Part shown: positions 1 through 64,000 of the stretch, piece by piece
Layout of the letters: the number at the start of each line of letters is the position of its first letter
How positions within the stretch are numbered: position 1 is the first letter of the stretch
Source of the DNA: an uncultured delta proteobacterium
GTDB lineage: Bacteria; Myxococcota_A; Polyangia; Polyangiales; Polyangiaceae
Assembly (NCBI GenBank): GCA_963841435.1
Contig: CAWJCS010000006.1
Coordinates: forward strand, 1,088,001-1,152,000
DNA: 64,000 nucleotides
Direction of reading: 5' to 3'
Program-made: the position numbers and the translations under genes
Notes under the pieces: generated by a model
The model's input: the letters and a program-made list of their open reading frames with translations, nothing else
What the model was told of the DNA's origin: nothing
The model's database searches: none

Positions 1-13
1 CGCGAAGCGATCG

Positions 14-1567
14 TCACCCCCGCCGCTTGAGCACGGAGCGGACGAGCAGAACGTCGCTCGCCTGAAGCTCGCGGGTCACGGCGAGCATTGCGACGTACGT
101 GAGGCCCACGCCGAGCGCCGCTGCGATCACGAGCGGGCCGCGCAGCGAGGGCAGGAGTCGCCCCAGCGCTGCGGCCACGGCGACGGCCGCTGCGACGCGG
201 ACGAGCGTGAGCGGGCGTACGAGCGCGCGTGCCGTCCGGAACACGAGCACGCTCGCCGTGAGCATCGCGACGACGATGCCGGCGGAGGTCGACAGCGCGG
301 TTCGGACCAGGAGATCGTCGGAGAGCGGGGCTCCGCGCACGCTGGCGAAGCACGCGCCAACCACGAGCGCGAACGCGAAGGCGGTGACGCGAGCGCTCTC
401 GCGTTCGCGGCCGAGCCCGTTCAAGATTGCCGAAAGCAGGCCGAACATCGCGAACGCGCCGAAGCCGAGCGATAGGATCTCGAGTGTCGGCGCACCGTGG
501 TCGGCGGCCTGAGCGCCGAACACGAGGCGCAAGAGCGGTGCCGCGAGCCCCGACGTCACGCTCACCATGCCGCCGGTAATGATGAGCGAGAGCCGGAGCC
601 CGTTCTCGACGTAACGTGCCACCCCGGCGTGGTCGGCATCGCGCCGGGCGCTCGCCAGCATGGGAAAGAGCACGAAGGTGACGGCCACGAGCAGTTGGTA
701 CGGCAAAAAAGAGAACAGCTGCGTCGCTCGATAGGTGCCCACGAGCAGATCCGCAGCGGACTCCGGCAAGCCCTCACGGCGTGCCGCCTCGGCACCGAAG
801 CGCCGGAGCAGCGTGAGGTCCGCCTGAAGCAGCAGATTGAGGAGCGTCTGCCCGACGAACAACCGCCCGACGAACACGAGGTGATGCCGTACGGGGTCGG
901 TGCCCGAGCCGCGGCGACCGATGCCGACCACGAAGAGCGCGCCGACGAGCACGAGCGTCGCGCTCGCGACGAAGCCCCAGGCCGCTCCCTCGACGCCTGC
1001 TACCCTGTTGCCCGGGTGAACGAAAAGGTACGCCCCGCCGACGAGGCCCACCGTGCGCAGCGTCGCGGCGAGCACGTCGAAGCCCGCTTGCGCCACGAAA
1101 CGCCGCGCGCCGTTCAATCCGCCGACGAGCGGCGCGTAGCACCCGTAACAAAGCAGCACGAGTGAGAGGATCCTGAGCGCCGGCACGAGGTGCGGCACGC
1201 CGACCAGGGTGCCGATCGCCGGCGCCGCTGCGAAGAATGCGCCCGCGAGGCAGAGCGCGATCACGGCGTGCAGCGACAGCACGCGGCGCAGCACGATCTG
1301 TTCGCGTCCCCGGGGTGCACCCGCCACGGCGCGGCTCACCCCCTGGATCGACGTGCCGACGATGGGGTTGTACGCGATGCTCGCGATCGACTGCACGCTC
1401 GAGAGCGCGCCGTAGCCGTCGAGCCCGAGCACGCGCGGCAAGGCGAACTGCTGCACGAGCCCGGCGAGGATGAAGTAGGCCTTGGCCGCTGCGACCGCGA
1501 GCCCGCCCCGGCCTGCTTGTCGCGACACGTCGGTCGGCTCGCCGCCTTCGGTGCGCGCTCCAGTCAC
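14..1567 (-). CDS. MOP-superfamily flippase (MurJ/Wzx-like polysaccharide or lipid II flippase)
   Basis: 517 aa, 12-14 hydrophobic segments; 'LPRVLGLDGYGALS' and 'FVLFPMLASA' segments typical of the family. Confidence 0.75.
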   Translation of the reverse strand: MTGARTEGGEPTDVSRQAGRGGLAVAAAKAYFILAGLVQQFALPRVLGLDGYGALSSVQSIASIAYNPIVGTSIQGVSRAVAGAPRGREQIVLRRVLSLHAVIALCLAGAFFAAAPAIGTLVGVPHLVPALRILSLVLLCYGCYAPLVGGLNGARRFVAQAGFDVLAATLRTVGLVGGAYLFVHPGNRVAGVEGAAWGFVASATLVLVGALFVVGIGRRGSGTDPVRHHLVFVGRLFVGQTLLNLLLQADLTLLRRFGAEAARREGLPESAADLLVGTYRATQLFSFLPYQLLVAVTFVLFPMLASARRDADHAGVARYVENGLRLSLIITGGMVSVTSGLAAPLLRLVFGAQAADHGAPTLEILSLGFGAFAMFGLLSAILNGLGRERESARVTAFAFALVVGACFASVRGAPLSDDLLVRTALSTSAGIVVAMLTASVLVFRTARALVRPLTLVRVAAAVAVAAALGRLLPSLRGPLVIAAALGVGLTYVAMLAVTRELQASDVLLVRSVLKRRG

Positions 1568-1718
1568 GGCCGGCCACGCTCTATCGAACCAGGATCGTCC
1601 GTCAATCCGGAAACGAGCGCGCGCGCCGCCGTGAAAATGCCTGGACCGGGCGGAGCGGGCGCCCTAGCGTGGCGTGGCCAGGAACGAGGAGGCGGCTTTG
1701 ATTGAGTCCAGGTTAGAA

Positions 1719-2903
1719 GTGTCAGGCGGTGGCTACGGACCCCCAGGGGGTGGTGGCTGGGGTCCTCCTCCGGGACCACCCCCTGGTGGGCACCCGCCCG
1801 GCGGCGGACAACCTCCTGGCGGCGGGCAGCCTCCGGGGGGGGGTTACCCGCCCGGCGGTGGGCAGCCTCCGGGTGGCGGACAGCCTCCGGGCGGCGGCTA
1901 TCCTCCGGGCGGAGGCTATCCCCCGGGTGGCGGACAGCCTCCGGGTGGCGGACAGCCTCCGGGTGGCGGACAACCTCCTGGCGGCGGTTACCCACCCGGC
2001 GGCGGTTACCCACCCGGCGGCGGTTACCCACCCGGCGGCGGTTACCCGCCCGGCGGTGGTTACCCGCCCGGCGGCGGTTACCCACCCGGCGGTGGCTATC
2101 CACCCGGCGGTGGCTACCCACCCGGCGGCGGCTACCCACCGGGCTACGGCGGCGGCTTTCAGCCCCCTGCTGGCGGACCCATGATCCCAGGCACCGTTGG
2201 CGCACCCCCGCCCGGCGCCGGCTGGTCACCGGTCGAGCCGTGGGCGTTTGCTTGGCGCGTCGTGAGCAAGCGCTTCACGACCGTGGCGCTGCCTATCGCA
2301 GTGGCGGTTTTCGCCCAGGGGTTGCTCAGCCAGATCGTCGGCACGGGAGGCGGCATCGTTATCGGCGTGCTGGGTCAGCAAGGAGTGATCGAGCAGTCGG
2401 TGCAGTCGATCCTCAGCATCGTCGCGAGCAGCGTCGGCGGTATCGTGAGCTTGCTCGTGAGCGCATTCATGATGGGCGGTCTCGCCACGACGGCGCTGAA
2501 GGCCGCTCGCGGCCAGCCGACCTCGTTTGGCGATCCGTTCTCGGGCGGCAGGTATTTCGGCCAAATGTTCGTTGCCGAGCTCGCCGTGTTCGTCTGCGTG
2601 TTTCTGGGCGCGCTGCTCTGCCTCGTGCCCGGCATCATCGTCGGCCTCGGTACGTGCCTTTACGCTCTCGCGCTCGTGGATCGGAATCTCGCGGGCATCG
2701 AGGCTGCCAAGCAGAGCTGGGAGATGACCAAGGGCCATCGCATGAACATCTTCGTGTTCGCCCTGATCGGCTTGGGCGTTTTCTTCGCCGGCGTCCTCGC
2801 GTGCGGCATCGGTGCGCTGCTCGTCAGCATGCCGATGGGTTACGTGGGGTTGGCGGCGGTGTACCTGCGCATCAAGGGCGAGCCGGTCACCGAGCCGACC
2901 TAG
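1719..2903 (+). CDS. Membrane protein with N-terminal (Q/Y)PPGGG repeat and multi-TM C-terminal domain
   Basis: ORF 1674-2903; GTG at 1719 preferred; about 5 TM segments after the repeat. Confidence 0.7.
   Translation: MSGGGYGPPGGGGWGPPPGPPPGGHPPGGGQPPGGGQPPGGGYPPGGGQPPGGGQPPGGGYPPGGGYPPGGGQPPGGGQPPGGGQPPGGGYPPGGGYPPGGGYPPGGGYPPGGGYPPGGGYPPGGGYPPGGGYPPGGGYPPGYGGGFQPPAGGPMIPGTVGAPPPGAGWSPVEPWAFAWRVVSKRFTTVALPIAVAVFAQGLLSQIVGTGGGIVIGVLGQQGVIEQSVQSILSIVASSVGGIVSLLVSAFMMGGLATTALKAARGQPTSFGDPFSGGRYFGQMFVAELAVFVCVFLGALLCLVPGIIVGLGTCLYALALVDRNLAGIEAAKQSWEMTKGHRMNIFVFALIGLGVFFAGVLACGIGALLVSMPMGYVGLAAVYLRIKGEPVTEPT
1791..2144 (+). repeat. Coding tandem repeat, ~19-20 x 18 nt encoding (H/Q/Y)PPGGG
   Basis: Visible in DNA and translation. 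Confidence 0.9.
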
Positions 2904-2979
2904 ACCTACAGCAGCCGCGCGTGTGGGTTTGCTCGCGCCGGTGGTTCCTTAAGTCAGCGGGGCTACCGCCCGTTCATGG

Positions 2980-4257
2980 ATGGAAAGGTCGGTCCTCGGT
3001 TCGACCACGCCCCCCCCCATGGCTGCCGCGAGCTTCCCCCCGTTCCTCCAGACGAGCCCTCCCACCTTCCCGGGGATGCCGGGCGTCCGGGAGCCGTCGC
3101 TCGCCATTCGGGGCCGCGTCCTCATCGCCGACGACGACGACAACCTCTTGCGAGCCCTCACCCGCACGCTCGAGCGCGCGGGCCACGAGGTGACGCGCAT
3201 CGCCGACGGTCGCGCCGCCTGCGAGCAGATTGCCGGCATGGCCGCCGACGAGGTCGACGTCATCGTGACGGACATCTCCATGCCCGGCGCCGACGGCCTC
3301 GAGGTGATGCGGGCGGCGCACCATCTCGACCCGGATCTTCCCGTGCTCCTCATGACGGGCTTGCCCACCGTGGAGACTGCCGTTCAAGCCCTGGAACGCG
3401 GCGCCTATCGCTACCTTCTCAAGCCCGTGGATCCCGACGTGCTCGTGCAGGCCGTCGCGCAGGCGATCGAATTCAGGCAGGGCGTGCGTACCGCGTTCGC
3501 CGACACCCGGCCCGGCATGTCGCCGCCGAGCTCCCGCGTGCGCGCCGAGCTCTCGGGCCGCTTCGATACGGCTCTCGAGAAGCTCTGGATGGCATTCCAG
3601 CCAATCGTCTGCTGGAGCAGCAGGACCACTCACGCGTTCGAAGCGCTCGCGCGCACCGAGGAGCCGTCGCTCGGGCGTCCCGATCACCTGTTCAACGCCG
3701 CCGAGCAGCTACACCGCGTTCAGGAGCTCGGGCGCGTGATCCGGAGCAAGGTCGCGTCGTCGATCTCGAGCGCGCCGACGGACGCAGCGATCTTCGTGAA
3801 CCTCCACGCGAGCGACCTCGCCGACAACGAGCTCTACTCGAGCTCCTCGCCGCTCGCGCCCCATGCTCACCGCATCGTGTTCGAGATCACCGAGCGGGCC
3901 TCGCTCGACAAGGTCAAGGACATCAAGGACCGTGTGACGCAGCTCCGCTCCCTCGGCTATCGCATCGCCGTGGACGATCTCGGAGCCGGCTACGCAGCGC
4001 TCTCGAGCCTCGCGAGCCTGCAGCCCGAGGTGGTGAAGCTCGACATGTCGCTCGTGCGCGGGGTCGACAAGGAGCCCATCAAGCAACGCCTCGTCGCGTC
4101 GCTGCAAACGCTCGGCGGGCCGCTCGGCATCACGGTGATCGCCGAAGGCGTCGAGACCGAAGCCGAGCGCGATACCTTGATCTCGGTGGGCTGCGACCTC
4201 TTTCAGGGCTTTCTCTTCGCCCGGCCCGGCCCGGGGTTCCCGAGCGTCACGTTCTGA
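2980..4257 (+). CDS. Response regulator with EAL c-di-GMP phosphodiesterase domain (REC-EAL)
   Basis: REC motifs ADDDD, TDISMP, LKP; EAL motifs FEALAR, FEITE, AVDDLGAGY, VKLD, AEGVE, FQGF. Confidence 0.92.
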   Translation: MERSVLGSTTPPPMAAASFPPFLQTSPPTFPGMPGVREPSLAIRGRVLIADDDDNLLRALTRTLERAGHEVTRIADGRAACEQIAGMAADEVDVIVTDISMPGADGLEVMRAAHHLDPDLPVLLMTGLPTVETAVQALERGAYRYLLKPVDPDVLVQAVAQAIEFRQGVRTAFADTRPGMSPPSSRVRAELSGRFDTALEKLWMAFQPIVCWSSRTTHAFEALARTEEPSLGRPDHLFNAAEQLHRVQELGRVIRSKVASSISSAPTDAAIFVNLHASDLADNELYSSSSPLAPHAHRIVFEITERASLDKVKDIKDRVTQLRSLGYRIAVDDLGAGYAALSSLASLQPEVVKLDMSLVRGVDKEPIKQRLVASLQTLGGPLGITVIAEGVETEAERDTLISVGCDLFQGFLFARPGPGFPSVTF

Positions 4258-4383
4258 GGCCGAGCGGTGGCCTCCGTTGCCTCGCGGCGGCGCGCTCTCG
4301 TGCCGCCGCCGTGCGGGCCGGGGAGCCGGAGGCCGATCGGCTCTTGACCTTGAGCCCCTCAAAGGTAGGCTTCGCGCCCGTTT

Positions 4384-4456
4384 TCCAGAGTAGCTCAGTC
4401 GGTAGAGCAGGCGGCTGTTAACCGCCGGGTCCCTGGTTCGAGTCCAGGCTCTGGAG
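4384..4456 (+). tRNA. tRNA-Asn(GTT)
   Basis: Cloverleaf: TCCAGAG/CTCTGGA acceptor, GCTC/GAGC D stem, GGCGG-CTGTTAA-CCGCC anticodon arm, CCTGG-TTCGAGT-CCAGG T arm. Confidence 0.97.
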
Positions 4457-4458
4457 CC
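4410..4458 (+). repeat. attL core, 49-bp direct repeat (3' part of tRNA-Asn)
   Basis: Identical to 15126-15174. Confidence 0.95.
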
Positions 4459-4477
4459 CAGAAAAACAAGCCGATTC

Positions 4478-4495
4478 GCAGCCGAAAGAGGCTGC
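4478..4495 (+). terminator. Hairpin downstream of the tRNA (possible terminator)
   Basis: GCAGCC-GAAAGA-GGCTGC; no clear U-tract. Confidence 0.35.
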
Positions 4496-4550
4496 AACGT
4501 CGATCGGCGAAGGTGGTGATAAATCCCGGCAAGTGGTGGACGACGGGTGT

Positions 4551-4576
4551 GACGTTGCCCCCGCACTGCCCCCGGG
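4551..4576 (+). repeat. Candidate integrase arm-type sites (tandem TGCCCCCG)
   Basis: 25/26 identical to 15045-15070. Confidence 0.65.
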
Positions 4577-4616
4577 GCGCTGGCGTCCGAGCCCGCGGGC
4601 GCGGTACGTTTCTCCG

Positions 4617-4817
4617 GTGGAGCAAGGCACGGCCCGGCGTCTCGCCAAGATCGCGGGGGAGACACTCCGCGAGGGCGGTATCCTGGTGCTTGTGTTCGGG
4701 CTCCTCGACAATCGAATGAGCGACCACCCGCACCCACACCCCTGGGATTTCTGGATCGTAGGTATCGGGTTGTCGTGCATCGTGCTGGGCGGCATACTCG
4801 AAGCGAGGAGCCATTGA
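4617..4817 (+). CDS. Small 2-TM membrane protein (66 aa)
   Basis: GTG 6 nt after a TACGTT -10-like hexamer; two hydrophobic segments; TGATG coupling to next ORF. Confidence 0.55.
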   Translation: MEQGTARRLAKIAGETLREGGILVLVFGLLDNRMSDHPHPHPWDFWIVGIGLSCIVLGGILEARSH

Positions 4818-4969
4818 TGCTAGGCGAGTACCAACCCTTGGTGTTGCTGACCGGCGTATTCACGCTGCTCACCTTCGTTGGCTTCCTGCTCGACTATCGC
4901 GCGCACCATCCGCGTCGTTCGCGCCGCGACTCGGGCGAGCTTTCGCACGGACGCCAGGCCCGTACGTAG
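4817..4969 (+). CDS. Single-TM microprotein (50 aa)
   Basis: GAGGAG RBS, TGATG overlap, hydrophobic segment then basic tail. Confidence 0.55.
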   Translation: MLGEYQPLVLLTGVFTLLTFVGFLLDYRAHHPRRSRRDSGELSHGRQART

Positions 4970-5036
4970 CCACCAAACGCACGAACGCCCCCGAGCCGCG
5001 AGGGGCCCGAGGGCGTCCGAGTGCGCGACGCGAGCC

Positions 5037-5201
5037 CTAGCCGACGAGGCGCATCACGTCGGCCGCTTCCTTCGACGCCAGCGGCTCCGGCACGCGGTAG
5101 ACGATCACGAGCACGTTGCGGGCGTCGTCTCGGGTGACCGCTTCGCCCTCGCGGTCGCGGCGCTCGCGAAGCACGGCCGCGACTTGTTCGATGCGGCTCA
5201 C
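5037..5201 (-). CDS. Hypothetical protein (54 aa)
   Basis: GTG start overlaps the upstream stop (GTGA coupling). Confidence 0.45.
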   Translation of the reverse strand: MSRIEQVAAVLRERRDREGEAVTRDDARNVLVIVYRVPEPLASKEAADVMRLVG

Positions 5202-5683
5202 GACGCACCGCCGACTGCGCGCATGAACGCGGCCACGTAGATCGCCCGCGCCTCGTCGAGCCCCAAGGGCGCGACCGCCTCGGGCCCGCCCTCGTCGGCC
5301 GTCCACGCCGCGAACGCCTCGCCCGCGTACGTGGCCGCGTCCGCGATCTCGCCCTCGTTCACGTAGTTCCGCGCGTCCGTTGCGGCCTCGGCTTCGATTG
5401 CCTCGCGTGCGGCGGCGTGCTCCGCGCGCGCCGCCGCGACCGCAATCGCCTTCGCGACCGCGAACGCCTCGAGCCGCCCGGCGTGCGCGGCCAAGGACAT
5501 GATCGCGAGTGACGCCCGTTGCGCTTGGGCGTGAATCGTCGCGGCGACGTGCTTTAGGAGCTCGGGCGTGGACGGCTCGGCGCTCGCCGCGTCCGTGAGC
5601 TGGGTGGCGATTTGTGCGAGGCATGCGCTCGCCCCGCACGCGCTCGCGAGGGTATCTTGAATCGGATATGGTTCGTGCGTCAT
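5198..5683 (-). CDS. Hypothetical alpha-helical protein
   Basis: ATG with GAAGGA RBS, downstream of structured leader copy 1. Confidence 0.6.
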   Translation of the reverse strand: MTHEPYPIQDTLASACGASACLAQIATQLTDAASAEPSTPELLKHVAATIHAQAQRASLAIMSLAAHAGRLEAFAVAKAIAVAAARAEHAAAREAIEAEAATDARNYVNEGEIADAATYAGEAFAAWTADEGGPEAVAPLGLDEARAIYVAAFMRAVGGAS

Positions 5684-5694
5684 GGCTGGTCCTT

Positions 5695-5788
5695 CCAGTC
5701 GTGGCCAGCCCGGCGGACGGTGACACGTCGCGCCGGGCACCTATTGCTAGGGGGGTGGGATTACCCCGCGTGGTGGTACGGCCGCGGG
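5695..5788 (-). repeat. Structured leader repeat, copy 1
   Basis: Shares CCAGTCGTGGCCAG, TTGCTAGGGG and CCCCGCGTGGTG(G/C)TACGGCCGCGGG blocks with 6774-6865. Confidence 0.75.
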
Positions 5789-5816
5789 CTGCCCCGATCT
5801 TCCCCCGTCCCGCTTT

Positions 5817-6488
5817 TCAGCGCCGTCGCGGGCGCTGCGACGGTGCCGGCGGGTCCGGGCGGTAGCAGTCGCCGAACCACGCGGCCGATAGCGAAATCAG
5901 GCTATTGCAGGCAGCCCCGAGCTGGGCGGCTGGGCCAGCCGTTGCAGCGAAAACCCTCTTTCCCATTTCTCGGGCGACCTTGACCGCGTGCGTGTAGTCG
6001 CCGTCCGCGGAAAGCACGTACGCGGTGTCGTACTCATCCCGCTGGGCCATCGCGACCATGTTGACCGCGAGCATCACGTCCACCGCTTTCTCAACCATCA
6101 CTCGGACGGAATCGTGCCGCCGAGCGATTTCGTACAATTCGCCACGGATCTTCGGATCGATCCTCTCGCGAAGACCGCCCAAGTACTGAAGTAGCTCTTT
6201 CGCTGCGCCGTCCTTGGCGGGGCGCCCCTCGAGCCGGCCAAAGTGCGCCGAGAACCGCGAGTCTTCTGCTTCGATTTGCGTGATGAAACGGCGTTGGTCG
6301 GCGTAGAGCTGCGCGCTGTAGTCTTGCGGCACGCGGCCGATGTAGTAGCGAAGCCCGACCAGCGTGCGCGGCCCCAAGAGCTTCCGCGCAATGCTCGCGT
6401 AGCTGAGTCGGCCTAGGTCAACGCCGCAGGCCCGGAGGGAGTGATACCAGTTGTTTCCGTCAATGAAGACGACCGCCCGGTCTGGCAT
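5817..6488 (-). CDS. NYN domain (LabA/DUF88, PIN-like) ribonuclease
   Basis: Motifs VFIDGNN, EKAVDV, LSADGDY, REMGKRV with all four acidic residues. Confidence 0.9.
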   Translation of the reverse strand: MPDRAVVFIDGNNWYHSLRACGVDLGRLSYASIARKLLGPRTLVGLRYYIGRVPQDYSAQLYADQRRFITQIEAEDSRFSAHFGRLEGRPAKDGAAKELLQYLGGLRERIDPKIRGELYEIARRHDSVRVMVEKAVDVMLAVNMVAMAQRDEYDTAYVLSADGDYTHAVKVAREMGKRVFAATAGPAAQLGAACNSLISLSAAWFGDCYRPDPPAPSQRPRRR

Positions 6489-6502
6489 GACACCCTAAGA
6501 AG

Positions 6503-6539
6503 AAAAAACCCCAGCGTGCGGGAGCACCGGACGCTGGGG
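6503..6539 (-). terminator. Intrinsic terminator immediately upstream of the NYN gene
   Basis: Minus strand CCCCAGCGT-13 nt-ACGCTGGGG-TTTTTT. Confidence 0.8.
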
Positions 6540-6577
6540 GGGTCAACATCCCGCGCCCCGTAGGGTCGGGATGACAG
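6503..6577 (-). ncRNA. Candidate ~75-nt structured RNA or leader upstream of NYN
   Basis: CATCCCG/CGGGATG stem with inner CCC-TACG-GGG, then terminator; promoter directly upstream. Confidence 0.5.
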
Positions 6578-6582
6578 AGGTC

Positions 6583-6610
6583 AAGTTAGTTCGCGCGGGG
6601 CCCCGCGCAA
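6583..6610 (-). promoter_or_regulatory. sigma70-like promoter with overlapping 16-bp palindrome
   Basis: TTGCGC-N16-TAACTT; GCGCGGGGCCCCGCGC at 6593-6608. Confidence 0.55.
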
Positions 6611-6644
6611 CACAAAAAACGCCGACGCCAGCAGAATCAACACC

Positions 6645-6758
6645 CTACGCCACCGCAGCCAAGGCCGCGTCCACGCTCGCGAAGCGCCGCACCCCGCCGA
6701 GCTCGTGCAGCGTGACGCCCGCGCCCGATACCTGGACCACGGCGCCCGGGTTCGCCAT
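6645..6758 (-). CDS. 37-aa ORF paralogous to the C-terminus of 7095-7496
   Basis: MANPGAVVQVSGAGVTLHELGGVRRFASVDAALAAVA, translated by hand; absent from the ORF track. Confidence 0.45.
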   Translation of the reverse strand: MANPGAVVQVSGAGVTLHELGGVRRFASVDAALAAVA

Positions 6759-6773
6759 GCGCCAGGCCCGGAG

Positions 6774-6865
6774 CCAGTCGTGGCCAGGCGCCCGGCTGCT
6801 TGTAACAGCGCGGGCGCCACCTTGCTAGGGGCGGGATTGCCCCCGCGTGGTGCTACGGCCGCGGG
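6774..6865 (-). repeat. Structured leader repeat, copy 2
   Basis: See copy 1. Confidence 0.75.
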
Positions 6866-6879
6866 TGCGGCGGCCTTCC

Positions 6880-7098
6880 TTAGGCGTATGTCGAGCGCGA
6901 AATGTCGACTGCGACGTGCCACGCCCACGGCGTGACCCGAAAAAGCCTAGCGGGATGGCCGCCGAGACTGGCCGCTTCCGCGTTCCGCCCGCGAGCGCGT
7001 AAATCGGCCACCCAAGCGCCGCGCTGGGCGTCCGTGATCGGCTTGCCGTCGAGCGCGGCAAAGCCCTCGGAGTTTACGTAGGCGACGATCGCGATCAT
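6880..7098 (-). CDS. Hypothetical protein (72 aa)
   Basis: ATGA coupling with upstream ORF. Confidence 0.5.
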   Translation of the reverse strand: MIAIVAYVNSEGFAALDGKPITDAQRGAWVADLRARGRNAEAASLGGHPARLFRVTPWAWHVAVDISRSTYA

Positions 7099-7496
7099 GA
7101 TCGAACCGCGGCCACGGCCGATGCTAGGTCGCGGAACTTCTGAACGCGGCCGATTTCGTGGAGCGCGATGCCGCGCCGCGACACGTGCACGACGGCTCCA
7201 GGCGTTCGTTCGCGCCACGAACGGAGGGCATCGAGCGCGTCCACGGACACGGGCATCGCGCCGCGCCGCGCGTTGGCTCGCGATCGCTCGCGCCCGCGCG
7301 AAGCCGTTGGCCGTTCGCCGCGCTGGGCGGCCAAGCGCGCGGGCTTTTGCAGCCGTGCGGCCCAAACTGGTTGGGGTACGCCGAGCTTCTTTGCAAGTAC
7401 GCGAGCCCGGCATCGGAGCGAAGCGCGTTCGCCATGACACGCGCCTGGACTCAGTGCATCGTGGCGCGCCCGTAATTGACTGAGTGTGAGGGCCAT
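7095..7496 (-). CDS. Hypothetical protein
   Basis: Starts 1 nt after upstream stop; C-terminal ~45 aa duplicated at 6645-6780. Confidence 0.5.
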   Translation of the reverse strand: MALTLSQLRARHDALSPGACHGERASLRCRARVLAKKLGVPQPVWAARLQKPARLAAQRGERPTASRGRERSRANARRGAMPVSVDALDALRSWRERTPGAVVHVSRRGIALHEIGRVQKFRDLASAVAAVRS

Positions 7497-7497
7497 T

Positions 7498-7653
7498 TTA
7501 GCGTGCCCCTCGCGATCGATGCAGTCGTTGACGAGCGCGCTCCTCGCGGGCGCGGTCTTTACGCGCTTTTCGTTCGTTGAGCCTCTCGCGCACTTGTTCG
7601 ACGGGTATCTCGCGAACTTGCTCGTAGGGGGTCCTCGGGTCGTCTAGTTGCAT
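7498..7653 (-). CDS. Small basic hypothetical protein
   Basis: Co-oriented ORF behind a hairpin leader. Confidence 0.45.
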   Translation of the reverse strand: MQLDDPRTPYEQVREIPVEQVRERLNERKARKDRAREERARQRLHRSRGAR

Positions 7654-7716
7654 CGTGTCACCCATGGGAGTTAGACGAGGCGGCTGGCCCATGAACGAAG
7701 CCGACCGCCCCGAAGG

Positions 7717-7923
7717 TCATCGCCGCTCGCGGGCGCGAACGCGGGCAAGCTCGGCACGTAGAACGGCCAGCTCCAAAAGGTCGGCCCGGGCGCGCTCAAT
7801 CGCATCCTCGAACGCGTCGAACGGCTCGGCCGCGAGCGTCGCGGCCAAGGTCCCGGCCGTGACCAGCCGCGCCGTGTTTGCGCCGTCGAGATTGGCGCGG
7901 GCCATGGCGCGCGCCGCGGTCAT
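7717..7923 (-). CDS. Hypothetical protein (68 aa)
   Basis: ATGA coupling with upstream ORF. Confidence 0.5.
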   Translation of the reverse strand: MTAARAMARANLDGANTARLVTAGTLAATLAAEPFDAFEDAIERARADLLELAVLRAELARVRARERR

Positions 7924-8654
7924 TCGGCCGCCCCCGCAGCGCCAAAATCTAGGGCACCCAGATCGGCCGCTTGCTTCGCGGCTTCCGTGCGAGCTCGTTC
8001 AATTTGCGAGAACACACGCTTGACGGCCGCGTCATATTCCGTAATTTCTGGCGGAACGGGGTAGCTCGGATGGTCGATGCGGCGAGCGTGAGCCTGCTCA
8101 AAAAACGCGCGACCTTCGACGGGCAGCACTAGCGGCAGCCAAGCAATCACGTCGGCACGCGTGGGCAACGCCACCCGGCCCTCCTCACAGTCGACGACCG
8201 CACCCGCAAGGCTCTCCGCGTAGCGCACGGCAGCGACGCGGGGCGCAATATCCTTGCCCACCCGTCCAAAGGCACCCGCGGCTAGAGATGCCGCAGTGTC
8301 CACCCTGCGGCGGTAAGCACCCTCGAGATACTTGGCGGTCTCCGCTTCGATCACGATTTCACGCGCCGCGTCAGATGCTACCTCAGTCGAGGTGTTCAGT
8401 TGCGTTAGCGCAGCCTGACGGCGGGCAGTTGCCCGAGCAAGCTCCACACCCTCACGCTCGTGCTCTTGCGCCGCCGCGCGGGCATTCTTCAACACGGCAA
8501 CGCGCATCAAGATCTCCCTCTCGAGGGGCGCGACAAGCGACGGCGAAAGCGCTTTCGCCTGCGTGAGGTCATCGCGCAACCGAGCAATCACTTCGGCGGC
8601 ACTTCGATCTTCCCGCGCGAACGCGGCTGATACTTCGGACTTGTCGGTGTTCAT
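7920..8654 (-). CDS. Alpha-helical/coiled-coil hypothetical protein
   Basis: AGGAA RBS before ATG 8654; operonic. Confidence 0.7.
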   Translation of the reverse strand: MNTDKSEVSAAFAREDRSAAEVIARLRDDLTQAKALSPSLVAPLEREILMRVAVLKNARAAAQEHEREGVELARATARRQAALTQLNTSTEVASDAAREIVIEAETAKYLEGAYRRRVDTAASLAAGAFGRVGKDIAPRVAAVRYAESLAGAVVDCEEGRVALPTRADVIAWLPLVLPVEGRAFFEQAHARRIDHPSYPVPPEITEYDAAVKRVFSQIERARTEAAKQAADLGALDFGAAGAAE

Positions 8655-8674
8655 GTTGGGGTTCCTATTCCTGA

Positions 8675-9097
8675 CTAGCGGGCGCGACGCGCCGCGCGTT
8701 GTTTTGCTCTCGCCGTGGCCCATGCTCGAGGGCCTTGTCGTGCCGCCGCAACGAGCGGATCGGGAGCCGGGTCAGCGACTGAGCCCGTGGCCGGAGGCGC
8801 GTTGCCTTGTGCCGTCTCAATCAAATCCTGGACCGCGGCGAGCAAATCTTCGCTGGCGGTGTCGGCGGGGAGTCCGAGCGCTTCAGCTACGGCCGAAAGG
8901 ATCTTTTCCGGCGGCGATCCGTCCGAGAGCGCTGACGCGAGCATGAGCAGATCGGGCCGCGGACCATTCAGTAGGCTCGCGGCAAATCGCAAAGCGTCAG
9001 AGGTAGTAACGCCGCGCGAGGCGGCGAAGGTGTGAAGCGATTTTGCCGCACTCGGCTTGAGCCGGGCGGAGATCACAATGGGAGAGGTGCGGGACAT
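8675..9097 (-). CDS. Ribbon-helix-helix-like protein with scaffold-like C-terminal motif
   Basis: 'IVISARLKPSAAKSLHTFAASRGVTTSDALRFA' fits the CopG pattern; 'ALGLPADTASEDLLAAV'. Confidence 0.55.
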   Translation of the reverse strand: MSRTSPIVISARLKPSAAKSLHTFAASRGVTTSDALRFAASLLNGPRPDLLMLASALSDGSPPEKILSAVAEALGLPADTASEDLLAAVQDLIETAQGNAPPATGSVADPAPDPLVAAARQGPRAWATARAKQRAARRAR

Positions 9098-9119
9098 GGC
9101 TGGTATACAGCCAGTCTAG

Positions 9120-9176
9120 CGCGTGTTGCGTTTGGCGCAACGTGGCCGCGCTGTGTTGCGCTAAACGCAACACGCG
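9120..9176. promoter_or_regulatory. Double palindromic operator / 22-bp inverted repeat over a promoter
   Basis: Two GTTGCG-N5-CGCAAC sites; minus-strand TTGCGC-N16-TAGACT. Confidence 0.65.
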
Positions 9177-9227
9177 GCGCCGTGGGCCGCCACCCGGTGC
9201 CTCGGGCACGCGCGCGCCAAGGAGCGA

Positions 9228-9551
9228 CTAGATCCGGCGCGAACCGATGCCGCCGACGATCGACGCGTAACCATGGCCGTGATTGCGGGTGTGTAGGCCG
9301 CCGCTCGGGGCTGCGCTGCCGTACTGCGCACCCAAGTTTCGATGATAGAAAGACTCAAGCGCGGGCACCGCCACTGCGGACACGGCGCGCGCGGCGCGGG
9401 AGCGGCGCGCTTTCGGCGCGGGCTTCGCCTCAGGTTCCTCGCCGAGTAGTGCACGCACTTCCTCGACCTCGATCCCAAACTCCACCGCGACTTCAGCCGC
9501 GGTCGCGCCCGACGCGATCGCCGCGAGCATGTTCCGTTCGACGGGTGTCAC
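9228..9551 (-). CDS. Small HTH-like protein
   Basis: 'SGATAAEVAVEFGIEVEEVRALL'; GTGA coupling. Confidence 0.5.
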   Translation of the reverse strand: MTPVERNMLAAIASGATAAEVAVEFGIEVEEVRALLGEEPEAKPAPKARRSRAARAVSAVAVPALESFYHRNLGAQYGSAAPSGGLHTRNHGHGYASIVGGIGSRRI

Positions 9552-9832
9552 GGCGCACCCGTGGGCGCGGTCGCGGCGAGCACCTTCATGCTGAACACTT
9601 CCAGGTCGCGGCCACGCGCCAAGGCGACGTCGAAGCGCTGAACGCGCACGAGATCCATCAGCACGGCGACCGCGATCGCGTTGAGACTTGGCCCGGGGAC
9701 GTGCGCGGCGAGGGCCGCGACGCGATCGATCGCACTCTCTAACAGCGCGTTGCGAGCGCGTTCGGAGTCGAGGCGCGAGGCCGCGCTTTCCGTAACGCAC
9801 TGCTCGAGCTCGGCGCGGGTATCTGTTTTCAC
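9548..9832 (-). CDS. Hypothetical protein (94 aa)
   Basis: Coupled to both neighbours. Confidence 0.55.
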   Translation of the reverse strand: MKTDTRAELEQCVTESAASRLDSERARNALLESAIDRVAALAAHVPGPSLNAIAVAVLMDLVRVQRFDVALARGRDLEVFSMKVLAATAPTGAP

Positions 9833-10428
9833 TTTGGGTTCAGCCTCTCGTAACGCTCAGTCAGAAATCGCTCATTCATCGCCGTAGCGCGCTCGTGCTT
9901 TTCGGTGAGCGCTGCCAAGCGCCCGCGCAAGTTCTCGTCGGCGTGAGCTTGCGCGCGAACGCGGTCGAGAAGCTCCGCGTGCGCTTTCGTGCCCCATTCT
10001 AGTTCACGTTTCGCCGCGGCCTCGGGGCGCGGCGTGAGCGAGTCGATCGCTTGTAGCAAGGCGGTGTTCGTCGCGATGAGGCGCGACACGGAAGCGGCCG
10101 CGCGCGCCTCACTGCCAGCGAACGGGAGCAGCTCGTCAATCGCCGCTTGGACGCCGCGCTGGTTTCGGCGCATGCCTTCCAGGCCGCCGTCCTCGATCGC
10201 CGCGGCCGCGGCGTGTTCGAGCTCGGCCACGGGCGCGGAAGGCCGGGCAGCGGCGGCGGGGGGCTTGGGCGTGCGCCGCTTCCCCAAATGACGGCTGAGC
10301 GTGGCCGCCGACACGTGCACGCCTTCCGCCGCCAGGCGCCGCCGGACCTCGGCCAAGCTCCGGCCGCCGCCCACATGCCGCGCGAGCGCCGCGATTACAT
10401 CGTCGGTCAGTACGGTAGGGCGGGCCAC
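9829..10428 (-). CDS. HTH protein, terminase small subunit-like
   Basis: N-terminus (M)ARPTVLTDDVI, HTH 'RSLAEVRRRL...VSAATLSRHL', helical C-terminus; lies next to the origin region. Confidence 0.5.
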   Translation of the reverse strand: MARPTVLTDDVIAALARHVGGGRSLAEVRRRLAAEGVHVSAATLSRHLGKRRTPKPPAAAARPSAPVAELEHAAAAAIEDGGLEGMRRNQRGVQAAIDELLPFAGSEARAAASVSRLIATNTALLQAIDSLTPRPEAAAKRELEWGTKAHAELLDRVRAQAHADENLRGRLAALTEKHERATAMNERFLTERYERLNPK

Positions 10429-10433
10429 CCTAC

Positions 10434-10462
10434 ATGGTATCACGTAGTTTCTGAACGTTCAA
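10434..10462 (-). promoter_or_regulatory. sigma70-like promoter, probably leaderless
   Basis: TTGAAC-N17-TACCAT, 5 nt before GTG; palindrome TGAACGTTCA overlaps -35. Confidence 0.65.
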
Positions 10463-10813
10463 AACGTAGTGAAAGCTCCGCGAGCACGGCCGACGCGATT
10501 TGCGCCGCGATCGTGGCGATCCGCGGGGGTTTCGCACGGAAACGCGCGCAGAATTTGCAAAAACGAACGCAGAGGCGTCAGGTCTTGCAAGTGAGGGTGG
10601 ACTATATACCCCCTCAACGGAACCCAGGGCCGCTATACGCGACTTGGGCGCGAGCGCCAACGTGGGCGACTTGAGGCGCGCTCGCGGGCGAGGCGCAAAC
10701 CTTGCGCGTTGATACATTCAAGAGAGCGGCACGGCACGGCGCGGCGCGGGCGAGCTCGCGTGGTCGGGCGGGCTCGTTGCCGGGCGCGGGTACGCGCGTG
10801 GCGGCCAGGGGCA

Positions 10814-10953
10814 CGGCGGCGGGCGTGGCGCGGGGCGGGGCGGGGCGGGCGGGCGGGCGGGCGTGGCGCGGGCGCGGGCGTGGCGTGGCGCGGGGCGGGC
10901 GGGCGTGGCGCGGGGCGGGCGGGCGTGGCGCGGCGCGGGCTCGGGCGGCGGCC
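10814..10953 (+). repeat. A-free G-rich tract with ~20-nt tandem units; G-quadruplex-capable
   Basis: 140 nt without A; GGGCGTGGCGCGGGGCGGGC units; seven G3-4 runs at 10832-10861. Confidence 0.8.
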
Positions 10954-11041
10954 AGGACCAGGCCCACACGAGCAGCGGCGGGCGGCGGCACCCACAAGCG
11001 CGGCCCGCGGGTGGAATCGATCGTTCTCCACTCCCGCGCGG

Positions 11042-11230
11042 CGGCAAGGCCCGCAGCAAGGCACACCCTTAGGTGTGTGCCTGCTTGCTGCAGAGAGCCT
11101 GGGTCTAGCAGCAAGAAAGCAGAAAGAAAGCCCGCTAAAACAGCAAGACACAGCAAGAAAGCAGCAAGCGATTCCTTGCTGCAAAACACGGCGTTTCTTT
11201 CTGCTTTTGAACCACCGGCCGGACAGCAAG
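11042..11230. repeat. Iteron cluster, putative replication origin
   Basis: CAGCAAG at 11054, 11109, 11141, 11151, 11162, 11224; inverted at 11084, 11175; relatively A-rich. Confidence 0.75.
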
Positions 11231-11239
11231 GAAATCCGC

Positions 11240-13369
11240 TCACGCTACCCGCACCGGCCGCGCGAACCGACCGATCGTCTTGGTGCCGGCGATAGCGTCG
11301 CGCACGTCCGTGTCGGGCGCCGCGGCGCCGGTCTCGGTCAGGGCTATCGCACCCATTGTGCGCACGGCGAATTTGGCGTCCACGAGGCGCGCCACGGCGC
11401 GCTCGGCTGGCCGAGTGCCCTCGCCGCCGGCCGATACGAGATCGCGCGTGGCATGGTTCTGGTTGTCGCGGAGCACGTCCCAAATACGATGGCCGGCCGC
11501 GATCGTCTTGGCCTGCGCCTCTTGGGTGCGGCGCTCGTCTTGCGGTCGCTTGCCCACGGCCTCGCTAGGCTTTGCCGTGCGCGCGACGCGTAGCGCCTTC
11601 CCGGTCGGAGCACCCTCGCATGGCGCATCCGTGAACTGGACGCGGAACGGCGCGAACGCCTTGCGCACCTCTCGCGAGCACGACACGTCGATCACGGTAC
11701 GATCGTCGCTCGTGCGCTCGAGACTGATGGCCGCTTGCACGGCCGCGGGCGCCGAGTTGTGGCCGCTCATCTTGTGGAGCCCGGTCGCGCTCGTACTCTT
11801 GTTTTCGTGTAAGAGCGCGACGATCAGCGCGCCGGTCACGTCGCTCACCTTGCCGAGTTCCTTTAGCCAGTGCGCGAACTTGTTGGAGTTATGCTCGATG
11901 TCGCCGGGCAACGAGGAGCCGTACGTGTCGATCGCAACGAAGCCGATCCGTTGTTCTTCGATGTACGCCGCGAGGTCGTCTAGAAATCCGTTCGTGGCGA
12001 CCGACGAATCGACGTGCATGAAGTGCAGCGGCACCGCGGCACGGTCGAGCCCGAGGCCTGCGCACAGTCGCGCTTCGCGCTCCTCGGTTAGGGTGCCGCC
12101 CTCGAACGCCAGAAACAGCGCGTTGCGTTGCTTCACGTCGAACCCGAGGAACGGCTTGCCGGCCGCAACGCAGATCGACATGAGCAGCGCGAACGGCGTC
12201 TTTGCCACGTTCGCGAACGCCTGAATCGCGCTCACCTTGCCCGGAGCGAGGTCGAGCCCCTCGATCACGTACTCGAGCGGGTCAGGCAGCTTGGAGCGGT
12301 CCGCCATGCGCCCGTGGCGCAGTAAGCCCGCGGGCGTTCCCTGCTCGGGTGGCGCGTGCGCACTCGAGGCGCCGTCGTCATCGTGCGCGGCGCGTTCGCG
12401 TGCCGCGGCGCCGTGCCGCGCGAGCGCGCTCGAGACGCCGCGTAGCGCGTCACGTTCCGTGGCCACGTGCGCGCACGCACGTTCCGCGGCGCGGCGCAGC
12501 TTTTCGCGCCCGCCGGCTTCCGTCACCCAAGGCGGCGCGCATAGTGGATCCCACACGTCGGCGAGCACGCGATCGGTCGCGTCCACGTCGCAATCGAGCT
12601 CCGCGGCGAGGCGTATCGCCGCGCGGTTCATGGCGTCGTCGCCGCCGTGGTGAGAGACACTGACGGGCAGCACGCACGCGAGCGCGTGCGCGCGCGCGAG
12701 GCGCGCGTCATTTGCGGGCGCGTCCGGGTCGCGTGGCGTGCTCGAGCTCGCCTTGCTTGCGTCGCGGTCGAGTGCATCGCACCACCCGGCCGGTAGTGCC
12801 GTGATCTCCTGGACGATAGTCCACGCGTATTCACCCTTCGCGGAGCGTGACGGAGCCACGACGATTTGCCCGCCCTGCGATCGCAAGTCGATGCCCGCGA
12901 TCTTGCGGACGTTGTTCTTGGGGAGCGCTCGCACGGCCGGCCACTCGTAGATCCGGTGCTGCCCGCCGCCGCCCGTACGCGCCGTGAGCGTCGCCGGCAA
13001 GGCGCCTAACTGCGCTTCCGCGCGCGCGAGCGCGCCGGGCTCGTCCTCGTCGAGCGCTACAAGCAAGCGCCCATCCGGCTGCGCGCCCATGCGCAAACCG
13101 ACGTTGCCGCCGCGATCGATCCACGCGTCTACCGCGGCCGCGTCCACGGGCGCGGTTTGCCAGCCCTTGGCGATCGGTATCTTGCCGCCCTTGTGGATGC
13201 AGATCGGCGCGAGGCCTATGTCGGCATACTTCGCGGCGATGGACGACGGCGCCCCGTTGCGCGTCTCGCTCTCCGGCACGGCCGCCCCAGACGCGGGCTT
13301 GATTGCGGGGGCTTGCTTACGGGCGGATTTATGGGATGATTTCATGGTCTGTTTCGTTTCTGTTTTCAC
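11240..13369 (-). CDS. Bifunctional DNA primase/polymerase (Prim-Pol) fused to AAA_25/RepA-like helicase
   Basis: NVGLRMG, LVALDED, RTGGGGQHRIY, IDLRSQGGQIVVAPS; Walker A-like AFANVAKT, FLAFE, Walker B FVAIDT, LLHENK. Confidence 0.9.
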   Translation of the reverse strand: MKTETKQTMKSSHKSARKQAPAIKPASGAAVPESETRNGAPSSIAAKYADIGLAPICIHKGGKIPIAKGWQTAPVDAAAVDAWIDRGGNVGLRMGAQPDGRLLVALDEDEPGALARAEAQLGALPATLTARTGGGGQHRIYEWPAVRALPKNNVRKIAGIDLRSQGGQIVVAPSRSAKGEYAWTIVQEITALPAGWCDALDRDASKASSSTPRDPDAPANDARLARAHALACVLPVSVSHHGGDDAMNRAAIRLAAELDCDVDATDRVLADVWDPLCAPPWVTEAGGREKLRRAAERACAHVATERDALRGVSSALARHGAAARERAAHDDDGASSAHAPPEQGTPAGLLRHGRMADRSKLPDPLEYVIEGLDLAPGKVSAIQAFANVAKTPFALLMSICVAAGKPFLGFDVKQRNALFLAFEGGTLTEEREARLCAGLGLDRAAVPLHFMHVDSSVATNGFLDDLAAYIEEQRIGFVAIDTYGSSLPGDIEHNSNKFAHWLKELGKVSDVTGALIVALLHENKSTSATGLHKMSGHNSAPAAVQAAISLERTSDDRTVIDVSCSREVRKAFAPFRVQFTDAPCEGAPTGKALRVARTAKPSEAVGKRPQDERRTQEAQAKTIAAGHRIWDVLRDNQNHATRDLVSAGGEGTRPAERAVARLVDAKFAVRTMGAIALTETGAAAPDTDVRDAIAGTKTIGRFARPVRVA

Positions 13370-13458
13370 GCGATCGGTCTGAGCGGCGCCGCCTCCACGG
13401 CGCCGTTCGCTATTTGGGGTTCACTTGCGCGTAGGTTTTTCGGGGAACGGACGCGCTC

Positions 13459-13695
13459 TCACGGCGTCACCCGTGCCGCGGCCTTGCGGCGCGCTCGCGC
13501 TCGCGTCGCACGCACGGCGCCGATCGGCGCGGCTTCAATGATCGCGTCGATATCGGCGCGGCGCACGAGCACGCGACGCCCGGGTTTGAACGCCGGGAGC
13601 TTGCCGAGCTTGATCCAATATCGAAGCGTCTCGAGACAGACGGGGTAACGCTGGGTGATCTGGTCTAGGGTTTCATAGCCAACGGGCACGCTCAT
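13459..13695 (-). CDS. Excisionase-like HTH DNA-binding protein
   Basis: 'TLRYWIKLGKLPAFKPGRRVLVRRADID'; divergent from integrase. Confidence 0.85.
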   Translation of the reverse strand: MSVPVGYETLDQITQRYPVCLETLRYWIKLGKLPAFKPGRRVLVRRADIDAIIEAAPIGAVRATRARARRKAAARVTP

Positions 13696-13964
13696 GAGAA
13701 AACTCGCTTCCCGGCAAAGCCGGGTGTCGTTTTCCCGTGGCGCGCATTCGACGTTGACCGCTGCTCCCTTGGCCCGGCGTTTTGAGATTCCGGAGGAGCC
13801 GGCTCCCCCACCAGCCTCGGGGGAGCTCTATCGCACTGCGCGCCCGCCCATTCGGCATCAATGGGACGGGCAGTCTTGTTTGGTTTTTCGCTCGGATCAT
13901 CCCGAGCACACCCCAAGCGTGAACCGAGATCCCACCGGTGGCAAGTCGAGGTACTCTCGCGGCC

Positions 13965-15104
13965 ATGCCCCGCCCTTCCCGCTCTGGCATTCGTGGTCTC
14001 TACCGCGACGCGGACGGCCGGTACCGGATCGATCTTCGTTACACGGACCCCGCGGGCGTCGAGCGTCGCCACAAGGAACGGCTCCCCGAGGGTACGCCCG
14101 CGCTCGCGGCGCGTGCACGGGCGACGGACGTGCTTACGATGGCGCTCGCCGGCAAGCTGCACGAACGCGGCGAGGACGCACCCACGGGGCTTCGGTCCGC
14201 GTTCGACGAGTATCGGCGGCTCACGGCGCCCGCGAACCCGAAGCAACGTGAGCGCCACTGCAAGGTGCTCCTCGCCGCGTTCGGCGACGTGGCCTTGGCC
14301 GAAGTGAACGAGCTCGCGATCGAGCGTTTCAAGCGTGCCCGCGCTACCGGCAAGTCGCCGAGCACGGTCAATCGCGAGCTGCAGACTTTGCGGCATTTCC
14401 TGAATTGCGCCGTGGAATGGCGCTGGCTCGAGGCGCGCCCCAAGGTGCGCATGTTCAAGGAACCGCCCGGCCGCGTTCGCTGGCTTTCGGACGGCGAGCG
14501 AGCGAGGCTCTATGGTGCGTTGCCCGCCCGGTTCAAGCGCGTCGTGCTCGCGGCGGCGCTGTCAGGGCAACGGCTCGCCAACGTGATCGGCATGCGACGG
14601 GCGGACGTGGACACCGCGGCGCGCAGCATTTCGATCCCTAAGACGAAATCGGGGAAGCGTCACGACGTACCCATGTCCGACGCGCTCGCGGTCGTGATCG
14701 CGGAAGCCATCGCGGACGGCGACGCGCAAGCCAAGCGGCGCGAGGTCGATCCCCCGGCGCACGTGTTCGTTTCGCGCTTCGGGAAGCCTTACACGTCGAG
14801 CGGCGTCTCGGGTCTGTTCCGCAAGTGCGTCGCCGATGCCGCCGTGAAGGACTTCCGCTTTCACGACTTGCGGCATGACTTCGCGACCCGCGTCCGTCGT
14901 GCGGGGCATGGGCTCGACGTGGTCCAGGCCCTCTTGGGTCACTCGACGCCGGCCATGACGGCGCGCTACGCGCACATTGGACGGTCGGAACTACACGAGG
15001 CGGTCAGCGCCGTTGCGGCTAGGGCAGGCGGCGAAAAGTCACGCGACGTTGCCCCCGGACTGCCCCCGGGTAGAGTGCAACGACGCGCGAAGCGGCGTAA
15101 ATAA
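13965..15104 (+). CDS. int: Tyrosine recombinase / phage integrase
   Basis: SGQR, KTK, FHDLRH, LLGHS, TARYAH catalytic residues; ends 21 bp before attR. Confidence 0.95.
   Translation: MPRPSRSGIRGLYRDADGRYRIDLRYTDPAGVERRHKERLPEGTPALAARARATDVLTMALAGKLHERGEDAPTGLRSAFDEYRRLTAPANPKQRERHCKVLLAAFGDVALAEVNELAIERFKRARATGKSPSTVNRELQTLRHFLNCAVEWRWLEARPKVRMFKEPPGRVRWLSDGERARLYGALPARFKRVVLAAALSGQRLANVIGMRRADVDTAARSISIPKTKSGKRHDVPMSDALAVVIAEAIADGDAQAKRREVDPPAHVFVSRFGKPYTSSGVSGLFRKCVADAAVKDFRFHDLRHDFATRVRRAGHGLDVVQALLGHSTPAMTARYAHIGRSELHEAVSAVAARAGGEKSRDVAPGLPPGRVQRRAKRRK
15045..15070 (+). repeat. Candidate integrase arm-type sites, second copy (inside int 3' end)
   Basis: Matches 4551-4576. Confidence 0.65.
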
Positions 15105-15125
15105 AGCCGTCTCGTGCGATGACTT

Positions 15126-15174
15126 GGCGGCTGTTAACCGCCGGGTCCCTGGTTCGAGTCCAGGCTCTGGAGCC
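15126..15174 (+). repeat. attR core (duplicated tRNA-Asn 3' part)
   Basis: 49-bp identity with 4410-4458; ends GCC followed by A. Confidence 0.95.
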
Positions 15175-15183
15175 ATTTACGGC

Positions 15184-15203
15184 GGTCCACCAAAAGGTGG
15201 GCC
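15184..15203 (+). terminator. Hairpin after attR (probably the earlier tRNA terminator)
   Basis: GGTCCACC-AAAA-GGTGGGCC. Confidence 0.4.
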
Positions 15204-16462
15204 TGTGTTGGCTACTTCGCCGATCCGCACGCGCGGGGGCCGCGTCGCACGGCGTCGCGGAGCACTACGCCGCCCGCCGGTAGTGGTGATGCAGTCCACC
15301 AAGGACCGGAATTGCGCTGACCGTGCCCGTCGCCCGTTCTTCGACCGTCGCCGAACCCACAGGGACCCGTTGCTTCAGGCCCTGATGCGGTCGGCTCGCG
15401 TTGAAGTAGGCGACATACTCACCCAGGGTGGCCTCGAGGTGACGAGTTCCGAGGATGATGATGTGGTCGAGACACTCGCGTCGCACCGAACCGAGGAACC
15501 GCTCGCAGGTGGCGTTGACCAGCGGCGAGCGTACAGGGCACTTGAGGACGCGAGTGCCGGCGCCGCGAGCTGCGCGATCGAAGTCGGCGCCGAATTTGCT
15601 GTCTCGATCGCGAATGATGAACTCCGGCCCCTGACCGAATGGAGTGGCGTTGCGCAGTTGTTGGGCGACCCAGGTCCTCGTGGGGGAGCGAGTGACTCCC
15701 ACGTGAACGACGCGCTTCGTGTTCACATCAACGATGAAGAACGCGAAGATGGGCAGGAACCATACGTCGTGGAGCTGCAAGAAGTCGCAAGCCCAGACCG
15801 TGTGGTTCTGGAGGAAGGTGCGCCAGGACTGTCCGTCGCCCGGTGGGCGCGGTGCTCGAAGGTGGCGCTGAATCGTGCGCTTGGAGACGTGAATGCCGAG
15901 CTTCAAGAGCTCACCCCGGATACGCTCGGCGCCCCAGAGCCGATTCGCTCTCGCCATGCGCTGGATCAGCTCAATCGTGGATCCGGCGACGCGTGGCGGC
16001 GCGGCTCGCCGACGTTTCGACTTCCACTTCCACAGAAGTCTGAAGCCTTCGCGATGCCAGCGCAGGACGGTGGTCGGGCTCACGATGAGGGTCGCGTCCC
16101 GCCAGGTTCGACAGAGCGAGCTCACGAGCACCATCAGGGCGCGGTCAGTTGTTGTGAGCTGCGGACGGCGCGCGGTTCGCCGGGCGACGATGAGCTGCTG
16201 TCGGAGAAGAGCATTCTCGGCGAGCAGCTGGGCGCGAGTACGGAACGCATCGCGCGCGAGACCGGCCGCGGCGGAGGTGGGGCGCAGCGCATCTAGCACC
16301 GCGTCGCGCAAGTGGCCGGTAGCGGTTCGGAGCGCGGCGGTCAGCGCGGAAAGCACGGCCCGATTTTCGCGCGGTGCGTGGACGAAGAACAAGACTGGTA
16401 GTTCCGCGACGAAACTGGCTAGCTCTGCAGCGGTTAGATTCGTGTTGAGTGTTTCGTAAACA
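15204..16462 (-). mobile_element. Insertion sequence with rve/DDE transposase (IS481/IS3-like)
   Basis: TGT...ACA termini within GCCTGT/ACAGGC; truncates the adjacent AbiEii-like gene; no target duplication seen. Confidence 0.7.
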
Positions 16463-16467
16463 GGCAA
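15265..16467 (-). CDS. Integrase core domain (DDE) transposase; true start is internal
   Basis: WGAERIRGEL, WACDF, IRDRDSKF, ERFLGSVRRECLD, YFNASRPHQGL. Confidence 0.9.
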   Translation of the reverse strand: MPVYETLNTNLTAAELASFVAELPVLFFVHAPRENRAVLSALTAALRTATGHLRDAVLDALRPTSAAAGLARDAFRTRAQLLAENALLRQQLIVARRTARRPQLTTTDRALMVLVSSLCRTWRDATLIVSPTTVLRWHREGFRLLWKWKSKRRRAAPPRVAGSTIELIQRMARANRLWGAERIRGELLKLGIHVSKRTIQRHLRAPRPPGDGQSWRTFLQNHTVWACDFLQLHDVWFLPIFAFFIVDVNTKRVVHVGVTRSPTRTWVAQQLRNATPFGQGPEFIIRDRDSKFGADFDRAARGAGTRVLKCPVRSPLVNATCERFLGSVRRECLDHIIILGTRHLEATLGEYVAYFNASRPHQGLKQRVPVGSATVEERATGTVSAIPVLGGLHHHYRRAA

Positions 16468-17117
16468 CAGCCTTCCCGCGCGAGAGCGCGTCGAGCTTCT
16501 CGAGGAGCGTCACCAATGGGTGCACGCACCGCACGGCGCGCGGTCGGTTGTCGGTGTATCCGCCGAGTTGGTCGCGCCGCTCCAGCCAATCGTGGACGAA
16601 CGAGCTGAGGGGCTTCTCGACGAAGGGCACCACGCGCGCGCGGCCGATCTCGAAGAACACGTAGGGGCTCATCGCCTCTGAGAGCTGGTCGAGCAGCACG
16701 CCCGGGTATCGGCCCACAAGGTTGATCCCGCGCGCGTACTTGTCCTGCGCCTTCTCGTCGATCTCCACCTTCACGGAGGGGATGGAGAACGCGCCAGGGA
16801 GCGCCTCGTAGAAGGCGCGCCTCGCCGCGATCGGCCCCTTGTTCACGCTGGTCCAGTTGGCGACGGCGGGCAGGCCCGTGACGGTCCCGTGCTGGACCAT
16901 CAAGTCGAGATCTTCGGAGAAGCGCTGGATGACGCCGTAGCCCTTCGAGAGGCTGGTGCCACCCTTGAACCAGAGTTCGAGCCCCGTCTGGTGCAGGGCC
17001 CACATGCAGTGCGTGACCCAGTAGTCCTTCTCAACCAAACGAAGGGTCGATGCGCGTTTCGCCTGCGACGAGCCGCAGCACCTGCACGAAGTCAGGGTCA
17101 TCGTGGACGAAGCTCAC
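16466..17117 (-). pseudogene. AbiEii/AbiGii-family nucleotidyltransferase toxin, frameshifted (~17040) and truncated by IS
   Basis: VEKDYWV, FKGGTSLSKGYGVIQRFSEDLDL, TLLEKL; sequence ends at the IS boundary. Confidence 0.85.
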
Positions 17118-17245
17118 GTGCCGTGCGCCTCCCTCGAACCCACTCGCGGATCGCCCTGCAAGCCTCGTCAACGGGGATGCGCGGCCCCCAGAACTTCCCC
17201 AGTTGCGCGCCAGCGTTTGCTCGACCACCGTGGCACGAGCCAGCT

Positions 17246-17382
17246 CGACTTCACTAAAACCGCCTGGTTCACGTGAGCGGTAGACCTAGGTTTTTTAGTG
17301 AAGTCGCCGCGTTGGCCGGGCAGCAAGGTTTACTGAAATAGGCTTGCTTCACCTTCGGGTGAACTCATGCTATTTAGTGAAG
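17246..17382. promoter_or_regulatory. Inverted-repeat operator array (TTCAC/GTGAA) between divergent AbiE-like units
   Basis: CGACTTCACTAAAA (17246)/TTTTAGTGAAGTCG (17293); TTCACCTTCGGGTGAA (17348); TTTAGTGAAG (17373). Confidence 0.6.
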
Positions 17383-17383
17383 C

Positions 17384-18433
17384 ATGGCCGTTCGACCTAA
17401 GGAAAAGCAGCTCGTTGCGGAAGTTCCCGCGGCGCTGGCGAGCCTCCTGGACGTACCCCAGGAGGACGTGAACGTCGAGGCTGGGAGCGAGGCTGACCTG
17501 CTCGTGAGCGCGGCTGGGCACTCCTTCGTGGTCGAGGTGCTCGGTGCCGCGTCGCCTGGTGCGCTGGCGGCCCACGCCTCGCAGGTGGCCGCTGCTGCCC
17601 GCCGCCAGGGTCGAAAGGCAGTGCCGCTCCTGGTGGTGCCCTTCATGAGCGACGCGGGGCGCAGGGTCTGCGAGGCCGCGAGCATCCCGTGGTTCGACCT
17701 CAGCGGGAACGCGCACATCGTCGCGCCCGGCATCCGGATCATCGTCGACGGGCGGCCCAATCGCTTCCGTGGGCCGGGCCGCCCAGCGAGCATCTTTGCG
17801 CCCAAGAGCGCACGCGTCGTGCGCTGGCTGCTCGAGAACGAAGGTCGCCCCCTCACGCAGCGGGAGATCGCGCGCGCGACCGACATGACCGACGGCTTCG
17901 TCAGCCGCATCGCTTCTCGTCTTGAGGATGAGAGCTACGTCGTACGCGAAGCAAGCGGCGCGCTCCGCGTGAAGGACCCGGCGCTCCTTCTCGATGCGTG
18001 GCGCGACGAGTACCGCTTCGACAAGCATGTGCTCCTCCAGGGGCACGTCGCCGCGCGCTCGGGTGACGCGCTCGCCCGCTTCGTCGGCGACACGCTCGCG
18101 GAGGGCTCGGTCGAGCACGCAGCCACCGGCCTCGCAGCGGCTTGGCAGATGACGCACTTCGCTGCGTTTCGCATCGCGACGTTCTTCCTCGCCGAGTCCC
18201 CCTCGAAGGAGCTGCGTGAGAAGCTCGGCTTCCGCGAGGACGCCCGCGGTGCGAACCTCTGGCTCGTGCTTCCGAGCGATGCCGGCGTGTTCCACGGAGC
18301 CGAGACACAGGGCGGCCTGCGCTGCGTCCACCCAGTGCAGGCCTACGTCGATCTCAAGGCGCACCCCGAGCGCGCGACAGAAGCGGCCGAGCGTCTGCGA
18401 AGCGAGCTGCTGAGCTGGAGGCATGATGGCTGA
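17384..18433 (+). CDS. Type IV TA antitoxin, AbiEi-like (wHTH)
   Basis: WFDLSGNAHI, LTQREIARAT HTH, LLDAW, VHPVQAYVDL...ERATEAAE. Confidence 0.75.
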   Translation: MAVRPKEKQLVAEVPAALASLLDVPQEDVNVEAGSEADLLVSAAGHSFVVEVLGAASPGALAAHASQVAAAARRQGRKAVPLLVVPFMSDAGRRVCEAASIPWFDLSGNAHIVAPGIRIIVDGRPNRFRGPGRPASIFAPKSARVVRWLLENEGRPLTQREIARATDMTDGFVSRIASRLEDESYVVREASGALRVKDPALLLDAWRDEYRFDKHVLLQGHVAARSGDALARFVGDTLAEGSVEHAATGLAAAWQMTHFAAFRIATFFLAESPSKELREKLGFREDARGANLWLVLPSDAGVFHGAETQGGLRCVHPVQAYVDLKAHPERATEAAERLRSELLSWRHDG

Positions 18434-18960
18434 GAAACCCAAGCACGCGTCGGAGTACAAGAGCGAGCAGGTCGAGCTCGTTCGCGCGATGTGCCTCTAC
18501 GTCTCCACGAAGCTCGGCGACATGATGGACGGCGGACTTCGCGGCGATCATCGCCCCGGGGCTGCGCTGCGCGTTCCGGGATCGCAAGCAGGTGACCCTC
18601 AAGGGAACGACCTTCTTCGGCGAGAAGGCGACGCGGGACATCTGGGTGTGCGACGCCGGCGCGTACGTGGTGCTCAAGGCTCTCGCGTTCGACAGCCGCG
18701 GCGAGAACAAGGACGCCTACGACCTCCACTACGTCGTCCGGAACTACGGCACGGGCCCGACCGACGTCGCTTCGAAGCTGCAACCGCTGCTCGACGATGC
18801 CGACGCCCGGCGCGCACTGACCATCCTGAAGCGCGACTTCTCTGAGCCAGACGCGGTCGGGCCGATGCGGGTCGCGGCCTTTGTCAGCGGTGGAAAGGAC
18901 GAGCAGCTTCAGGCGGATGTGGTTGGCTTCATAGGCCAGCTGCTGGTGACGTTGCACTGA
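18426..18960 (+). pseudogene. Nucleotidyltransferase-like partner of AbiEi with internal deletion
   Basis: N-terminus breaks at ~18530 before any catalytic motifs; C-terminal VVLKALA...KDAYDL is in another frame. Confidence 0.65.
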
Positions 18961-19368
18961 CCCCATCGCGGGACAATGCGAATCCGAGAGAGCGTCCCGG
19001 TTCGTGCCGCCCAGCCGTCTGGATTCGCAAGCATTTGCAGTCTCGGGACAGCGCGAGCGGAGAGAACCCGTCCCACCGAGAGCCACAAAGAGCGGTTCGC
19101 AACCAGCTCTCCATGCAGAGCCAATTTTGCCCAAGGCCAATCGCCTTGGGCGCCAGGTTCACAAAGGGCCTCGTCGAGATGATCGGCGAGGCCCTTCGCT
19201 TCTTGCCGTTGTTTCGCGGGGCTTTGCGCGTGGTCGGCGATCGGCGCGCTCGCGGTCGCCTGCGATGCCCAGAGCACGAGGTCGCGCGCGAGCGGCTTCG
19301 CGACGGCCGAAGAGCGGCTCTGAGGGGCAGAGAGCCGGGCTCGGCTCTGCGAGTCGGATTTAACAGCG

Positions 19369-19569
19369 CGCGGCTCTGAGTTTTACAGCTCGGCGCTTGC
19401 CGACCGGCGACCCGTTGCTTCACAGCACGTACGTCGTTGATGTCGCTCGCGTTGTCGTCGTTCGCGGCGATGGTCAGAGCACGGGCGCGAAATTGATCGC
19501 GTCTGCCGTTCGGCTTCTGCCTGCCGAAACGGCTCTGGGTTAGCAGGAGCTGTAAAGCTCAGAGTCGCG
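19369..19569. repeat. 23-bp imperfect inverted repeat pair ~200 bp apart
   Basis: CGCGGCTCTGAGTTTTACAGCTC / GAGCTGTAAAGCTCAGAGTCGCG, 2 mismatches. Confidence 0.65.
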
Positions 19570-19679
19570 GAGCCGCGAAGCGGAACAGCGCCTCGGCGTG
19601 AGGGCCTCCGTCCAGCAGCCGGCGCAGTGCCCAGGCTGCCACCCAAGCAGGTGGCGCGGCCGACTCGTCAACGACGGCC

Positions 19680-19930
19680 ACCAACGCTGTGGCCGGTGAT
19701 CACGCTGGACTCGCAAACGCTGGGACCCGTCGTTGCGGAGGAGATCGTCGTCGTGGATCGACACGAGCTCGCCGCGGGCAAGCTCGCCGCGCTCTGCTCC
19801 CGGAACGCGAGCCGCGACATCTTCGATGCGCGCGAGCTGCTACGTCGCGATGACATCGACCGCGGGAAGCTGCGCCTCGCGTTCGTGGTCTACGGAGGTC
19901 TGAATCGCAAGGACTGGAGGAGCGTGCGTA
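19680..19930 (+). pseudogene. Internal fragment of an AbiEii-family toxin
   Basis: HELAAGKLAALCSRNASRDIFD motif; no N-terminus. Confidence 0.7.
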
Positions 19931-19964
19931 CGCGTTCCCCTAGCGGATGCCAGCCTGTTCGCCG

Positions 19965-20432
19965 GCTGAAATCATCGTGATCGACCTCGACGATAACCGC
20001 CTCGAGGTGGCAAGGTCTCTCGGGGCCACGCAGGTCGTGAGCAGCCGCGACGGCAAGGCGGTCGACCGGGTCCTGTCGCTCACGAGCCAGAAAGGCGTCA
20101 ACGTGGCCATCGAAGCGGTGGGTCTCCCAGTGACGTTCGGAATCTGTCAAGACATCGTGGCAGCGGGCGGACACATCGCCAACATCGCAGTTCACGGCAA
20201 GGGCGTCGAGCTCAAGCTCGACAAGCTCTGGGATCGCAACGTCACCATCACGACGCGGCTCGTTGACGCGATCACGACCCGGCTGTTGCTCAAGAGCGTG
20301 CTCTCGGGAAGGCTCGCTCCACGGAAACTCATCACCCACGAGTTCGAGTTGGACGAGATGATGAAGGCCTATGACACGTTCGGAGATGCCGCAAAGGAGA
20401 GGGCTCTGAAGGTGATCATCCGGGCTCCATGA
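19965..20432 (+). pseudogene. C-terminal fragment of zinc-dependent alcohol dehydrogenase
   Basis: IIVIDLDDNRLEVARSLGAT, AIEAVG, LITHEF, ALKVII; N-terminal half missing. Confidence 0.8.
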
Positions 20433-20533
20433 GTGCCGGATTTCGCATGCGGGGCGCACTCGACGCTGCTCGTCGGCGTAGACCCGAGCGCGCGATGGTG
20501 ATGGAGTCCATCGGAATGCGATCGGACCGGGCG

Positions 20534-21226
20534 ATGAATAGACACATCGAGCGTCACTATGCAGCCCGAATTGGTTGGCTGAGAGCGGCCGTGCTCGGGG
20601 CCAACGACGGCATCGTCTCAACGGCAAGCCTCGTCATTGGCGTTGCGGCTGCGAGGGCGGCTCGGGCGGACGTGATGGTCGCGGGCATTGCCGGACTCGT
20701 GGCTGGCGCCATGTCCATGGCAGCCGGGGAATACGTGTCGGTCAGCTCGCAGGCCGACACGGAAAAGGCAGACGTCGACCGCGAGCGACGCGAGCTTGCT
20801 GCCGCGCCTTTGCGGGAACGCGAGGAGCTTGCCGCCATCTATGTTGGTCGCGGGCTCGATGAGTCGTTGGCACGCGCGGTAGCCGAACAGCTGATGGGCC
20901 ACGATGCGCTCGGGGCCCATGCTCGGGACGAGCTCGGGCTCTCGGAAGTACACAGTGCTCGTCCGGTCCAGGCGGCGCTGGCTTCCGCATCGACCTTCGC
21001 GGTCGGGGCCGCGGTGCCGCTGATCATCGCGTTGGTCAGTCCATCTGCCGCCCTCATCGGCCCGGTGGCCGGCGGCTCTCTTCTCGCTCTTGCAGCGATG
21101 GGTGCATTGGCTGCACGCGCCGGAGGAGCGCGGATCTGGATTGGAGCGGTTCGCGTCCTGCTCTGGGGAGCCTTGGCCATGGCCGCAACCGCTGCCGTGG
21201 GCGCGATGTTCGGCGCGACGGGCTGA
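20534..21226 (+). CDS. VIT1/CCC1 family iron/manganese transporter
   Basis: WLRAAVLGANDGIVS, AMSMAAGEYVSVSSQ. Confidence 0.93.
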   Translation: MNRHIERHYAARIGWLRAAVLGANDGIVSTASLVIGVAAARAARADVMVAGIAGLVAGAMSMAAGEYVSVSSQADTEKADVDRERRELAAAPLREREELAAIYVGRGLDESLARAVAEQLMGHDALGAHARDELGLSEVHSARPVQAALASASTFAVGAAVPLIIALVSPSAALIGPVAGGSLLALAAMGALAARAGGARIWIGAVRVLLWGALAMAATAAVGAMFGATG

Positions 21227-21351
21227 GGCAGAACGCAGACACTGCGAAGTGTCTTTGCTCGAGGCCGTCCGCGCCTGCCGAGGGGCGGTGTTGGCAGCCT
21301 CGTGCATCGAATCCCGTTCTCGGGCAGGGTAACCACGTCGAGGACGAGAAC

Positions 21352-21780
21352 ATGAAGAAGTCGGATGCGGGTCAAGGCCAAGCGGCATCGGTGCTCATCT
21401 CGAATAGAATCGCCGAGCTCGGGGACTGGCGTGGGAAGACCCTCGCCAAAATGCGCAAGCTCATCAAGCAGGCCGACCCGGACGTCGTCGAGGAGTGGAA
21501 GTGGATGGGCACTCCGATTTGGTCGCACGACGGCATCATCTGTACCGGCGAGTCCTACAAGAGCGTCGTGAAGCTCACGTTCGCCAAGGGGGCGTTCTTG
21601 AAGGATCCGGCCCAGCTCTTCAACTCGAGTCTCGAGGGGAACGTCCGCCGCGCGATCGACATCCACGAAGGAGAGAAAGTCGACGAGGCCGCCTTCAAGG
21701 CGCTCGTCCGCCAAGCGGTCTCTCTCAACGGCTCTCGCAAGGCGAAACCTTCGAAAAAGAAGAAGAAAACGAAGTCCTGA
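21352..21780 (+). CDS. DUF1801 (YdhG-like) protein
   Basis: DWRGKTL, VVEEWKW, FAKGAFLKDP, FNSSLEGNVRRAID. Confidence 0.88.
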   Translation: MKKSDAGQGQAASVLISNRIAELGDWRGKTLAKMRKLIKQADPDVVEEWKWMGTPIWSHDGIICTGESYKSVVKLTFAKGAFLKDPAQLFNSSLEGNVRRAIDIHEGEKVDEAAFKALVRQAVSLNGSRKAKPSKKKKKTKS

Positions 21781-21915
21781 CCGTCCAGCGGACACGGCCG
21801 GACAAAGCGCCCGCCTGCCTCACGCGACGGGTCGGCGCGCCGTGCTGCAAATGAGAGGCCGTGCGCCAACGGTGAAAAGACTGGCGCCGCGCGTGTGGCA
21901 CGTTCGCACGCCACG

Positions 21916-23035
21916 ATGCAGAGGTCTTTCGAGTCAAAAGTCGGTCGCGGCGCCGCGGCGCTCTTCTGGGTGTTGGGCTGTGCGGGCGCGACGCTCGCGA
22001 GTTGTGGGGGCTCCGGCGCGAAGAACCCCGTGTCGGAGACGGGCGGGACCGGTGGCAGCGGTGGCAGCGGTGGCTCCGTCGGTCCTCTCGAGCCCCCGCC
22101 GGCCCCTCCCACGAGCGGCGTGGCAGCGCCGGGCGGGAGCGTCGCGGCTCCCAATTTGAAGGTTTTGCCGTGGGCCGGCTTCGCGGCAGCCATCTCCTAC
22201 ACCTTCGACGACTCGCAGCCCTCGCAGCTCGAGCACCTGGCCGAGCTCGAGGCAGCCGGCGTCCCGATGACGTTCTTCGTCAACCCGACGAACAACTGGC
22301 AGTCGGGCTACGACGCGGCCTTCACCGACGCCGCCGCTCGGGGCCACGAGATCGGCAACCACACCTGGACCCACTGCCACGCCACGCTTTCCGACTGCAC
22401 GCCGGTCGGCACCGCCGAGGAAGAGATCGACAACACGACCGAGTACGCCGCGTCTCACTTCGGCGTGCCGGCCGTCTACTCGTTCGCGTCGCCGTTCGGC
22501 GACACGGGCTGGGACACGTACGCTTCCACGCGCTTCCTCGTGGGTCGCGGCGTCCCGAACGGGATGGTGTCGGCTACCGGCGTGTCGGATTGGTACAATC
22601 TGCCGTGCATTCCCGTCGCCGAGGGCCAGACCGAAACGGACTTCGACGCTGCGATCGACAGCGCAAAAACCCAGGGTCGCTGGGGCATCTTTCTTTTTCA
22701 CTCGATCTTGCCGACCACGAACAACTGGTACGCCGGCGTCGAGCTCGCCGACGTCACGGGCAGCATGGCGCACGCAAAGTCGCTCGGGGACGTCTCGGGT
22801 CGACACGATGGGGACCATCGCCGCCTATGTTCGCGCGGAGCAGATCTTCGAGGCGCTGCCGCCGAGCAGCGACCGCTGGTCCTGGACGCTGCCGAGCCAC
22901 TTTCCACCCGGCAAGGTGCTGCGCGTGACGGTCAACGGCGGAACCCTCAGCCAGGGCGGCGAGCCGCTCGCGTGGGACGCGCACGGCTACTACGAGGTGG
23001 CGCTCGACGCGGGGTCGCTCTCGTGGAGCCCCTGA
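21916..23035 (+). CDS. Polysaccharide deacetylase lipoprotein (frameshift ~22796)
   Basis: Lipobox LASC; SYTFDD, HEIGNHTWTH; C-terminus continues in the 22808-23035 frame. Confidence 0.8.
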
Positions 23036-23068
23036 GCGCGCCCTCCGGCCGCTCCTCGCGCTAGCGGC

Positions 23069-25144
23069 TCACGGCTGCCGCACGAGAACGAGCACCTCGC
23101 CGGGAGGTACGTTGCGGATCTCGAGGTACGCGGGGCCGGCCGCGCCCGGGCGCTGCACGCGGACCTCGGAGCCGACGCGGTGCGAGCCCGTGAAGGGGAT
23201 GCCGGCAGCGACGGCGGCCGCCTCGGCCGTGTTGGCGCGTACCGTGAACGGCGTTCCGGCCGACCAGAGCTCGGCCGAGACGATGATGTCGCCGCCCCGC
23301 AGGGCGCCGTCTGCGCCGTTCGGGTTCACGACCAAGACCGCCTCCTGACGATCGAGCAGGCGTGACCAGGCGACGAGCTCGCCCTCGACGGGGAACGCGA
23401 ACTCTGGCGCGATCACGCGCGTCTGGCGAGCGTACTGTCGTCCGACGCGCAGCACGATCTCCTCGCGGCGGACGCGCAAGAGCGCCTTCAACCGAACGTA
23501 GGCGGGGCTTTCGGGATCGAAGCAGTGCTTGCCGAACGTGCCGAAGGGTCCGAAGCCCGGCAGCCCGGGGTCCAGCATCGTGAGCTGCGTCGCCAGATCT
23601 TCGGAGAAATCGGCGCGCGGGTGCGCGGGGCCGAACATTGCCTCACGCAGGTAGCGATCGCCGTGGTTGTTGCCGTCGTTGTACCCCTCGGCCAAAAGGA
23701 AGGGGATCTGCGAGTGTGCGGGGCCGGCGAAGGCTTGCTCGGTGCCGTAGTAGATGCACGGGATGCCGAGCGTGAAGAGCTGGAACGCCGTTGCGGCGAC
23801 GATCTGGTGGTCCTTGACCGACGCGTCGTCGGGTATGCCGGCGGAGAAGCGGATCTTTTCGCCGGCGACGTGGTCGTGGTCGTCGAGGATCGAGACGTGA
23901 CGATCACCGAAGCTACGATGCGATTCGAAGCCCTCGCTCGCGGCTTTGAAGCCGTCGAGGTAGACGCGCGCGGGGACGAGCCCCTTGGCGACGCCCTGCA
24001 GGTTCGTCCGCGCGCTGCCGATGTCGAGCGCTGCGTCGAGGTTTCTCTGGAGCACGGCGAGGTTGTCGAGCACGAAGTCCTGAAAGCCGTCGCCTCCCGC
24101 GATCTCGCCCACGAGCAAGAACCGCCGCTTGCCGATGCTGTCGGCGAATTCCTTGATGGCGCCGCAGAAGTTGCGCGCGTCCTCGAGGGCGACGTGCTTG
24201 ACGGTATCGAGGCGAAAGCCGTCGCAGTCCGTCAGCAGGATCCAGTACTTGAAGCAGTCGGCGAGCACCGCGAGCGTGTCGCCGACATCGAGGGCGAAGT
24301 CCTTGAGCGCGAAAAAATCGGTGCGCTTGTGCTCCGCGTGGGGGTCGGCAATGTCGCTGTCGCCGAGGCCACCCTTGCCCGCACGCGTGTACGCCGCGGG
24401 GCGTTGGAGCTCGCGCGGCCACACGCCGTCGTCTGCGTTCACGAGTGTCGCCCCGTCGGTCGTGAAGCCCTGCTCGAGCTCGTTGCGCCAGGCGAGGCGA
24501 TAGTCGCGCGTCGCCGGGTTTTCGGGGTTGCCGTAAAAGTCGGGGAAAGGGCGAAACGGCGGTTCGTTGAACGCGCTCGCGAGCGGCATGCCGGGCGCCA
24601 CGTAGCCCCAGTTGTCGCCCGAGTGATTGAAGATGATGTCGAGGATGACGCGGATGTTGCGAGCGTGAGCCGCCTCGACGAGCGCGATGAGATCGGCGCG
24701 CGTGCCGAAGCGAGCGTCAACGTCGAGGTAGTCCTGCACGCCATAGCCGTGAAAGGTGTCGAGCCGGACGCGCTGCTTGAACACGGGCCCCACCCAGATG
24801 GCCGTGATCCCGAGGTCGGCGAGGTAGCCGAGCTTGCTCGTGATGCCGCGGATCGTGCCCCCCTGCCAGCGGAGCCCGGAGCTCGCCCAGCTTCGCCAGT
24901 CGATGTCGGGGCGGCCCGGTGCGCTGCGTAGCGCGCGGATCTCGGCGCGGTCGAGCAGCGGCCGACCGGCTTCGTTCCCGTCGCTGAAGCGGTCCGGCAG
25001 GAGGAAGTAGAGCACCTCGTCGCGCCAGTCGACGGGCGAGGGGAAGTAGCGGATGCCGTCGCGCCGTGCGCGATCGACGAGGGCGCGCACCTCCGCGGTC
25101 GTCGTGGGCCGCGGGCTCGTAAGAAGATCACCGGGATTTGCCAC
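23069..25144 (-). CDS. GH13 alpha-amylase family glycosidase
   Basis: LDIIFNH, DGFRLDTVKH, GEI, DDHD, GIPCIYYGTEQ. Confidence 0.92.
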   Translation of the reverse strand: MANPGDLLTSPRPTTTAEVRALVDRARRDGIRYFPSPVDWRDEVLYFLLPDRFSDGNEAGRPLLDRAEIRALRSAPGRPDIDWRSWASSGLRWQGGTIRGITSKLGYLADLGITAIWVGPVFKQRVRLDTFHGYGVQDYLDVDARFGTRADLIALVEAAHARNIRVILDIIFNHSGDNWGYVAPGMPLASAFNEPPFRPFPDFYGNPENPATRDYRLAWRNELEQGFTTDGATLVNADDGVWPRELQRPAAYTRAGKGGLGDSDIADPHAEHKRTDFFALKDFALDVGDTLAVLADCFKYWILLTDCDGFRLDTVKHVALEDARNFCGAIKEFADSIGKRRFLLVGEIAGGDGFQDFVLDNLAVLQRNLDAALDIGSARTNLQGVAKGLVPARVYLDGFKAASEGFESHRSFGDRHVSILDDHDHVAGEKIRFSAGIPDDASVKDHQIVAATAFQLFTLGIPCIYYGTEQAFAGPAHSQIPFLLAEGYNDGNNHGDRYLREAMFGPAHPRADFSEDLATQLTMLDPGLPGFGPFGTFGKHCFDPESPAYVRLKALLRVRREEIVLRVGRQYARQTRVIAPEFAFPVEGELVAWSRLLDRQEAVLVVNPNGADGALRGGDIIVSAELWSAGTPFTVRANTAEAAAVAAGIPFTGSHRVGSEVRVQRPGAAGPAYLEIRNVPPGEVLVLVRQP

Positions 25145-25312
25145 GAGAGTCTCCGCTTCACCGGGGCCCGTGCTCGACCCCGCCTTCGCTCTTTTACCCT
25201 CGAAGGTTGGTCGCTGTCGCCGCCGGCGGGATGGGATCTTTTTCTCGGTTCCGCGCAGGTTTCGGCGCCTACCGCGTCCGCGCTCGGCCGCTTGGCCGGG
25301 CAGCGAGGTCCG

Positions 25313-25729
25313 CTACGAGAGCCCGACGGCGTGCGCCCACTCGGGCGTTGGCTCGACCAGCCGGCGCTCGTCGAGGTGGAAGAGACCGAACGTGAAGAAG
25401 GCCTCGCAGGCGGGCGTCCCGTCGGTCTTCACCATCGCCTGCCGCATCTTGCCGATCTTCCGCTCGTAGCCGACGAGATCCGTCTGGATCACGACCGTTT
25501 CGCGCGGGGCGAGCTCCCGCAAAAACTTCATCTCCACCTCGAGGATCGTCGGGCCGGTCCGCGTCCGTTTGATGGTTTCGAGCCCGAACCCGCGCCCGAC
25601 GATGAGGTCCCAGCGCGCCTGCTCGAAGAGCTCGAGATAGCGAGCGTTGTTCATGTGGCCGAACGAGTCGAGGTGGGATTCGCTGATGACGATGGTCTTC
25701 TCGTGAAGTGCCGGCATGTGAGGCGCCAT
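25313..25729 (-). CDS. Acyl-CoA thioesterase (4HBT/YbgC-like)
   Basis: LDSFGHMNNARYLELFEQAR. Confidence 0.88.
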   Translation of the reverse strand: MAPHMPALHEKTIVISESHLDSFGHMNNARYLELFEQARWDLIVGRGFGLETIKRTRTGPTILEVEMKFLRELAPRETVVIQTDLVGYERKIGKMRQAMVKTDGTPACEAFFTFGLFHLDERRLVEPTPEWAHAVGLS

Positions 25730-25938
25730 AGCATGCTCTGCGCCCTCCGCCGGGAGGCCGCTCGGACGCAACGTCGCGATCAGGTCGAGATCGACCCGGC
25801 AGCGCGCCGAATCCCTCGCGCGCCGAGCCGCGAATCTCGCGTGGCTGAAGGAAGGCTTCTCGCACGCGAAGGAGGAGCGGGCGCTCGGCGCTCACCGACA
25901 CGCGTTCTTGGGACGCATTCCCCCCGTACGTCAACGCG

Positions 25939-26090
25939 TTGCGCAACGAGGCGCTCGCGTTCCCCGGCCAGGTGGCGCTCGTGCACGGTGACGCGCACTA
26001 CTTCAAGCTCGACATGCCGCTGAGCGGCCCGGCGGGCGGAGTCGTGCCGAACTTCACGCGAGTCGAGACCTTCGGGGCGCGCAACACGCC
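25939..26090 (+). pseudogene. C-terminal remnant of a metallophosphoesterase-like gene
   Basis: VALVHGDAHYFKLDMP...NFTRVETFG. Confidence 0.4.
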
Positions 26091-26115
26091 GAGGCACCGG
26101 GTGGCCCCGGCGAGG

Positions 26116-26466
26116 CTACCAGCTGCTCATCGCGCCGAGATCGTGCACCGCGGAGTAGCCGGCCGTCTTGAGCAACCCGCCGGCACGGCTGCTCCGGTGG
26201 CCGCTCCGGCAATAGACGACGATGGGCCAATCCTTGGGCCCGATCTCGGTCATGCGCTGCTCCAGCTCCTGCACGGGGACGTTGACGGCCTTCGGAAGAT
26301 GTCCGGCCGCGAACTCGGCGGGCGTTCTCACGTCGAGCAAAAGGGCGCCCCCCTCGACGAGCTCGTGGGCCTGGGCCGAGCTCACGTCGCCACGGCGCGC
26401 GAAGAACAGGTAGCCGAGCACGAAGAGGACGAGGAGGGCGGCGCCGAGCTGCAAGGGCTTTCGCAT
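26116..26466 (-). CDS. Rhodanese-like sulfurtransferase with N-terminal anchor
   Basis: LLDVRTPAEFAAGHL, VVYCRSGHRS. Confidence 0.92.
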   Translation of the reverse strand: MRKPLQLGAALLVLFVLGYLFFARRGDVSSAQAHELVEGGALLLDVRTPAEFAAGHLPKAVNVPVQELEQRMTEIGPKDWPIVVYCRSGHRSSRAGGLLKTAGYSAVHDLGAMSSW

Positions 26467-26711
26467 GGGGTTTTGGGGCTCCCGGGGAGCCATCGTCCAT
26501 GAGAGGCGGCCGCGGGGCAAAAGGGTTCGAAAAAATCGAGCAGGCCCTGTCGTGGCGAGCGGCCCCGCCGCGTCTCCCTCGCGGGACCCTCTTCACGGGG
26601 CCCCATCTCGAGGAGAAAAACGATGACCCAGCCTTGCGCGACCGACGGTTCGGGCGGGAGCGCCATGTTGAAGCTCGACGAGGGGCCCTTCGCGGCGACG
26701 GACTCGGGACA

Positions 26712-27104
26712 CTAACCGAGCTTCGCGAGCACGCGCGCGAGCTTTTCCTTCACGCTCCCGGCAAGCTCCGAGAGCTTGGGGTCGTTGGCGCGCCACACGG
26801 ATTCGATCGGATCGACGATCGTGACGACGCTCCCCCCGCCGTCCTTCTCGTAGACGACGACGTTGCACGGCAAGAGCAGCCCCGCGTCGAGGTCGAGCTC
26901 GAGGACCTGGTGCGCGAACGGGGGATTGCACGCTCCGAGGATCTTGTAACGCCGAAAATCGACGCCGAGCTTCTGATTGAGCGTGCTCTTCACGTCGATC
27001 TCCGTGAGCACCCCGAAGCCCTCCGACTTCAGCGCCTCCGTCACGCGTGTGATCGCGTCGTCGAAGTCCGCGGCGAGAACGGTTTTCATGCCTAGCTGAG
27101 CCAT
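26712..27104 (-). CDS. DUF302 family protein
   Basis: GFGVLTEIDV, YKILGACNP, LLLPCNVVVY. Confidence 0.92.
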   Translation of the reverse strand: MAQLGMKTVLAADFDDAITRVTEALKSEGFGVLTEIDVKSTLNQKLGVDFRRYKILGACNPPFAHQVLELDLDAGLLLPCNVVVYEKDGGGSVVTIVDPIESVWRANDPKLSELAGSVKEKLARVLAKLG

Positions 27105-27169
27105 GTTCCTCCTTCGTTCGGTCGTTTCTCGTCGTTTCGCTGGTTCGACCCGCACGCGGGCGAAAGGGT

Positions 27170-28054
27170 TCAGCCCTGCGTGGCGAGAAAGTCGCGCAGC
27201 GCCTCTTTCACCGACGCTCGAACCGCGGGTGGTACCTCGTCCGCCGAGCCCGCGGTGCGGCAGAGCGCGAGCGTTTGGCGAAGCGAGTCGCACGCGCCTC
27301 GGCAGCGCGCGCAGACCGCCAGGTGCCGCTCCATCTCTCTGCACACGTCCGGGCTGACCTCGTCTTCGAGGTGGCCCGAGAGCATGGAGAGCACGTCCGG
27401 GCAGACTCCCGGCGCGGCCGGCTCGGGGATGGCGCCGATGAGCGGCGCCATCCGGGCCCGCACGGTGAGGCGCGCCCGGTGCAGTCGGCTCTTGACGGCC
27501 TGCACGCTGACGCCGAGCACGGCGGCGACCTCCGGCGCGGTGAGACCCTCGGCGTCCCGCAACAGGAGCACCTCCCGGTACATCGGCTCGAGCGCGTCGA
27601 TCGCCTGAAAAAGGGCCTCTTCGAGGCGCCGACCGGCGAGCGCTTCGTCGGGGGCGCGCGCGGGGTCGGGCTGGGCGAGCGCTTCCTTGGCTAGGTCACC
27701 GTCGAGAGACGGCTGGCTCGCGGGGGCAAACTTGCTCTTCCGGCGCTTCTTGACGCAGTAGCTCCGCGCCACGGAGTAGAGCCACGTGGAAAGCGACGAG
27801 GCCCCCCGAAACTCGCGCACGCCGCGCGCGAGCGCAACGAGCGTCTCCTGGAGCACGTCCTTCGCGTCCTCGGGATCGCGGCACATCTTCATGCCGAATC
27901 GGTAGACCTGCGCCTGGTGCTGCTCGATGAGCGCCTCGAGCGCGTGCCGGTCGCCCGCGCGCGCCATCGCGAGCAGCGAGTCGCTCTCGGGAGGGGTCGT
28001 CGTCAACTCGGCCAAGGTCCGTAGCTTTTGCCATGCGGCCGAGCGCCAGGCCAC
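27170..28054 (-). CDS. ECF sigma factor with C-terminal zinc-finger (anti-sigma-like) extension
   Basis: DAKDVLQE, FRGASSLSTWLY, VKSRLHRAR; HLAVCARC; start uncertain. Confidence 0.88.
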   Translation of the reverse strand: MAWRSAAWQKLRTLAELTTTPPESDSLLAMARAGDRHALEALIEQHQAQVYRFGMKMCRDPEDAKDVLQETLVALARGVREFRGASSLSTWLYSVARSYCVKKRRKSKFAPASQPSLDGDLAKEALAQPDPARAPDEALAGRRLEEALFQAIDALEPMYREVLLLRDAEGLTAPEVAAVLGVSVQAVKSRLHRARLTVRARMAPLIGAIPEPAAPGVCPDVLSMLSGHLEDEVSPDVCREMERHLAVCARCRGACDSLRQTLALCRTAGSADEVPPAVRASVKEALRDFLATQG

Positions 28055-28147
28055 GGGTGGGGGGCGTCGGCAGGGCGCCCGGAGGACCCGGAACGGGGCG
28101 CGAACCCTTTCGGCCCCCCGGGGCTCTCACCGGGCAAGGAGCCACCG

Positions 28148-28831
28148 ATGCTGTTTCGACAACTGTTCGAGCGTGAAACCAGCACCTACACGTATCTGCT
28201 CGCGTCGGGGCCCGGGCGCCAGGCGCTCCTCATCGATCCGGTCAAGAGCGAGGTCGAAAAGTACCTGAAGCTCCTCGACGAGCTCGACCTCCGGCTCGTG
28301 CTCGCCATCGACACGCACGTGCACGCCGACCACGTCACCGGCCTGGGGGACCTCCGCCGCGCCACGGGCTGCGCGACGATGATGGGTTTGGAGAGCAAGG
28401 CGGGCTGCGTCTCGCGTCGCGTGCGCGACGGTGAGCTCATCGAGGTGGACGGACTCGAGCTCCGGGCGCTCCACACGCCGGGCCACACCGACGACTCGTA
28501 CAGTTTCGTGATGAAAGACCGCGTCTTCACCGGCGACACCTTGCTCATCCGCGGCACGGGTCGCACCGACTTCCAGAACGGCGACGCCATGGCACAGTAC
28601 GCGAGCCTGTTCGACAAGCTACTCTGCCTACCCGACGAAACCCTCGTCTACCCGGGCCACGACTACCGCGGCTTCACCGTGAGCACGATCGGCGAAGAAA
28701 AGGCGCACAACCCCAGGCTTACCGTCAACGGCGCTCGAGAGTACGCGAGCTTGATGGGGGGCCTCGGGCTGCCGGCGCCGAAGCAGATGGCCGTGGCGGT
28801 GCCGGCCAATCTCGCGTGCGGAGCGAGCTGA
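28148..28831 (+). CDS. MBL-fold persulfide dioxygenase (ETHE1-like)
   Basis: FRQLFE..TSTYTYL, THVHADHVTG, GTGRTDFQNG, YPGHDY. Confidence 0.88.
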   Translation: MLFRQLFERETSTYTYLLASGPGRQALLIDPVKSEVEKYLKLLDELDLRLVLAIDTHVHADHVTGLGDLRRATGCATMMGLESKAGCVSRRVRDGELIEVDGLELRALHTPGHTDDSYSFVMKDRVFTGDTLLIRGTGRTDFQNGDAMAQYASLFDKLLCLPDETLVYPGHDYRGFTVSTIGEEKAHNPRLTVNGAREYASLMGGLGLPAPKQMAVAVPANLACGAS

Positions 28832-28835
28832 GACC

Positions 28836-29609
28836 ATGGCCGAGTCGCTGCCCATCGTGCTGAGTGTCGCGATTGGTTTCGTGCTCGGCGTGTTCGGCGG
28901 CGGCGGCTCGATGCTCACCATCCCGATGCTCGTGCTCGTGGCGGGTGTCCGGCCGGCGTCGGCCGTGGGTATGTCGCTTGCCATCGTCGGCGCGACCAGC
29001 CTGAGCGCGAGCCTCGCGCACCATCGTCGCGGTCAGGTGCGCTGGCGCGTCGCGGCGCTTTTCGGCGGGGCGGGCATGGTGACGGCCCTTCTCGCGGCCC
29101 GGCTGAGCTACCTCGTGTCGGGTCGGACGCTCATGCTGGCCTTCGCGGCGCTCGTGCTCGCCGCGGGGGGATACATGCTCTCGGGTCGCAAGTCCGTTTC
29201 GGAGTCGGCGAGCGCGGCGCCGCGCCCGCCACGCATGGGCTACGCCATGCTCGCCGGCGGCGCGGTCGGCGCCATCACGGGGTTTCTCGGCGTGAGCGGA
29301 GGGTTCCTCATCGTTCCCGCGCTCGTCGGGCTCGCCGGGCTAAGAATGCGCGAGGCCGTCGGCACGTCGTTGCTCGTCATCGCGATCGATTGCGGCGCGG
29401 GGTTCGTGGGCCACTTCCACGGCGGTGCGCTCGATTTGCGACTCACCGTCGCACTCACGGTGGCCGCTGTCGTGGGTGCGCTCCTCGGTGAGCGTGTCGC
29501 GCGTTCGCTTTCGATGCACCGGCTGCGGCGGAGCTTCGGCCTGCTCGTCGTCGGCGTCGGAGTGCTCGTGGCGCTCATGACGGTTCTCGGCAGCGGGCCG
29601 CTCGGGTGA
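28836..29609 (+). CDS. Sulfite exporter TauE/SafE family
   Basis: GVFGGGGSMLTIP, GFLGVSGGFLIVP, AVGTSL. Confidence 0.9.
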   Translation: MAESLPIVLSVAIGFVLGVFGGGGSMLTIPMLVLVAGVRPASAVGMSLAIVGATSLSASLAHHRRGQVRWRVAALFGGAGMVTALLAARLSYLVSGRTLMLAFAALVLAAGGYMLSGRKSVSESASAAPRPPRMGYAMLAGGAVGAITGFLGVSGGFLIVPALVGLAGLRMREAVGTSLLVIAIDCGAGFVGHFHGGALDLRLTVALTVAAVVGALLGERVARSLSMHRLRRSFGLLVVGVGVLVALMTVLGSGPLG

Positions 29610-29620
29610 GGCCGGAGAGG

Positions 29621-30244
29621 CTAGGGCGCGGGTCGAGCGGCTGGATTGAGGGAGTAGGTGACGGTCAGGCTCGCTTCGCCGAGGATTTTCCCCCGCATGG
29701 CGGTGAGCACCTCGGGGCCCCGCGGGCGCTCGAGGCCGAGCGTCGGGACGGAGAGCGCGTACACCGAAAAGACGTAGCGGTGCGTGCGCTCGTCGTTGAA
29801 GGGCGGCCAGGGGCCGTCGTATCCGCCGTAGTCGCCGCCCATGTCGGGGTCGTCGCCGAACCACTCCTTGTAGCTGTTGATGCCGCGCACGCCGTAGGCG
29901 GTTTTGCCCGGAGGCTTGCCGCGCGGCGTGAGCCCGTCCGAGTCACTGCCCTCGGCGAGGGAGGTCGTCTGGGCGGGAACGTCGATGAGGATCCAGTGGA
30001 AGAAGTCGCCGCGCGCCGCATCGTACCCAATCACGCGATCGGTGAGGTTGGCGTCGGTCTTCGGCGGCGCATCCACGTCGATGCACAGGATCGCGAACGA
30101 TCGCGTGCCCGCGGGAACGTCCGACCACGCGAGCGCGGGGCTCTTGTTCGGCCCCGGCACCGGACCGGACTCTCCGACGACGCCCATGGCATTTTGCGGA
30201 GGAACACGCTCGAACGCCCGCAGCGACCCGCTCTCTAACCGCAT
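29621..30244 (-). CDS. YbhB/YbcL (PEBP) family protein
   Basis: SPALAWSDVPAGTRSFA, FFHW, YDGPWPP, HRYVF. Confidence 0.9.
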   Translation of the reverse strand: MRLESGSLRAFERVPPQNAMGVVGESGPVPGPNKSPALAWSDVPAGTRSFAILCIDVDAPPKTDANLTDRVIGYDAARGDFFHWILIDVPAQTTSLAEGSDSDGLTPRGKPPGKTAYGVRGINSYKEWFGDDPDMGGDYGGYDGPWPPFNDERTHRYVFSVYALSVPTLGLERPRGPEVLTAMRGKILGEASLTVTYSLNPAARPAP

Positions 30245-30303
30245 GCCGCGAGGATCCCACCGCACCGCCCGTCGTGCAAGCGGCTCGCCCGGGGCATTCC
30301 GCT

Positions 30304-31059
30304 TCACCCGAACAGCGGCCACGCCGCGCCCGCGACGAGGCGTTCACGCACTGCGCGACACTTCGCTTCAACGTCTCGCCCGAGTGGTCTGCGGTGACCG
30401 GGGCAGAGCCAACTGAGCGGATGCTCCAGGCAGCGCAGCATCGAGCGGCGGGCAGCTTCGAGGTCCGGCGTCACGGGACGCGCCATGAAGCGCACGTCGT
30501 CGTCGACGACGGCAAGCGCGTCGCCTGCGAACAGAATGCGCTCCGGGGCAAAGTAGAAGCTCAGATGTCCCGGCGTGTGGCCGGGTGTTTCGAGCACCTC
30601 GAAGTCTCCCGCGACCATCTCGCCGTCCCGAACGAGCCGCTCGGCCGTCACGGCCCGCGGCGTGGCCTCGCCGAGCAACCCCTTGGCGAGCACGAGCGGC
30701 CCGAGCTCGGGGATCCATTCGGACAGCCTGCCCCGCGCTCCGCGTTTCGCCGTGGCGCGCGTGAGCATCGGCTCGTCGCCCGCGTGGTAGTAGACGCGCG
30801 CGCCGGAGCGCGCCTTCACGGCGGCGGCGCCGGCCGCGTGATCGTTGTGCCAGTGCGTGAGCAGGATCGCGCTCACGTCCTCGGGCGCGGCGCCGAAGGC
30901 CACGTCCAGGCCCTGCTCGATGTCGGCGCCATGCGAATCCATCCCGGCGTTGACGAGCACGATGCCCGCTTTGCGACGCACGAGATACGAGCACGTGAGG
31001 TACGATTGCCGGCGAACGCACCAGACGTTCGGCGTCACGGCGAACACCTCGACGCCCAT
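30304..31059 (-). CDS. MBL-fold metallohydrolase
   Basis: THWHNDH, TPGHTPGH, FAGD, PGH. Confidence 0.85.
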   Translation of the reverse strand: MGVEVFAVTPNVWCVRRQSYLTCSYLVRRKAGIVLVNAGMDSHGADIEQGLDVAFGAAPEDVSAILLTHWHNDHAAGAAAVKARSGARVYYHAGDEPMLTRATAKRGARGRLSEWIPELGPLVLAKGLLGEATPRAVTAERLVRDGEMVAGDFEVLETPGHTPGHLSFYFAPERILFAGDALAVVDDDVRFMARPVTPDLEAARRSMLRCLEHPLSWLCPGHRRPLGRDVEAKCRAVRERLVAGAAWPLFG

Positions 31060-31329
31060 CGCGCCGAGCGTAGCGCGCTTTCGCGACGCCGGTCGGCCGA
31101 GTTCTGCCTGGGCCTTGCGCTCGTGTCAGCGAGCGCCCCACCCACCGCCTCGAAGCTTTTGATCACGCGCTCGCTCGCCGCGCTCGCGAGCGGCGGCGAC
31201 CCCGGCCCCGACCCGGTCGCGAGCCCAGCGCCCAGTCGCCCGTCAACCTGAGCGGTGCCGTCCCGACGCTCGATCGCGGTCGCGCGCGTTCCGGTTCGTT
31301 CGGCGCCGAAGGCGAGCGCGGGCAGCCGA

Positions 31330-31989
31330 TCAGGTGCTGGCGTCGAGCGGCACGCCGTCGAAGAAATGCACCATCCCGGTTTCGATCTCGCACTCCGCGC
31401 CCACGACCACGACGCGACCCGACACGACGAGCTCCTCGAGCAGCTGGCTGCCGTGGCGCAGGTGGTCCGTCGAGGCGCGCACGTTGGCGCGGATTGCTTC
31501 GCGCAGGCGCGCGGCGTGGCGCCCTTCGTCGGTCTCGCCCGGCACGATCAGGCTCTCGATGTGGGGCGCGATGCGATCGGTGATCGAGCGGATGTTCTTG
31601 GACTCGGATCCGAGGCCCGTCTCCAGCGCCGCCACCGTCGCCCCGACGGCGCCGCAGCGCGTGTGTCCCATGACGACGACGAGCCGCGAGCCGAACTGGG
31701 CTGCAGCGAACTCGATCGAGCCGACGACGGAAGGCGCCACGATGTTGCCTGCGATGCGCACGACGAAGAGATCACCGAAACCCTCGTCGAACAGGATCTC
31801 GACGGGCGTGCGCGAATCGGAGCAACCGAGCACGATCGCGAACGGCCGCTGTCCCTGCGTCGCGAGCTCGGGCCGGAAGGTTTCACCGAGCGAGCGGCCT
31901 TTGGCCTGCTGAAAACGCCGGTTGCCCTCGATGAGCCGGGCGAGAGACGCTTCCGGCGAGAGCGCAGTAGGGTCGTCGGTCTTCGGCAT
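31330..31989 (-). CDS. Beta-class carbonic anhydrase
   Basis: GCSDSR, GDLFVVRIAGN, GHTRCGA. Confidence 0.93.
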   Translation of the reverse strand: MPKTDDPTALSPEASLARLIEGNRRFQQAKGRSLGETFRPELATQGQRPFAIVLGCSDSRTPVEILFDEGFGDLFVVRIAGNIVAPSVVGSIEFAAAQFGSRLVVVMGHTRCGAVGATVAALETGLGSESKNIRSITDRIAPHIESLIVPGETDEGRHAARLREAIRANVRASTDHLRHGSQLLEELVVSGRVVVVGAECEIETGMVHFFDGVPLDAST

Positions 31990-32150
31990 GCCGAGCCCTT
32001 ACCACGGGTCGCGGCGCCCTCGGGTTTCGCGCGACAGCAAAGGCCGCTCGGCTAGTTCCGCCGCTACCACTCGGCTCGGGACGCCCCCGCAGGCCCTCGA
32101 GGTCCGAAAACCGCGAGCGCTCGGTCGTTGGCGCCCGTATCCTCCGCGAC

Positions 32151-33647
32151 ATGGCTCGGCTCGATGAAAGGGCGTGCTACCGGGCGCTCGCGACGCGCGA
32201 CGTACGCTTCGACGGTCGCTTCTTCGTCGGTATCACGACGACGGGCATCTACTGTCGTCCCGTGTGCCCGGCCCGCACGGCGCGCGAGAAGCATTGTCGC
32301 TTCTTTAGGTCGGCGGCCGCGGCCCATGAGGCCGGCTTTCGCCCGTGTTTGCGCTGCCGGCCGGAGACGGCGCCCGAGCACGGCGCCTGGCGCGGCACGG
32401 CGAACACGGTGTCGCGTGGGCTCGAGCTCATCCGCCGCGGCGAGCTCGACGGCGAAGGAGCGAGCGTCGAGCTTTTCGCCGAACGGCTCGGCGTCGGCGC
32501 CCGGCAGCTTCGCCGCTTGTTCGGCGAGCATCTCGGCGCCTCGCCGCTCGCCGTGGCGCAGACCCGTCGCGTTCTGTTTGCGAAGCAGCTCCTGCACGAG
32601 ACCGAGCTTTCGATGAGTGAGGTGGCATTCGCCGCGGGGTTTTCCAGCGTTCGCCGCTACAACGAGACGTTCCGAGCGCTGTTCGGCCGCCCGCCGAGCG
32701 CCCTGCGCCGCCCGAGCCAGGCAGCGGGGCTCGATGGCGCGAAGGCAGCCGTCCGTGTGCGCCTTCGCTATCGCCCGCCGTACGACTGGGACGGGCTGCT
32801 CGCGCACTTCGCCGTGCGCGCGCTTCCGGGTGTCGAGCGCGTTACAGGGTCGAGCTACGCGCGCACGGTCGAGCAGGGCCACGAGATCGGCACGGTCGAA
32901 ATCCGGCACCTCTCCGAGAGCCAGAGTCTCGAGGTGGCGATCGTGCTGCCGTCGGTGGGAGGGCTCTCGGCCGTCGTCGAGCGCGTGCGCCGCTCGTTCG
33001 ACCTCGCCGCGGACTCGGCGGCGATCGTCCTTCACCTCGCGAAGGACCCGCTGCTCGCCCCGCACCTCGGCGAGCGGCGCGGCCTGCGCGTGCCGGGCGG
33101 CTTCGACGGCTTCGAGGCAGCCGTGCGTGCCGTGCTCGGCCAACAGGTCTCGCTCGAGGCGGGGCGGCGCCTCGGTGAAGCGCTCGTACGGCTCGCGGGC
33201 ACGCCCGTGCTCTTCGGGCCCGGCCTCACCCGGATCTTCCCCGGCCCTGGGGCGTTGCTCGCCGCCGATCTCGACAAGCTCGGAATGCCCGCGGCGCGCC
33301 GCTCGGCGCTGCGTGCTCTTTCGCGCGCCGCACTCGACGAGCCACGCCTGTTCGACCCCTACGGCACGCCCGAGGCGACGGTCGCGCGGCTGATGGGGCT
33401 CGAGGGCTTCGGTGAGTGGACGGCGCACTACGTGGCGCTGCGCGCGGCGCGCGAGCCCGACGCGTTCCCCGCGGGCGACCGCGCCCTGGTTCGCGCGTTC
33501 GCCGCGCTTTCGGGCCGCGCGCTGCGACCCGCGGAGCTCGTCCGGCGCGCTGAGCGCTGGCGCCCGTTCCGCGGCTATGCCGCAGAGCTACTCTGGGCGC
33601 TCGACGCGCAGGCCCCGGGAACGAACAAGGTGGTGGCCCGTGAATGA
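32151..33647 (+). CDS. alkA: Ada-AlkA fusion (Ada Zn/AraC domains plus 3-methyladenine glycosylase II)
   Basis: IYCRPVC, FRPCLRC, AVLGQQVS, GFGEWTA, FPAGD. Confidence 0.9.
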   Translation: MARLDERACYRALATRDVRFDGRFFVGITTTGIYCRPVCPARTAREKHCRFFRSAAAAHEAGFRPCLRCRPETAPEHGAWRGTANTVSRGLELIRRGELDGEGASVELFAERLGVGARQLRRLFGEHLGASPLAVAQTRRVLFAKQLLHETELSMSEVAFAAGFSSVRRYNETFRALFGRPPSALRRPSQAAGLDGAKAAVRVRLRYRPPYDWDGLLAHFAVRALPGVERVTGSSYARTVEQGHEIGTVEIRHLSESQSLEVAIVLPSVGGLSAVVERVRRSFDLAADSAAIVLHLAKDPLLAPHLGERRGLRVPGGFDGFEAAVRAVLGQQVSLEAGRRLGEALVRLAGTPVLFGPGLTRIFPGPGALLAADLDKLGMPAARRSALRALSRAALDEPRLFDPYGTPEATVARLMGLEGFGEWTAHYVALRAAREPDAFPAGDRALVRAFAALSGRALRPAELVRRAERWRPFRGYAAELLWALDAQAPGTNKVVARE

Positions 33648-34164
33648 GCGGATGGAGCTGTTCGCCGACGAGCTCGAGACGCCGATCGGCACGCTGTCGA
33701 TTGGCGCCGATCGCGATGGACGCCTCCGCCTGGTCGGCTTCGTCGGCGGCCACGCGCGCATGGAGCGCGAGCTCGAGGCGCAGGCGGCGGGTCATGGCGG
33801 AAGGGTGCGCCGTGTGCGCGATCCTGCGGGTTTCACGCGCGCGCTCCGCGCGTACTTCGGAGGCGAGCTCGAGGCCATCGACGGCCTTGCCGTCGCCTTC
33901 GCCGGAACCGATTTCCAGAACAGCGTCTGGTCGGCGCTGCGAGCGATTCCGTGCGGCGAAACCCTCTCGTACGGCGAGCTCGCCCGTCGCATCGGGCGGC
34001 CGAAGGCGGTGCGCGCCGTGGGGCTCGCCAACGGGCGAAACCCGATCGGTATCGTCGTCCCCTGCCACCGCGTCATTGGAGCGGACGGCACGCTGACCGG
34101 CTATGGTGGGGGCATCGAGCGAAAGCGCTGGCTGCTCGAGCACGAACGGCGTCGCGAACGCTGA
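33640..34164 (+). CDS. ogt: Methylated-DNA-protein-cysteine methyltransferase
   Basis: GTDFQ..VW, RAVGLANGRNP, VPCHRV. Confidence 0.93.
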   Translation: MNERMELFADELETPIGTLSIGADRDGRLRLVGFVGGHARMERELEAQAAGHGGRVRRVRDPAGFTRALRAYFGGELEAIDGLAVAFAGTDFQNSVWSALRAIPCGETLSYGELARRIGRPKAVRAVGLANGRNPIGIVVPCHRVIGADGTLTGYGGGIERKRWLLEHERRRER

Positions 34165-34201
34165 CGGGCGAATCCGATCAGGTCGCACGAAGCTGCGGGA
34201 G

Positions 34202-35158
34202 CTAGCTCTTCGCCGTTCTGGTCTTCTGGCGGGGACGTCGCTTGGTCCTCGGGTAGGCGTCGCGCATCACCTTCGCGAGCGTCGTGAGGCTCTCCGTGAA
34301 AGGAGAGCGGCGACGAAAGATGAGCGCGATCGTACGTTCCGGGGCCGGGGCCTCGAAGGGCCGGAGCGCCACCTGGGCTCGGGCCGCCTCCGTCTCCACG
34401 GCAAGCCCCGGCAACAGGGTGACTCCGGCGCCGCCGGCTACCATCTGCACGAGCGTGGGCAGGCTGGTGGCTCGAAATTCGAGCTCGTGAGCGCGCGTGC
34501 GCGAGCAATACTCGAGCGCCTGCTCCCTGAGGCAATGCCCCTCGTCGAGTAGCAGGACGTCGGCTCCCGCGAGCTCGCGTCGCGAAACACCGCCCGCGCC
34601 GTGGGCGAGCGGGTGGTCCACCGGCGTCGCGAGCACGAATTGGTCCTTCGCGATCACGACCTGTTCCACGGGGCCGAGCTCCGCTTCGAGCGCGACCACG
34701 GCGCCGTCGAGTCGCCCGTCGGCGAGCGCCTGCACGAGCACGGCCGTCTTTTCTTCCATCCAGGACAAAGTGAGCTTCGGGAAACGCTGGTGCAGCACGG
34801 GCGTGACCTTGGGCAAGAGGTAGGGGGACACGGTGGGGATCACGCCGAGCGTGAGCTTTCCCACGAACGGGTCACCCCCGCGCAGCGCGAGCTCGACGAG
34901 GTCGTCCGCTCCGAGCACGACGCGCCGTGCCTGCTCGAGCAGGGGCTTGCCGGCGGCGGTCACGAGCACGCGCCGCCGGTCCCGCTCGAAGAGCCGTACA
35001 CCCAGGCTTTCTTCGAGCTCGGCGAGCTGTGCGCTCAGCGACGGCTGGGACACGTGGCAGCGCGCGGCCGCGCGGTGGAAGGAGAGCTCGTCGGCGACGG
35101 CGAGCGCATACTGGAGCTGGCGCAGCGTGAAGGGGTGGGGAGCGCCGGTGATAGCCAT
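34202..35158 (-). CDS. oxyR: LysR regulator, OxyR-like
   Basis: LysR HTH; LLLDEGHCLREQALEYC (both Cys), ATSLPTL; divergent from dps. Confidence 0.85.
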   Translation of the reverse strand: MAITGAPHPFTLRQLQYALAVADELSFHRAAARCHVSQPSLSAQLAELEESLGVRLFERDRRRVLVTAAGKPLLEQARRVVLGADDLVELALRGGDPFVGKLTLGVIPTVSPYLLPKVTPVLHQRFPKLTLSWMEEKTAVLVQALADGRLDGAVVALEAELGPVEQVVIAKDQFVLATPVDHPLAHGAGGVSRRELAGADVLLLDEGHCLREQALEYCSRTRAHELEFRATSLPTLVQMVAGGAGVTLLPGLAVETEAARAQVALRPFEAPAPERTIALIFRRRSPFTESLTTLAKVMRDAYPRTKRRPRQKTRTAKS

Positions 35159-35165
35159 TGCCTAT
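35151..35165. promoter_or_regulatory. OxyR-type binding site
   Basis: ATAG-N7-CTAT overlapping the oxyR start. Confidence 0.6.
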
Positions 35166-35257
35166 CATGATCATCCAAACGTGGTCTTGGAGCAATTCGG
35201 TCGATCGCGTCACGATCCCGTGACGCGTGCCGGTGGCGCGCTAAGATCGGAGCAGCC

Positions 35258-35734
35258 ATGTTCAAGAGTCCAAGCCAACTACCAGAATCCGCTCGCGCCA
35301 CGCTCAGCGAAACGCTGAACGCCCGCCTCACCGATGGTCTCGACCTGCACAGCCAGATCAAGGTCGCGCACTGGAACATCAAGGGGCCCGGTTTCGCGGC
35401 GCTGCACCCGTTGTTCGAGACGTTCGCCGTTGGCCTTGCCGCATTCAACGACGAGATTGCCGAGCGCGCCGTCACCCTCGGCGGCCGCGCCGGCGGCACG
35501 GTGCGCCAGGTGGCGAAAAACTCGCGCATCCCGGAGTATCCAGCCGATGCTTCCCGCGACGTTGACCACGTGCGCCATCTCGCAGATCGCTTCGAGGCGT
35601 TTCTGGCGGGCGTGCGCGAGTCGCGTGGCGTTGCCGAGAAGCTCGGGGACACCGACACCGTCGACCTTTTCACGCGCGTCGTGTCCGACTTCGAGAAGCA
35701 CAGCTGGTTCTTGCGCGCGTCGCTCGAGGGCTGA
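35258..35734 (+). CDS. dps: Dps ferritin-like DNA protection protein
   Basis: AHWNIKGPGFAALHPLFE, DEIAER. Confidence 0.93.
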   Translation: MFKSPSQLPESARATLSETLNARLTDGLDLHSQIKVAHWNIKGPGFAALHPLFETFAVGLAAFNDEIAERAVTLGGRAGGTVRQVAKNSRIPEYPADASRDVDHVRHLADRFEAFLAGVRESRGVAEKLGDTDTVDLFTRVVSDFEKHSWFLRASLEG

Positions 35735-35769
35735 GCGCGCGCTCGAGCGTGCTCCCGGCGAGGCGGGGC

Positions 35770-37128
35770 TCAGGCGTGACTTTCGGCGCCGTGGGCGCCC
35801 GCCGTGTCGTGGGCGTGCGCGGACATGCGCAAGAGGCCGAGGCCGAGGAGCGCCGAGCCGAGCGAGGCCGAGAGCACGCCGAGCTTCGAGGCATCCTCGA
35901 GCCCCCGCGCGCTCGAGAACGCGAGGCTGCCGACCAAGAGGGACATCGTGAACCCGATGCCCGCGAGGCAGCCGACTGCGATGATCTGCAGCGAGGTCGC
36001 GCCGGTCGGCCGAGCCGCGACACCGAGCGCGATCGCGAGGAGGGTGGCGCCGGCAACGCCGATCGGCTTGCCCACGGCGAGGCCTGCGAGAGCGCCCAAG
36101 GTCACGGGCGACGCGAAGCGCGAGAGGTCATCCACCGAAACCCCGGCGTTCGCCAGAGCGAACAGCGGCACGACACCGTAGGCCACGAGGCCGTGTAGCG
36201 CGTGCATCGCTCGATCGAGCGGTGACTGGACCGATTCGAGGTGGCGCTCGATCGCGGCGATCGTGCCCTCGGGTATCATGCCTCGGGCCACGCAATCGGC
36301 GCGCAGCGACGCGATGGCGCCTTCGAGGTCGTCCAGCACGTTCCGCGGAGCGCGCTTCGAATCGGCCGGGATCGCCAGCCCCACGGCGACGCCGGCGAGC
36401 GTCGCGTGGATGCCCGACTCGAGCAGCGCCGCCCACAGGCAGACCCCCACGGCGACGTACGGCCAGAGCTTTTGCACCTTCGCGCGCCCGAGCAGCACGA
36501 GGCCCACGCAGAGCACGGCGGCGAGCCCCAGGAACCGCGGATCGACGCCACCCCCGTAAAACAGTGCGATGACGAGAATGGCGCCCAGGTCGTCGAAGAT
36601 GGCGAGCGCCGTCAGGAACACGAACAGCGAGGCCGGCACGCGGGATTTGACGAGCGAGAGGCAGCCGAGCGCGAACGCGATGTCCGTCGCCATCGGCACG
36701 GCCCAGCCGGAGTGCCCTGCGCCGCGCGGGTTCATCGCGAGGTAGATGCCGGCGGGGACGAGCATGCCGCCGAGCGCTGCGATGAGAGGCAGGAGCGCTT
36801 GACGAAATGTCTGGAGCTCACCGTGCGTGAGCTCCCGCTTGACCTCGAGGCCGACCACCGCGAAAAACAGCGTCATGAGGCCGTCGTTCGTGAAATGGTG
36901 CACGGTCCAATCGATGCCACGGCCACCGAGCTTCATCTCGACCTGGCTGTGGAAGATGGCTTCGTAGACGAACGCGAAGCGCGAGTTCGCCCAGGCAATG
37001 GCGAGCACCGCCATGCCGATCAAAACGAGGCCGCCCGCAGCTTCCAGCCGGAAGAACGCCTGAAATGGCGCAACGATCGAGAACAAGATCGGCTTGTCGC
37101 GCTTCACGTCGGGCCTCCCGTCGCTCAT
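35770..37128 (-). CDS. nhaA: Na+/H+ antiporter NhaA
   Basis: NDGLM, GWAVPMATDIAFALG, LAIFDDLG, GIGFTMSL. Confidence 0.95.
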   Translation of the reverse strand: MSDGRPDVKRDKPILFSIVAPFQAFFRLEAAGGLVLIGMAVLAIAWANSRFAFVYEAIFHSQVEMKLGGRGIDWTVHHFTNDGLMTLFFAVVGLEVKRELTHGELQTFRQALLPLIAALGGMLVPAGIYLAMNPRGAGHSGWAVPMATDIAFALGCLSLVKSRVPASLFVFLTALAIFDDLGAILVIALFYGGGVDPRFLGLAAVLCVGLVLLGRAKVQKLWPYVAVGVCLWAALLESGIHATLAGVAVGLAIPADSKRAPRNVLDDLEGAIASLRADCVARGMIPEGTIAAIERHLESVQSPLDRAMHALHGLVAYGVVPLFALANAGVSVDDLSRFASPVTLGALAGLAVGKPIGVAGATLLAIALGVAARPTGATSLQIIAVGCLAGIGFTMSLLVGSLAFSSARGLEDASKLGVLSASLGSALLGLGLLRMSAHAHDTAGAHGAESHA

Positions 37129-37168
37129 CACACGAGCGATCCGATCCTGCAAGCAAAACCGGGCCGCT

Positions 37169-37954
37169 TCACGAGCCGCGCAGGGCGGCGAGCGCGGCCT
37201 CGAGCACGTGGCCGTTCGTCCCGAGTGCCTCGGGGGCCGTGTAGGTCTGGTTTCCCTTCCAGTCGGTGAGCGTGCCGCCCGCTTCGCGCAAGACCGGGTA
37301 GAGCGCCGCCGTGTCCCACAGCGCCATCACGGGGTCGAGCGCGATCTCGGCGCGGCCCGTTGCCACGAGCGCGTAACCGTAGGCGTCGGGGAAACCGCGA
37401 TCCTTGCCCGAGGCGGCGAGCAGGCGCTCGAATGGTTCGCCCTTGCCGTTCTCGCGCGCGAACTTCGCGCTCGCGTAGGCGAGGCGCGCTTCGGAGAGCT
37501 CGCGGACGTCGGAGACGCGGGCCTGCCGGCCGTTCCACCGGCATCCGAGGCCACTCGCCGCGTAGACGGTTTCCGCGAGCGCGGGCATGTGGATGACGCC
37601 CGCAACGGCTTCGCCTTCCCACTCGAACGCGACGAGGACGGAGTAGAGCGGGACACCACACACGAACGAGTGCGTGCCGTCGATGGGGTCGAGGATCCAC
37701 CGGCCCGGCTCTCGGCCGGGTTTGACGCCGTACTCCTCGCCCACGATGCCGTGCTCGGGGTAGGTGCGCTCGATGCGTTCGCGGAGGAGCTTTTCGGCCC
37801 CGCGATCGGCGGCGGTGACGGGCGTGCGGTCGGCCTTGAGCTCGACCTCGGTGCCCTGGTTGAAGTAGCGGAGCGTCAGCTCACCGGCCTGCTGCGCCGA
37901 TTCGACGGCGAAGTCGAGCAGCGTCGCGAGCGTCGTCCCGTCCAGCCGAGCCAT
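37169..37954 (-). CDS. Inositol monophosphatase family / HisN-like histidinol phosphatase
   Basis: GEE, WILDPIDGT, WDTAA. Confidence 0.85.
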   Translation of the reverse strand: MARLDGTTLATLLDFAVESAQQAGELTLRYFNQGTEVELKADRTPVTAADRGAEKLLRERIERTYPEHGIVGEEYGVKPGREPGRWILDPIDGTHSFVCGVPLYSVLVAFEWEGEAVAGVIHMPALAETVYAASGLGCRWNGRQARVSDVRELSEARLAYASAKFARENGKGEPFERLLAASGKDRGFPDAYGYALVATGRAEIALDPVMALWDTAALYPVLREAGGTLTDWKGNQTYTAPEALGTNGHVLEAALAALRGS

Positions 37955-37984
37955 GGTACTACCCTTTCGCACGAAAGGACTGCC

Positions 37985-38986
37985 ATGGCCACACCGCTGC
38001 TGGTCGGTGAGAATCTTCCGAACATTCCCTGGCAACCGCGGCCCGCCGGCACGAGTGATCCCGTTTGGCGTTGCGACAAGAACCCCGTGATCCCTCGCCA
38101 TGCATCGCCGACGGCCGACAGCATCTACAACAGCGCCGTGGTCCCGTTCCGCGGTGCGTTCGCGGGCGTCTTTCGTTGCGACGACCGGGCGCGCAACATG
38201 ACGCTACGGGTCGGGCGAAGCCAGGACGGATTCTCGTTCGAGATCTCGGACGATCGGCTCGTGTTCCACAAGAGCCCCCCGGACATCGCCGAGTTCCTCG
38301 AGGGCTACGATCCGCGCGTCGTCCCGCTCGATGGGCGCTACTACGTGATCTGGTGCAACAACTACCACGGCTACACGATCGGCCTCGGCGTCACCGACGA
38401 CTTTTCCGAGTTCGAGCAGCTCGAGAACGTGTTTCTGCCGTTCAATCGCAACGGGGTGCTTTTTCCGCGAAAAATCGGCGGAAAGTATCTGATGCTGAGC
38501 CGCCCGAGCGACGCCGGGCACACGCCGTTCGGCGACATCTTCGTGAGTCATTCGCCTGATCTTCGCTACTGGGGCGAGCACCGCCACGTCATGGGCCCCA
38601 GGCGAGAGCGGGGCCTCGTCAACTGGCAGATGACGAAGATCGGCGCGGGGCCCTATCCGATCGAGACGCGCGAAGGCTGGCTGCTTTTTTACCACGGCGT
38701 CCTCACCACCTGTAACGGCTTTACCTACAGCATGGGCGCGGCGCTGCTCGATCTCGAAAAGCCCTGGCAGGTGCGCTACCGGACGAGACCGTACTTGCTG
38801 ACGCCGGAGACGCAGTACGAGTGCGTCGGCAACACGCAGAACGTGCTGTTCCCGTGCGCGGCGCTCACGGACGCCGCGAGCGGGCGCATTGCAATCTACT
38901 ACGGAGCGGCGGACACCTCGACGGCGCTCGCCTTCTGCGAGGCCGACGAGATCCTGACGTTTCTACGCCAGAACTCGGAGGTTTGA
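37985..38986 (+). CDS. GH130 mannoside phosphorylase/glycosidase
   Basis: YNSAVV, YDPRV, NRNGVLFPRKI, RPSDAGHTPFGDIF, IYYGAAD. Confidence 0.9.
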   Translation: MATPLLVGENLPNIPWQPRPAGTSDPVWRCDKNPVIPRHASPTADSIYNSAVVPFRGAFAGVFRCDDRARNMTLRVGRSQDGFSFEISDDRLVFHKSPPDIAEFLEGYDPRVVPLDGRYYVIWCNNYHGYTIGLGVTDDFSEFEQLENVFLPFNRNGVLFPRKIGGKYLMLSRPSDAGHTPFGDIFVSHSPDLRYWGEHRHVMGPRRERGLVNWQMTKIGAGPYPIETREGWLLFYHGVLTTCNGFTYSMGAALLDLEKPWQVRYRTRPYLLTPETQYECVGNTQNVLFPCAALTDAASGRIAIYYGAADTSTALAFCEADEILTFLRQNSEV

Positions 38987-38993
38987 GCGCGCC

Positions 38994-39962
38994 GTGATCC
39001 CGCGCGCGGCCCACTTCGTGTGGCTCGGTCGTGAGCTCTCGTGGGTGCATCTCGTCGCGCTGGCGTCGGCGGTGCGCGCCGGCGAGTTCGAGCACGTCAC
39101 GCTGCATCACACCGATCCGCTCGACGATTCGCCCGTCCACCGTGAGCTCGCGGGGCTCTCGACCCTGAAGCTCGAGCGCCTCGACCCCGAAGCGCTCCTG
39201 GTTCGGGTGGGCAGGGGCGAGCTCGTCGGCACCTACCGGGCGCTCGCGGCGCCCGCGGCGCGCTCGAACCTGATCCGGGCGGCGCTGCTTTTCGAACGCG
39301 GCGGCGTGTACCTCGATGCCGACACGGTCACCTTGCGAAGCTTCGCGGCGCTCTGCGCGCGGGGCGGCGCTTTCTGCGGGGAGGAGCGGCTGGTCTTTCC
39401 GGTGCGAGCGGGGGGGGGCATCGCGGCCCGGTTTTCGCCGGTTGCGCTGCTGCGCACGGCGGCGCGCGACGTGCTCCGGCGGCTGCCCGAAGGCCAGCGC
39501 GCCTTTTCACGCATCGAGCGTCTCTACCCGACGGGTGCGAACAACGCCGTGCTCGGGGCCGAGCCGAGGCATCCGTTTCTCACCGAGCTGTTCGCGCGCA
39601 TGCTCGAGCTTTTGCCGCGGGAGCGACTCGTGCGCTACGCGCTCGGGACGCACGCGCTGCAGCGCGCCGTGGCCTCGTACCGAGGCGGGGGCCTCGAGGT
39701 GCTGCCGCCCGCCGCGTTCTACCCGCTCGGACCCGAGATCAGCGAGCACTGGTTCCGGCTGCGCCAGCACGTGCACCTCGACCAGGTCGTCTCCAGCGAA
39801 ACGCTGCTCGTGCACTGGTACGCCTCCGTGCGCACGGCGCGTCACGTGCGAAAGCTCGATGCGAGCTTCGTGCGGCGTCACGCCGACCGGCAGCTGTTCT
39901 CGGCGCTCGCGCTGCCGACGGTCGAGGCGCTCGCGCGCGGGGAGCTTTCGGCTCAGCGCTGA
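38994..39962 (+). CDS. DXD-motif glycosyltransferase (GT32-like)
   Basis: IPRAAHFVW, RSNLIR, GGVYLDAD, NNAVL. Confidence 0.82.
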   Translation: MIPRAAHFVWLGRELSWVHLVALASAVRAGEFEHVTLHHTDPLDDSPVHRELAGLSTLKLERLDPEALLVRVGRGELVGTYRALAAPAARSNLIRAALLFERGGVYLDADTVTLRSFAALCARGGAFCGEERLVFPVRAGGGIAARFSPVALLRTAARDVLRRLPEGQRAFSRIERLYPTGANNAVLGAEPRHPFLTELFARMLELLPRERLVRYALGTHALQRAVASYRGGGLEVLPPAAFYPLGPEISEHWFRLRQHVHLDQVVSSETLLVHWYASVRTARHVRKLDASFVRRHADRQLFSALALPTVEALARGELSAQR

Positions 39963-41189
39963 GCGGGGCTCGGATCGAGCAGCCGCGCCACGATACTGCG
40001 TAGCCGTTCGGGGCTGAACGGCTTGTCGAGACGCAGATTCGGCACCTTGTCGAGAAACTCGCGGGCCTGTGTCACGAACGCACCGCCCGTGAGAAACACG
40101 ATCTTGCTCACTTCCTCGGGCGCGAGCCGCTCGAGCTCGTGGAAGAAATCCACCCCCGTGACGTTCGGCATCATGACGTCGCACAGGATCACGTCGAAGC
40201 GCTCCCCGCGTGACAAGCGTTCGAGCGCGCGCTCGCTCTCCAGCTCGGTCTCAACGTCGTGGTCGGGGCTCAACGTGCGCCGGACGGCCGTGGCGACCAT
40301 CGGCTCGTCGTCGACGACGAGCACGCGTCCGCGCCGCGCGCTCGTGAGCGCCGGCGGTCGCGAGCTCGGCGGTATGCTGGCGCGCGTGAGCGCGGCCGGA
40401 ACGGTAACGGTGAAGCTCGAGCCGACGCCCACGCGGCTCTTGACGTGAATGCGCCCGCCGATCTCCTCGACGATACGCTGCGAGATCGGCAGGCCGAGGC
40501 CACGCCCGACGCCTGCGGGCTTGGTGCTGTAAAATGGGACGAAGATCCGCGACATTTCGGCATCGCTCATGCCGACGCCCGTGTCGCGCACCTCGACGAC
40601 GACCTGGTCGCCCTCGGATCGGGTGCTCACGCGGATTTCGTTGTGCTCGGCCTTTCCGGCGGGGATGGCGTGCGCGGCATTGATCACGAGATTCAAAAAG
40701 ACCTGTCCGAGGCGCGCCTCGTTGGCGTTGAACGTGCGCCACCTCGTCGAACACCTTGACGAGCTTCGCCCGGTGCCGGATCTCGTTCCAGGCCATGCGG
40801 AGCGTCGACTCGAGGACCTCGCGGACGTCGACGAGGTCGCGGTGCGGCTCCTCGGCCCGCGAGAACAGTCTGAGATCTCGCACGATTTGGCGCACGCGCT
40901 GGGCCGCTTCCCGCGCGTCCTCGAGCTCCTCCAGGAGCTCGCCGCTCGAGAGGCCGAGCCTTTTCACGTCGTCGATCGCGAGCTCGACGTTGGCGATCAC
41001 CGCGGCGAGCGGATTGTTGATCTCGTGCGCCACGCCCGCGGCGAGCGTGCCCACGGACGCCATGCGATCGGTCGCGACGAGCTCGGCGACGAGATCGGCG
41101 ATGGGCGCCTCGGTGTTGCGCAGGCGCGCGAGCATGGCCTCGGGGTCTGCCGCCGACGGAGGAGGATCGCTCGGTGGCTTTGCGCTCAT
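39953..41189 (-). CDS. Hybrid histidine kinase-receiver (frameshift ~40730)
   Basis: AHEINNPL; NLVINA, DTGVG, GRGLGL; C-terminal REC. Confidence 0.85.
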
Positions 41190-41482
41190 CGGCCCTTTCG
41201 TCAGGTAGCCTTTCGGTCGGCGTGGGAAAAGGCCGGATCGGTGCCGAAGGGCGTGTCTCGATGCGAGACGCCGTTTCGGGTGCCGGGCGTGGATCGCCGA
41301 AATTGTTCCTGATATCGACGGCATCGCCCGTGCGCGCGGTGGTTGAAATCGGCCAAGCCATCTGGTCGGATCCGTCCGCCCGCTCACGAGCTCGATCGGC
41401 AGGGGCACGCTGGCGAGGCCTCGGAGGCTTCGGACGGCTGGCACGGCGGTTGCGTTGGGTGCGGGTGAACGATGGGCGAAAA

Positions 41483-42036
41483 ATGACCGGCGGCAAGACG
41501 GACGACCAACGGAGCAACCCGAGCGCGAGCGTGGCGGCGCGCTCGGTGACCGGCCCTGCCACGGGGTCCGGGTCACCGACGGCAAGCGACGGGGGGCAAG
41601 CGTCGCTCGGTCGCGGGCGCGTCGTGCTCGTCGTCGAACGACGAGCCGATCCTCCTGAAGAGCACGCAACGGCTGATCGAGCAGCGAGGCTTTCGGGTGC
41701 TGACGGCGACGAACGCCCAGGCGGCGCTCGCTTGGTCCGAGGAGGAACACGAGAATCGCGCTGCTCGTGACGGACGTCGTGCTTCACCCCATCAATGGCG
41801 TCGAGCTCGCCCGTCGCCTCCGCAAGGTCCTCCCGGAGCTCAAGGTGCTCTACGTGTCGGGGTACGATGCTACAGCGGCCGGGCTCGCCCTCGGGGCCGA
41901 CGGCCCGGATGCCTTCCTAGGCAAGCCGTTCACGGCGCGTGAGCTCGAAGCTCGATTGCGCGAGCTTTTGCCCGGATCGACCGGGGACTCGCTGCCCGTG
42001 AGCTCGGGCGTGACGCCGCGGGATGGGCTGAAGTAG
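41483..42036 (+). CDS. Single-domain response regulator (frameshifts ~41640 and ~41753)
   Basis: VLVVE/DEPILL...LLVTDVV...YVSGY...KPF spread over three frames. Confidence 0.7.
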
Positions 42037-42083
42037 ACTGGCGAGGCTCGCGTTGGCGAGCCCTGGCCGTTTTGAGGAAGCTC

Positions 42084-42428
42084 ATGAAACTTAGCCCGAT
42101 CGTTGGCATCTTCCTGCTCGTTGGTTGCGGTGGCGCCGCGGTGCCGCAAGAAGCGCTCACCGCCGCGAAGGCGTCCGTGTCGGGCGCCGAGGTCGGCGGC
42201 GCAGGCGCGGACCCCCAGGCTGCGTTGCATCTGCAGCGCGCCAAGGAGCAGCTCGCCACCGCCGAGAAGCTCATCGCCGACGGTGACAACGAGCAAGCCG
42301 CTCAGGTCATCGACCGGGCCACCGCCGACGCAGATCTCGCTCTGTCGCTCGCGCGCGAAGCCAAGGCGAAGGCCGACGCCCAGGAGACCGCGGAGCAGCT
42401 CAACCGTCTGAAGAAGACGACCCAATGA
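42084..42428 (+). CDS. DUF4398 lipoprotein
   Basis: Lipobox LVGC; helical; upstream of OmpA-family gene. Confidence 0.8.
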   Translation: MKLSPIVGIFLLVGCGGAAVPQEALTAAKASVSGAEVGGAGADPQAALHLQRAKEQLATAEKLIADGDNEQAAQVIDRATADADLALSLAREAKAKADAQETAEQLNRLKKTTQ

Positions 42429-42475
42429 GCCGCCGCCGTTCGGTGGGAATCGAATCGCTTGAAGGAGCAAGTACG

Positions 42476-43345
42476 ATGGTGATCGCTCGGGTAAAATCCA
42501 AGACCGTGGTCGCTTGCCTGTGTGCGGCGGCGCTTGCCGCTTGTGGCGCGGCGCCTCCGCCCCAGGAGCTTTTGGACGCGCGCAAGGCCATCGACAAGGC
42601 GCAGGCGGGGCCGGCCGCAAAGCTCGCGCCAGCGCAGCTCGATACCGCCAAGCAGGCGCTAGCCAAGGCCGAGCAGTACTGGGTGGACGAGAGCGACCTC
42701 GGCCCCACCAAGGATCTGGCGTACATCGCACAGTGCCGCGCGGAGATTGCCGAGGCCGAAGCTGGCCGCGAGCAGGCCGAGCGCGCTCGGGCCAAGCTCG
42801 ACAAGGACTTCAAGGAGTCCCAGCTCGACGCGCTGCAGTCAACCAAGGCGACCGCAGCGAAGACCAAGGCCCAGCTCGAGGAAGAGAAACGCGCGCGCGC
42901 CGCGGCCGAGAAGCGCTCCGCCGAGGCCGAGAAGAAGCTCCAGCTTGCCATGGCGAGCCTGCAGGAGATCGCCAAGGTCAAGGAGGAGTCGCGTGGCGTC
43001 GTGATCACGCTCTCCGGGTCGGTGTTGTTCGCGACCGGAAAAAGTACGCTCCTCCCCATCGCCCAAGAAAAGATCGCCGAGGTGGCGAAGGCGCTCAAGG
43101 ACCAGGGGTACAAGAGCCTGCTCGTCGAAGGTCACACCGACGCTCAGGGCAGCGCCGACAAGAACATGGTCTTGAGCCAGGAGCGCGCCGAGTCCGTGCG
43201 CTCGTACCTCATCAACCAGGGCATCCCGTCGGACAAGATCCGCGCCCAGGGGATCGGGTCGAGCCGTCCCGTCGCGGAGAACAGCACGGCCGAGGGGCGT
43301 GCCAACAACCGTCGCGTCGAGATCGTCGTCGAGCCGTTGAAGTAG
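42476..43345 (+). CDS. DUF4398-OmpA family lipoprotein
   Basis: LAAC; VLFATGKS, EGHTD, LSQERA, NRRVEI. Confidence 0.9.
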   Translation: MVIARVKSKTVVACLCAAALAACGAAPPPQELLDARKAIDKAQAGPAAKLAPAQLDTAKQALAKAEQYWVDESDLGPTKDLAYIAQCRAEIAEAEAGREQAERARAKLDKDFKESQLDALQSTKATAAKTKAQLEEEKRARAAAEKRSAEAEKKLQLAMASLQEIAKVKEESRGVVITLSGSVLFATGKSTLLPIAQEKIAEVAKALKDQGYKSLLVEGHTDAQGSADKNMVLSQERAESVRSYLINQGIPSDKIRAQGIGSSRPVAENSTAEGRANNRRVEIVVEPLK

Positions 43346-43349
43346 ACCG

Positions 43350-44654
43350 TCACGCTCGGAAGAGCGCGGCGCGCGCCCCGTCGGCGTTGCCTGCGACGAT
43401 GGCGCGGGCCGCTTCCGCGCTGGGGGCGTGCCCGAGCGCCTCCAGGAGCGAAAAGAGGCTGCGCTTTCGCTCCGTGAGCACCCGATAGCGCTCGAGCGCC
43501 GTGCCGGGTACGGCGAATACCGCGACGGCCCGCGCGAAGAGCTCGCGGTACGCGGTGAGGTCGAAGCGGAGGGCGAGCTGGTCGAGCAGCAGATGGGGCA
43601 TCCCGGCCCCGACGAGCTCGCCGAGCACGGCGTTCACGAGGTTCATCGCGAGCGACTGATTGCCGGCCCGGAAAGGGTGCAGGCGTACGAAGCGAAAGTG
43701 AAACTCCGCGAGCGCCGCGAGCGCGGCGCCACGCTGGGCGTGCCGGACGGCGGCGCGCGCCGCGCCGAGGCTCGAAAAGAGCGCCTCGAGGTGCCGCTCG
43801 GTGACGGGCCGCGGTGGGCGAAACCACGCGCCCGGGTGCTCGTCGTCGCCGGCGCGCGCCGTGACGAGCTCGCCCTGGGGCAGCCCGTCGAGCGCCTGCG
43901 CCCGCTCGGGGTCGAGAGCCGCCTCGTCTCCGACGTCCTCGGCGAGCAGCCTCCAGTAGCTTTCGCCCCCGACGAGCCCCGCGTTGACCTTCGGCCCGGA
44001 CACGAGGTGCGGGCCGGAGGGCGTGGCTCGTACGACGCTCGGCGTCCCGTAGAGAACGCCCGGCTCGAGGCCCTTGGTCGCGATGGGGCTCGCCGGGCGG
44101 TAGTAGCTCTTTTGGTCCTCGCCCATGAGCGAAAGGACGTGCAGCTCTGCGAGCACTGCGAGCGCCTGGCGTGGTTCGGCGGTGCGCACGAAGAGGCGCT
44201 CGGCGTGGCGGCGAACGGCGCCCATGTTCGCCCAGTACGGCCGCGGGATCTCGTAAGGGGAGCCTGGAAAGCGCACGATCTCGGCGCTCGCCACGGCGCG
44301 CTCGAGCGCGAGCACCGCGTGCGGCGCGAAGAGGAGCGTCCCGAAGCAGACCGCGAGCAGGCGTGCGAGCTCGTCGTCACCGAGCCCCGCGAGGACCCGG
44401 GCATCGGCGAGCCGGCGCTCGCCATCGAGGAGCGCGAAGAACGTGCGGGCGCGTTCGGGGTCGACGCCGTCGATCGGAGCGGGCTCGGAGGTGCCCGGTG
44501 CCGGCAGCACGACGTCGTCGGCTGCGACCTCGAAGCGCACGCGCGGCTCGGTGAACAGGTAGCCCGCGTCGGGGGTGCTCGCCGCCCGGAGCCAGCGCTC
44601 GTAGCTCGCGACGGCTTCGGGCGACGGTCGGCTCGAGGGCGCGACGGAACCCAT
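43350..44654 (-). CDS. Fic-domain protein with non-canonical motif
   Basis: [18 protein letters not shown]; start overlaps upstream stop. Confidence 0.7.
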
Positions 44655-45733
44655 CAGCCGAGCGCCTCCGCGATCCCGGCGGCGTCGTTGGAGACGACAC
44701 CGAACGCTCCAGGAAAGCTGCCGGGGGAAAACGTCCAGGCTTCGGCCGCCATCTCGGCGAGGATCGCGGGCATGCGGTCGAACAGCGTGCGCGAGGTCGG
44801 ATCGAGGCGCCGGACGACGACGAGGCCCGATGGCGGGGTGAGCACCGTGCGGATCCGCAGGTCCGGACGATGGCGCGCGAGCGCGAGGACCGCCTTGTAG
44901 GTGTCTCCGACCCAAAAACGTGTTCGCCGCTCGCGTTCGGCGGCGACGGGCGCGAGCGGGATGCAATCGTGCAACACGATGGTGCTCTCGGGCGCGCACC
45001 AGCGCTCGACGTTCGCGAAGTCGCGCAGCGCGAACTCGGCCAGATGCATGCCGTCAACGAAGGCAAGCTCGACGGGGTCGTCGCCGAACAGGCTCTCGCG
45101 CGTGCGGCTCGCGAAGAACGCGTCGCTCGTCTCGCGCACGACGCGCGTGCGCTCGGGCAACGCGTGATCCGCCGCAAAATCCGCCGGATCGACGCCGACG
45201 GCGAGCCTCGCCGTGGTCGCGAGCGAAAGCGTGCCACCCGTTTCGACGCCAATCTCGAGGTACGTGCGCGGGCGGAGCGCACGGTGCAACGCCTGAAGCA
45301 CCTCGCGGTACGGCGGGCCCGGCATGAGCAGCGTCGCGATGAGCGGCTGGGCGCCCGGATAGTCGGGGTAGCTTGCGACGAGGGCCGTCAGGGTGGCGAG
45401 CGCTTCGGCACGTCGGCCGCTGCGCGCCTGCATTTCGGCGACCACGTAGCGCGCGCTGAGATCGCCGGGTCTCGCGGCCGAGAGCGCGAGCGCCTCGACG
45501 AGCGCCGCCTCCCGGTCGCCCGAGACGAAGCGAGCCACGGACAAAGCGAGCGCCAGCGCCGGATCGGCCATCCGTTCGGGGTCGAGCGCCTCGGCGAGCG
45601 CGAGGGCGTGATCGAAGGCGCCGCGCTCCAGGCACTGCCGCACGAAGAACACCAGCTCGGCAGGCGAGGCCTCTCGGAAGGCTCGAGCGAGCTCGTCGCG
45701 GCTCGGGACGTACGAGTTTTGGCGAAGCGCCAC
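44654..45733 (-). CDS. TPR + class I SAM methyltransferase (Methyltransf_24-like)
   Basis: [28 protein letters not shown]; helical repeats at N-terminus. Confidence 0.8.
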
Positions 45734-45874
45734 GGACCCGGTGGTAGCAGAGTCGGCCGCCGACGGCTTTTGCGCCCGCTCCGATGTTTCCGGGGTCGGG
45801 TCCGCTTGCGGCCCCAGGCGCCCTCTGCCATAGCCGAACCCGAACGCGCCCCCGGCGTGGGGCGCCTGCTCGAG

Positions 45875-48800
45875 ATGCTCACCCTGCGCGGCGGCCCCGC
45901 CCTCACGCCGTTCCGGCTGGAGCGGCTGCTTCAGGCCGTCGAACGTGCCGCTCCCGGCGTCAGCGCCGTCGACGCCGAGCACGTCTACTTCGTCGATCTG
46001 CAAGGCGAGGGGACCGAGGAGGAGCGGCGTCGGCTCGCGCTCCTCCTCTCGCTCGGTGTGGAACGGCCCGAGCCGCCCGGGCAGGCGCTGCTCGTGGTGC
46101 CGCGCGTCGGGACGCTGTCGCCCTGGGCCTCGAAAGCCACGGACATCGCCCACGCCTGCGGCCTCGACGGCGTGCGCCGCATCGAGCGCGGCACGCTCTA
46201 CCGCGTCGTCGGGCTCGCGCCGCCACACAAGGACGCGGTGCTGCCCTTGCTCCACGATCGCATGACCGAGAGCGTGCTCGCCGGTCTCGAGCAGGCGGCG
46301 GCGTTGTTCCGGGCGACGCCACCGCGCCCGCTCGGCCGCGTCGCGCTCGCCGGGGACGGTCGCGCGGCACTCGCACGCGCCAATCGCGAGCTCGGCCTCG
46401 CGCTCGACGAAGGAGAAATCGACTATCTCGCGCGGAGCTTCGCCGACCTCGGCCGCGACCCGACCGACGTCGAGCTCATGATGTTCGCGCAGGCCAACAG
46501 CGAGCACTGCCGCCACAAGATCTTCAAGGCGGACTTCGTCGTCGACGGCGCGCCTCAGGATCGCTCGCTGTTTTCCATGATCAAGAACACGCACGAGTGC
46601 TCGCCCGAGGGCACGCTGAGCGCCTACAGCGACAACGCGGCCGTGCTCGAGGGGCACCCCGCGCTCAGGTTCTTCCCGGATCCCGGAACGTCGGTGTACC
46701 GCTCGACGCTCGAGGACACGGCGCTCGTCGTCAAGTGCGAGACCCACAACCACCCGACGGCCATCTCGCCGCGGCCCGGCGCTTCGACAGGCTCCGGCGG
46801 CGAGATCCGCGACGAAGGCGCGACGGGGCAGGGCGCGAAGCCCAAGGCCGGCGTGACGGGCTTCGTGGTGTCGCACCTCGCGATCCCGGGGTTCGAGCAG
46901 CCGTGGGAGACGGACGGCGGCAAGCCAGATCACATCGTCTCGCCGCTCGAAGTGATGCTCGAGGGGCCGCTCGGCGGCGCGGGCTTCAACAACGAGTTCG
47001 GGCGCCCGGGCATTTTGGGGTTCTTCCGCACCTTCGAGCAGGAGGTCACGGGCCCCGAAGGACCCGAATGGCGGGGCTACAAGAAGCCCATCATGCTCGC
47101 GGGCGGCGTCGGCAACGTGCGTCCGATGCACGTGAAGAAGCGCGGCTTCCCCGCCGGAGCCCAGGTCGTCGTGCTCGGCGGGCCCGCGCTGCTCATCGGT
47201 CTCGGCGGCGGGGCGGCGTCGTCGATGGCGGGCGGGCAGAGCTCGAGCGAGCTCGATTTCGCGAGCGTGCAACGCGACAACCCCGAGATGCAGCGGCGCT
47301 GCCAGGAGGTCATCGACCGCGCGTCGGCGCTCGGTGACCGCACGCCCATCCTGAGCATCCACGACGTGGGTGCGGGCGGCCTCTCGAACGCCGTGCCCGA
47401 GCTGTTGCACGACGCGGGGCGTGGCGGGCGCCTCGAGCTGCGCGACGTGCCGAGCGCGGCGCCGGGCATGAGCCCGCTCGAGATCTGGTGCAACGAGGCC
47501 CAGGAACGCTACGTGCTCGCGGTGCGCGGCGACGCGCTCGGCGAGTTCCGGGCGCTCTGCGAGCGCGAGCGCTGCCCGATGGCCGTGATCGGCGAAGCCA
47601 CCGACGACGGGCGGCTCGTCGTCACCGATCGCGTCCTCGGTGGGAACGCCATCGACGTGCCGCTCGCGCTGCTCTTCGGCAACACACCGAAGCTCACGCG
47701 GCGCGCAGCGCACGCGCCGGTCAAGGCTCGTGCTTTCACGACGAACGGCCTCGATTCACACGAAGCGGCGGAGCGCGTTCTCAGGCTGCCGGCCGTGGCC
47801 GCGAAGGACTTCCTCATCACGATCGGGGACCGCACGGTGTCCGGCCTCATCGCCCGCGATCCCATGGTGGGTCGCTTCCAGGTGCCGGTGGCGGACGCGG
47901 CCGTCACGCTCGCGGACTATCGGGGCTTTGGCGGGGAGGCGATGGCGGTGGGGGAGCGCACGCCGCTCGCGGTGCTCGATGCCGCCGCTTCCGCGCGCAT
48001 GGCCGTCGGCGAGGCGCTCACCAACCTGGCCTCTGCGCCCGTCGAGCGTCTCTCCGACGTGAAGCTTTCGGCGAATTGGATGGCGGCGGCCGGTCACGCC
48101 GGTGAGGACGCGGCGCTCTTCGATGCGGTGCGCGCCGTCGGCATGGAGCTTTGCCCCGCGCTCGGCATCTCGATCCCCGTGGGCAAGGACTCGCTCAGCA
48201 TGCGCGTCGTGTGGGACGGCGGCCGGCGTGCCATCGTTTCGCCCGTCTCGCTGATCGTGACCGCCTTTTCGCGCGTGGCCGACGCGCGGGGCGCGCTCAC
48301 GCCCGAGCTTCGCCTCGATGTCGGCGACACGGCGCTCGTGCTTTGCGATCTCGGTGCCGGACGCTGCCGGCTCGGTGGCTCGGCGCTCGCCCAGGTGTAC
48401 GGCGCGCTCGGTGACACGCCGCCCGACGTGGACGATCCCGCGACGCTCCGCGCGCTCTTCGAGGGCGTCGCGGAAGCGCGCGCCGAGGGGCTCTTGCTCG
48501 CGTACCACGATCGCTCCGACGGCGGCCTGTTCGCCACGCTTTGCGAGCTGGCGTTTGCCGCGGGCTCGGGGGTCGAGGCGGAGCTCGATGGCCTGCACGC
48601 GGACCCGCTGGCGGCGCTGTTCAACGAAGAGCTCGGCTCGGTGCTGCAGGTGCGGCGCGCCGATCTCGAGCGCGTGCTCGCCACGTTCGAGCGCCGCGGC
48701 CTCAGTCGCGGTCCCGGTGGGCACCTCCACGTGATCGGCGCGCCGCGCTCGGATGATCGCGTCGTCGTGACCTCGGGCGGCCGGGCGCTCGTCTCGGGCA

Positions 48801-49760
48801 CGCGCACGCACTTTCGCGGGATCTGGTCCGAGACGAGCCATCGCATGCAGGCTTTGCGGGACCACTCGGGTTGCGCGCGCGAGGCGTACGAGCGCGTCCT
48901 CGACGCGCAAGATCCGGGACTGTCGCCACACACGACCTTCGACGCGGCCGCGGATCCGGCGCGTCCCTTCCTCGAGGGAGCGCGAACGCGCCCGCGCGTG
49001 GCGATCTTGCGGGAGCAGGGCGTCAACGGTCAGGTCGAGATGGCGGCAGCGTTCACGCAGGCTGGCTTCGACGCCGTCGACGTGCACATGAGCGATCTCT
49101 TGGGTGGTCGCATCGAGCTCGACGCGTTTCGCGGCCTCGTCGCGTGCGGCGGATTTTCCTACGGCGACGTCTCTGGGCGCTGGGCTCGGCTGGGCGAAAT
49201 CGATCCTCTTGCACGCCCGCGCGCGCGAGGCGCTCGCCGGTTTCTTCGCTCGCGAGGACGCGTTTGCGCTCGGCGTGTGCAACGGCTGCCAAATGCTCGC
49301 CGGCCTCAAGGAGCTCATCCCGGGTGCCGAGCGGTGGCCCGCGTTCGTGCGCAACCAGTCCGAGCAGTTCGAGGGGCGGCTCGTCGGCGTGCGCGTCGAA
49401 CGTTCGCCCTCCATCTTTTTCTCCGGGATGGAGGGCTCGACGCTGCTCGTGCCCGTCGCCCACGGTGAAGGTCGCGCGGAGCTTCTGCCCGAGGACGCCG
49501 AGAGCCTCGCTCGGGACGGCCTCGTCGTGCTCCGTTTCGTCGACGGACGCCGGCAGGTCGCCACGCGCTACCCGGACAATCCGAACGGGTCGCCAGCTGG
49601 CCTCACCGGTCTCACGACGCCCGACGGTCGCGTCACCGTCCTCATGCCGCACCCCGAGCGCGCGTTTCGCATCGTCCAGCACTCGTACCATCCGCGCACC
49701 GAGGGCGACCGCTCGCCGCTCGCCCGGCTGTTCTCGAACGCGCGCGCGTGGGTCGGCTAG
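45875..49760 (+). CDS. purL: Phosphoribosylformylglycinamidine synthase, large type (frameshift ~49172)
   Basis: [50 protein letters not shown]. Confidence 0.95.
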
Positions 49761-49845
49761 CGCAACCACCCGGCATCCGAGCCGCTGTGGGCACCCGCGA
49801 CCTTCGAGCGTTGCGGTAGCAAACGGCATTCGCTATGACGGCTGC

Positions 49846-50542
49846 GTGGAGCACGCGATCACGCATGGCCCGTCGTTCTCCATGCTGCGCGTCGACCTTG
49901 CTCCTGGCGAGAACGTGGTCGGTGAATCGGGCGCCATGGTGGCCCGTCATGACCGCGTCGGCATGCAGGTCGAGCTCAACGCGGGGGCGCGCCCGGGCCT
50001 CTGGTCGTTTCTGAAGGCCTTGTTCGTAGCGTTCTTGCGCCGCGTGATCGGCGGCGAGACGTTCTTCGTCAACCGCTTCAGCGCGCCCCAGGGCGGCTCC
50101 GTGTGGCTCGCGCCGCCGCTCGCGGGGCAGGTCGTGCACCGGCGCCTCGCGGGCGAGCTCCTCGTGCTCTCCGCGGGCGCGTACCTCGCACATCACGGCG
50201 ACGTCGAGCTCGAAATGAAGTTCGGCGGGCTGCGTGGGCTGCTCGCCAAGGAAGGCGCGTTCTTCCTGGCCCTCACGGGCCACGGTGATCTCTGGTACTC
50301 GAGCTACGGGGGCGTCGAGACCATCGACGTGAACGGAAGCTACATCGTTGACAACGGTCACCTCGTCGGATACGAGGGCGACCTCCAATTTTCGATTCCG
50401 CACGCCGGGCGGCGGCTTTTTGGGCTTTGCCGCTTCCGGCGAGGGTCTGGTGTGCGAGTTTAGCGGTCAGGGCAAGGTGCACATCCAGACGCGCAACCTC
50501 GGCGCGCTTTCGAGCTGGCTCGCGCCGCTGCTCCCGGGCTGA
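49846..50542 (+). CDS. TIGR00266/AIM24 family protein (frameshift ~50398)
   Basis: ESGAMV, GGETFF, VDNGH, SGEGLVCEF. Confidence 0.85.
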
Positions 50543-50544
50543 CG

Positions 50545-51219
50545 ATGCAGTTCGACGTCCTTTACCGACCGGCGCACTCGCTCGCGCGAGTGTTGCTCGA
50601 TCCCAACGAGGCCGTGACGGCCGAGGCCGGTGCCATGGTCGGCATGTCGACGGGCGTGCAGATGCAAACCGCCTCGGGCGGCCTCTTGAGCGGCGTGAAG
50701 CGGCTTTTCGGCGGCGAATCGTTCTTCCGCAACACCTTCGTCGCTGGGGGCGGCGCGGGCGAGGTGCTCCTCGCGCACGCGTTGTGCGGCGACATGCGCG
50801 TGCTCGAGATGACCCAGACCGGCTTCTTCCTGCAATCGTCGGCCTTCGTCGCCTCCACCCAGAACGTGCTCGTCGAAAGCAAGCTCGGCGGGTTCCGTGG
50901 CTTCTTCAGTGGCGCCGGGATGTTCGTGCTGCGAGCGACCTCGCCTTCGCCCGGCCTGCTGCTCATCGGGGGCTTCGGCGGCATCGAGGAGCTTCAATGT
51001 GACGGCAGCCTCGTCATCGACACGGGGCACCTCGTCGCGTGGGACGCCTCGCTCGACTACTCCATCGGCAAGAGCGGCAGCGGGTGGATCGCGTCGTTTC
51101 TTTCCGGGGAAGGTCTCGTGTGTCACTTCCGCGGCCGCGGGCGCATCTGGATCCAGTCGCGCAATCCAGCGGAGTACGGCGGGCGCGTCGGCTCACTCTT
51201 GCCCGCGAAGAAAGGCTGA
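50545..51219 (+). CDS. TIGR00266/AIM24 family protein
   Basis: AEAGAMV, GGESFF, IDTGH, SGEGLVC. Confidence 0.9.
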   Translation: MQFDVLYRPAHSLARVLLDPNEAVTAEAGAMVGMSTGVQMQTASGGLLSGVKRLFGGESFFRNTFVAGGGAGEVLLAHALCGDMRVLEMTQTGFFLQSSAFVASTQNVLVESKLGGFRGFFSGAGMFVLRATSPSPGLLLIGGFGGIEELQCDGSLVIDTGHLVAWDASLDYSIGKSGSGWIASFLSGEGLVCHFRGRGRIWIQSRNPAEYGGRVGSLLPAKKG

Positions 51220-51221
51220 GC

Positions 51222-51902
51222 ATGCGCATCGAGCTCAGACAAAAGCCGGACTTTGCCGCCGCGCGCGTCGTATTCGACGCCGCCGGCGAGGCGATCGTCG
51301 CCGAGAGCGCCGCGATGATCGCGCGTGACTCCGGCCTCGACATGCAAACGTCGTTTCAGGGCGGGCTCTTCGCTGCGGCACGCCGCAAGCTGCTCGGCGG
51401 CGAAAGCCTGTTCACGAACACCTTCACGGCGACGGCTCCTCAGCAGACCCTGTGGCTCGCCCCCGCGGCGGAGGGTGACGTCGAGCTCGTTCACATGGAT
51501 CCGAGCTTTGGCATGTTCCTGTCGTCCGGCGCCTTTCTCGCCGCAGCGCCGAGCGTGCGCCTCGACACACGCTTTCAGGGCGCGCGCGGGTTCTTCAGCG
51601 GTGCCGGGCTCTTCCTGTTGTCCGCGCTGGGCACGGGGCCGCTCCTGTTCGGCGCCTATGGCGGCATCCACCCGATCGACGTGGGGCCCGCCGGCTACGT
51701 GTGCGACACGGGGCACGTCGTCGCGTTCACCGCCGGGCTAAGCTACGAGGTCACGCGTGTGGGCGGTCTGAAGAGCCTGTTTTTCTCCGGTGAAGGCCTC
51801 GTTTGCCGCTTCAGCGGGCAGGGGCGGCTCTGGGTCTCCACGCGCAACCCCGGCTCGCTCGTGAGCTTCCTCGAACCGTTTCGCTCGACGCAGTCCGGCT
51901 GA
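51222..51902 (+). CDS. TIGR00266/AIM24 family protein
   Basis: AESAAM, GGESLF, DTGH, SGEGLVC. Confidence 0.9.
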   Translation: MRIELRQKPDFAAARVVFDAAGEAIVAESAAMIARDSGLDMQTSFQGGLFAAARRKLLGGESLFTNTFTATAPQQTLWLAPAAEGDVELVHMDPSFGMFLSSGAFLAAAPSVRLDTRFQGARGFFSGAGLFLLSALGTGPLLFGAYGGIHPIDVGPAGYVCDTGHVVAFTAGLSYEVTRVGGLKSLFFSGEGLVCRFSGQGRLWVSTRNPGSLVSFLEPFRSTQSG

Positions 51903-51937
51903 GCCACCGCTCGCGCGGAGCGACGCTTGGCGAGCGG

Positions 51938-54900
51938 TCAGGGTGTGGGCTCGACCGTCAGCTCGGTGAGCCTGCCGCACTTGAGGACGTAGGCGCGACC
52001 CGGCTCGACGAAGTCGCCGAGCGACCGACCGAGCCGCACGAAGCGGATCCCGCAGGTCGTCACGAGGACCTGGTTCGTCTCACCGTAGTCGGTGCCGTGC
52101 ACGAACACGTGCGCCTGCACGCTCGAGTGCACGAACAGCGCGCCCCGCTCGGCCGGCAACGTGGTGATGTCGAAGGCCGGCACGGGAGTGCTCGGTGCAG
52201 CGGCGGCGGCCGGCGTCGGCTCGGCGCTCGGCGGGGGCGTTGCTTCGGGAGCGACGCCTGCCTCCGGCGCGGCTTCGGGCGGGTCGCCGGGCGTCACCGG
52301 CGCTCCCGCCGACGAGGCGCTCGCAGCGTCGCTCGGCAGTGCTGGGGGCGGCGGCACGAGGTCCGGCAGCGCGGGCGGCGCCGGGAGCGTCGCTTCGGGT
52401 GCGCTCGGCTTGGTCGACACGGCTTTGCCGGAGCCCAGCACGACGACGAGCGCGGCCCCGCCCGCGACCGCGACGACGCCGACGAGGGCGAGCAGCCCCC
52501 GTGAGGCGCTGCGACCCGGAACGCCCGCGGCGCGAAGCTCTCCCGCGTCCGGCTCGCGATCGCTGCTGGTCGCAGCGGGGTTTTCCTCGGGTGCGGTGAA
52601 AAACGGGTCCTCCGTCGCGTCGTCCCGGAAGGGCTCGGGCGCCTGGGGAGGTTCCGGGGCCACCAGAGGCGCGCCGTTCGCTTTCGGCTCGGCACCGGCG
52701 GCTTGCGGCCCGGCGCCGTTCGCCTTCGGCTCGGAGCCGTTCGTGGGGCCGCCCTCCGTCGATCCGCCTTCCGCCGGCACGCCTGCCGCCGGCTCGGCAC
52801 TTCCCGACGCAGCTGCGGGCGGTGCGTTTGCTGGTACGGCGGCCGCGGGCTCTCCCGCGATTGTCGGGCGATCGCCCTCTTCATCCGAATCTTCGGTGGT
52901 CGCCCCCGCGTCCGTGGGGACCTCGGTGGGTGTCGGCGTGGGCGCCGTCTCGGTCGCTGCTGGGGCACCCGAGAAGAGCATGGTTGCCGCAAGCGCTGCG
53001 GGCTTCGCTTTCTCCGGCTTCTCTGCCGACGGTGGCGCCGGCGATGCGGCCTTTTTGCTCGCGTGAAGCTCGGGCTCCGCTGACCGCTGCGTCTGGTCCA
53101 TCCCACCGCCCGGGCGAGGGACCCGCGACTCGCCGGACGGGATCGGCGAGCGACCGAACAGCATCGTGCCGCCTCGCGCGAACCGCGGGGGCTCCGGCCG
53201 AACGCTCACCTGGGTCGCAGCGAGCTTCGTCTGCGCGCCGCCCCCGGGCGCGTCGTCATCCGTTTTGGTGCGGGGCGGCGCGCTCTGGGGTGCTGCGAGC
53301 GCCACGGCTCCGGCCCGTGTGAGCTCGGCCGGCGACGCGCGCACCTCGGTCTTTGCGTCGCTATCCCAGTCCATGGCGGGCGCGGCGGTCGGTGGGGCCG
53401 CAGCGGGCGACGGCAGGGGCAGCACCCGTTCGCTCGACGCCGGGCGCATGGGCGCGGCCTTCCCAGCCGCGGCGCGCGGTTCATTCCCCTTTTCGCGCTG
53501 CGGCGGCGGCGGTGGGCTACCGGCGCTGGCAGGCGGCGCGCCACCGTCGCGTGCCGTCGGCGACGCGTCCGCGCTCTTTTGACCGCGCGCCGACGGTGGT
53601 GCCCCCGCGGCGGGTCGAGGGGGAGCTGTAGCCGCCGGTGGAGCGGTGGCCGCAGCGTCCGTCGCGCCGCTTGGCGGCTTGAGCGCGAACTCGCTCGGTC
53701 GTTCCTCGCGGACGCCCATCGTGTCGGGGTCCATCGTCACGGGCCGGGCGCCGACCTCGGTGAGCGTCTGCTCGTCGAGCGTTGCGGCGAGCAGATCGCC
53801 GACGTTGGTCTCGGCATCGACGGGCAGCGGCGCGACGACGGACTCGATGGTGAGCGTCGCGGGCGGCAGCGCGAGACTCGCCCCCTGGGTTTCCGTCGGT
53901 ACGATCCCGGGCAAGGTGCCCTGCTTCGGTCGAGGCGGGGCGAGGGACCCCTCGGCGCTCGCGCCCGCGATGAGCTCGGTGCAGGCCTCGGACCACAGCG
54001 CGAGCGCGACCTCGGGCCCTTCGAGCTTGATGCTGAAGCCCGGCGGAGCGCTGGCGATCGAGCCGGAACCAAAGGCGAACCGGCGTACGACCTTGCCGAA
54101 GAGGCGCGCGCGCTCGTCCCGGGCGGGCAACCGGAGCTCGACCTCCACGTCGTCCGACTCGCAAGGCAAGAGGCTCCGCACGTAAAGCCCCCCCGGGCTC
54201 GCGTCGTAGCTGAAGCCGTACTCGTCCACGACGTGTCCCGCTGGTCGAAACGCGACCGGCGTCGCGTAAAGGGCGCGCCACTCGCTGCGCCGCGCGCCCT
54301 TGCCGAACACGAGCTCGTTGGCGAGGAAAAGCACGTCCTCGGGAGAGCCCGTCGTGCTCGTCACGGCCACGCGCTCCAGCCCCGAGAGCGTGCTTGCCAG
54401 TCGGTTCACGCTGCGCATCTCGGCCGTCACGATCCACGTCGGCAGCGCCCCCGCGCGCGCCGCCGCGTCGATGATGCGGCGTGGGTCGCCGAGCGCGGCG
54501 CTGATCACGACGAGGCGCGTTTCGGCCTGCGAGGCGTAAAGCTCGACGGCGGCACGATCGACCGCGAATTTCACGTCGTACCCGGCCTGCGACAGCACGC
54601 GGCCTACGAGCGCCCGGCGCTGCGTCGTGGCCTCGGCCACCACGGCCTGGCCGAATCCCGGCGTAGCGTGGCGCTCGGTCGCGGCGAGCGTCTTGAGCCG
54701 ACGCTCGAGCGGCGCCCGCGCCCCGAGCGGGACGAGGTCGTCGGCGCCCCAGGCGAACACGCGCGCGAAGCCGAGCTCGTTCGGCGTTCGCGACATTCCG
54801 ATGACGGGCACCGTGCGGAGCCGTTCTGCGGCCCTGGCGCGCTTGCAGAATTGCTCGGCGCCGAGCGTCGCCATGTCGACGAGCATGGCGAGCGCCCCGC

Positions 54901-55045
54901 CGCGCTCGAGCTCGACGAAGGCGCGCGCGGGCTCGCGAGTCAGGTAAAGCTCGAGCCCCGCGCCCTGCACGGCAGCCTCGAGCGCTCCCTTGAGCTCGCC
55001 CGCCAGGTTGCCGAGGGCAATCACGCGCCGGTCCGCTTCGGACAC
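51938..55045 (-). CDS. Pseudo-receiver + PilZ + long Pro/Ala linker + single-TM protein
   Basis: RRSEWR and DASPGG PilZ motifs; TM 'GLLALVGVVAVAGGAALVVVLG'. Confidence 0.7.
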   Translation of the reverse strand: MSEADRRVIALGNLAGELKGALEAAVQGAGLELYLTREPARAFVELERGGALAMLVDMATLGAEQFCKRARAAERLRTVPVIGMSRTPNELGFARVFAWGADDLVPLGARAPLERRLKTLAATERHATPGFGQAVVAEATTQRRALVGRVLSQAGYDVKFAVDRAAVELYASQAETRLVVISAALGDPRRIIDAAARAGALPTWIVTAEMRSVNRLASTLSGLERVAVTSTTGSPEDVLFLANELVFGKGARRSEWRALYATPVAFRPAGHVVDEYGFSYDASPGGLYVRSLLPCESDDVEVELRLPARDERARLFGKVVRRFAFGSGSIASAPPGFSIKLEGPEVALALWSEACTELIAGASAEGSLAPPRPKQGTLPGIVPTETQGASLALPPATLTIESVVAPLPVDAETNVGDLLAATLDEQTLTEVGARPVTMDPDTMGVREERPSEFALKPPSGATDAAATAPPAATAPPRPAAGAPPSARGQKSADASPTARDGGAPPASAGSPPPPPQREKGNEPRAAAGKAAPMRPASSERVLPLPSPAAAPPTAAPAMDWDSDAKTEVRASPAELTRAGAVALAAPQSAPPRTKTDDDAPGGGAQTKLAATQVSVRPEPPRFARGGTMLFGRSPIPSGESRVPRPGGGMDQTQRSAEPELHASKKAASPAPPSAEKPEKAKPAALAATMLFSGAPAATETAPTPTPTEVPTDAGATTEDSDEEGDRPTIAGEPAAAVPANAPPAAASGSAEPAAGVPAEGGSTEGGPTNGSEPKANGAGPQAAGAEPKANGAPLVAPEPPQAPEPFRDDATEDPFFTAPEENPAATSSDREPDAGELRAAGVPGRSASRGLLALVGVVAVAGGAALVVVLGSGKAVSTKPSAPEATLPAPPALPDLVPPPPALPSDAASASSAGAPVTPGDPPEAAPEAGVAPEATPPPSAEPTPAAAAAPSTPVPAFDITTLPAERGALFVHSSVQAHVFVHGTDYGETNQVLVTTCGIRFVRLGRSLGDFVEPGRAYVLKCGRLTELTVEPTP

Positions 55046-55154
55046 TGGATTAGACTTTAGGAGGTAGAGAAAGGTGGGAGCAACTTACCTCTAGCGCGAC
55101 GGGCGCAATCGGCACGAAACATGCAGGAAGCACGGTCACCCGGAATATCGTCTC

Positions 55155-55712
55155 ATGCTCGATGCCGTTCGTATGACGGAGCGTCCGGCCGCCCGGGCCG
55201 AGCCACTCGAGGGGAAGGCTGCGCGCGTCGAACTGATGGGCGAGCTGCCACTCGGATGGCTTGGGAACCTGGCGTCCGGTCTCTCGCGTCGGGGTGTTTC
55301 GATCGTTCGTGGCTCCGCTGAGCGTCAAGGTCTCGGCTGGAGCGCCGTATTCGAGGTCTTGGGGGAGGAGGGACAAGAGCTTCATCCGAAGGATATCGAC
55401 TATGCTGCACTGGCGCTCGAGGATGCGCCAGAGGGCGCTCAGCCGGTCACACTCGAGAGCTTCGTTTTGACGACTCCGCGGCGCCAGGCCGCAATCGAGC
55501 TCACGGTGCGCGGGCGCGATCGACGAGGATTCCTCGCCGCCCTGCTCGAGCGGCTCGCGTTGCTCGGCCTCTTTCCGGAGCGGATCAGCATCGAGACCGT
55601 CCACGGCTCCGCCGCCGATACGCTGTGGCTCCACGCGCTCGGGGGCGCGGCTCCCACGCCGCGCAGCATCGACTCGCTGCGCGAGTTTTTGCGCAGCGTG
55701 ACCGCGGGCTGA
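55155..55712 (+). CDS. ACT-domain protein (GlnD C-terminal-like)
   Basis: IELTVRGRDRRGFLAAL...ISIET...AADTLWL. Confidence 0.6.
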   Translation: MLDAVRMTERPAARAEPLEGKAARVELMGELPLGWLGNLASGLSRRGVSIVRGSAERQGLGWSAVFEVLGEEGQELHPKDIDYAALALEDAPEGAQPVTLESFVLTTPRRQAAIELTVRGRDRRGFLAALLERLALLGLFPERISIETVHGSAADTLWLHALGGAAPTPRSIDSLREFLRSVTAG

Positions 55713-55734
55713 GCGCCGCACCGGCGCTGGGGAC

Positions 55735-56925
55735 TCACAAGAGCTCGCGAACCACGCCGTCGGCGAACAACCAGGCACTCTGCGGCACGCGCAGCCAGTC
55801 GCCGTCGCGCACGAGTCGCCCGCTCTTCATCAGTCGCTCGGTGGCGCGCTCGCGTTCCGCCGTCCACACCGTGACGCCGAGCTCGCGCGCCGCGCGTCCG
55901 AGGTCGATGCCCTCGGCGAGCCTGAGCCCGAGAAGCAGCCGCTCGGCGAGCGCGGTCTCCGGTCCGATGTGCTCGGCATCGGCCACGAGCTCCGAGACCT
56001 CCCAGAGCGCAGCTCGGCGGCTTGCGTCGAGGTAGCGCTCGATCGCGGGGGCGTTCTTGTACCGCACGCGAGTGCCGCCTCGCACGACGGTGCCGGACGC
56101 GCCCGTGCCGAGGCCGAGGTAAGCGCCGCCGCGCCAGATCGCAAGGTTGTGCTCGGCGACGTCTCCATCGCGCGCGAAGTTGCTGATCTCGTAGTGGGAA
56201 AACCCCGTGCCCTCGAGCGCTCCAGCGACCGTCTCGAACGAGCGCGCCACGAGATCCTCGTCGAGCAACGGCAGGCGACCCGCTCTCGCGAGCGCTCCGA
56301 AGCGCGTGCCTGGCTCGACGGTCAATGCGTAGGCGCTCACGTGCGTCGGACCGAGCTCGGCGACGCGTAGCGCCTCGTCGCGCGCCGCTTCGGGCGATTG
56401 TCCCGCGACGCCGAAGATCAGATCGGCCGACACGCGGCGAAAGCCGGCGCGGAGCGCCACGGCGAGCGCGCCGAGCGCGCCGCCGGCGTCGTGCAGGCGG
56501 TCGAGGAAGCGGAGCCGGTCGGCGTCGAGCCCCTGCACGCCGAGGCTCACGCGGTTGACGCCCGCCCTGAGCAGCGCTTCGGCGCGCCGCTCGTCGAAGC
56601 TCGACGGGTTGCATTCCGCCGTGACCTCGACGTCGCCGCCCGGGAACGCGGCGCGGATGCCGGCGAGCACGCGGCCGAGCTCGCTCGGCTCCCAGAGCGA
56701 CGGCGTGCCCCCGCCGAAGAACACGCTGCCGAGCTTTTGGCGTCCGTCGAGCTCGGGAGCGCGCCGTTCGAGCTCGGCGAGCACGGCGTCGGCGTACGCG
56801 ACGTGCGGAATGCGCTCGCGCTCGGTCGCGAGGCTATAAAAGTCGCAGTAACCGCACTTCTTGAGGCACCACGGGAAGTGGACGTAGACGCCGAGCGCCG
56901 CCGGATCCGCCGTCGCGACCCTCAC
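55735..56925 (-). CDS. hemW: Radical SAM heme chaperone HemW
   Basis: YVHFPWCLKKCGYCDF, FGGGTPS, HYEISNFA, HNLAIW. Confidence 0.9.
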   Translation of the reverse strand: MRVATADPAALGVYVHFPWCLKKCGYCDFYSLATERERIPHVAYADAVLAELERRAPELDGRQKLGSVFFGGGTPSLWEPSELGRVLAGIRAAFPGGDVEVTAECNPSSFDERRAEALLRAGVNRVSLGVQGLDADRLRFLDRLHDAGGALGALAVALRAGFRRVSADLIFGVAGQSPEAARDEALRVAELGPTHVSAYALTVEPGTRFGALARAGRLPLLDEDLVARSFETVAGALEGTGFSHYEISNFARDGDVAEHNLAIWRGGAYLGLGTGASGTVVRGGTRVRYKNAPAIERYLDASRRAALWEVSELVADAEHIGPETALAERLLLGLRLAEGIDLGRAARELGVTVWTAERERATERLMKSGRLVRDGDWLRVPQSAWLFADGVVRELL

Positions 56926-58460
56926 GGCGTTGGGGCAACGGCCTTCGGGCGCCGCGCGAGCTCCGCCTGGTCGCGCCCGAGCGCGTGCCGGAGCTCCGCG
57001 AGCGCGACGCGCGCGTCGACGTGGGCGTCCGCCGTCTGCAGGCGCGCCTGCGTGAGGTTCGCCTCGGCGTCGGTGAGCTCGGTCAGCGTGGCTCGGCCCG
57101 CCCGATAGAGCTCGCGACGCACGCGGTAGCTCTCCTTGGCGGCTTCGAGCCCCTGGTGCGTCACCGTGATGGCGAAGCGCGCTTCCTCTCCGCTGCGGAT
57201 GGCCTGCTCGACCTCGAGGCGCAGCCCGTCGCGGAGCGCCATCGCCTGGGCGTCGAACTCGCGCGCCTTCGCTTCGGCCACGTTGGCCGCGGCTCCGGCC
57301 CCGCCGATGTCCGTCGGAGTCCAGCTCAAAACGACCCCGGCGTCCCAGTTGCCGTGGAACTCGTCCGCGGGCGGGAAGTGCAGCTGGTTCGGGCGGGCGT
57401 AGGTGGCGCCCGCGGAAGCGTCCAGCCGCGGGTAGGCGCGCACCTGCTCGGTGCGAGCCTGATCGCGCAGGGCCTCGCCGAGCGCTCCGAGGCTCTTCAG
57501 CTCGGCGCGGTTCGCGAGCGCCTCGCGGTAGGCCCCCTCGATGGTCGGCAGGTGTAAAAGCTCCGGTGCCTCCTCGAGCACGTCCTCGCCGACCTCGTAG
57601 GTCGCTCCCTCGGCGTCGTGCATCGACACGCGCAGCGCAAGGGTTGCGAGCGCGACGCCGTTGCGCGCGCGCTCGGCGAAGAGCTCGGCGTTCTTCACGC
57701 CCGACTCGGCGCGCATGACGTCGGCTTTCGAGACCAGGCCCGCCTCGAACGCGTTGCCCGCGTCGGTCCGCCGCAGCCGCGCCTGCTCGAGCGCGGCGAG
57801 CGCGATGAGCTCGCGCGCCTGCGCGCGAACCCACTGGTAGTAGGCGACGCGTGCGTCACGGGCGACCGACGCGCGCATCGCGTCCGTTTCGGCCTGCGCT
57901 GCGGAGCGGGAGTGCTGCGCCGCCCGCACCGCGTCCGAGAGCCTGAGGACGTAGTCCGAAAGGGGGACGTTCAGGCGCGCGTTCAGGTTGTAGTTGTTCG
58001 GGATGTCGGGGGCGAACAGCTGAACCTGCGCCGTCTGGGCGGGGGGTGTGCCGGGCGGCAAATGCACGTACCGGTGCGAGAGCCGCGTGTAGCCCGCGCT
58101 CAGCCTGAGCTGCGGCCAGAAGGCGTATTCGGTCTGACTGATGGCCGCTTCGGTGCTCGCGACGGCGTACCGCTTGGCCTCGATCTGAGAGCTGGTGGCG
58201 ACGGCGCGCCGTGCGGCTTCGTCGGCCGTCAGGCCCTGCCCGTTCTGCATCCTCCTGAGGCGCTCCTCGAGCACCTTGAGCACGTCGCTCTCGGGCGGCT
58301 CGGCGTTTGGGGCGGTCTCCGAGGTCGTGGGGGCGGCGGGAGCCGCCGACGCAGCTCCGGGTGGTTTGGCCGGTGGCGGGCTCGGCGCGGCGGTTTGGGC
58401 CAGCGCGTGGCCGGCAAGAAGATAAACAACGACGGCTGAACTCGTAACTACCGAACGCAT
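56922..58460 (-). CDS. TolC-family outer membrane efflux protein
   Basis: Signal peptide, OEP repeats, in RND operon. Confidence 0.88.
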   Translation of the reverse strand: MRSVVTSSAVVVYLLAGHALAQTAAPSPPPAKPPGAASAAPAAPTTSETAPNAEPPESDVLKVLEERLRRMQNGQGLTADEAARRAVATSSQIEAKRYAVASTEAAISQTEYAFWPQLRLSAGYTRLSHRYVHLPPGTPPAQTAQVQLFAPDIPNNYNLNARLNVPLSDYVLRLSDAVRAAQHSRSAAQAETDAMRASVARDARVAYYQWVRAQARELIALAALEQARLRRTDAGNAFEAGLVSKADVMRAESGVKNAELFAERARNGVALATLALRVSMHDAEGATYEVGEDVLEEAPELLHLPTIEGAYREALANRAELKSLGALGEALRDQARTEQVRAYPRLDASAGATYARPNQLHFPPADEFHGNWDAGVVLSWTPTDIGGAGAAANVAEAKAREFDAQAMALRDGLRLEVEQAIRSGEEARFAITVTHQGLEAAKESYRVRRELYRAGRATLTELTDAEANLTQARLQTADAHVDARVALAELRHALGRDQAELARRPKAVAPTP

Positions 58461-58490
58461 GAAAATCCCTTTGCTGACGGGTACCCGGAT

Positions 58491-61400
58491 CTACTCGGCG
58501 GTGCTCGGCGCGCCGCGCTCTTCGGTGGCCGCCTTGGCCCGACGCCGGCCGCCGAAGAGGGCGCCGACGCGCGCGCCGAAACGCGGCAGCCACGCTTTCA
58601 GATTTTCGACCGTGAGATAGAACACGGGCACGACGATCAGCGACAAGAGCGTCGAGCTGATCACGCCGCCGATCACGGCGATGGCCATGGGGGCACGGAA
58701 TTCGCTGCCCTCGGCGCGGCTCGTCGCCGTCGGCAACATGCCGAGCACCATGGCGGCGCTCGTCATCAGGATCGGGCGCAGGCGCTCGGGCCCGGCCGTG
58801 AGGATGGCCTTGAACGGCGTGTAGCCGTGGTCGCGTACGTGCACGATGGCGCGATCGATGAGCAAAATGGCGTTCTTCGTCACGAGGCCCATGAGCAGCA
58901 CGATGCCGATCAACGCGCCCATCGCCATGGTGTTGTTGGTCAAGAACAGGCTCACGACGCCGCCGACGAGCGCGAGCGGCAAGGTCAGCATGATCGTCAG
59001 CGGGTGCACGAAGCTCTCGAACTGCGACGCGAGCACGATGTAGATGAACACCACACCGAGCATGAGCGCGATGGCCATGTTGGTGTTCGTCTCGTTCATC
59101 AGGCGCAGCTGCCCGTCGTAGGCGACGGAGATGCCCTCGCCGAGATTCGACTTTTCGATCTGTGGCTGGAATTCGCGCGCCACGTCGCCGAGCGGCCGCC
59201 CGATCGGGGTTGCCCAGAGCGTGATCTGACGCTGTCGGTTCTCGCGCTCGATCACCTGCGGGCCCTCGCTGCGCTCGAACGTCGCGATGTCGGAGAGCTT
59301 CACGGGACCGCGGCTCGTCTGGAGCGTGAGGTGCTTCAGGGATTCGGCGTCCCCGCGATACGCTTCCTCGAGGCGGACGCGAATCGGCACTTCGTCGCCA
59401 CCGTTGACGCGCAGGTTGCCGCTCTCGTCGCCCTCCATCGCCGTGCGCAGGCCGAGCGCGACCTCGGCCACGCTGAGCCCGCGATCCGCGGCCCGCTGCC
59501 GGTCGACCGCCACCTCGAGCTCGGGGCGGCCGGGCGAGTAGCGCACCTGGATGTCGGCCACCCCGGGCGTGTGCTTGAGGATCTTCTCGATCGTGCGCGC
59601 CGCCGCTTCGATGCGGGGAAATTCGTCGCCGCGCACGTTGATCATGATCGGCGCCTCGGTGGCGGCGCCCTCGACGAAGGGAGGGTCGGTCGCGGTCACG
59701 CGTGCGCCCGGAATGATCTGAGCCGCGTCGCGCCCCGCTCGCTTGAGCTCCGGCAAGGAAACCGTGCGCTCCGTCTTCGGCGTCGTCACCACGCGCCAGC
59801 GGATCTTGTTGGGCTCGCCATCGACGCCCACGGTCGACGCGAGCACCTTGATTTCGGGGTTCTTGAGCAGTCGCTGCTCGGCCACCGCCGCGAGGCGCGA
59901 CGTCTGGGCGAGCGCGGTGCCGGCGGGGAGCTCCGCCTCCACGACGAACTGGCTACGGTCCTCGGCGTTCACGAACTCGGAGCCCATGAGCGAGGTGATG
60001 TAGCCCATGAAAACCATGCTGCCGATCGCGAGCCCGCCCACGACGAGCTTGTGCCGCACGGCCCAGCCGAGCATGGCCTCGTAGGTCATCTCGACTTGCC
60101 GGAACACCCACTCGAAGGGTCTCTTCAGCCAGTCGAACGCGCCTCGCTCACCCGTCTTGATCTTCGAAAAGCGCGACGACAGCATCGGATCGAGCGTGAA
60201 CGCGACGAACAGCGAGATCGCGACGGCCGCCGAGATCGTGATGCCGAACTGACGGAAGAACTGTCCCACCATGCCTTTCACGAAGGCGACTGGGAGGAAC
60301 ACCGCGATGATGGTGAGGGTCGTCGCGAACACGCTGAGCGCCACCTCCTGCGTGCCGTCGAGCGCGGCCTGCATCGGCGGTTTGCCGCGCTCGATGTGCT
60401 TGAAGATGTTTTCGCGTACGACAACCGCGTCGTCGATCAACAGGCCGATCGCGAGCGAGAGCGCGAGCAGCGTCATCATGTTCAGCGTGAAGCCGAACAG
60501 GTACATCACGAAGAACGTCCCGATGACGCTCGTGGGCAACGCCACGGCGCTGATCAGCGTGGACCTCAGGTCCATCATGAACACGAGGATCACGAGCACC
60601 GCCATCAAGGCGCCGATGGCGATGTGGTGCTCGACGTGGCTCAGGTCGCGCTCGATGAAATGCGAGAGATCGATGAGCAGGGCGACGGTCGTGCCCTTCG
60701 GGAAGGTCGTCTCCAGGCCCGCGAGGCGCTCCTTAACGGCGTGGGCGACCTCGACCGTGTTCTTGCCGGACTGCTTGCGGACGTCGAAGGTGACGGCCTC
60801 GCTGCCGTTCACGCGCACGAGCGTGCGCTGGTCGGCGTAACCGTCGATCACCTGCGCCACGTCGGAGAGGCGCACGACGGAGCCGTCGCGCGCCGTCGCG
60901 ACGATGACGTTGCGGATCTGATCGACGCTCTTGAACTCGCCGACCGTGCGCACGCTGACCTCGCGCGAGCCTTCGTCGAAGTGGCCGGCCGGGACGTTGA
61001 GGTTCTCCGCGCGCAGGTGGGCGACGACCTGGCCCGGCGTCACGCCGAGTGCGTCGAGCTTGGGGCGGTTGAGCGACACGCGGACCTCGCGCTCGGAGCC
61101 GCCGCGAATGTCGACCGCCGCCACGCCCTCGACCTGCTCGAGCGCCGGGCGGATCACGTCGTCGGTGTATTGCCTGAGGTCGGCGAGCGAGCCGTGGCCG
61201 CGCACGGTGTACGTGAGGATCGGCGACGCCGACACGTCGAAGCGGCTGATGAGCGGCTCCTTCGTCTCGGTGGGGAGCTTGAAGCGCGCTTGCGAGACGC
61301 GCTCGCGCACCTGGGTGGCGGCGTCGCTCACGTCGGTGCCCAGCGTGAACAGCACGAACACGAGCGCCGAGCCCTCGCGCGAGAACGAGCGCACGCGGTC

Positions 61401-61631
61401 GATGCCGTTGATGCCGATCACGGCGTCTTCGATGGGCTTCGCGACGAGCGTCTCCACCTCGGCCGGGCTCGCGCCGGGGTAGGGGACCGTCACGGCGACG
61501 GCGGGGAACGAGACATCGGGAAACAGGTCCGAGCCGAGCCGGCCGAACGACACCACGCCGAGGACGAGCATGGCCACCGTGATCATCACGGTGAAGACCG
61601 GGCGCTTGATGGCGACGGAGGACAGGGTCAT
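58491..61631 (-). CDS. RND efflux permease (AcrB/AcrD/AcrF family)
   Basis: AIKRPV, GLLIDDAVVVREN, KNAILL, RLRPILMT. Confidence 0.95.
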   Translation of the reverse strand: MTLSSVAIKRPVFTVMITVAMLVLGVVSFGRLGSDLFPDVSFPAVAVTVPYPGASPAEVETLVAKPIEDAVIGINGIDRVRSFSREGSALVFVLFTLGTDVSDAATQVRERVSQARFKLPTETKEPLISRFDVSASPILTYTVRGHGSLADLRQYTDDVIRPALEQVEGVAAVDIRGGSEREVRVSLNRPKLDALGVTPGQVVAHLRAENLNVPAGHFDEGSREVSVRTVGEFKSVDQIRNVIVATARDGSVVRLSDVAQVIDGYADQRTLVRVNGSEAVTFDVRKQSGKNTVEVAHAVKERLAGLETTFPKGTTVALLIDLSHFIERDLSHVEHHIAIGALMAVLVILVFMMDLRSTLISAVALPTSVIGTFFVMYLFGFTLNMMTLLALSLAIGLLIDDAVVVRENIFKHIERGKPPMQAALDGTQEVALSVFATTLTIIAVFLPVAFVKGMVGQFFRQFGITISAAVAISLFVAFTLDPMLSSRFSKIKTGERGAFDWLKRPFEWVFRQVEMTYEAMLGWAVRHKLVVGGLAIGSMVFMGYITSLMGSEFVNAEDRSQFVVEAELPAGTALAQTSRLAAVAEQRLLKNPEIKVLASTVGVDGEPNKIRWRVVTTPKTERTVSLPELKRAGRDAAQIIPGARVTATDPPFVEGAATEAPIMINVRGDEFPRIEAAARTIEKILKHTPGVADIQVRYSPGRPELEVAVDRQRAADRGLSVAEVALGLRTAMEGDESGNLRVNGGDEVPIRVRLEEAYRGDAESLKHLTLQTSRGPVKLSDIATFERSEGPQVIERENRQRQITLWATPIGRPLGDVAREFQPQIEKSNLGEGISVAYDGQLRLMNETNTNMAIALMLGVVFIYIVLASQFESFVHPLTIMLTLPLALVGGVVSLFLTNNTMAMGALIGIVLLMGLVTKNAILLIDRAIVHVRDHGYTPFKAILTAGPERLRPILMTSAAMVLGMLPTATSRAEGSEFRAPMAIAVIGGVISSTLLSLIVVPVFYLTVENLKAWLPRFGARVGALFGGRRRAKAATEERGAPSTAE

Positions 61632-61641
61632 GAAACGCTCC

Positions 61642-62862
61642 TCACGGCTGCAGTGGCGCGGCTTTTTTGAGTTTTTCCTGCACGCGATCGCCGGCGTTCG
61701 CCTCGGCTCGCGGCGAGAGCACGACGTGCTCGTCCGAGCCGAGGCCGTGACGCACGAGCAGGGTGCCCTTCGGGCTCACCGAGTAGACGACGCGGCGCGA
61801 CGCGAGCACCTCGCCCGTGACGACGAGGATCTCGTCCTGCGCGCCCGGCTTGAGCACCTCGTGCGGCAGCTCCAGCACCGGGATCCCCTCGCCGCCCGCG
61901 ACGCGGGCGCGCACGAAGGTTCCCGCGCGCAAGAGGCCGCTCTCGTTGTCGATGGTCGCTTCGACGCGCACGCGGCGCGTCGACGGATCGACGCTGCCGA
62001 GCACGGCGCTGATGGTGCCGCTCACGGGGCCGCGCTCGGTGTCGACGCTGAGCTTCGAGCCTGGGCTCACGAGCGACGCGTCGTGCTCGCCGAGCGACCC
62101 CTTGAGTCTGAGGTGCGAAAGATCGACGAGCTCGAAGAGCGTCGTGCCAGGGCCCACGACGCCGCCGACGCCGTCCGGGGCGCGCGTGATGCTGCCCGCG
62201 AACGGAGCCGTCAGGCGGTGGTTGCCGAGCGTGACCTGGCCGAGCGACACTTGCGCGCGTGACGCGTCGAGTTGTGCGTTGGCGAGCGCCTTCTGCTGGG
62301 CGGTCTGCACGCCGGTCACTTCGGCTGCCGAGCCGCTCTGCACCATCGAGCTCGTGCGGCGTTCCTCGTCGGAGGCCAGTGCGAGCTGAGCCTCGGCGGC
62401 GCGGACCTGAGCCTCTGCGGCCTTGAGCTGAGCGGCGGCCTCGCCTGCGTCGAGCGAGGCGAGCAGCTGCCCGGTCTTGACGCTGTCACCGACCTTGACG
62501 GCGACGCGTGAGATGCGGCCACCGGTCTTGAACCCGAGCTCGGCGGATTGGCCGGCGGCGATCGTGCCGTCGATCTCGACGACGGGCCTCCAGGTGTTCG
62601 CGAGCGGGAGCACGGTCGTCACGGCGGGGACGGCATTCGTCTCGGCTGCGACGCGCTTCGCGTCCTCGTCGCGCTGACCGGCGATGGCCGCGCGCGTTTC
62701 CTTGGCGGACTGGATGCGCACTGCCGACCAGGCGAAGAATCCGCCGAGGGCGAGCACGCCGACCACGATGCCCACGAGGGGCGCGCGGGGGCGCTCGACG
62801 GTGGGGTCCGGCCGTGCCTTTGGGTCTTTCGTGGGGACGGAAGCTGAAACGCGTTGATCCAT
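61642..62862 (-). CDS. RND periplasmic adaptor (membrane fusion protein)
   Basis: GDSVKTGQLLASLD, LTAPFAG, VDPSTR. Confidence 0.92.
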   Translation of the reverse strand: MDQRVSASVPTKDPKARPDPTVERPRAPLVGIVVGVLALGGFFAWSAVRIQSAKETRAAIAGQRDEDAKRVAAETNAVPAVTTVLPLANTWRPVVEIDGTIAAGQSAELGFKTGGRISRVAVKVGDSVKTGQLLASLDAGEAAAQLKAAEAQVRAAEAQLALASDEERRTSSMVQSGSAAEVTGVQTAQQKALANAQLDASRAQVSLGQVTLGNHRLTAPFAGSITRAPDGVGGVVGPGTTLFELVDLSHLRLKGSLGEHDASLVSPGSKLSVDTERGPVSGTISAVLGSVDPSTRRVRVEATIDNESGLLRAGTFVRARVAGGEGIPVLELPHEVLKPGAQDEILVVTGEVLASRRVVYSVSPKGTLLVRHGLGSDEHVVLSPRAEANAGDRVQEKLKKAAPLQP

Positions 62863-62890
62863 GGGTCCTTCTCGACAGGTCGACGGCCGG

Positions 62891-63565
62891 CTAGGACGCC
62901 CGTGCCGGCTTTTCCGACAATCGGCGCGCGAACACGTTCTCGGCGGCTTTCACGAAACCGGGTTTGCCGAGCGAGCGCAGGCAGAGCCCCTGCGCGCCCA
63001 GCAGCCGCCGGCGCAGATCGGGCTTCTTTCGTTCACGCACGAGGCGGCGCGCCAGACGATCGTACCCGCCGGCGACGAACGCTGCCGCCTGGCGCGGGTC
63101 GATCTCCGGCCGGTAGTAGCCCTGCTCGACGCCAGAGCGGATCAGTCGCTCGGTCGTGTGCTCGGCGCCTTCGGCAAACACCTCGATGAGGTGCTGGTAG
63201 TCGGGGGATCCCCCGCCATCGAGCACGAGGCGCATGATGGCGCGGTGCTTCCAGATGCACTCGAAAATCTCGACGTCCCGATCGAGCCAGCCCTCGATCA
63301 TGCTCTCGAGTTCGACGTCGGCGCCCTGTTCGCGTGAGGCCTCAACGTCATGCAAGATCTGCCCGAGCTCGGCGAGGGCGCCGGCGAGGATCTCCTTGAA
63401 GGCGTCGTCCTTGGTGCGAAAATGCAAGTAGAAGGCGCCCTTCGAAAGCCCCGCTGCGTGCGTGATGTCCTCGACCTTGGCGCGGTCCAGACCTCGTTCG
63501 AGAAAGACGTCCCGTGCCGCCGCGAGGAGACGGGTGCGGGCTTTGGGATCGCTCGGACGGGCCAT
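62891..63565 (-). CDS. TetR/AcrR family regulator
   Basis: VEDITHAAGLSKGAFYLHFRTKD. Confidence 0.93.
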   Translation of the reverse strand: MARPSDPKARTRLLAAARDVFLERGLDRAKVEDITHAAGLSKGAFYLHFRTKDDAFKEILAGALAELGQILHDVEASREQGADVELESMIEGWLDRDVEIFECIWKHRAIMRLVLDGGGSPDYQHLIEVFAEGAEHTTERLIRSGVEQGYYRPEIDPRQAAAFVAGGYDRLARRLVRERKKPDLRRRLLGAQGLCLRSLGKPGFVKAAENVFARRLSEKPARAS

Positions 63566-63578
63566 GGGGGTCGGGGGA

Positions 63579-63596
63579 TGACTGACCGGTCAGTCA
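63579..63596. promoter_or_regulatory. TetR operator palindrome
   Basis: Perfect 18-bp TGACTGACCGGTCAGTCA, 13 bp upstream of tetR. Confidence 0.8.
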
Positions 63597-63631
63597 GTGA
63601 CCCGGAGTCAATAATTCCCAGGGTGCTTTCG

Positions 63632-64000
63632 TCAAGCCGGGTTGGCGCCATTGGTGCGCTTTTTTAGCGTCTGCAGCTCTACTTCAAATCCCCCGAGGTC
63701 AACCGACGGGCCGGCCACGAGGTCGAGGCGCAGGCCGGGGGCGAGCTGTCGGGCCAGCTCGGGCAGTGGGCAGAGCCAGACGAGGCGACCCCCCGGCACG
63801 AGCGCGCGGGAGGCTCGCTCGAGCACACGCTCGAGCAGGCCCGCGAGGCTGCGGTCGCGCGCCAGCCGCCGGCCCATCGGGGGGTTGGTGATGACGAGGG
63901 TGACGGGGCCGGGATTGTACGTTCTCGCGTCCGCGAGGCTCAACGTCGCAGGCACCTTGGCGGCGTCGAGGTTCGCGCGCGCGGCCTCGAGCGCGTTTTC
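63632..64000 (-). CDS. SAM-dependent (RNA) methyltransferase, 3' part
   Basis: ADA, VITNPPMG, LVPGGRL; runs off the window edge. Confidence 0.7.
   Translation of the reverse strand, partial: ENALEAARANLDAAKVPATLSLADARTYNPGPVTLVITNPPMGRRLARDRSLAGLLERVLERASRALVPGGRLVWLCPLPELARQLAPGLRLDLVAGPSVDLGGFEVELQTLKKRTNGANPA

Follow-up and report, generated by a model that had tools for sequence, protein, structure and literature searches.

The 64,000-nt stretch of Polyangiaceae DNA analyzed here (hereafter referred to as the window) contains two ~93-nt repeats, at 5695-5788 and 6774-6865, which flank an NYN gene. The repeats had been regarded as structured leaders of the neighbouring genes, and this locus raises the question of whether they encode an RNA and, if so, on which strand.

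The repeats and the family they belong to

The repeats lie in a 10.7-kb integrative element inserted at a tRNA-Asn gene, and the genes of the element face the latter. Its integrase showed a generic Phage_integrase match only. The features considered here are as follows.

4410..4458 (+): attL, a 49-nt direct repeat, the 3' part of tRNA-Asn (4383-4460)
15126..15174 (+): attR, the identical 49-nt repeat, bounding the 10.7-kb integrative element
13938..15104 (+): tyrosine integrase of the element
11240..13369 (-): Prim-Pol + AAA_25 primase-helicase of the element
7095..7496 (-): P0002 gene, 133 aa, marker of the element family
6880..7098 (-): 72-aa ORF of no family, which stops 14 nt before copy A
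6774..6865 (-): repeat copy A, with the blocks given in the preliminary description
6787..6818 (+): central hairpin of copy A (39.9 bits with the model R2, see below)
6645..6758 (-): 37-aa ORF past copy A, a P0002-like C-terminal fragment (53% identity over 34 aa)
6508..6633 (-): two hairpins with T runs that resemble sense-strand terminators, past the 37-aa ORF and ahead of the NYN gene
5817..6488 (-): nuclease gene with an NYN domain (PF01936, E 1.3e-15), the cargo enclosed by the repeats
5695..5788 (-): repeat copy B, comprising the 5' extension, the central hairpin and TGGCCACGACTGG

On the minus strand, both copies comprise two hairpins, CCCGCG...CGCGGG and GGGGC...GCCCC, followed by CCCCTAGCAA and a hairpin of 12 bp in which one C is bulged (the central hairpin). 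The sequence of the last is GGCGCCCG-c-GCTG-ttacaag-CAGC-CGGGCGCC for copy A and GCCCGGCG-c-GACG-tgtcac-CGTC-CGCCGGGC for copy B. In both copies TGGCCACGACTGG comes next, and an ATG lies 15 nt past it in copy A (6758-6756) and 11 nt past it in copy B (5683-5681). A 25-nt pattern, CCCGCGGCCGTANCACCACGCGGGG, occurred exactly twice in the window against none expected (100 shuffles), and a 13-mer of the repeat had exactly two perfect occurrences; with up to two mismatches, the 13-mer matched three times against 2.09 expected, which is not above chance. A third copy in the genome (copy C; G000:C6:882433-882530) shares 87% identity over 97 nt, and its inner stem bears an additional compensatory change, GGTG/CACC. 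Across nine sequences of the central hairpin, 7/12 pairs change on both sides and 95.3% of the cells are paired, a covariation that 0/500 shuffles equalled. Thus, the preliminary description was confirmed both in the two structured copies bracketing the NYN gene, whose blocks are present on the minus strand, and in the central hairpin that differs in sequence yet pairs. Single-sequence folding of ~116-nt stretches of the two copies was unexceptional (z -1.7 and -1.2), and the 5' extension folded both ways gave no asymmetry between the orientations.

A model built from nine hairpins (R1; match threshold of E<=0.01) detected the motif in 33/47 genomes of the genus (Polyangiaceae), with 1-5 copies per genome, and in 13/150 other genomes of the order (14/151 counting G000). 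The preliminary description had made covariance-model homologues with covariation a check of its proposal, and they were found for the central hairpin and its 3' side only, not for the whole 93 nt. The motif usually lies directly past the stop codon of a ribbon-helix-helix (RHH) gene: the hairpin follows the stop codon of the upstream gene by 3-13 nt and, in most relatives, precedes the ATG of a variable small downstream gene by 20-30 nt. The upstream ORFs of 17/33 instances share one BLAST cluster, RHH_1 or NikA-like domains were detected in 10/16 upstream ORFs tested, and the downstream genes split into 18 BLAST-unlinked groups among 35 instances; many of the instances are relatives, so neither these counts nor those given below represent independent events. 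Unlike most relatives, the copies in the window have an upstream gene that is not RHH. Excluded from the counts were partial or reverse-strand model matches of <50 nt, exact duplicates, three dubious matches with no nearby ATG (L058, L059 and L051:164), and instances with the ATG not 14-45 nt from the hairpin.

A pattern scan of genome contigs returned 17 stretches, 12 of them true and all bearing Polyangiaceae, Myxococcales, Sorangium or "Proteobacteria" MAG titles. The other five, of which three were in named Actinomycetota genera, one in an Actinomycetota MAG and one in a "Proteobacteria" MAG, were chance matches lacking stem complementarity. The exact-pattern scan of IMG/VR gave no match for either the long form or the common hairpin. 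A check of Rfam, which the preliminary description had also put forward, yielded no described family for the motif, either in the window or at the loci of six relatives: the gathering-threshold scan of the whole window detected tRNA-Asn only, Rfam 15 at E<=10 over window positions 5000-7600 gave three chance-level matches elsewhere and none at the motif, and six representative relatives' loci had nothing at E<=1 at the motif.

Several other identities were considered and set aside. The hairpin-1 pattern of the 5' extension matched 79 metagenome stretches, which proved to be coding sequences, terminators and tRNA flank; on inspection, none then carried the remainder of the motif. By eye, the 5' extension contains no acceptable -10/-35 pair of a sigma-70 promoter and no GG-N10-GC spacing of a sigma-54 promoter. 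The integron attC site is an imperfect palindrome with a conserved R''/R' core (GTTRRRY) at the stem base, located at the 3' end of a cassette and served by the IntI integrase; no GTTRRRY core was seen by eye at the stem base of the motif. REP elements were ruled out by the 1-5 copies per genome, and a double-strand DNA operator by the outer stem, which covaries rather than keeping its sequence.

The strand that folds

The evidence points to the strand opposite to the neighbouring genes (antisense; plus in the window) as the one that folds and functions. In a set of 39 distinct hairpins, departures from Watson-Crick pairing on the sense strand comprised 22 C.A cells, 5 A.C cells, a single G.U and 4 U.G, the last confined to the terminal pair. 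As the C.A mismatches on the sense strand are G.U pairs on the antisense strand, the latter is likely the strand that folds. RNAalifold on 50 antisense sequences recovered compensatory changes at 10/12 pairs, two positions carrying U.G in 21 and 8 of the sequences, respectively, and the hairpin was more stable on the antisense than on the sense strand in 46/50. The 10 nt past the hairpin contained 4.7 T on average on the antisense strand (at least 4 T in 40/50) versus 0.9 T on the sense strand, against a background of 0.17 per base; the T-rich tail, being confined to the antisense strand, argues for the same conclusion. Judged from hairpin stability and T counts, the antisense strand of the family combines a GC-rich hairpin with a U tail, as expected for an intrinsic terminator.

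The stretch between the hairpin and the start codon showed the same asymmetry. On the antisense strand, an unbroken helix (stem-loop 1; mean 6.4 bp) extends between the AU of CAU and the GU of GUGG and reaches at least 5 bp in 30/34 instances with both anchors, the 16/50 sequences without a CAT or GTG anchor being omitted from these counts; on the sense strand, the helix is interrupted past its first base pair in 34/34. G.U accounts for 62 of the 219 stem-loop 1 pairs. The MFE of the 30-nt body was -11.8 on the antisense strand (z -3.2) versus -5.9 on the sense strand (z -0.65), and the antisense strand was the more stable in 49/50, although it is G+U-rich by composition (the sense strand containing a purine-rich Shine-Dalgarno), which alone favours antisense folding energies. 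A two-helix model (R2) gave 51 matches, in whose alignment 98.0% of the cells pair and both-side changes occur at 7/7 pairs in helix 1 and 10/12 in helix 2; this alignment (A10) was fitted to the structure of the model, which favours pairing. Covariation was reached by 0/500 shuffles, and slid controls gave 40-56%. A covarying stem-loop over the Shine-Dalgarno and start codon that forms on the antisense strand only thus indicates that this strand folds.

A -10-like box was found at a fixed place. On the antisense strand, TANNNT occurred in the +0..+19 bin of the downstream gene in 32/49 instances, as compared with 0-13 in the other 20-nt bins and 3 in the same bin of the sense strand; the extended form, TGNTANNNT, occurred 11 times in this bin and 0-2 times elsewhere. 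The 3' T of the box lies 33-38 nt from the hairpin in 30/48 instances (codon-shuffle mean 3.8, maximum 11; 1000 shuffles), and a box upstream of the hairpin on the antisense strand again argues for folding of that strand. The box is absent from the expected place in 14/49 instances, including copy A. A consensus sigma-70 scan of window positions 4400-7600 gave no site, and a strict -35/-10 rule was satisfied in 0/48 instances, with no -35 element found; thus, the case for a promoter stands on the -10-like box only.

In the three copies of this genome, the terminator hairpins contain no G.U pair, the sense-strand form is at least as stable as the antisense form in copies A and C, and the tails are only moderately T-rich (3-4 T in 10). 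Within the window, the choice of strand depends on stem-loop 1 and the box of copy B.

A predicted antisense RNA and its alternatives

We regard it as probable, from these sequence features, that the conserved core of the repeat is the gene for a ~65-70-nt cis-antisense RNA of mobile elements in soil myxobacteria, which would keep the downstream gene from being translated. The core most likely consists of the central hairpin and the stretch to the start codon, which leaves the 5' ~48 nt of the repeat outside the account given by the model. Copy B looks complete, every part of the proposed unit being present.

5198..5683 (-): P0001 gene, 161 aa, the proposed target of the copy B antisense RNA
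5667..5672 (+): -10-like TANNNT box TATGGT, read from the sequence, inside P0001 codons 4-6
5679..5748 (+): predicted ~68-nt cis-antisense RNA of copy B, both ends putative
5682..5702 (+): stem-loop 1, AUGGCUGG-uccuu-CCAGUCGU, 8 bp
5708..5738 (+): stem-loop 2, formed by the central hairpin (12 bp, one G bulged), the proposed intrinsic terminator
5739-5748 (+): tail ACCTATTGCT, 3' of stem-loop 2

Copy B matched R2 at window positions 5662-5750 (+) with 49.6 bits, and the 3' T of TATGGT lies 35 nt from its terminator hairpin. Its stem-loop 1 has two wobble pairs (one U.G and one G.U) among the 8 bp, breaks after 1 bp on the sense strand, and is the complement of the P0001 start codon and Shine-Dalgarno region. 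The P0001 family is found downstream of the motif in 9/35 instances; the protein has no Pfam or PHROG family and no Atlas match above 0.80.

From the observed repeats, covariation, strand asymmetry and positional motifs, we infer transcription, the two ends and a regulatory effect of the RNA. A -10-type promoter hidden within codons 3-7 of the downstream gene would drive transcription, and the 5' end would lie near the complement of the start codon. The first stem-loop would bear the anti-Shine-Dalgarno sequence, and the RNA would end at the GC-rich bulged-G hairpin and its U-rich tail, which would serve as an intrinsic terminator immediately next to the end of the upstream gene. The RNA may pair with the complementary ribosome-binding region of the mRNA and so block downstream translation or trigger decay. 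Owing to the G.U pairs, both stem-loops would be stable in the antisense RNA but only weakly formed in the mRNA, which has C.A mismatches and no U tail, and sense transcription could therefore read through. Such a hairpin, with G.U on one strand and C.A on the other, can terminate one way and be transparent the other way. What the preliminary description called a cis-regulatory RNA thus survives as a conserved, covarying RNA-type structure at the cassette boundary, on the opposite strand according to the strand evidence. Its notion of an antisense target comes close. In the present reading, the repeat would harbour the terminator stem-loop of a cis-antisense RNA together with half of its 5' stem-loop. 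A sense-strand riboswitch or attenuator leader, which would fold in the mRNA with alternative terminator and antiterminator helices, was not borne out, given the C.A mismatches on the sense strand, 0.9 T in the 10 nt past the hairpin and no Rfam match.

The motif could instead act in the mRNA, with no antisense RNA, as an intercistronic stabiliser, a processing site or a means of Shine-Dalgarno sequestration, and would then set the level of downstream translation, possibly with the RHH protein or another factor bound. Its fixed position between the stop codon and the next Shine-Dalgarno and ATG suits such an element, the inner Watson-Crick part of stem-loop 1 (GGAAG/CUUCC or CUGG/CCAG, for instance) can form in the mRNA and cover the Shine-Dalgarno, and the central hairpins of this genome are equally stable on the sense strand. 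We nevertheless consider this unlikely: across the family, the sense strand has 27 C.A or A.C mismatches against one internal G.U, its outer pairs in stem-loop 1 do not form in 34/34, the body folds no better than shuffles (z -0.65), and both the T-rich antisense tail and the TANNNT box at a fixed distance are unaccounted for.

These last two features, together with the fixed Shine-Dalgarno/ATG distance, are also unexplained if the motif works as DNA only, that is, as homology stretches or a single-strand DNA hairpin site for cargo exchange, any RNA role being incidental. Three copies with three different upstream neighbours, copy A truncated exactly inside the motif and then followed by a gene fragment, sister elements with a single copy and without NYN, and 18 BLAST-unlinked downstream groups among 35 would all agree with exchange, and G.T pairs would likewise stabilise a DNA hairpin on the antisense strand. 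Homology alone does not explain covariation that preserves pairing, and an unsystematic look found no consistently adjacent recombinase; a role in DNA only is thus rather improbable in our judgement. The hairpin and T-rich tail on the antisense strand, and genes of the element that face the tRNA gene, may also suggest an antisense-facing terminator with no dedicated small RNA, serving as an insulator against read-in from downstream, for instance from the tRNA-Asn promoter. That reading appears very improbable, as stem-loop 1 with its anti-Shine-Dalgarno loop and the TANNNT box at 33-38 nt would have no place in it.

Known countertranscripts and a possible exchange of cargo

The immunity RNAs P1 c4 and P4 CI are processed from longer transcripts and act in trans by pairing on repeated seed targets. 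Being small phage or satellite RNAs that pair with leader targets in more than one copy, they bear some likeness to the predicted RNA, whose gene and target are, in contrast, two strands of the same DNA. The parallel with these RNAs drawn in the preliminary description fits less well than CopG/RNAII of pMV158 or Arc/sar of P22. RNA-OUT of IS10 is a cis-encoded antisense RNA covering the ribosome-binding site of a mobile-element gene. SymR is reported to be a cis-encoded antisense RNA of a type I toxin-antitoxin system that covers the ribosome-binding site (PMC1891008). The present motif differs from both in its RHH operon context and in having no transposase or toxin signature downstream.

The sar RNA of P22 has a two-hairpin shape. 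The immunity I region of P22 comprises arc (an RHH repressor), the antisense RNA sar, which blocks translation of the next gene, and ant, and this unit belongs to a highly variable 'moron' phage region (PMC2629481, PMC13397905). The likeness lies in the place of the small antisense RNA, which in the motif is a predicted one, after a gene for an RHH repressor and before the gene that follows. The sequences are not similar, the hosts belong to another phylum, and the targets here are not recognisable antirepressors. In copG-rnaII-repB of pMV158, the 48-nt RNAII overlaps the copG-repB intergenic region and ends in an intrinsic terminator made of an 8-bp stem with a bulge, a loop of 6 nt and a U-rich tail (PMC4485353). 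The motif, as predicted, shares with pMV158/pLS1 the order of an RHH (CopG-type) gene followed by a short countertranscript complementary to the mRNA just upstream of the next start, and an end in a GC-rich terminator hairpin that has a 1-nt bulge, a 6-nt loop and a U-rich tail, as in RNAII (PMC4485353). In most relatives, a countertranscript is predicted on the opposite strand between the RHH gene and the next start, so that the unit resembles, by analogy, the combined control by protein and countertranscript in pMV158 or P22. The differences from pMV158 are nonetheless substantial. No sequence relation to the motif is detectable, and the predicted two stem-loops in ~68 nt compare with a 17-nt tail and one hairpin in 48 nt. 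The predicted RNA would overlap the start codon and be transcribed from a promoter within the coding sequence of the downstream gene; instead of a Rep initiator, the downstream genes encode diverse small proteins without known function; integrative elements and prophage-like loci of Myxococcota take the place of Gram-positive rolling-circle plasmids as hosts; and the copies in the window lack the upstream RHH gene. If the RNA is real, it would represent an undescribed Myxococcota small-RNA family, widespread in one genus and present in sister families, with clear covariation in two helices, and would extend the repressor-countertranscript circuit of Gram-positive plasmids and P22 to integrative elements of a distant phylum.

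The repeats had also been proposed to serve as homology arms for the swapping of cargo. Circumstantial evidence favours this: the upstream neighbours differ among the three copies of the genome (the 72-aa ORF, NYN and HicA), the sister elements possess a single copy and no NYN, and the fragment past copy A is P0002-like; P0002 homologues in the sister elements lie ~270 nt upstream of the same hairpin motif. It is conceivable, albeit rather unlikely, that the RHH gene and countertranscript constitute a portable translational gate and cargo-recombination junction of Polyangiaceae mobile elements. A gene landing downstream would then stay translationally silent until the element is induced, and the unit, being the only conserved sequence between unrelated cargo, would double as the recombination junction. 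The cargo would be the NYN and HicAB cassettes here and at least 18 unrelated downstream gene groups genus-wide, and the 5' extension with its two small hairpins might be a lineage-specific RNA domain or a protein-binding site. Such a logic, if true, would be an RNA-controlled counterpart of the integron platform. For annotation, the motif indicates where variable cargo begins in these poorly studied mobile elements, defence-type cassettes such as NYN and HicAB among it, and it cautions that what looks like a "structured leader" may reflect a gene of the opposite strand. As for copy A, which retains only the terminator hairpin and half of stem-loop 1, no -10-like box lies upstream of its hairpin on the plus strand and stem-loop 1 is only 3 bp; from its sequence, this copy looks like a partial copy or a scar of the recombination that brought the NYN cassette.

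Repeats and the integrative element carrying them

The pair of ~93-nt repeats with a compensatory central hairpin around the NYN gene, as claimed in the preliminary description, was confirmed as real and non-random: a 25-nt 5' block occurs twice in the window against 0 occurrences expected, and the arms of the 12-bp hairpin differ in sequence between copies A and B but retain complementarity. The two copies have in common a CCCGCG-N12-CGCGGG hairpin, a GGGGC-N6-GCCCC hairpin, CCCCTAGCAA, and the 12-bp hairpin with a bulged C (the central hairpin) followed by TGGCCACGACTGG. An ATG lies 15 nt beyond copy A and 11 nt beyond copy B. The inner stem of a third copy in the same genome (G000) is yet another variant, and the change is again compensatory.

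6865-6774, minus strand: repeat copy A (sequence comparison)
5788-5695, minus strand: repeat copy B (sequence comparison)
G000:C6:882433-882530: repeat copy C, the third copy
4410-4458 and 15126-15174: element boundaries (attL and attR), two identical 49-nt stretches from the 3' part of tRNA-Asn

Copies A and B sit within a 10.7-kb integrative element. Its genes include those for a tyrosine integrase and a Prim-Pol/AAA_25 primase-helicase, along with a series of small genes on the minus strand. The order towards the tRNA is P0002 (133 aa), a 72-aa ORF, copy A, a 37-aa ORF, two terminator-like hairpins, NYN, copy B, and P0001 (161 aa), P0001 being an element protein without a Pfam or PHROG family. 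The 37-aa ORF corresponds to the C-terminal end of a P0002-like gene, of which it is a fragment (34 aa aligned at 53% identity). Copy C is flanked by a HicB/HicA pair and a P0001 gene 94% identical to that of the window; the P0001 gene and the repeat aside, the two loci have nothing in common. The HicB-like ORF and the HicA toxin gene lie immediately upstream of copy C (L009:9983-10413; G000:C6, about 881.98-882.41 kb), and ~150 nt past the P0001 homologue there is an opposite-strand fragment resembling a tRNA T-arm end, with no ARAGORN call.

Several further features were observed in this genome. Another P0002 homologue (64% identity) was found at G000:C2:858974-859363 (L171) with no match to the hairpin model R1 (see below) within the 1.5 kb fetched on each side, and this locus may be a third related element without the motif, that is, the central hairpin and the stretch to the ATG. 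The two strong hairpins between the 37-aa ORF and the NYN gene (6501-6601, minus strand), the second with a T6 run, bear a sub-threshold Rfam resemblance to the Burkholderia anti-hemB sRNA (18.3 bits versus 49.5 needed), most likely merely because both are terminators. The gap on the downstream side of the Prim-Pol/helicase gene contains five overlapping G-rich repeat units (GGCGGGCGTGGCGCGGGG...) at 10818-10951, possible iterons of the origin of the element. Just beyond attR, 16145-18960 contains genes for an AbiEii-like nucleotidyltransferase and AbiEi-like regulators and a second AbiEii fragment, and the ORF at 1729-2184 is built of numerous GGYPPGG-type units in tandem (repeats of CCGGGCGGCGGTTACCCACCC).

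Distribution and gene context of the hairpin family

When 61 relatives were searched at the DNA level, the matches were partial and confined to the central hairpin and the part 3' of it. In an alignment of nine central hairpins, two-sided changes were found in 7 of the 12 pairs with 95.3% of the cells paired, and none of 500 shuffles was as good. R1, the model built from these nine, matched 33 of 47 genomes of the genus (E<=0.01) and 14 of 151 genomes of the order, G000 included, while the matches in a phylum-wide sample (n=151) were restricted to G000 and 2 of the 11 genomes of its own family (0 of the 139 others at 1e-4). Of 17 matches in an exact-pattern scan, 12 were true, from records titled as Polyangiaceae, Myxococcales, Sorangium or "Proteobacteria" MAGs, and 5 were due to chance. 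Homologues with covariation exist for the central hairpin and the part 3' of it. Rfam has no family for the motif. Diverged counterparts of the 5' ~48 nt of the repeat were found in P0002-type sister elements only; exact-pattern scans of IMG/VR and metagenomes did not find this part, and folding revealed no strand asymmetry in it.

In most cases the hairpin begins 3-13 nt past a small gene's stop codon, and its end is 20-30 nt ahead of a Shine-Dalgarno sequence and ATG. A single BLAST cluster of upstream ORFs covers 17 of 33 instances, many of which are from related genomes, so that the counts are not independent; the unpublished genome G033 contributes a single instance, L036, to counts of 35-51 rows, and no claim hinges on it. 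RHH_1 (ribbon-helix-helix, RHH) or NikA-like domains were detected in 10 of the 16 upstream ORFs tested, often with a KPKPKK tail. The lysine/proline C-terminal tail reads KPKPKPKK or KPKRPKPKK in the RHH proteins of L011, L017, L019, L023-L031 and other loci, and the A-rich codons for it also supply a portion of the T-rich stretch that ends the proposed antisense terminator. The downstream proteins fell into 18 unlinked groups among 35 by BLAST, the biggest (n=9) including P0001, and no Pfam family was found in 33 of the 34 tested. Two larger loci run from RHH through the motif and four or five small genes to a 527-557-aa tyrosine recombinase, and one of them adjoins a terminase. At L084:11455-19921 (G070:C2), BREX-type genes (BrxC/D, PglZ, DEAD helicase, AAA_14/DUF4143 ATPase) adjoin an RHH-motif-small gene module, which has two AbiEi_4 genes.

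The folding strand and a candidate promoter

The repeats had been regarded as a structured leader. The conserved, covarying structure is real; the favoured explanation is a predicted antisense RNA family encoded on the strand opposite the genes, with the leader as its imprint. Among 39 distinct hairpins read in the sense direction, the non-standard cells were C.A (22), A.C (5), U.G (4, all in the outermost pair) and G.U (1), and the C.A and A.C mismatches become G.U wobbles on the antisense strand. RNAalifold on 50 antisense sequences found compensatory changes at 10 of 12 pairs, with U.G in 21 and 8 sequences at two positions. The antisense form, the proposed terminator hairpin, was the more stable in 46 of 50, a difference to which the G+U-rich composition of the antisense strand adds. 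The 10 nt past the hairpin contain on average 4.7 T on the antisense strand (at least 4 in 40 of 50) and 0.9 T on the sense strand (background 0.17 per base).

A second helix (stem-loop 1) occupies the interval separating hairpin and ATG; its outer limits are the AU in the complement of the start codon and the GU in a conserved GUGGCC, and its loop and 3' arm contain the anti-Shine-Dalgarno sequence. On the antisense strand it is unbroken for a mean of 6.4 bp, and 30 of the 34 sequences with both anchors reach 5 bp or more (the 16 of 50 lacking an anchor were left unscored); G.U accounts for 62 of its 219 pairs. On the sense strand it is broken after one pair in all 34. The two-helix model R2 recovers 51 sites with 98% of cells pairing (slid controls, 40-56%), and two-sided changes occur at 7/7 pairs in one helix and 10/12 in the other, in an alignment fitted to the model and thereby biased towards structure.

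An antisense -10-like box (TANNNT) falls within codons 3-7 of the gene that follows. It occupies bin +0..+19 in 32 of 49 instances, against 0-13 in other 20-nt bins and 3 in the equal bin of the sense strand, and the extended box TGNTANNNT occurs 11 times in this bin and 0-2 times elsewhere. In 30 of 48 instances, 33-38 nt separate the box from the hairpin (codon-shuffle mean 3.8, maximum 11 in 1000). The box relies on codons of the form NTA, rare at this G+C content. It is missing in 14 of 49 instances; no -35 element was found, and strict promoter scans were empty. Altogether, mismatch type, tail, second helix, -10-like box and two-helix model agree that the antisense strand is the one that folds. 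As the three G000 copies have no G.U in the terminator hairpin and a tail of only 3-4 T, the strand call for them rests on stem-loop 1 and the box.

The copies of the window and known antisense systems

5667-5672, plus strand: -10-like box TATGGT, copy B
5681-5683, plus strand: CAT (start-codon complement), copy B
5682-5702, plus strand: stem-loop 1 (8 bp), copy B
5708-5738, plus strand: proposed terminator hairpin, copy B
6787-6818, plus strand: central hairpin, copy A

In copy B, GGCCA separates stem-loop 1 from the terminator hairpin, which is followed by the tail ACCTATTGCT, all on the plus strand. As all parts are present, an RNA of ~68 nt is predicted, which would be the full complement of the P0001 ribosome-binding region, and copy B looks like a complete predicted small-RNA gene. 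Copy A keeps the hairpin and the 3' arm of stem-loop 1; box and helix are absent, and it looks like a recombination scar marking a cargo insertion. The preliminary description had also supposed exchangeable cargo between the repeats, and this has circumstantial support in that the sister elements with P0002 homologues (G006 and G009) have a single motif ~270 nt past the homologue and no NYN. For this reason, we read the 1.08-kb inter-repeat segment as a putative insertion, brought by recombination within the motif that would have duplicated it. The best explanation of the repeat is that it bears the imprint of a predicted new family of cis-antisense small RNAs, with the 5' ~48 nt outside this explanation, and we lean towards the predicted antisense-RNA mechanism.

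Open-access papers, searched by words for antisense RNAs of myxobacteria or Sorangium associated with RHH genes, gave no description of the motif family. The closest described system is that of pMV158. The 48-nt RNAII of this plasmid overlaps the copG-repB intergenic region and is transcribed against it; in this RNA a tail is joined to a bulged hairpin, which with its U stretch serves as the terminator, and the RNA blocks repB translation jointly with the RHH repressor CopG (PMC4485353). P22 arc-sar-ant, the phage counterpart of this arrangement, lies in a highly variable moron region (PMC2629481, PMC13397905, PMC5415839). The Polyangiaceae family differs from both in sequence, size, host and target genes, whereas the logic and layout are alike.

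Follow-up and report, generated by a model that had tools for sequence, protein, structure and literature searches.

A conserved two-hairpin RNA upstream of a LabA-like NYN ribonuclease gene: a candidate RNA-controlled toxin or anti-phage module

Directly upstream of a gene for a LabA-like NYN ribonuclease, in a 64,000-nucleotide stretch of DNA from an uncultured delta proteobacterium (hereafter the window), lies a small two-hairpin RNA with its own promoter and a predicted intrinsic terminator. Among relatives, the fold of this RNA is conserved and the RNA is linked exclusively to NYN; no protein partner accompanies the pair, and the cassette occurs in mobile and defence contexts. On these findings, the RNA and NYN together are a strong candidate for a new toxin or anti-phage module under RNA control.

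Layout of the locus and the NYN protein

A preliminary description of the window had proposed, on the minus strand, a promoter TTGCGC-N16-TAACTT, a hairpin, a GC-rich terminator with U6 and, 14 nt further on, the ATG of the NYN gene. Reading of the minus strand placed all of these elements at the same coordinates (Table 1). A scan for consensus promoters gave 0 sites in 4400-15300 and so did not flag the window promoter; in relatives, the same -35 position is occupied by a near-consensus TTGACA. The palindrome in the promoter spacer is possibly an operator or a hairpin; the 50-nt upstream stretches examined in relatives show nothing of its type, and it is specific to the window locus.

Table 1. 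Features of the RNA-NYN cassette and of the integrated element that carries it (window coordinates)
Feature	Position	Strand	Remarks
attL	4410..4458	+	3' part of tRNA-Asn (gene 4383-4460); one member of a perfect 49-nt direct-repeat pair
NYN (LabA-like, PF01936) nuclease ORF	5817..6488	-	223 aa; ATG 14 nt beyond the U-tract
Covariance model R1, full match	6501..6583	-	RNA gene plus -10 flank; 70.4 bits, E 1.5e-15
U6 tract of terminator	6503..6508	-	14-nt spacer to ATG (6488-6486)
P2 intrinsic terminator hairpin (predicted)	6509..6539	-	CCCCAGCGU-C-CGG, loop, CCG-C-ACGCUGGGG; 9 bp, C.C mismatch, 3 bp, 5-nt loop
Single-stranded linker UUGAC	6542..6546	-	family consensus UUNAY; C-run next
P1 hairpin	6547..6573	-	7-bp outer stem CAUCCCG/CGGGAUG, internal loop, inner CCC/GGG, UACG loop
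-10 hexamer TAACTT	6583..6588	-	16 nt past the -35; ends 9-10 nt ahead of P1
Perfect 16-bp palindrome GCGCGGGGCCCCGCGC	6593..6608	.	occupies the promoter spacer; folds as a hairpin
-35-like hexamer TTGCGC	6605..6610	-	3/6 to TTGACA; position homologous to the conserved promoter of relatives
Prim-Pol/AAA_25 (primase-helicase)	11240-13369	-	on the 10.7-kb element
Excisionase-like HTH_17	13459-13695	-	on the 10.7-kb element
Integrase	13938-15104	+	on the 10.7-kb element
attR	15126..15174	+	second 49-nt repeat copy; bounds the 10.7-kb integrated element carrying the cassette

The predicted fold of the 75-nt RNA is the one first described (-39.7 kcal/mol, z = -3.86), and only 1 of 200 shuffled sequences folded equally well. 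The match to the covariance model R1 is the sole full-length copy in the 7.78-Mb genome, and TRF detected no repeat array in 6489-6645. Two further observations concern the flanks of the cassette. A further weak hairpin (6633-6614, with T6) might terminate the upstream unit, and on the downstream side a 161-aa ORF (5198-5683), which has no match in Pfam, PADLOC or PHROG, has, from a reading of the translations, a paralogue at another place in the genome, following a hicBA-like pair.

The only Pfam match of the 223-aa ORF is to NYN (PF01936; E 1.3e-15, 58.6 bits, above the cut-off of 24.2), and this assignment was confirmed by a whole-genome scan. The putative catalytic residues D10, D137, D162 and D164 are all present; in an alignment of 33 sequences (A1), D137, D162 and D164 do not vary, and for D10 conservation is 90% or higher. 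An AF2 model of the protein (pLDDT 88.8) found its best Foldseek matches in 2qip (E 3.4e-6) and the MARF1 NYN structures 6fdl/5yaa (E 1e-4), and a sequence search of the PDB returned 2qip alone (E 0.026). Compared with solved NYN domains of 150-165 residues, the model carries an additional stretch of some 55 residues (79-134; a beta-hairpin and two helices) that, judging from the model, could hold an RNA. The search for relatives yielded 538 proteins at E <= 1e-3, and no NYN relatives were found in IMG/VR with the peptide patterns used.

Conserved structure of the RNA

Loci for comparison were chosen by protein similarity alone, as the best 80 of 131 relatives. In 79 of these 80 loci, which span at least 10 phyla, the RNA lies ahead of the NYN gene: in 78, the RNA model matched directly upstream of NYN on the same strand at E <= 3e-4, and one locus gave a further match (L072; 24.7 bits, E 0.003). 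In the 80th (L070), the available DNA begins within the ORF and includes no upstream sequence. Most hosts are uncultured members of the Acidobacteriota, Gemmatimonadota, Myxococcota and other groups; among 36 genomes of the same genus, this query detected no relatives except one weak, broken match (G023).

The family architecture consists of a P1 hairpin whose stem varies and whose loop is C(YAMG)G, the linker UUNAY, a near-invariant P2 terminator hairpin and a U-run. As the preliminary description had suggested, the regions upstream of NYN homologues were examined for covariation, and a strongly covarying, conserved structure emerged from 80 distinct sequences. Paired cells amounted to 93.8%, against 76.9% in shuffles, with double changes in 17 of 22 pairs (272 cells, where 78.5 were expected) and a covariation score of 0.435, against 0.146 for shuffled alignments and 0.03-0.09 for slid partners. 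Compensatory changes were seen at all 10 modelled pairs of P1; in P2, 7 of 12 pairs covary and 4 are invariant, and 97.6% of cells are paired. As G-U pairs are frequent, the RNA was assigned to the NYN sense strand.

The features of an intrinsic terminator, a GC-rich stem-loop followed by a U-tract, are kept in the relatives. In alignment A2, the T-run as well as T40 and A42 are at least 90% conserved, and C45-C49 are invariant. The sequence of P2 hardly changes between phyla, with the C.C mismatch retained, and P2 and the linker are near-invariant although the proteins are only 40-63% identical. This sequence constraint exceeds what a terminator needs and suggests a macromolecular partner. 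A sigma-70 promoter is likewise recognizable in the relatives: 54 of the 79 upstream stretches score at least 9/12 to TTGACA-N16-18-TATAAT, against 3.8% of shuffles, and the -10 element ends 4-8 nt ahead of P1 in 64 of the 79. Two tandem RNA copies occur in one locus only (L057), and the window contains a single covariance-model copy.

Complementarity between the terminator loop (TCCCGC) and hairpin 1 (GCGGGA) had been taken to allow an alternative fold. It exists in the window sequence but is not conserved, and as a conserved feature this fold was discarded, since the loop is GAAA, UUCG or another sequence depending on the relative. A type I-like antisense mechanism was also rejected: P1 and the linker are no more complementary to the 5' region of their own NYN gene than to those of others (duplex energies of -22.7 kcal/mol for cognate and -21.9 kcal/mol for non-cognate pairs, p = 0.13).

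Linkage to NYN and genomic context

Starting from the RNA side, NYN was found within 200 nt downstream in 99 of 118 testable exact-pattern matches in metagenomes and viral contigs. Where at least 720 nt of downstream sequence was available (67 copies), NYN was intact in 44, broken or partial in 12 and absent in 11; some of the broken genes are possibly frameshifts of metagenome assembly. The argument from this asymmetry between RNA and NYN is weakened by ascertainment, RNA copies having been retrieved by an exact conserved pattern and protein loci as the best 80 matches. On rescanning, RNA copies with no NYN match downstream still scored 50-78 bits with the covariance model, and a TTGACA-like box is present in most of the upstream stretches of NYN-less copies that were examined. 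In one locus (L110), an intact RNA gene and NYN point towards each other, so that the RNA is not the leader of NYN, and one RNA copy is located on a viral contig (L212).

It had also been noted that no protein antitoxin is adjacent to the window NYN gene, and this holds over about 80 genomes, in which NYN is the only constant partner of the RNA. Among 410 flanking ORFs no conserved protein partner was detected, the largest blastp cluster covering 5 loci. The Pfam families of the immediate neighbours (98 proteins) are heterogeneous and include many ordinary metabolic genes, which counts against the reading favoured below. The RNA element, with its covariation, stands before NYN irrespective of the upstream gene or its strand.

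The mobile setting envisaged for the window cassette is supported by its location on an integrative element at tRNA-Asn. With its integrase, excisionase and primase-helicase genes, this 10.7-kb element is plausibly a satellite. Among the relatives, 15 of the 98 immediate neighbours match PADLOC at E <= 1e-10. One cassette (L023) lies inside a DISARM system, with DrmD upstream and DrmMI downstream, another (L042) has DrmD upstream, and in two (L034 and L040) DrmMI fragments lie beside it. Other neighbours with PADLOC matches are a type III RM methylase, AbiEi and PD-Lambda-2_B.

Possible mechanism and relation to known systems

We tentatively favour, with somewhat less than even confidence, the reading that an abundant terminated RNA controls a NYN RNase expressed by read-through, in the manner of a type III or AbiF-like antitoxin. 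The module would be self-contained and consist of two parts, a small RNA gene and a NYN ribonuclease gene, under a single common promoter. From the sigma-70 promoter, transcription would start at the foot of P1, and most transcripts would end at P2 and the U-tract, giving an RNA of about 65-75 nt that is presumably abundant. The remaining minority would pass the terminator and serve as NYN mRNA; read-through is the expected source of this mRNA because no space is left for a second promoter. As experiments have demonstrated for AbiF/RCd22 and ToxIN, the RNA may act at two levels: in cis it may limit how much the nuclease gene is transcribed, and in trans NYN may bind the sequence-conserved P2 and linker and thereby be kept inactive. 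Loss of the labile RNA, through phage shutoff of host transcription or loss of the element, would then free the RNase and arrest the cell, resulting in abortive infection or in addiction to the mobile element. Restraint of a putative NYN toxin by the RNA fits the one-to-one linkage, the RNAs that outlive NYN, the defence-island and DISARM contexts and the AbiF/RCd22 precedent. A wider proposal, which we regard as possible and put forward more cautiously, is that these loci form a widespread new RNA-protein family of toxin-antitoxin or abortive-infection systems, in which a NYN RNase is held in check by a single-copy RNA recognized through the hairpin of its own terminator. The cassette, some 0.8 kb long, would move between phyla and enter DISARM and RM islands and integrative elements, while phages or other elements would carry orphan decoy RNAs such as the viral-contig copy. 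Phage-borne antitoxin mimics are known for ToxIN.

The chief competing explanation, a serious one though in our view less likely, is that the RNA is purely a cis-acting 5' leader or attenuator, which would set only the level of NYN mRNA and leave the terminated RNA as a by-product without function in trans. In variants of this explanation, NYN would bind or cleave its own leader (the leaders of rne, rnc and pnp are precedents for such autoregulation), or another protein or a ligand would read the conserved nucleotides embedded in the terminator. A leader would agree with the constant position of the RNA between the promoter and the NYN start, the U-tract being separated from the start codon by only 5-60 nt, and aptamers embedded in terminators offer examples of conserved nucleotides within the terminator stem (PMC6478431). 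The P2 5' arm also takes alternative partners: when the 3' arm was withheld, it paired elsewhere over a mean of 8.6 of 14 nt, about 7 kcal/mol better than P1 alone, frequently with the GGGG of P1, and in many sequences the G-run in P1 is able to pair with the P2 C-run, so that a switch mechanism is conceivable. These pairings differ by sequence, however, and no covarying antiterminator was found among the relatives' sequences, covariation being impossible where both partners are invariant. Moreover, promoter and fold are retained in RNA copies whose NYN is broken or missing or lies convergently, whereas a by-product should decay, and the variable stem and conserved loop of P1, together with the conserved mismatch of P2, appear to resemble protein-recognition hairpins and not a ligand pocket.

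Another explanation makes the RNA a cofactor or substrate of NYN instead of an inhibitor, either within a working ribonucleoprotein or as a precursor that NYN processes into an active small RNA. The one-to-one linkage, the conservation of both partners at the sequence level and the extra NYN segment, which might hold the RNA, are in its favour. We consider it improbable, as the RNA lacks a conserved, variable single-stranded segment to serve as a guide, the variable part of P1 being base-paired; P1 and the linker have no locus-specific complementarity to the NYN 5' region, and NYN-less orphan RNAs would serve no use. There remains the most trivial explanation, that the terminator belongs to the upstream unit and the hairpins arose by chance in a GC-rich intergenic region. 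Taken alone, the 160-nt intergenic region in its entirety gives no better fold than shuffled sequences do (z = -1.42). The scanned stretch is rich in terminator-like sites (18, where 8.6 were expected), and the weak hairpin with T6 could close the upstream unit. It is comparison that places the RNA element beyond chance, since a model from relatives matches the window at the score given in Table 1; this match, the covariation before NYN whatever the upstream gene and strand, and the element's own promoter refute the chance explanation, to which we give hardly any credence.

If control of a NYN toxin by the RNA is correct, the few RNA-antitoxin systems would gain NYN as a new toxin fold and, as a new RNA architecture, a recognition hairpin embedded in the terminator. 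It would also provide a first testable function for a large uncharacterized clade of LabA-like NYN proteins and reveal a defence or addiction module in phyla barely studied for immunity (Acidobacteriota, Gemmatimonadota, Myxococcota, Eisenbacteria and Binatota). A leader acting in cis would also constitute a new, widespread class of regulatory RNA. The module is compact and easily tested in a heterologous host.

The RNA motif defined here, with its very strong covariation, is missing from Rfam. The Rfam search proposed at the outset gave no match of the window RNA at the gathering score of any Rfam 15 family; at E <= 10, the best match in 5600-7000 was anti-hemB (18.3 bits, against 49.5), and RNAs from 4 relatives matched no family at E <= 1. 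Our literature search found no paper linking NYN to an RNA antitoxin or describing the motif, and the main text of Weinberg 2017 mentions neither NYN nor DUF88 nor LabA.

On the protein side, the subfamily shares Pfam family, fold and catalytic acidic residues with the LabA-like NYN.COG1432 group (2qip; PMC5499597). It differs from other LabA-like NYN proteins in forming a tight clade, its proteins about 211 aa long, bearing the insert of about 55 residues and always preceded by the RNA, and in lacking the OST-HTH fusion and the tRNA- or rRNA-processing neighbours reported there for other proteins of the group. The same source reports non-toxin roles for LabA-like NYN proteins, which count against a toxin. 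The PADLOC profile HEC-09 matches the window NYN with E 2.7e-17, the best stretch aligning residues 127-182 with positions 97-154 of 203. According to the part of bioRxiv 10.1101/2024.01.29.577857 consulted, HEC-09 is an NYN/MARF1-like RNase embedded in (Hma) defence systems, just as the present cassette lies between DISARM genes in some genomes. However, the profile match covers only the NYN core, and those pages describe an extra N-terminal HTH-like domain and report no RNA partner. They also state that HEC-09 gave no protection in E. coli from any phage tested, which counts against a defence or antitoxin function here.

The likeness to type III systems drawn in the preliminary description is partial. 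The order of promoter, RNA, terminator and toxin ORF without a protein antitoxin is shared, whereas a ToxN-fold toxin and a tandem-repeat antitoxin are lacking. ToxIN, CptIN and TenpIN (PMC3401426, PMC5086642 and PMC13682666) likewise combine a promoter, an antitoxin RNA, a terminator and an endoribonuclease without a protein antitoxin, in mobile and defence contexts. Their antitoxin consists of short repeats in a tandem array, which the toxin cuts, in contrast to the single two-hairpin RNA described here, and the best solved structures for the present protein are NYN domains and not of the ToxN/AbiQ type.

Among the closest parallels is AbiF (Abi_2)/RCd22 of Clostridioides difficile, a system with a housekeeping-sigma promoter, a structured non-repeat hairpin RNA, a Rho-independent terminator and a toxin gene reached by read-through; in the excerpted account (PMC12373285), RCd22 lowers toxin transcription 17-fold and neutralizes the toxin in cis as well as in trans through direct binding. 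In contrast to C. difficile, the hosts of the present candidate system belong mostly to the uncultured groups named above. The protein here is an NYN nuclease with a PIN-like metallonuclease fold and has no Abi_2 match, whereas AbiF is Abi_2/HEPN-like, and the RNA has no match to the abiF-motif model (RF03085). Compared with AbiF/RCd22, the most conserved part of the RNA described here is the terminator hairpin itself.

The RNA gene, the NYN gene and the element that carries them

The arrangement put forward in the preliminary description, a promoter, a structured RNA and a terminator followed by the ATG of an NYN gene, was found in that order on the minus strand of the window and is conserved in relatives. 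The fold drawn there for the RNA of about 75 nt was reproduced by folding (-39.7 kcal/mol, z = -3.86), and 1 of 200 shuffles folded equally well. Because the fold of the whole 160-nt intergenic stretch is unremarkable (z = -1.42) and a simple consensus promoter scan flagged no site at this locus, the claim could not be sustained on the window sequence alone. The palindrome in the promoter spacer, not seen in those upstream stretches of relatives that were printed, may serve a regulator encoded by the element as an operator.

Features of the cassette and of its surroundings in the window
Feature	Position	Strand	Basis or remark
Intergenic stretch	between stop codon 6647-6645 of a small upstream ORF and the NYN ORF	minus	sequence reading
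Weak hairpin with T6	6633-6614	minus	terminator scan of the window
-35-like TTGCGC	6610-6605	minus	sequence reading; weak
Perfect 16-bp palindrome GCGCGGGGCCCCGCGC	6593-6608		almost the whole of the 16-nt promoter spacer
-10 TAACTT	6588-6583	minus	sequence reading
Hairpin P1	6573-6547	minus	UACG loop closed by CCC/GGG
Linker UUGAC	between P1 and P2	minus	
Terminator hairpin P2	6539-6509	minus	9 bp, C.C mismatch, 3 bp
U6 tract	6508-6503	minus	
ATG of NYN	6488	minus	14 nt beyond U6
Prim-Pol + AAA_25 primase-helicase	11240-13369		within the 10.7-kb element
HTH_17/excisionase-like gene	13459-13695		within the 10.7-kb element
Tyrosine integrase	13938-15104		within the 10.7-kb element
AbiEii-like nucleotidyltransferase	16145-17101	minus	just beyond attR
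AbiEi/MarR-like regulator	17384-18433		just beyond attR
Further AbiEii fragment	18592-18960		just beyond attR

The NYN ORF (5817-6488) is intact and encodes 223 aa that match Pfam PF01936 (E 1.3e-15). Its AF2 model (pLDDT 88.8) has 2qip and MARF1 NYN domains as top Foldseek matches, and the acidic residues D10, D137, D162 and D164 are conserved in relatives, of which 538 were found at E <= 1e-3; the best 120 of these have 53-63% identity and a length of about 211 aa.

The cassette lies in a 10.7-kb insertion flanked by perfect 49-nt direct repeats (4410-4458 and 15126-15174), which duplicate the 3' part of tRNA-Asn (4383-4460). No family could be assigned to the ORFs of this element that are absent from the table. 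The cassette is imported cargo, since a whole-genome scan of the source genome found one NYN gene and one full-length RNA copy, and the window query found no NYN gene in 36 other genomes of the genus, bar one weak broken match. The element, inserted beside a TA or defence spot (16145-18960), is plausibly a satellite, and only plausibly because no capsid-redirecting genes were recognised in it.

Other repeats were also observed. Inside the element, imperfect repeats of 17-25 nt (GGCGGGCGTGGCGCGG-like) form a dense, G-rich array (10813-10951) upstream of the primase gene, and a 22-nt inverted repeat at 9120-9176 (95% complementary, 13-nt gap) may be an operator or origin-like site. Another GC-rich element, about 100 nt long and with no Rfam match, stands just ahead of ORF starts on the minus strand, at 6775-6880 before a 37-aa ORF (6758-6645) and at 5695-5790 before a 161-aa ORF (5683-5198). 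Over 38 nt these two copies agree at 82%, and both have a long inner stem maintained by compensatory changes (GGCGCCCG/CGGGCGCC vs GCCCGGCG/CGCCGGGC). A third copy, G000:C6:882439 (L210:1490-1600), precedes a paralogue of the 161-aa ORF that itself follows a candidate hicB/hicA-like pair.

Conservation of the RNA upstream of NYN relatives

A protein-only scan with one genome per species found 131 loci, of which the best 80 were kept. These are from MAGs of Acidobacteriota (Vicinamibacteria, Thermoanaerobaculia, Terriglobia, Bryobacterales), Gemmatimonadota, Myxococcota, Pseudomonadota, Planctomycetota, Verrucomicrobiota, Binataceae, Eisenbacteria, Fermentibacteria and Chloroflexota, and in almost all of these best 80 the 110 nt before the start codon hold the same element. 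Forty upstream stretches were aligned (A2), the two-hairpin structure was written on the alignment, and a covariance model (R1) was built. R1 matched at full length directly 5' of NYN, on the NYN strand, in 78 loci and the window (E <= 3e-4); locus L072 gave a weaker match (24.7 bits, E 0.003), and L070 begins within the NYN ORF, leaving no upstream DNA to judge. Locus L057 has two tandem RNA copies (3741-3959) before one NYN gene, and in L031 an extra orphan copy (869-951) lies 3 kb upstream with AbiEi-like and DUF1016/YhcG nuclease genes around it. The consensus begins with P1, whose stem is variable and whose loop end C(YAMG)G is conserved, and continues with UUNAY, CC, CCCCGG-N-GU-C-UGG, a loop, CCA-C-AC-G-CCGGGG and U5-9.

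The structure was tested on 80 distinct sequences and 22 pairs against 500 shuffles and slid partners. In this alignment, whose fitting to R1 favours structure, 93.8% of cells were paired (shuffled 76.9%, slid partners 29-50%), 17 of the 22 pairs (shuffled 12.0) and 272 cells (shuffled 78.5) changed on both sides, and the covariation score was 0.435 (shuffled 0.146, slid partners 0.03-0.09); the observed structure value was reached by 0 of 500 shuffles. All 10 pairs of P1 covary, as do 7 of the 12 of P2, where 4 never vary. A MAFFT/RNAalifold run made beforehand without fitting had already returned P2 and the tip of P1, with compensatory changes at 7 pairs. The check proposed in the preliminary description, covariation upstream of NYN homologues, returned a conserved covarying structure. 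Frequent G-U pairing (at one P1 pair, 37 sequences have UG) shows that the structure belongs to an RNA read on the NYN sense strand and is no palindrome of the DNA. Although protein identity has fallen to 40-63%, the sequences of P2 and the linker hardly vary, a degree of conservation that intrinsic termination does not require.

Across 79 distinct upstream stretches, the best TTGACA-N16-18-TATAAT match averaged 9.0/12 compared with 6.6 in shuffles, and scores of at least 9/12 were reached by 68% of stretches and 3.8% of shuffles. In 64 of the 79, a gap of 4-8 nt separates the end of the -10 from the first base of P1, which places the predicted transcription start at the foot of P1 and predicts an RNA made of P1, linker and P2. 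The U-tract lies 5-60 nt from the NYN start codon, a distance that implies transcription of NYN only by read-through.

RNA copies without NYN and genomic neighbours

Scanning for the exact P2 pattern yielded at least 121 loci in metagenome contigs and 1 in viral contigs. Among the 122 matches listed, 4 are without downstream DNA; in the 118 that can be judged, NYN similarity lies less than 200 nt downstream on the same strand in 99 and is absent in 19. For the 67 listed matches with at least 720 nt of downstream DNA, the NYN ORF is intact in 44, frameshifted, truncated or replaced after 39-115 residues in 12 (some maybe assembly errors), and missing in 11. Rescanned orphan RNAs score 50-78 bits, and most of their printed upstream stretches have a TTGACA-like box. 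The ORFs that follow them vary (RHH, MazE + PIN, ParE, SLT, HIT, or nothing recognisable; in one lineage a HicB/UPF0150-like ORF below the Pfam cut-off). At locus L110 (1158-1887), an RNA gene and an NYN gene, both intact, run towards each other; the RNA terminator lies about 23 nt beyond the NYN stop codon, and the leader of NYN itself is degenerate. The patterns used found no NYN relatives in IMG/VR; there, on a 38.6-kb contig (L212, 1440-1580, minus strand), an RNA scoring 72.8 bits stands before an NYN stretch that ends after its first 13 residues, and this could be a phage-borne decoy RNA or a decaying cassette. A 437-kb 'viral' contig also holds an orphan copy. In these samples RNA without intact NYN was seen often and intact NYN without RNA never, an asymmetry that would be expected of a toxin and its antidote and that is limited by ascertainment, the RNA set being chosen by intact pattern and the protein set being the best 80 of 131.

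Comparison of 410 ORFs, taken from up to three genes away from the cassette, revealed no protein family conserved beside it; the largest blastp cluster joining different loci reached 5 of them, which are all related Vicinamibacterales. The Pfam families of the 98 immediate neighbours are heterogeneous, many of them metabolic, and 15 of the 98 match PADLOC at E <= 1e-10, 3 of these generically (subtilase, caspase, DndA/SspA-like aminotransferase). In a Vicinamibacterales MAG (L023, 251-8629), the cassette is flanked by DrmD and DrmMI of a DISARM system, a placement of the 'embedded gene' kind from which new defence genes have been predicted elsewhere. DrmD lies upstream at L042 (the scan covered the upstream side), and DrmMI fragments lie downstream at L034 and L040. 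Elsewhere the cassette adjoins a type III RM methylase (L003), AbiEi (L024, L046), PD-Lambda-2_B (L031), a GajB-like helicase (L049) or a PrimPol/TOTE protein (L077). A Prim-Pol primase stands beside NYN at L025, as in the window, and a tRNA just upstream at L037.

Possible mechanism and relation to known systems

Since the architecture equals that of AbiF/RCd22, we tentatively favour an RNA that would both throttle and bind NYN: P2 would halt most transcription and so throttle NYN expression, NYN would be made by read-through past P2 and the U-tract, and the RNA would bind the nuclease. A purely cis-acting leader, the main rival, is rather unlikely. With the 3' arm of P2 withheld, the 5' arm pairs elsewhere, often with the GGGG of P1, in folds that gain about 7 kcal/mol over P1 by itself and that such a leader might use; these alternative folds, however, differ from sequence to sequence, and covariation is blind to them because both strands are invariant. 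That the RNA serves as cofactor or substrate of NYN is improbable, as it has no guide-like single strand and P1 is not complementary to the 5' region of the cognate NYN gene. A mere terminator of the upstream gene is excluded. The preliminary reading as an RNA-antitoxin (type III-like) or defence system is supported in part: the one-to-one coupling of RNA and NYN holds across relatives, and for the functional steps we infer RNA abundance, NYN toxicity, RNA-NYN binding and a trigger.

The object is an RNA motif that is new and of wide distribution, and it is tied one-to-one to an NYN RNase. Rfam 15 gave no match to the RNA over the whole window at the gathering threshold or in four relatives at E <= 1; at E <= 10, the best match in 5600-7000 was anti-hemB, with 18.3 bits against a cut-off of 49.5. 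In our literature search, no paper connected NYN proteins with an RNA antitoxin and none described the motif, and NYN, DUF88 and LabA are absent from the accessible main text of the 224-motif paper. The PADLOC profile of HEC-09, an NYN-domain defence candidate, matches only the NYN core of the window protein; the accessible part of the published screen reports no defence by HEC-09 (bioRxiv 10.1101/2024.01.29.577857).

[quoted passage not shown] The NYN cassette has the same architecture but is not an AbiF member, lacking the Abi_2 protein and the RF03085 motif; nor does it belong to ToxIN, CptIN or TenpIN, from which it differs in its toxin fold and in having no repeat array. It is most likely a new variety among RNA-controlled toxin or defence modules.
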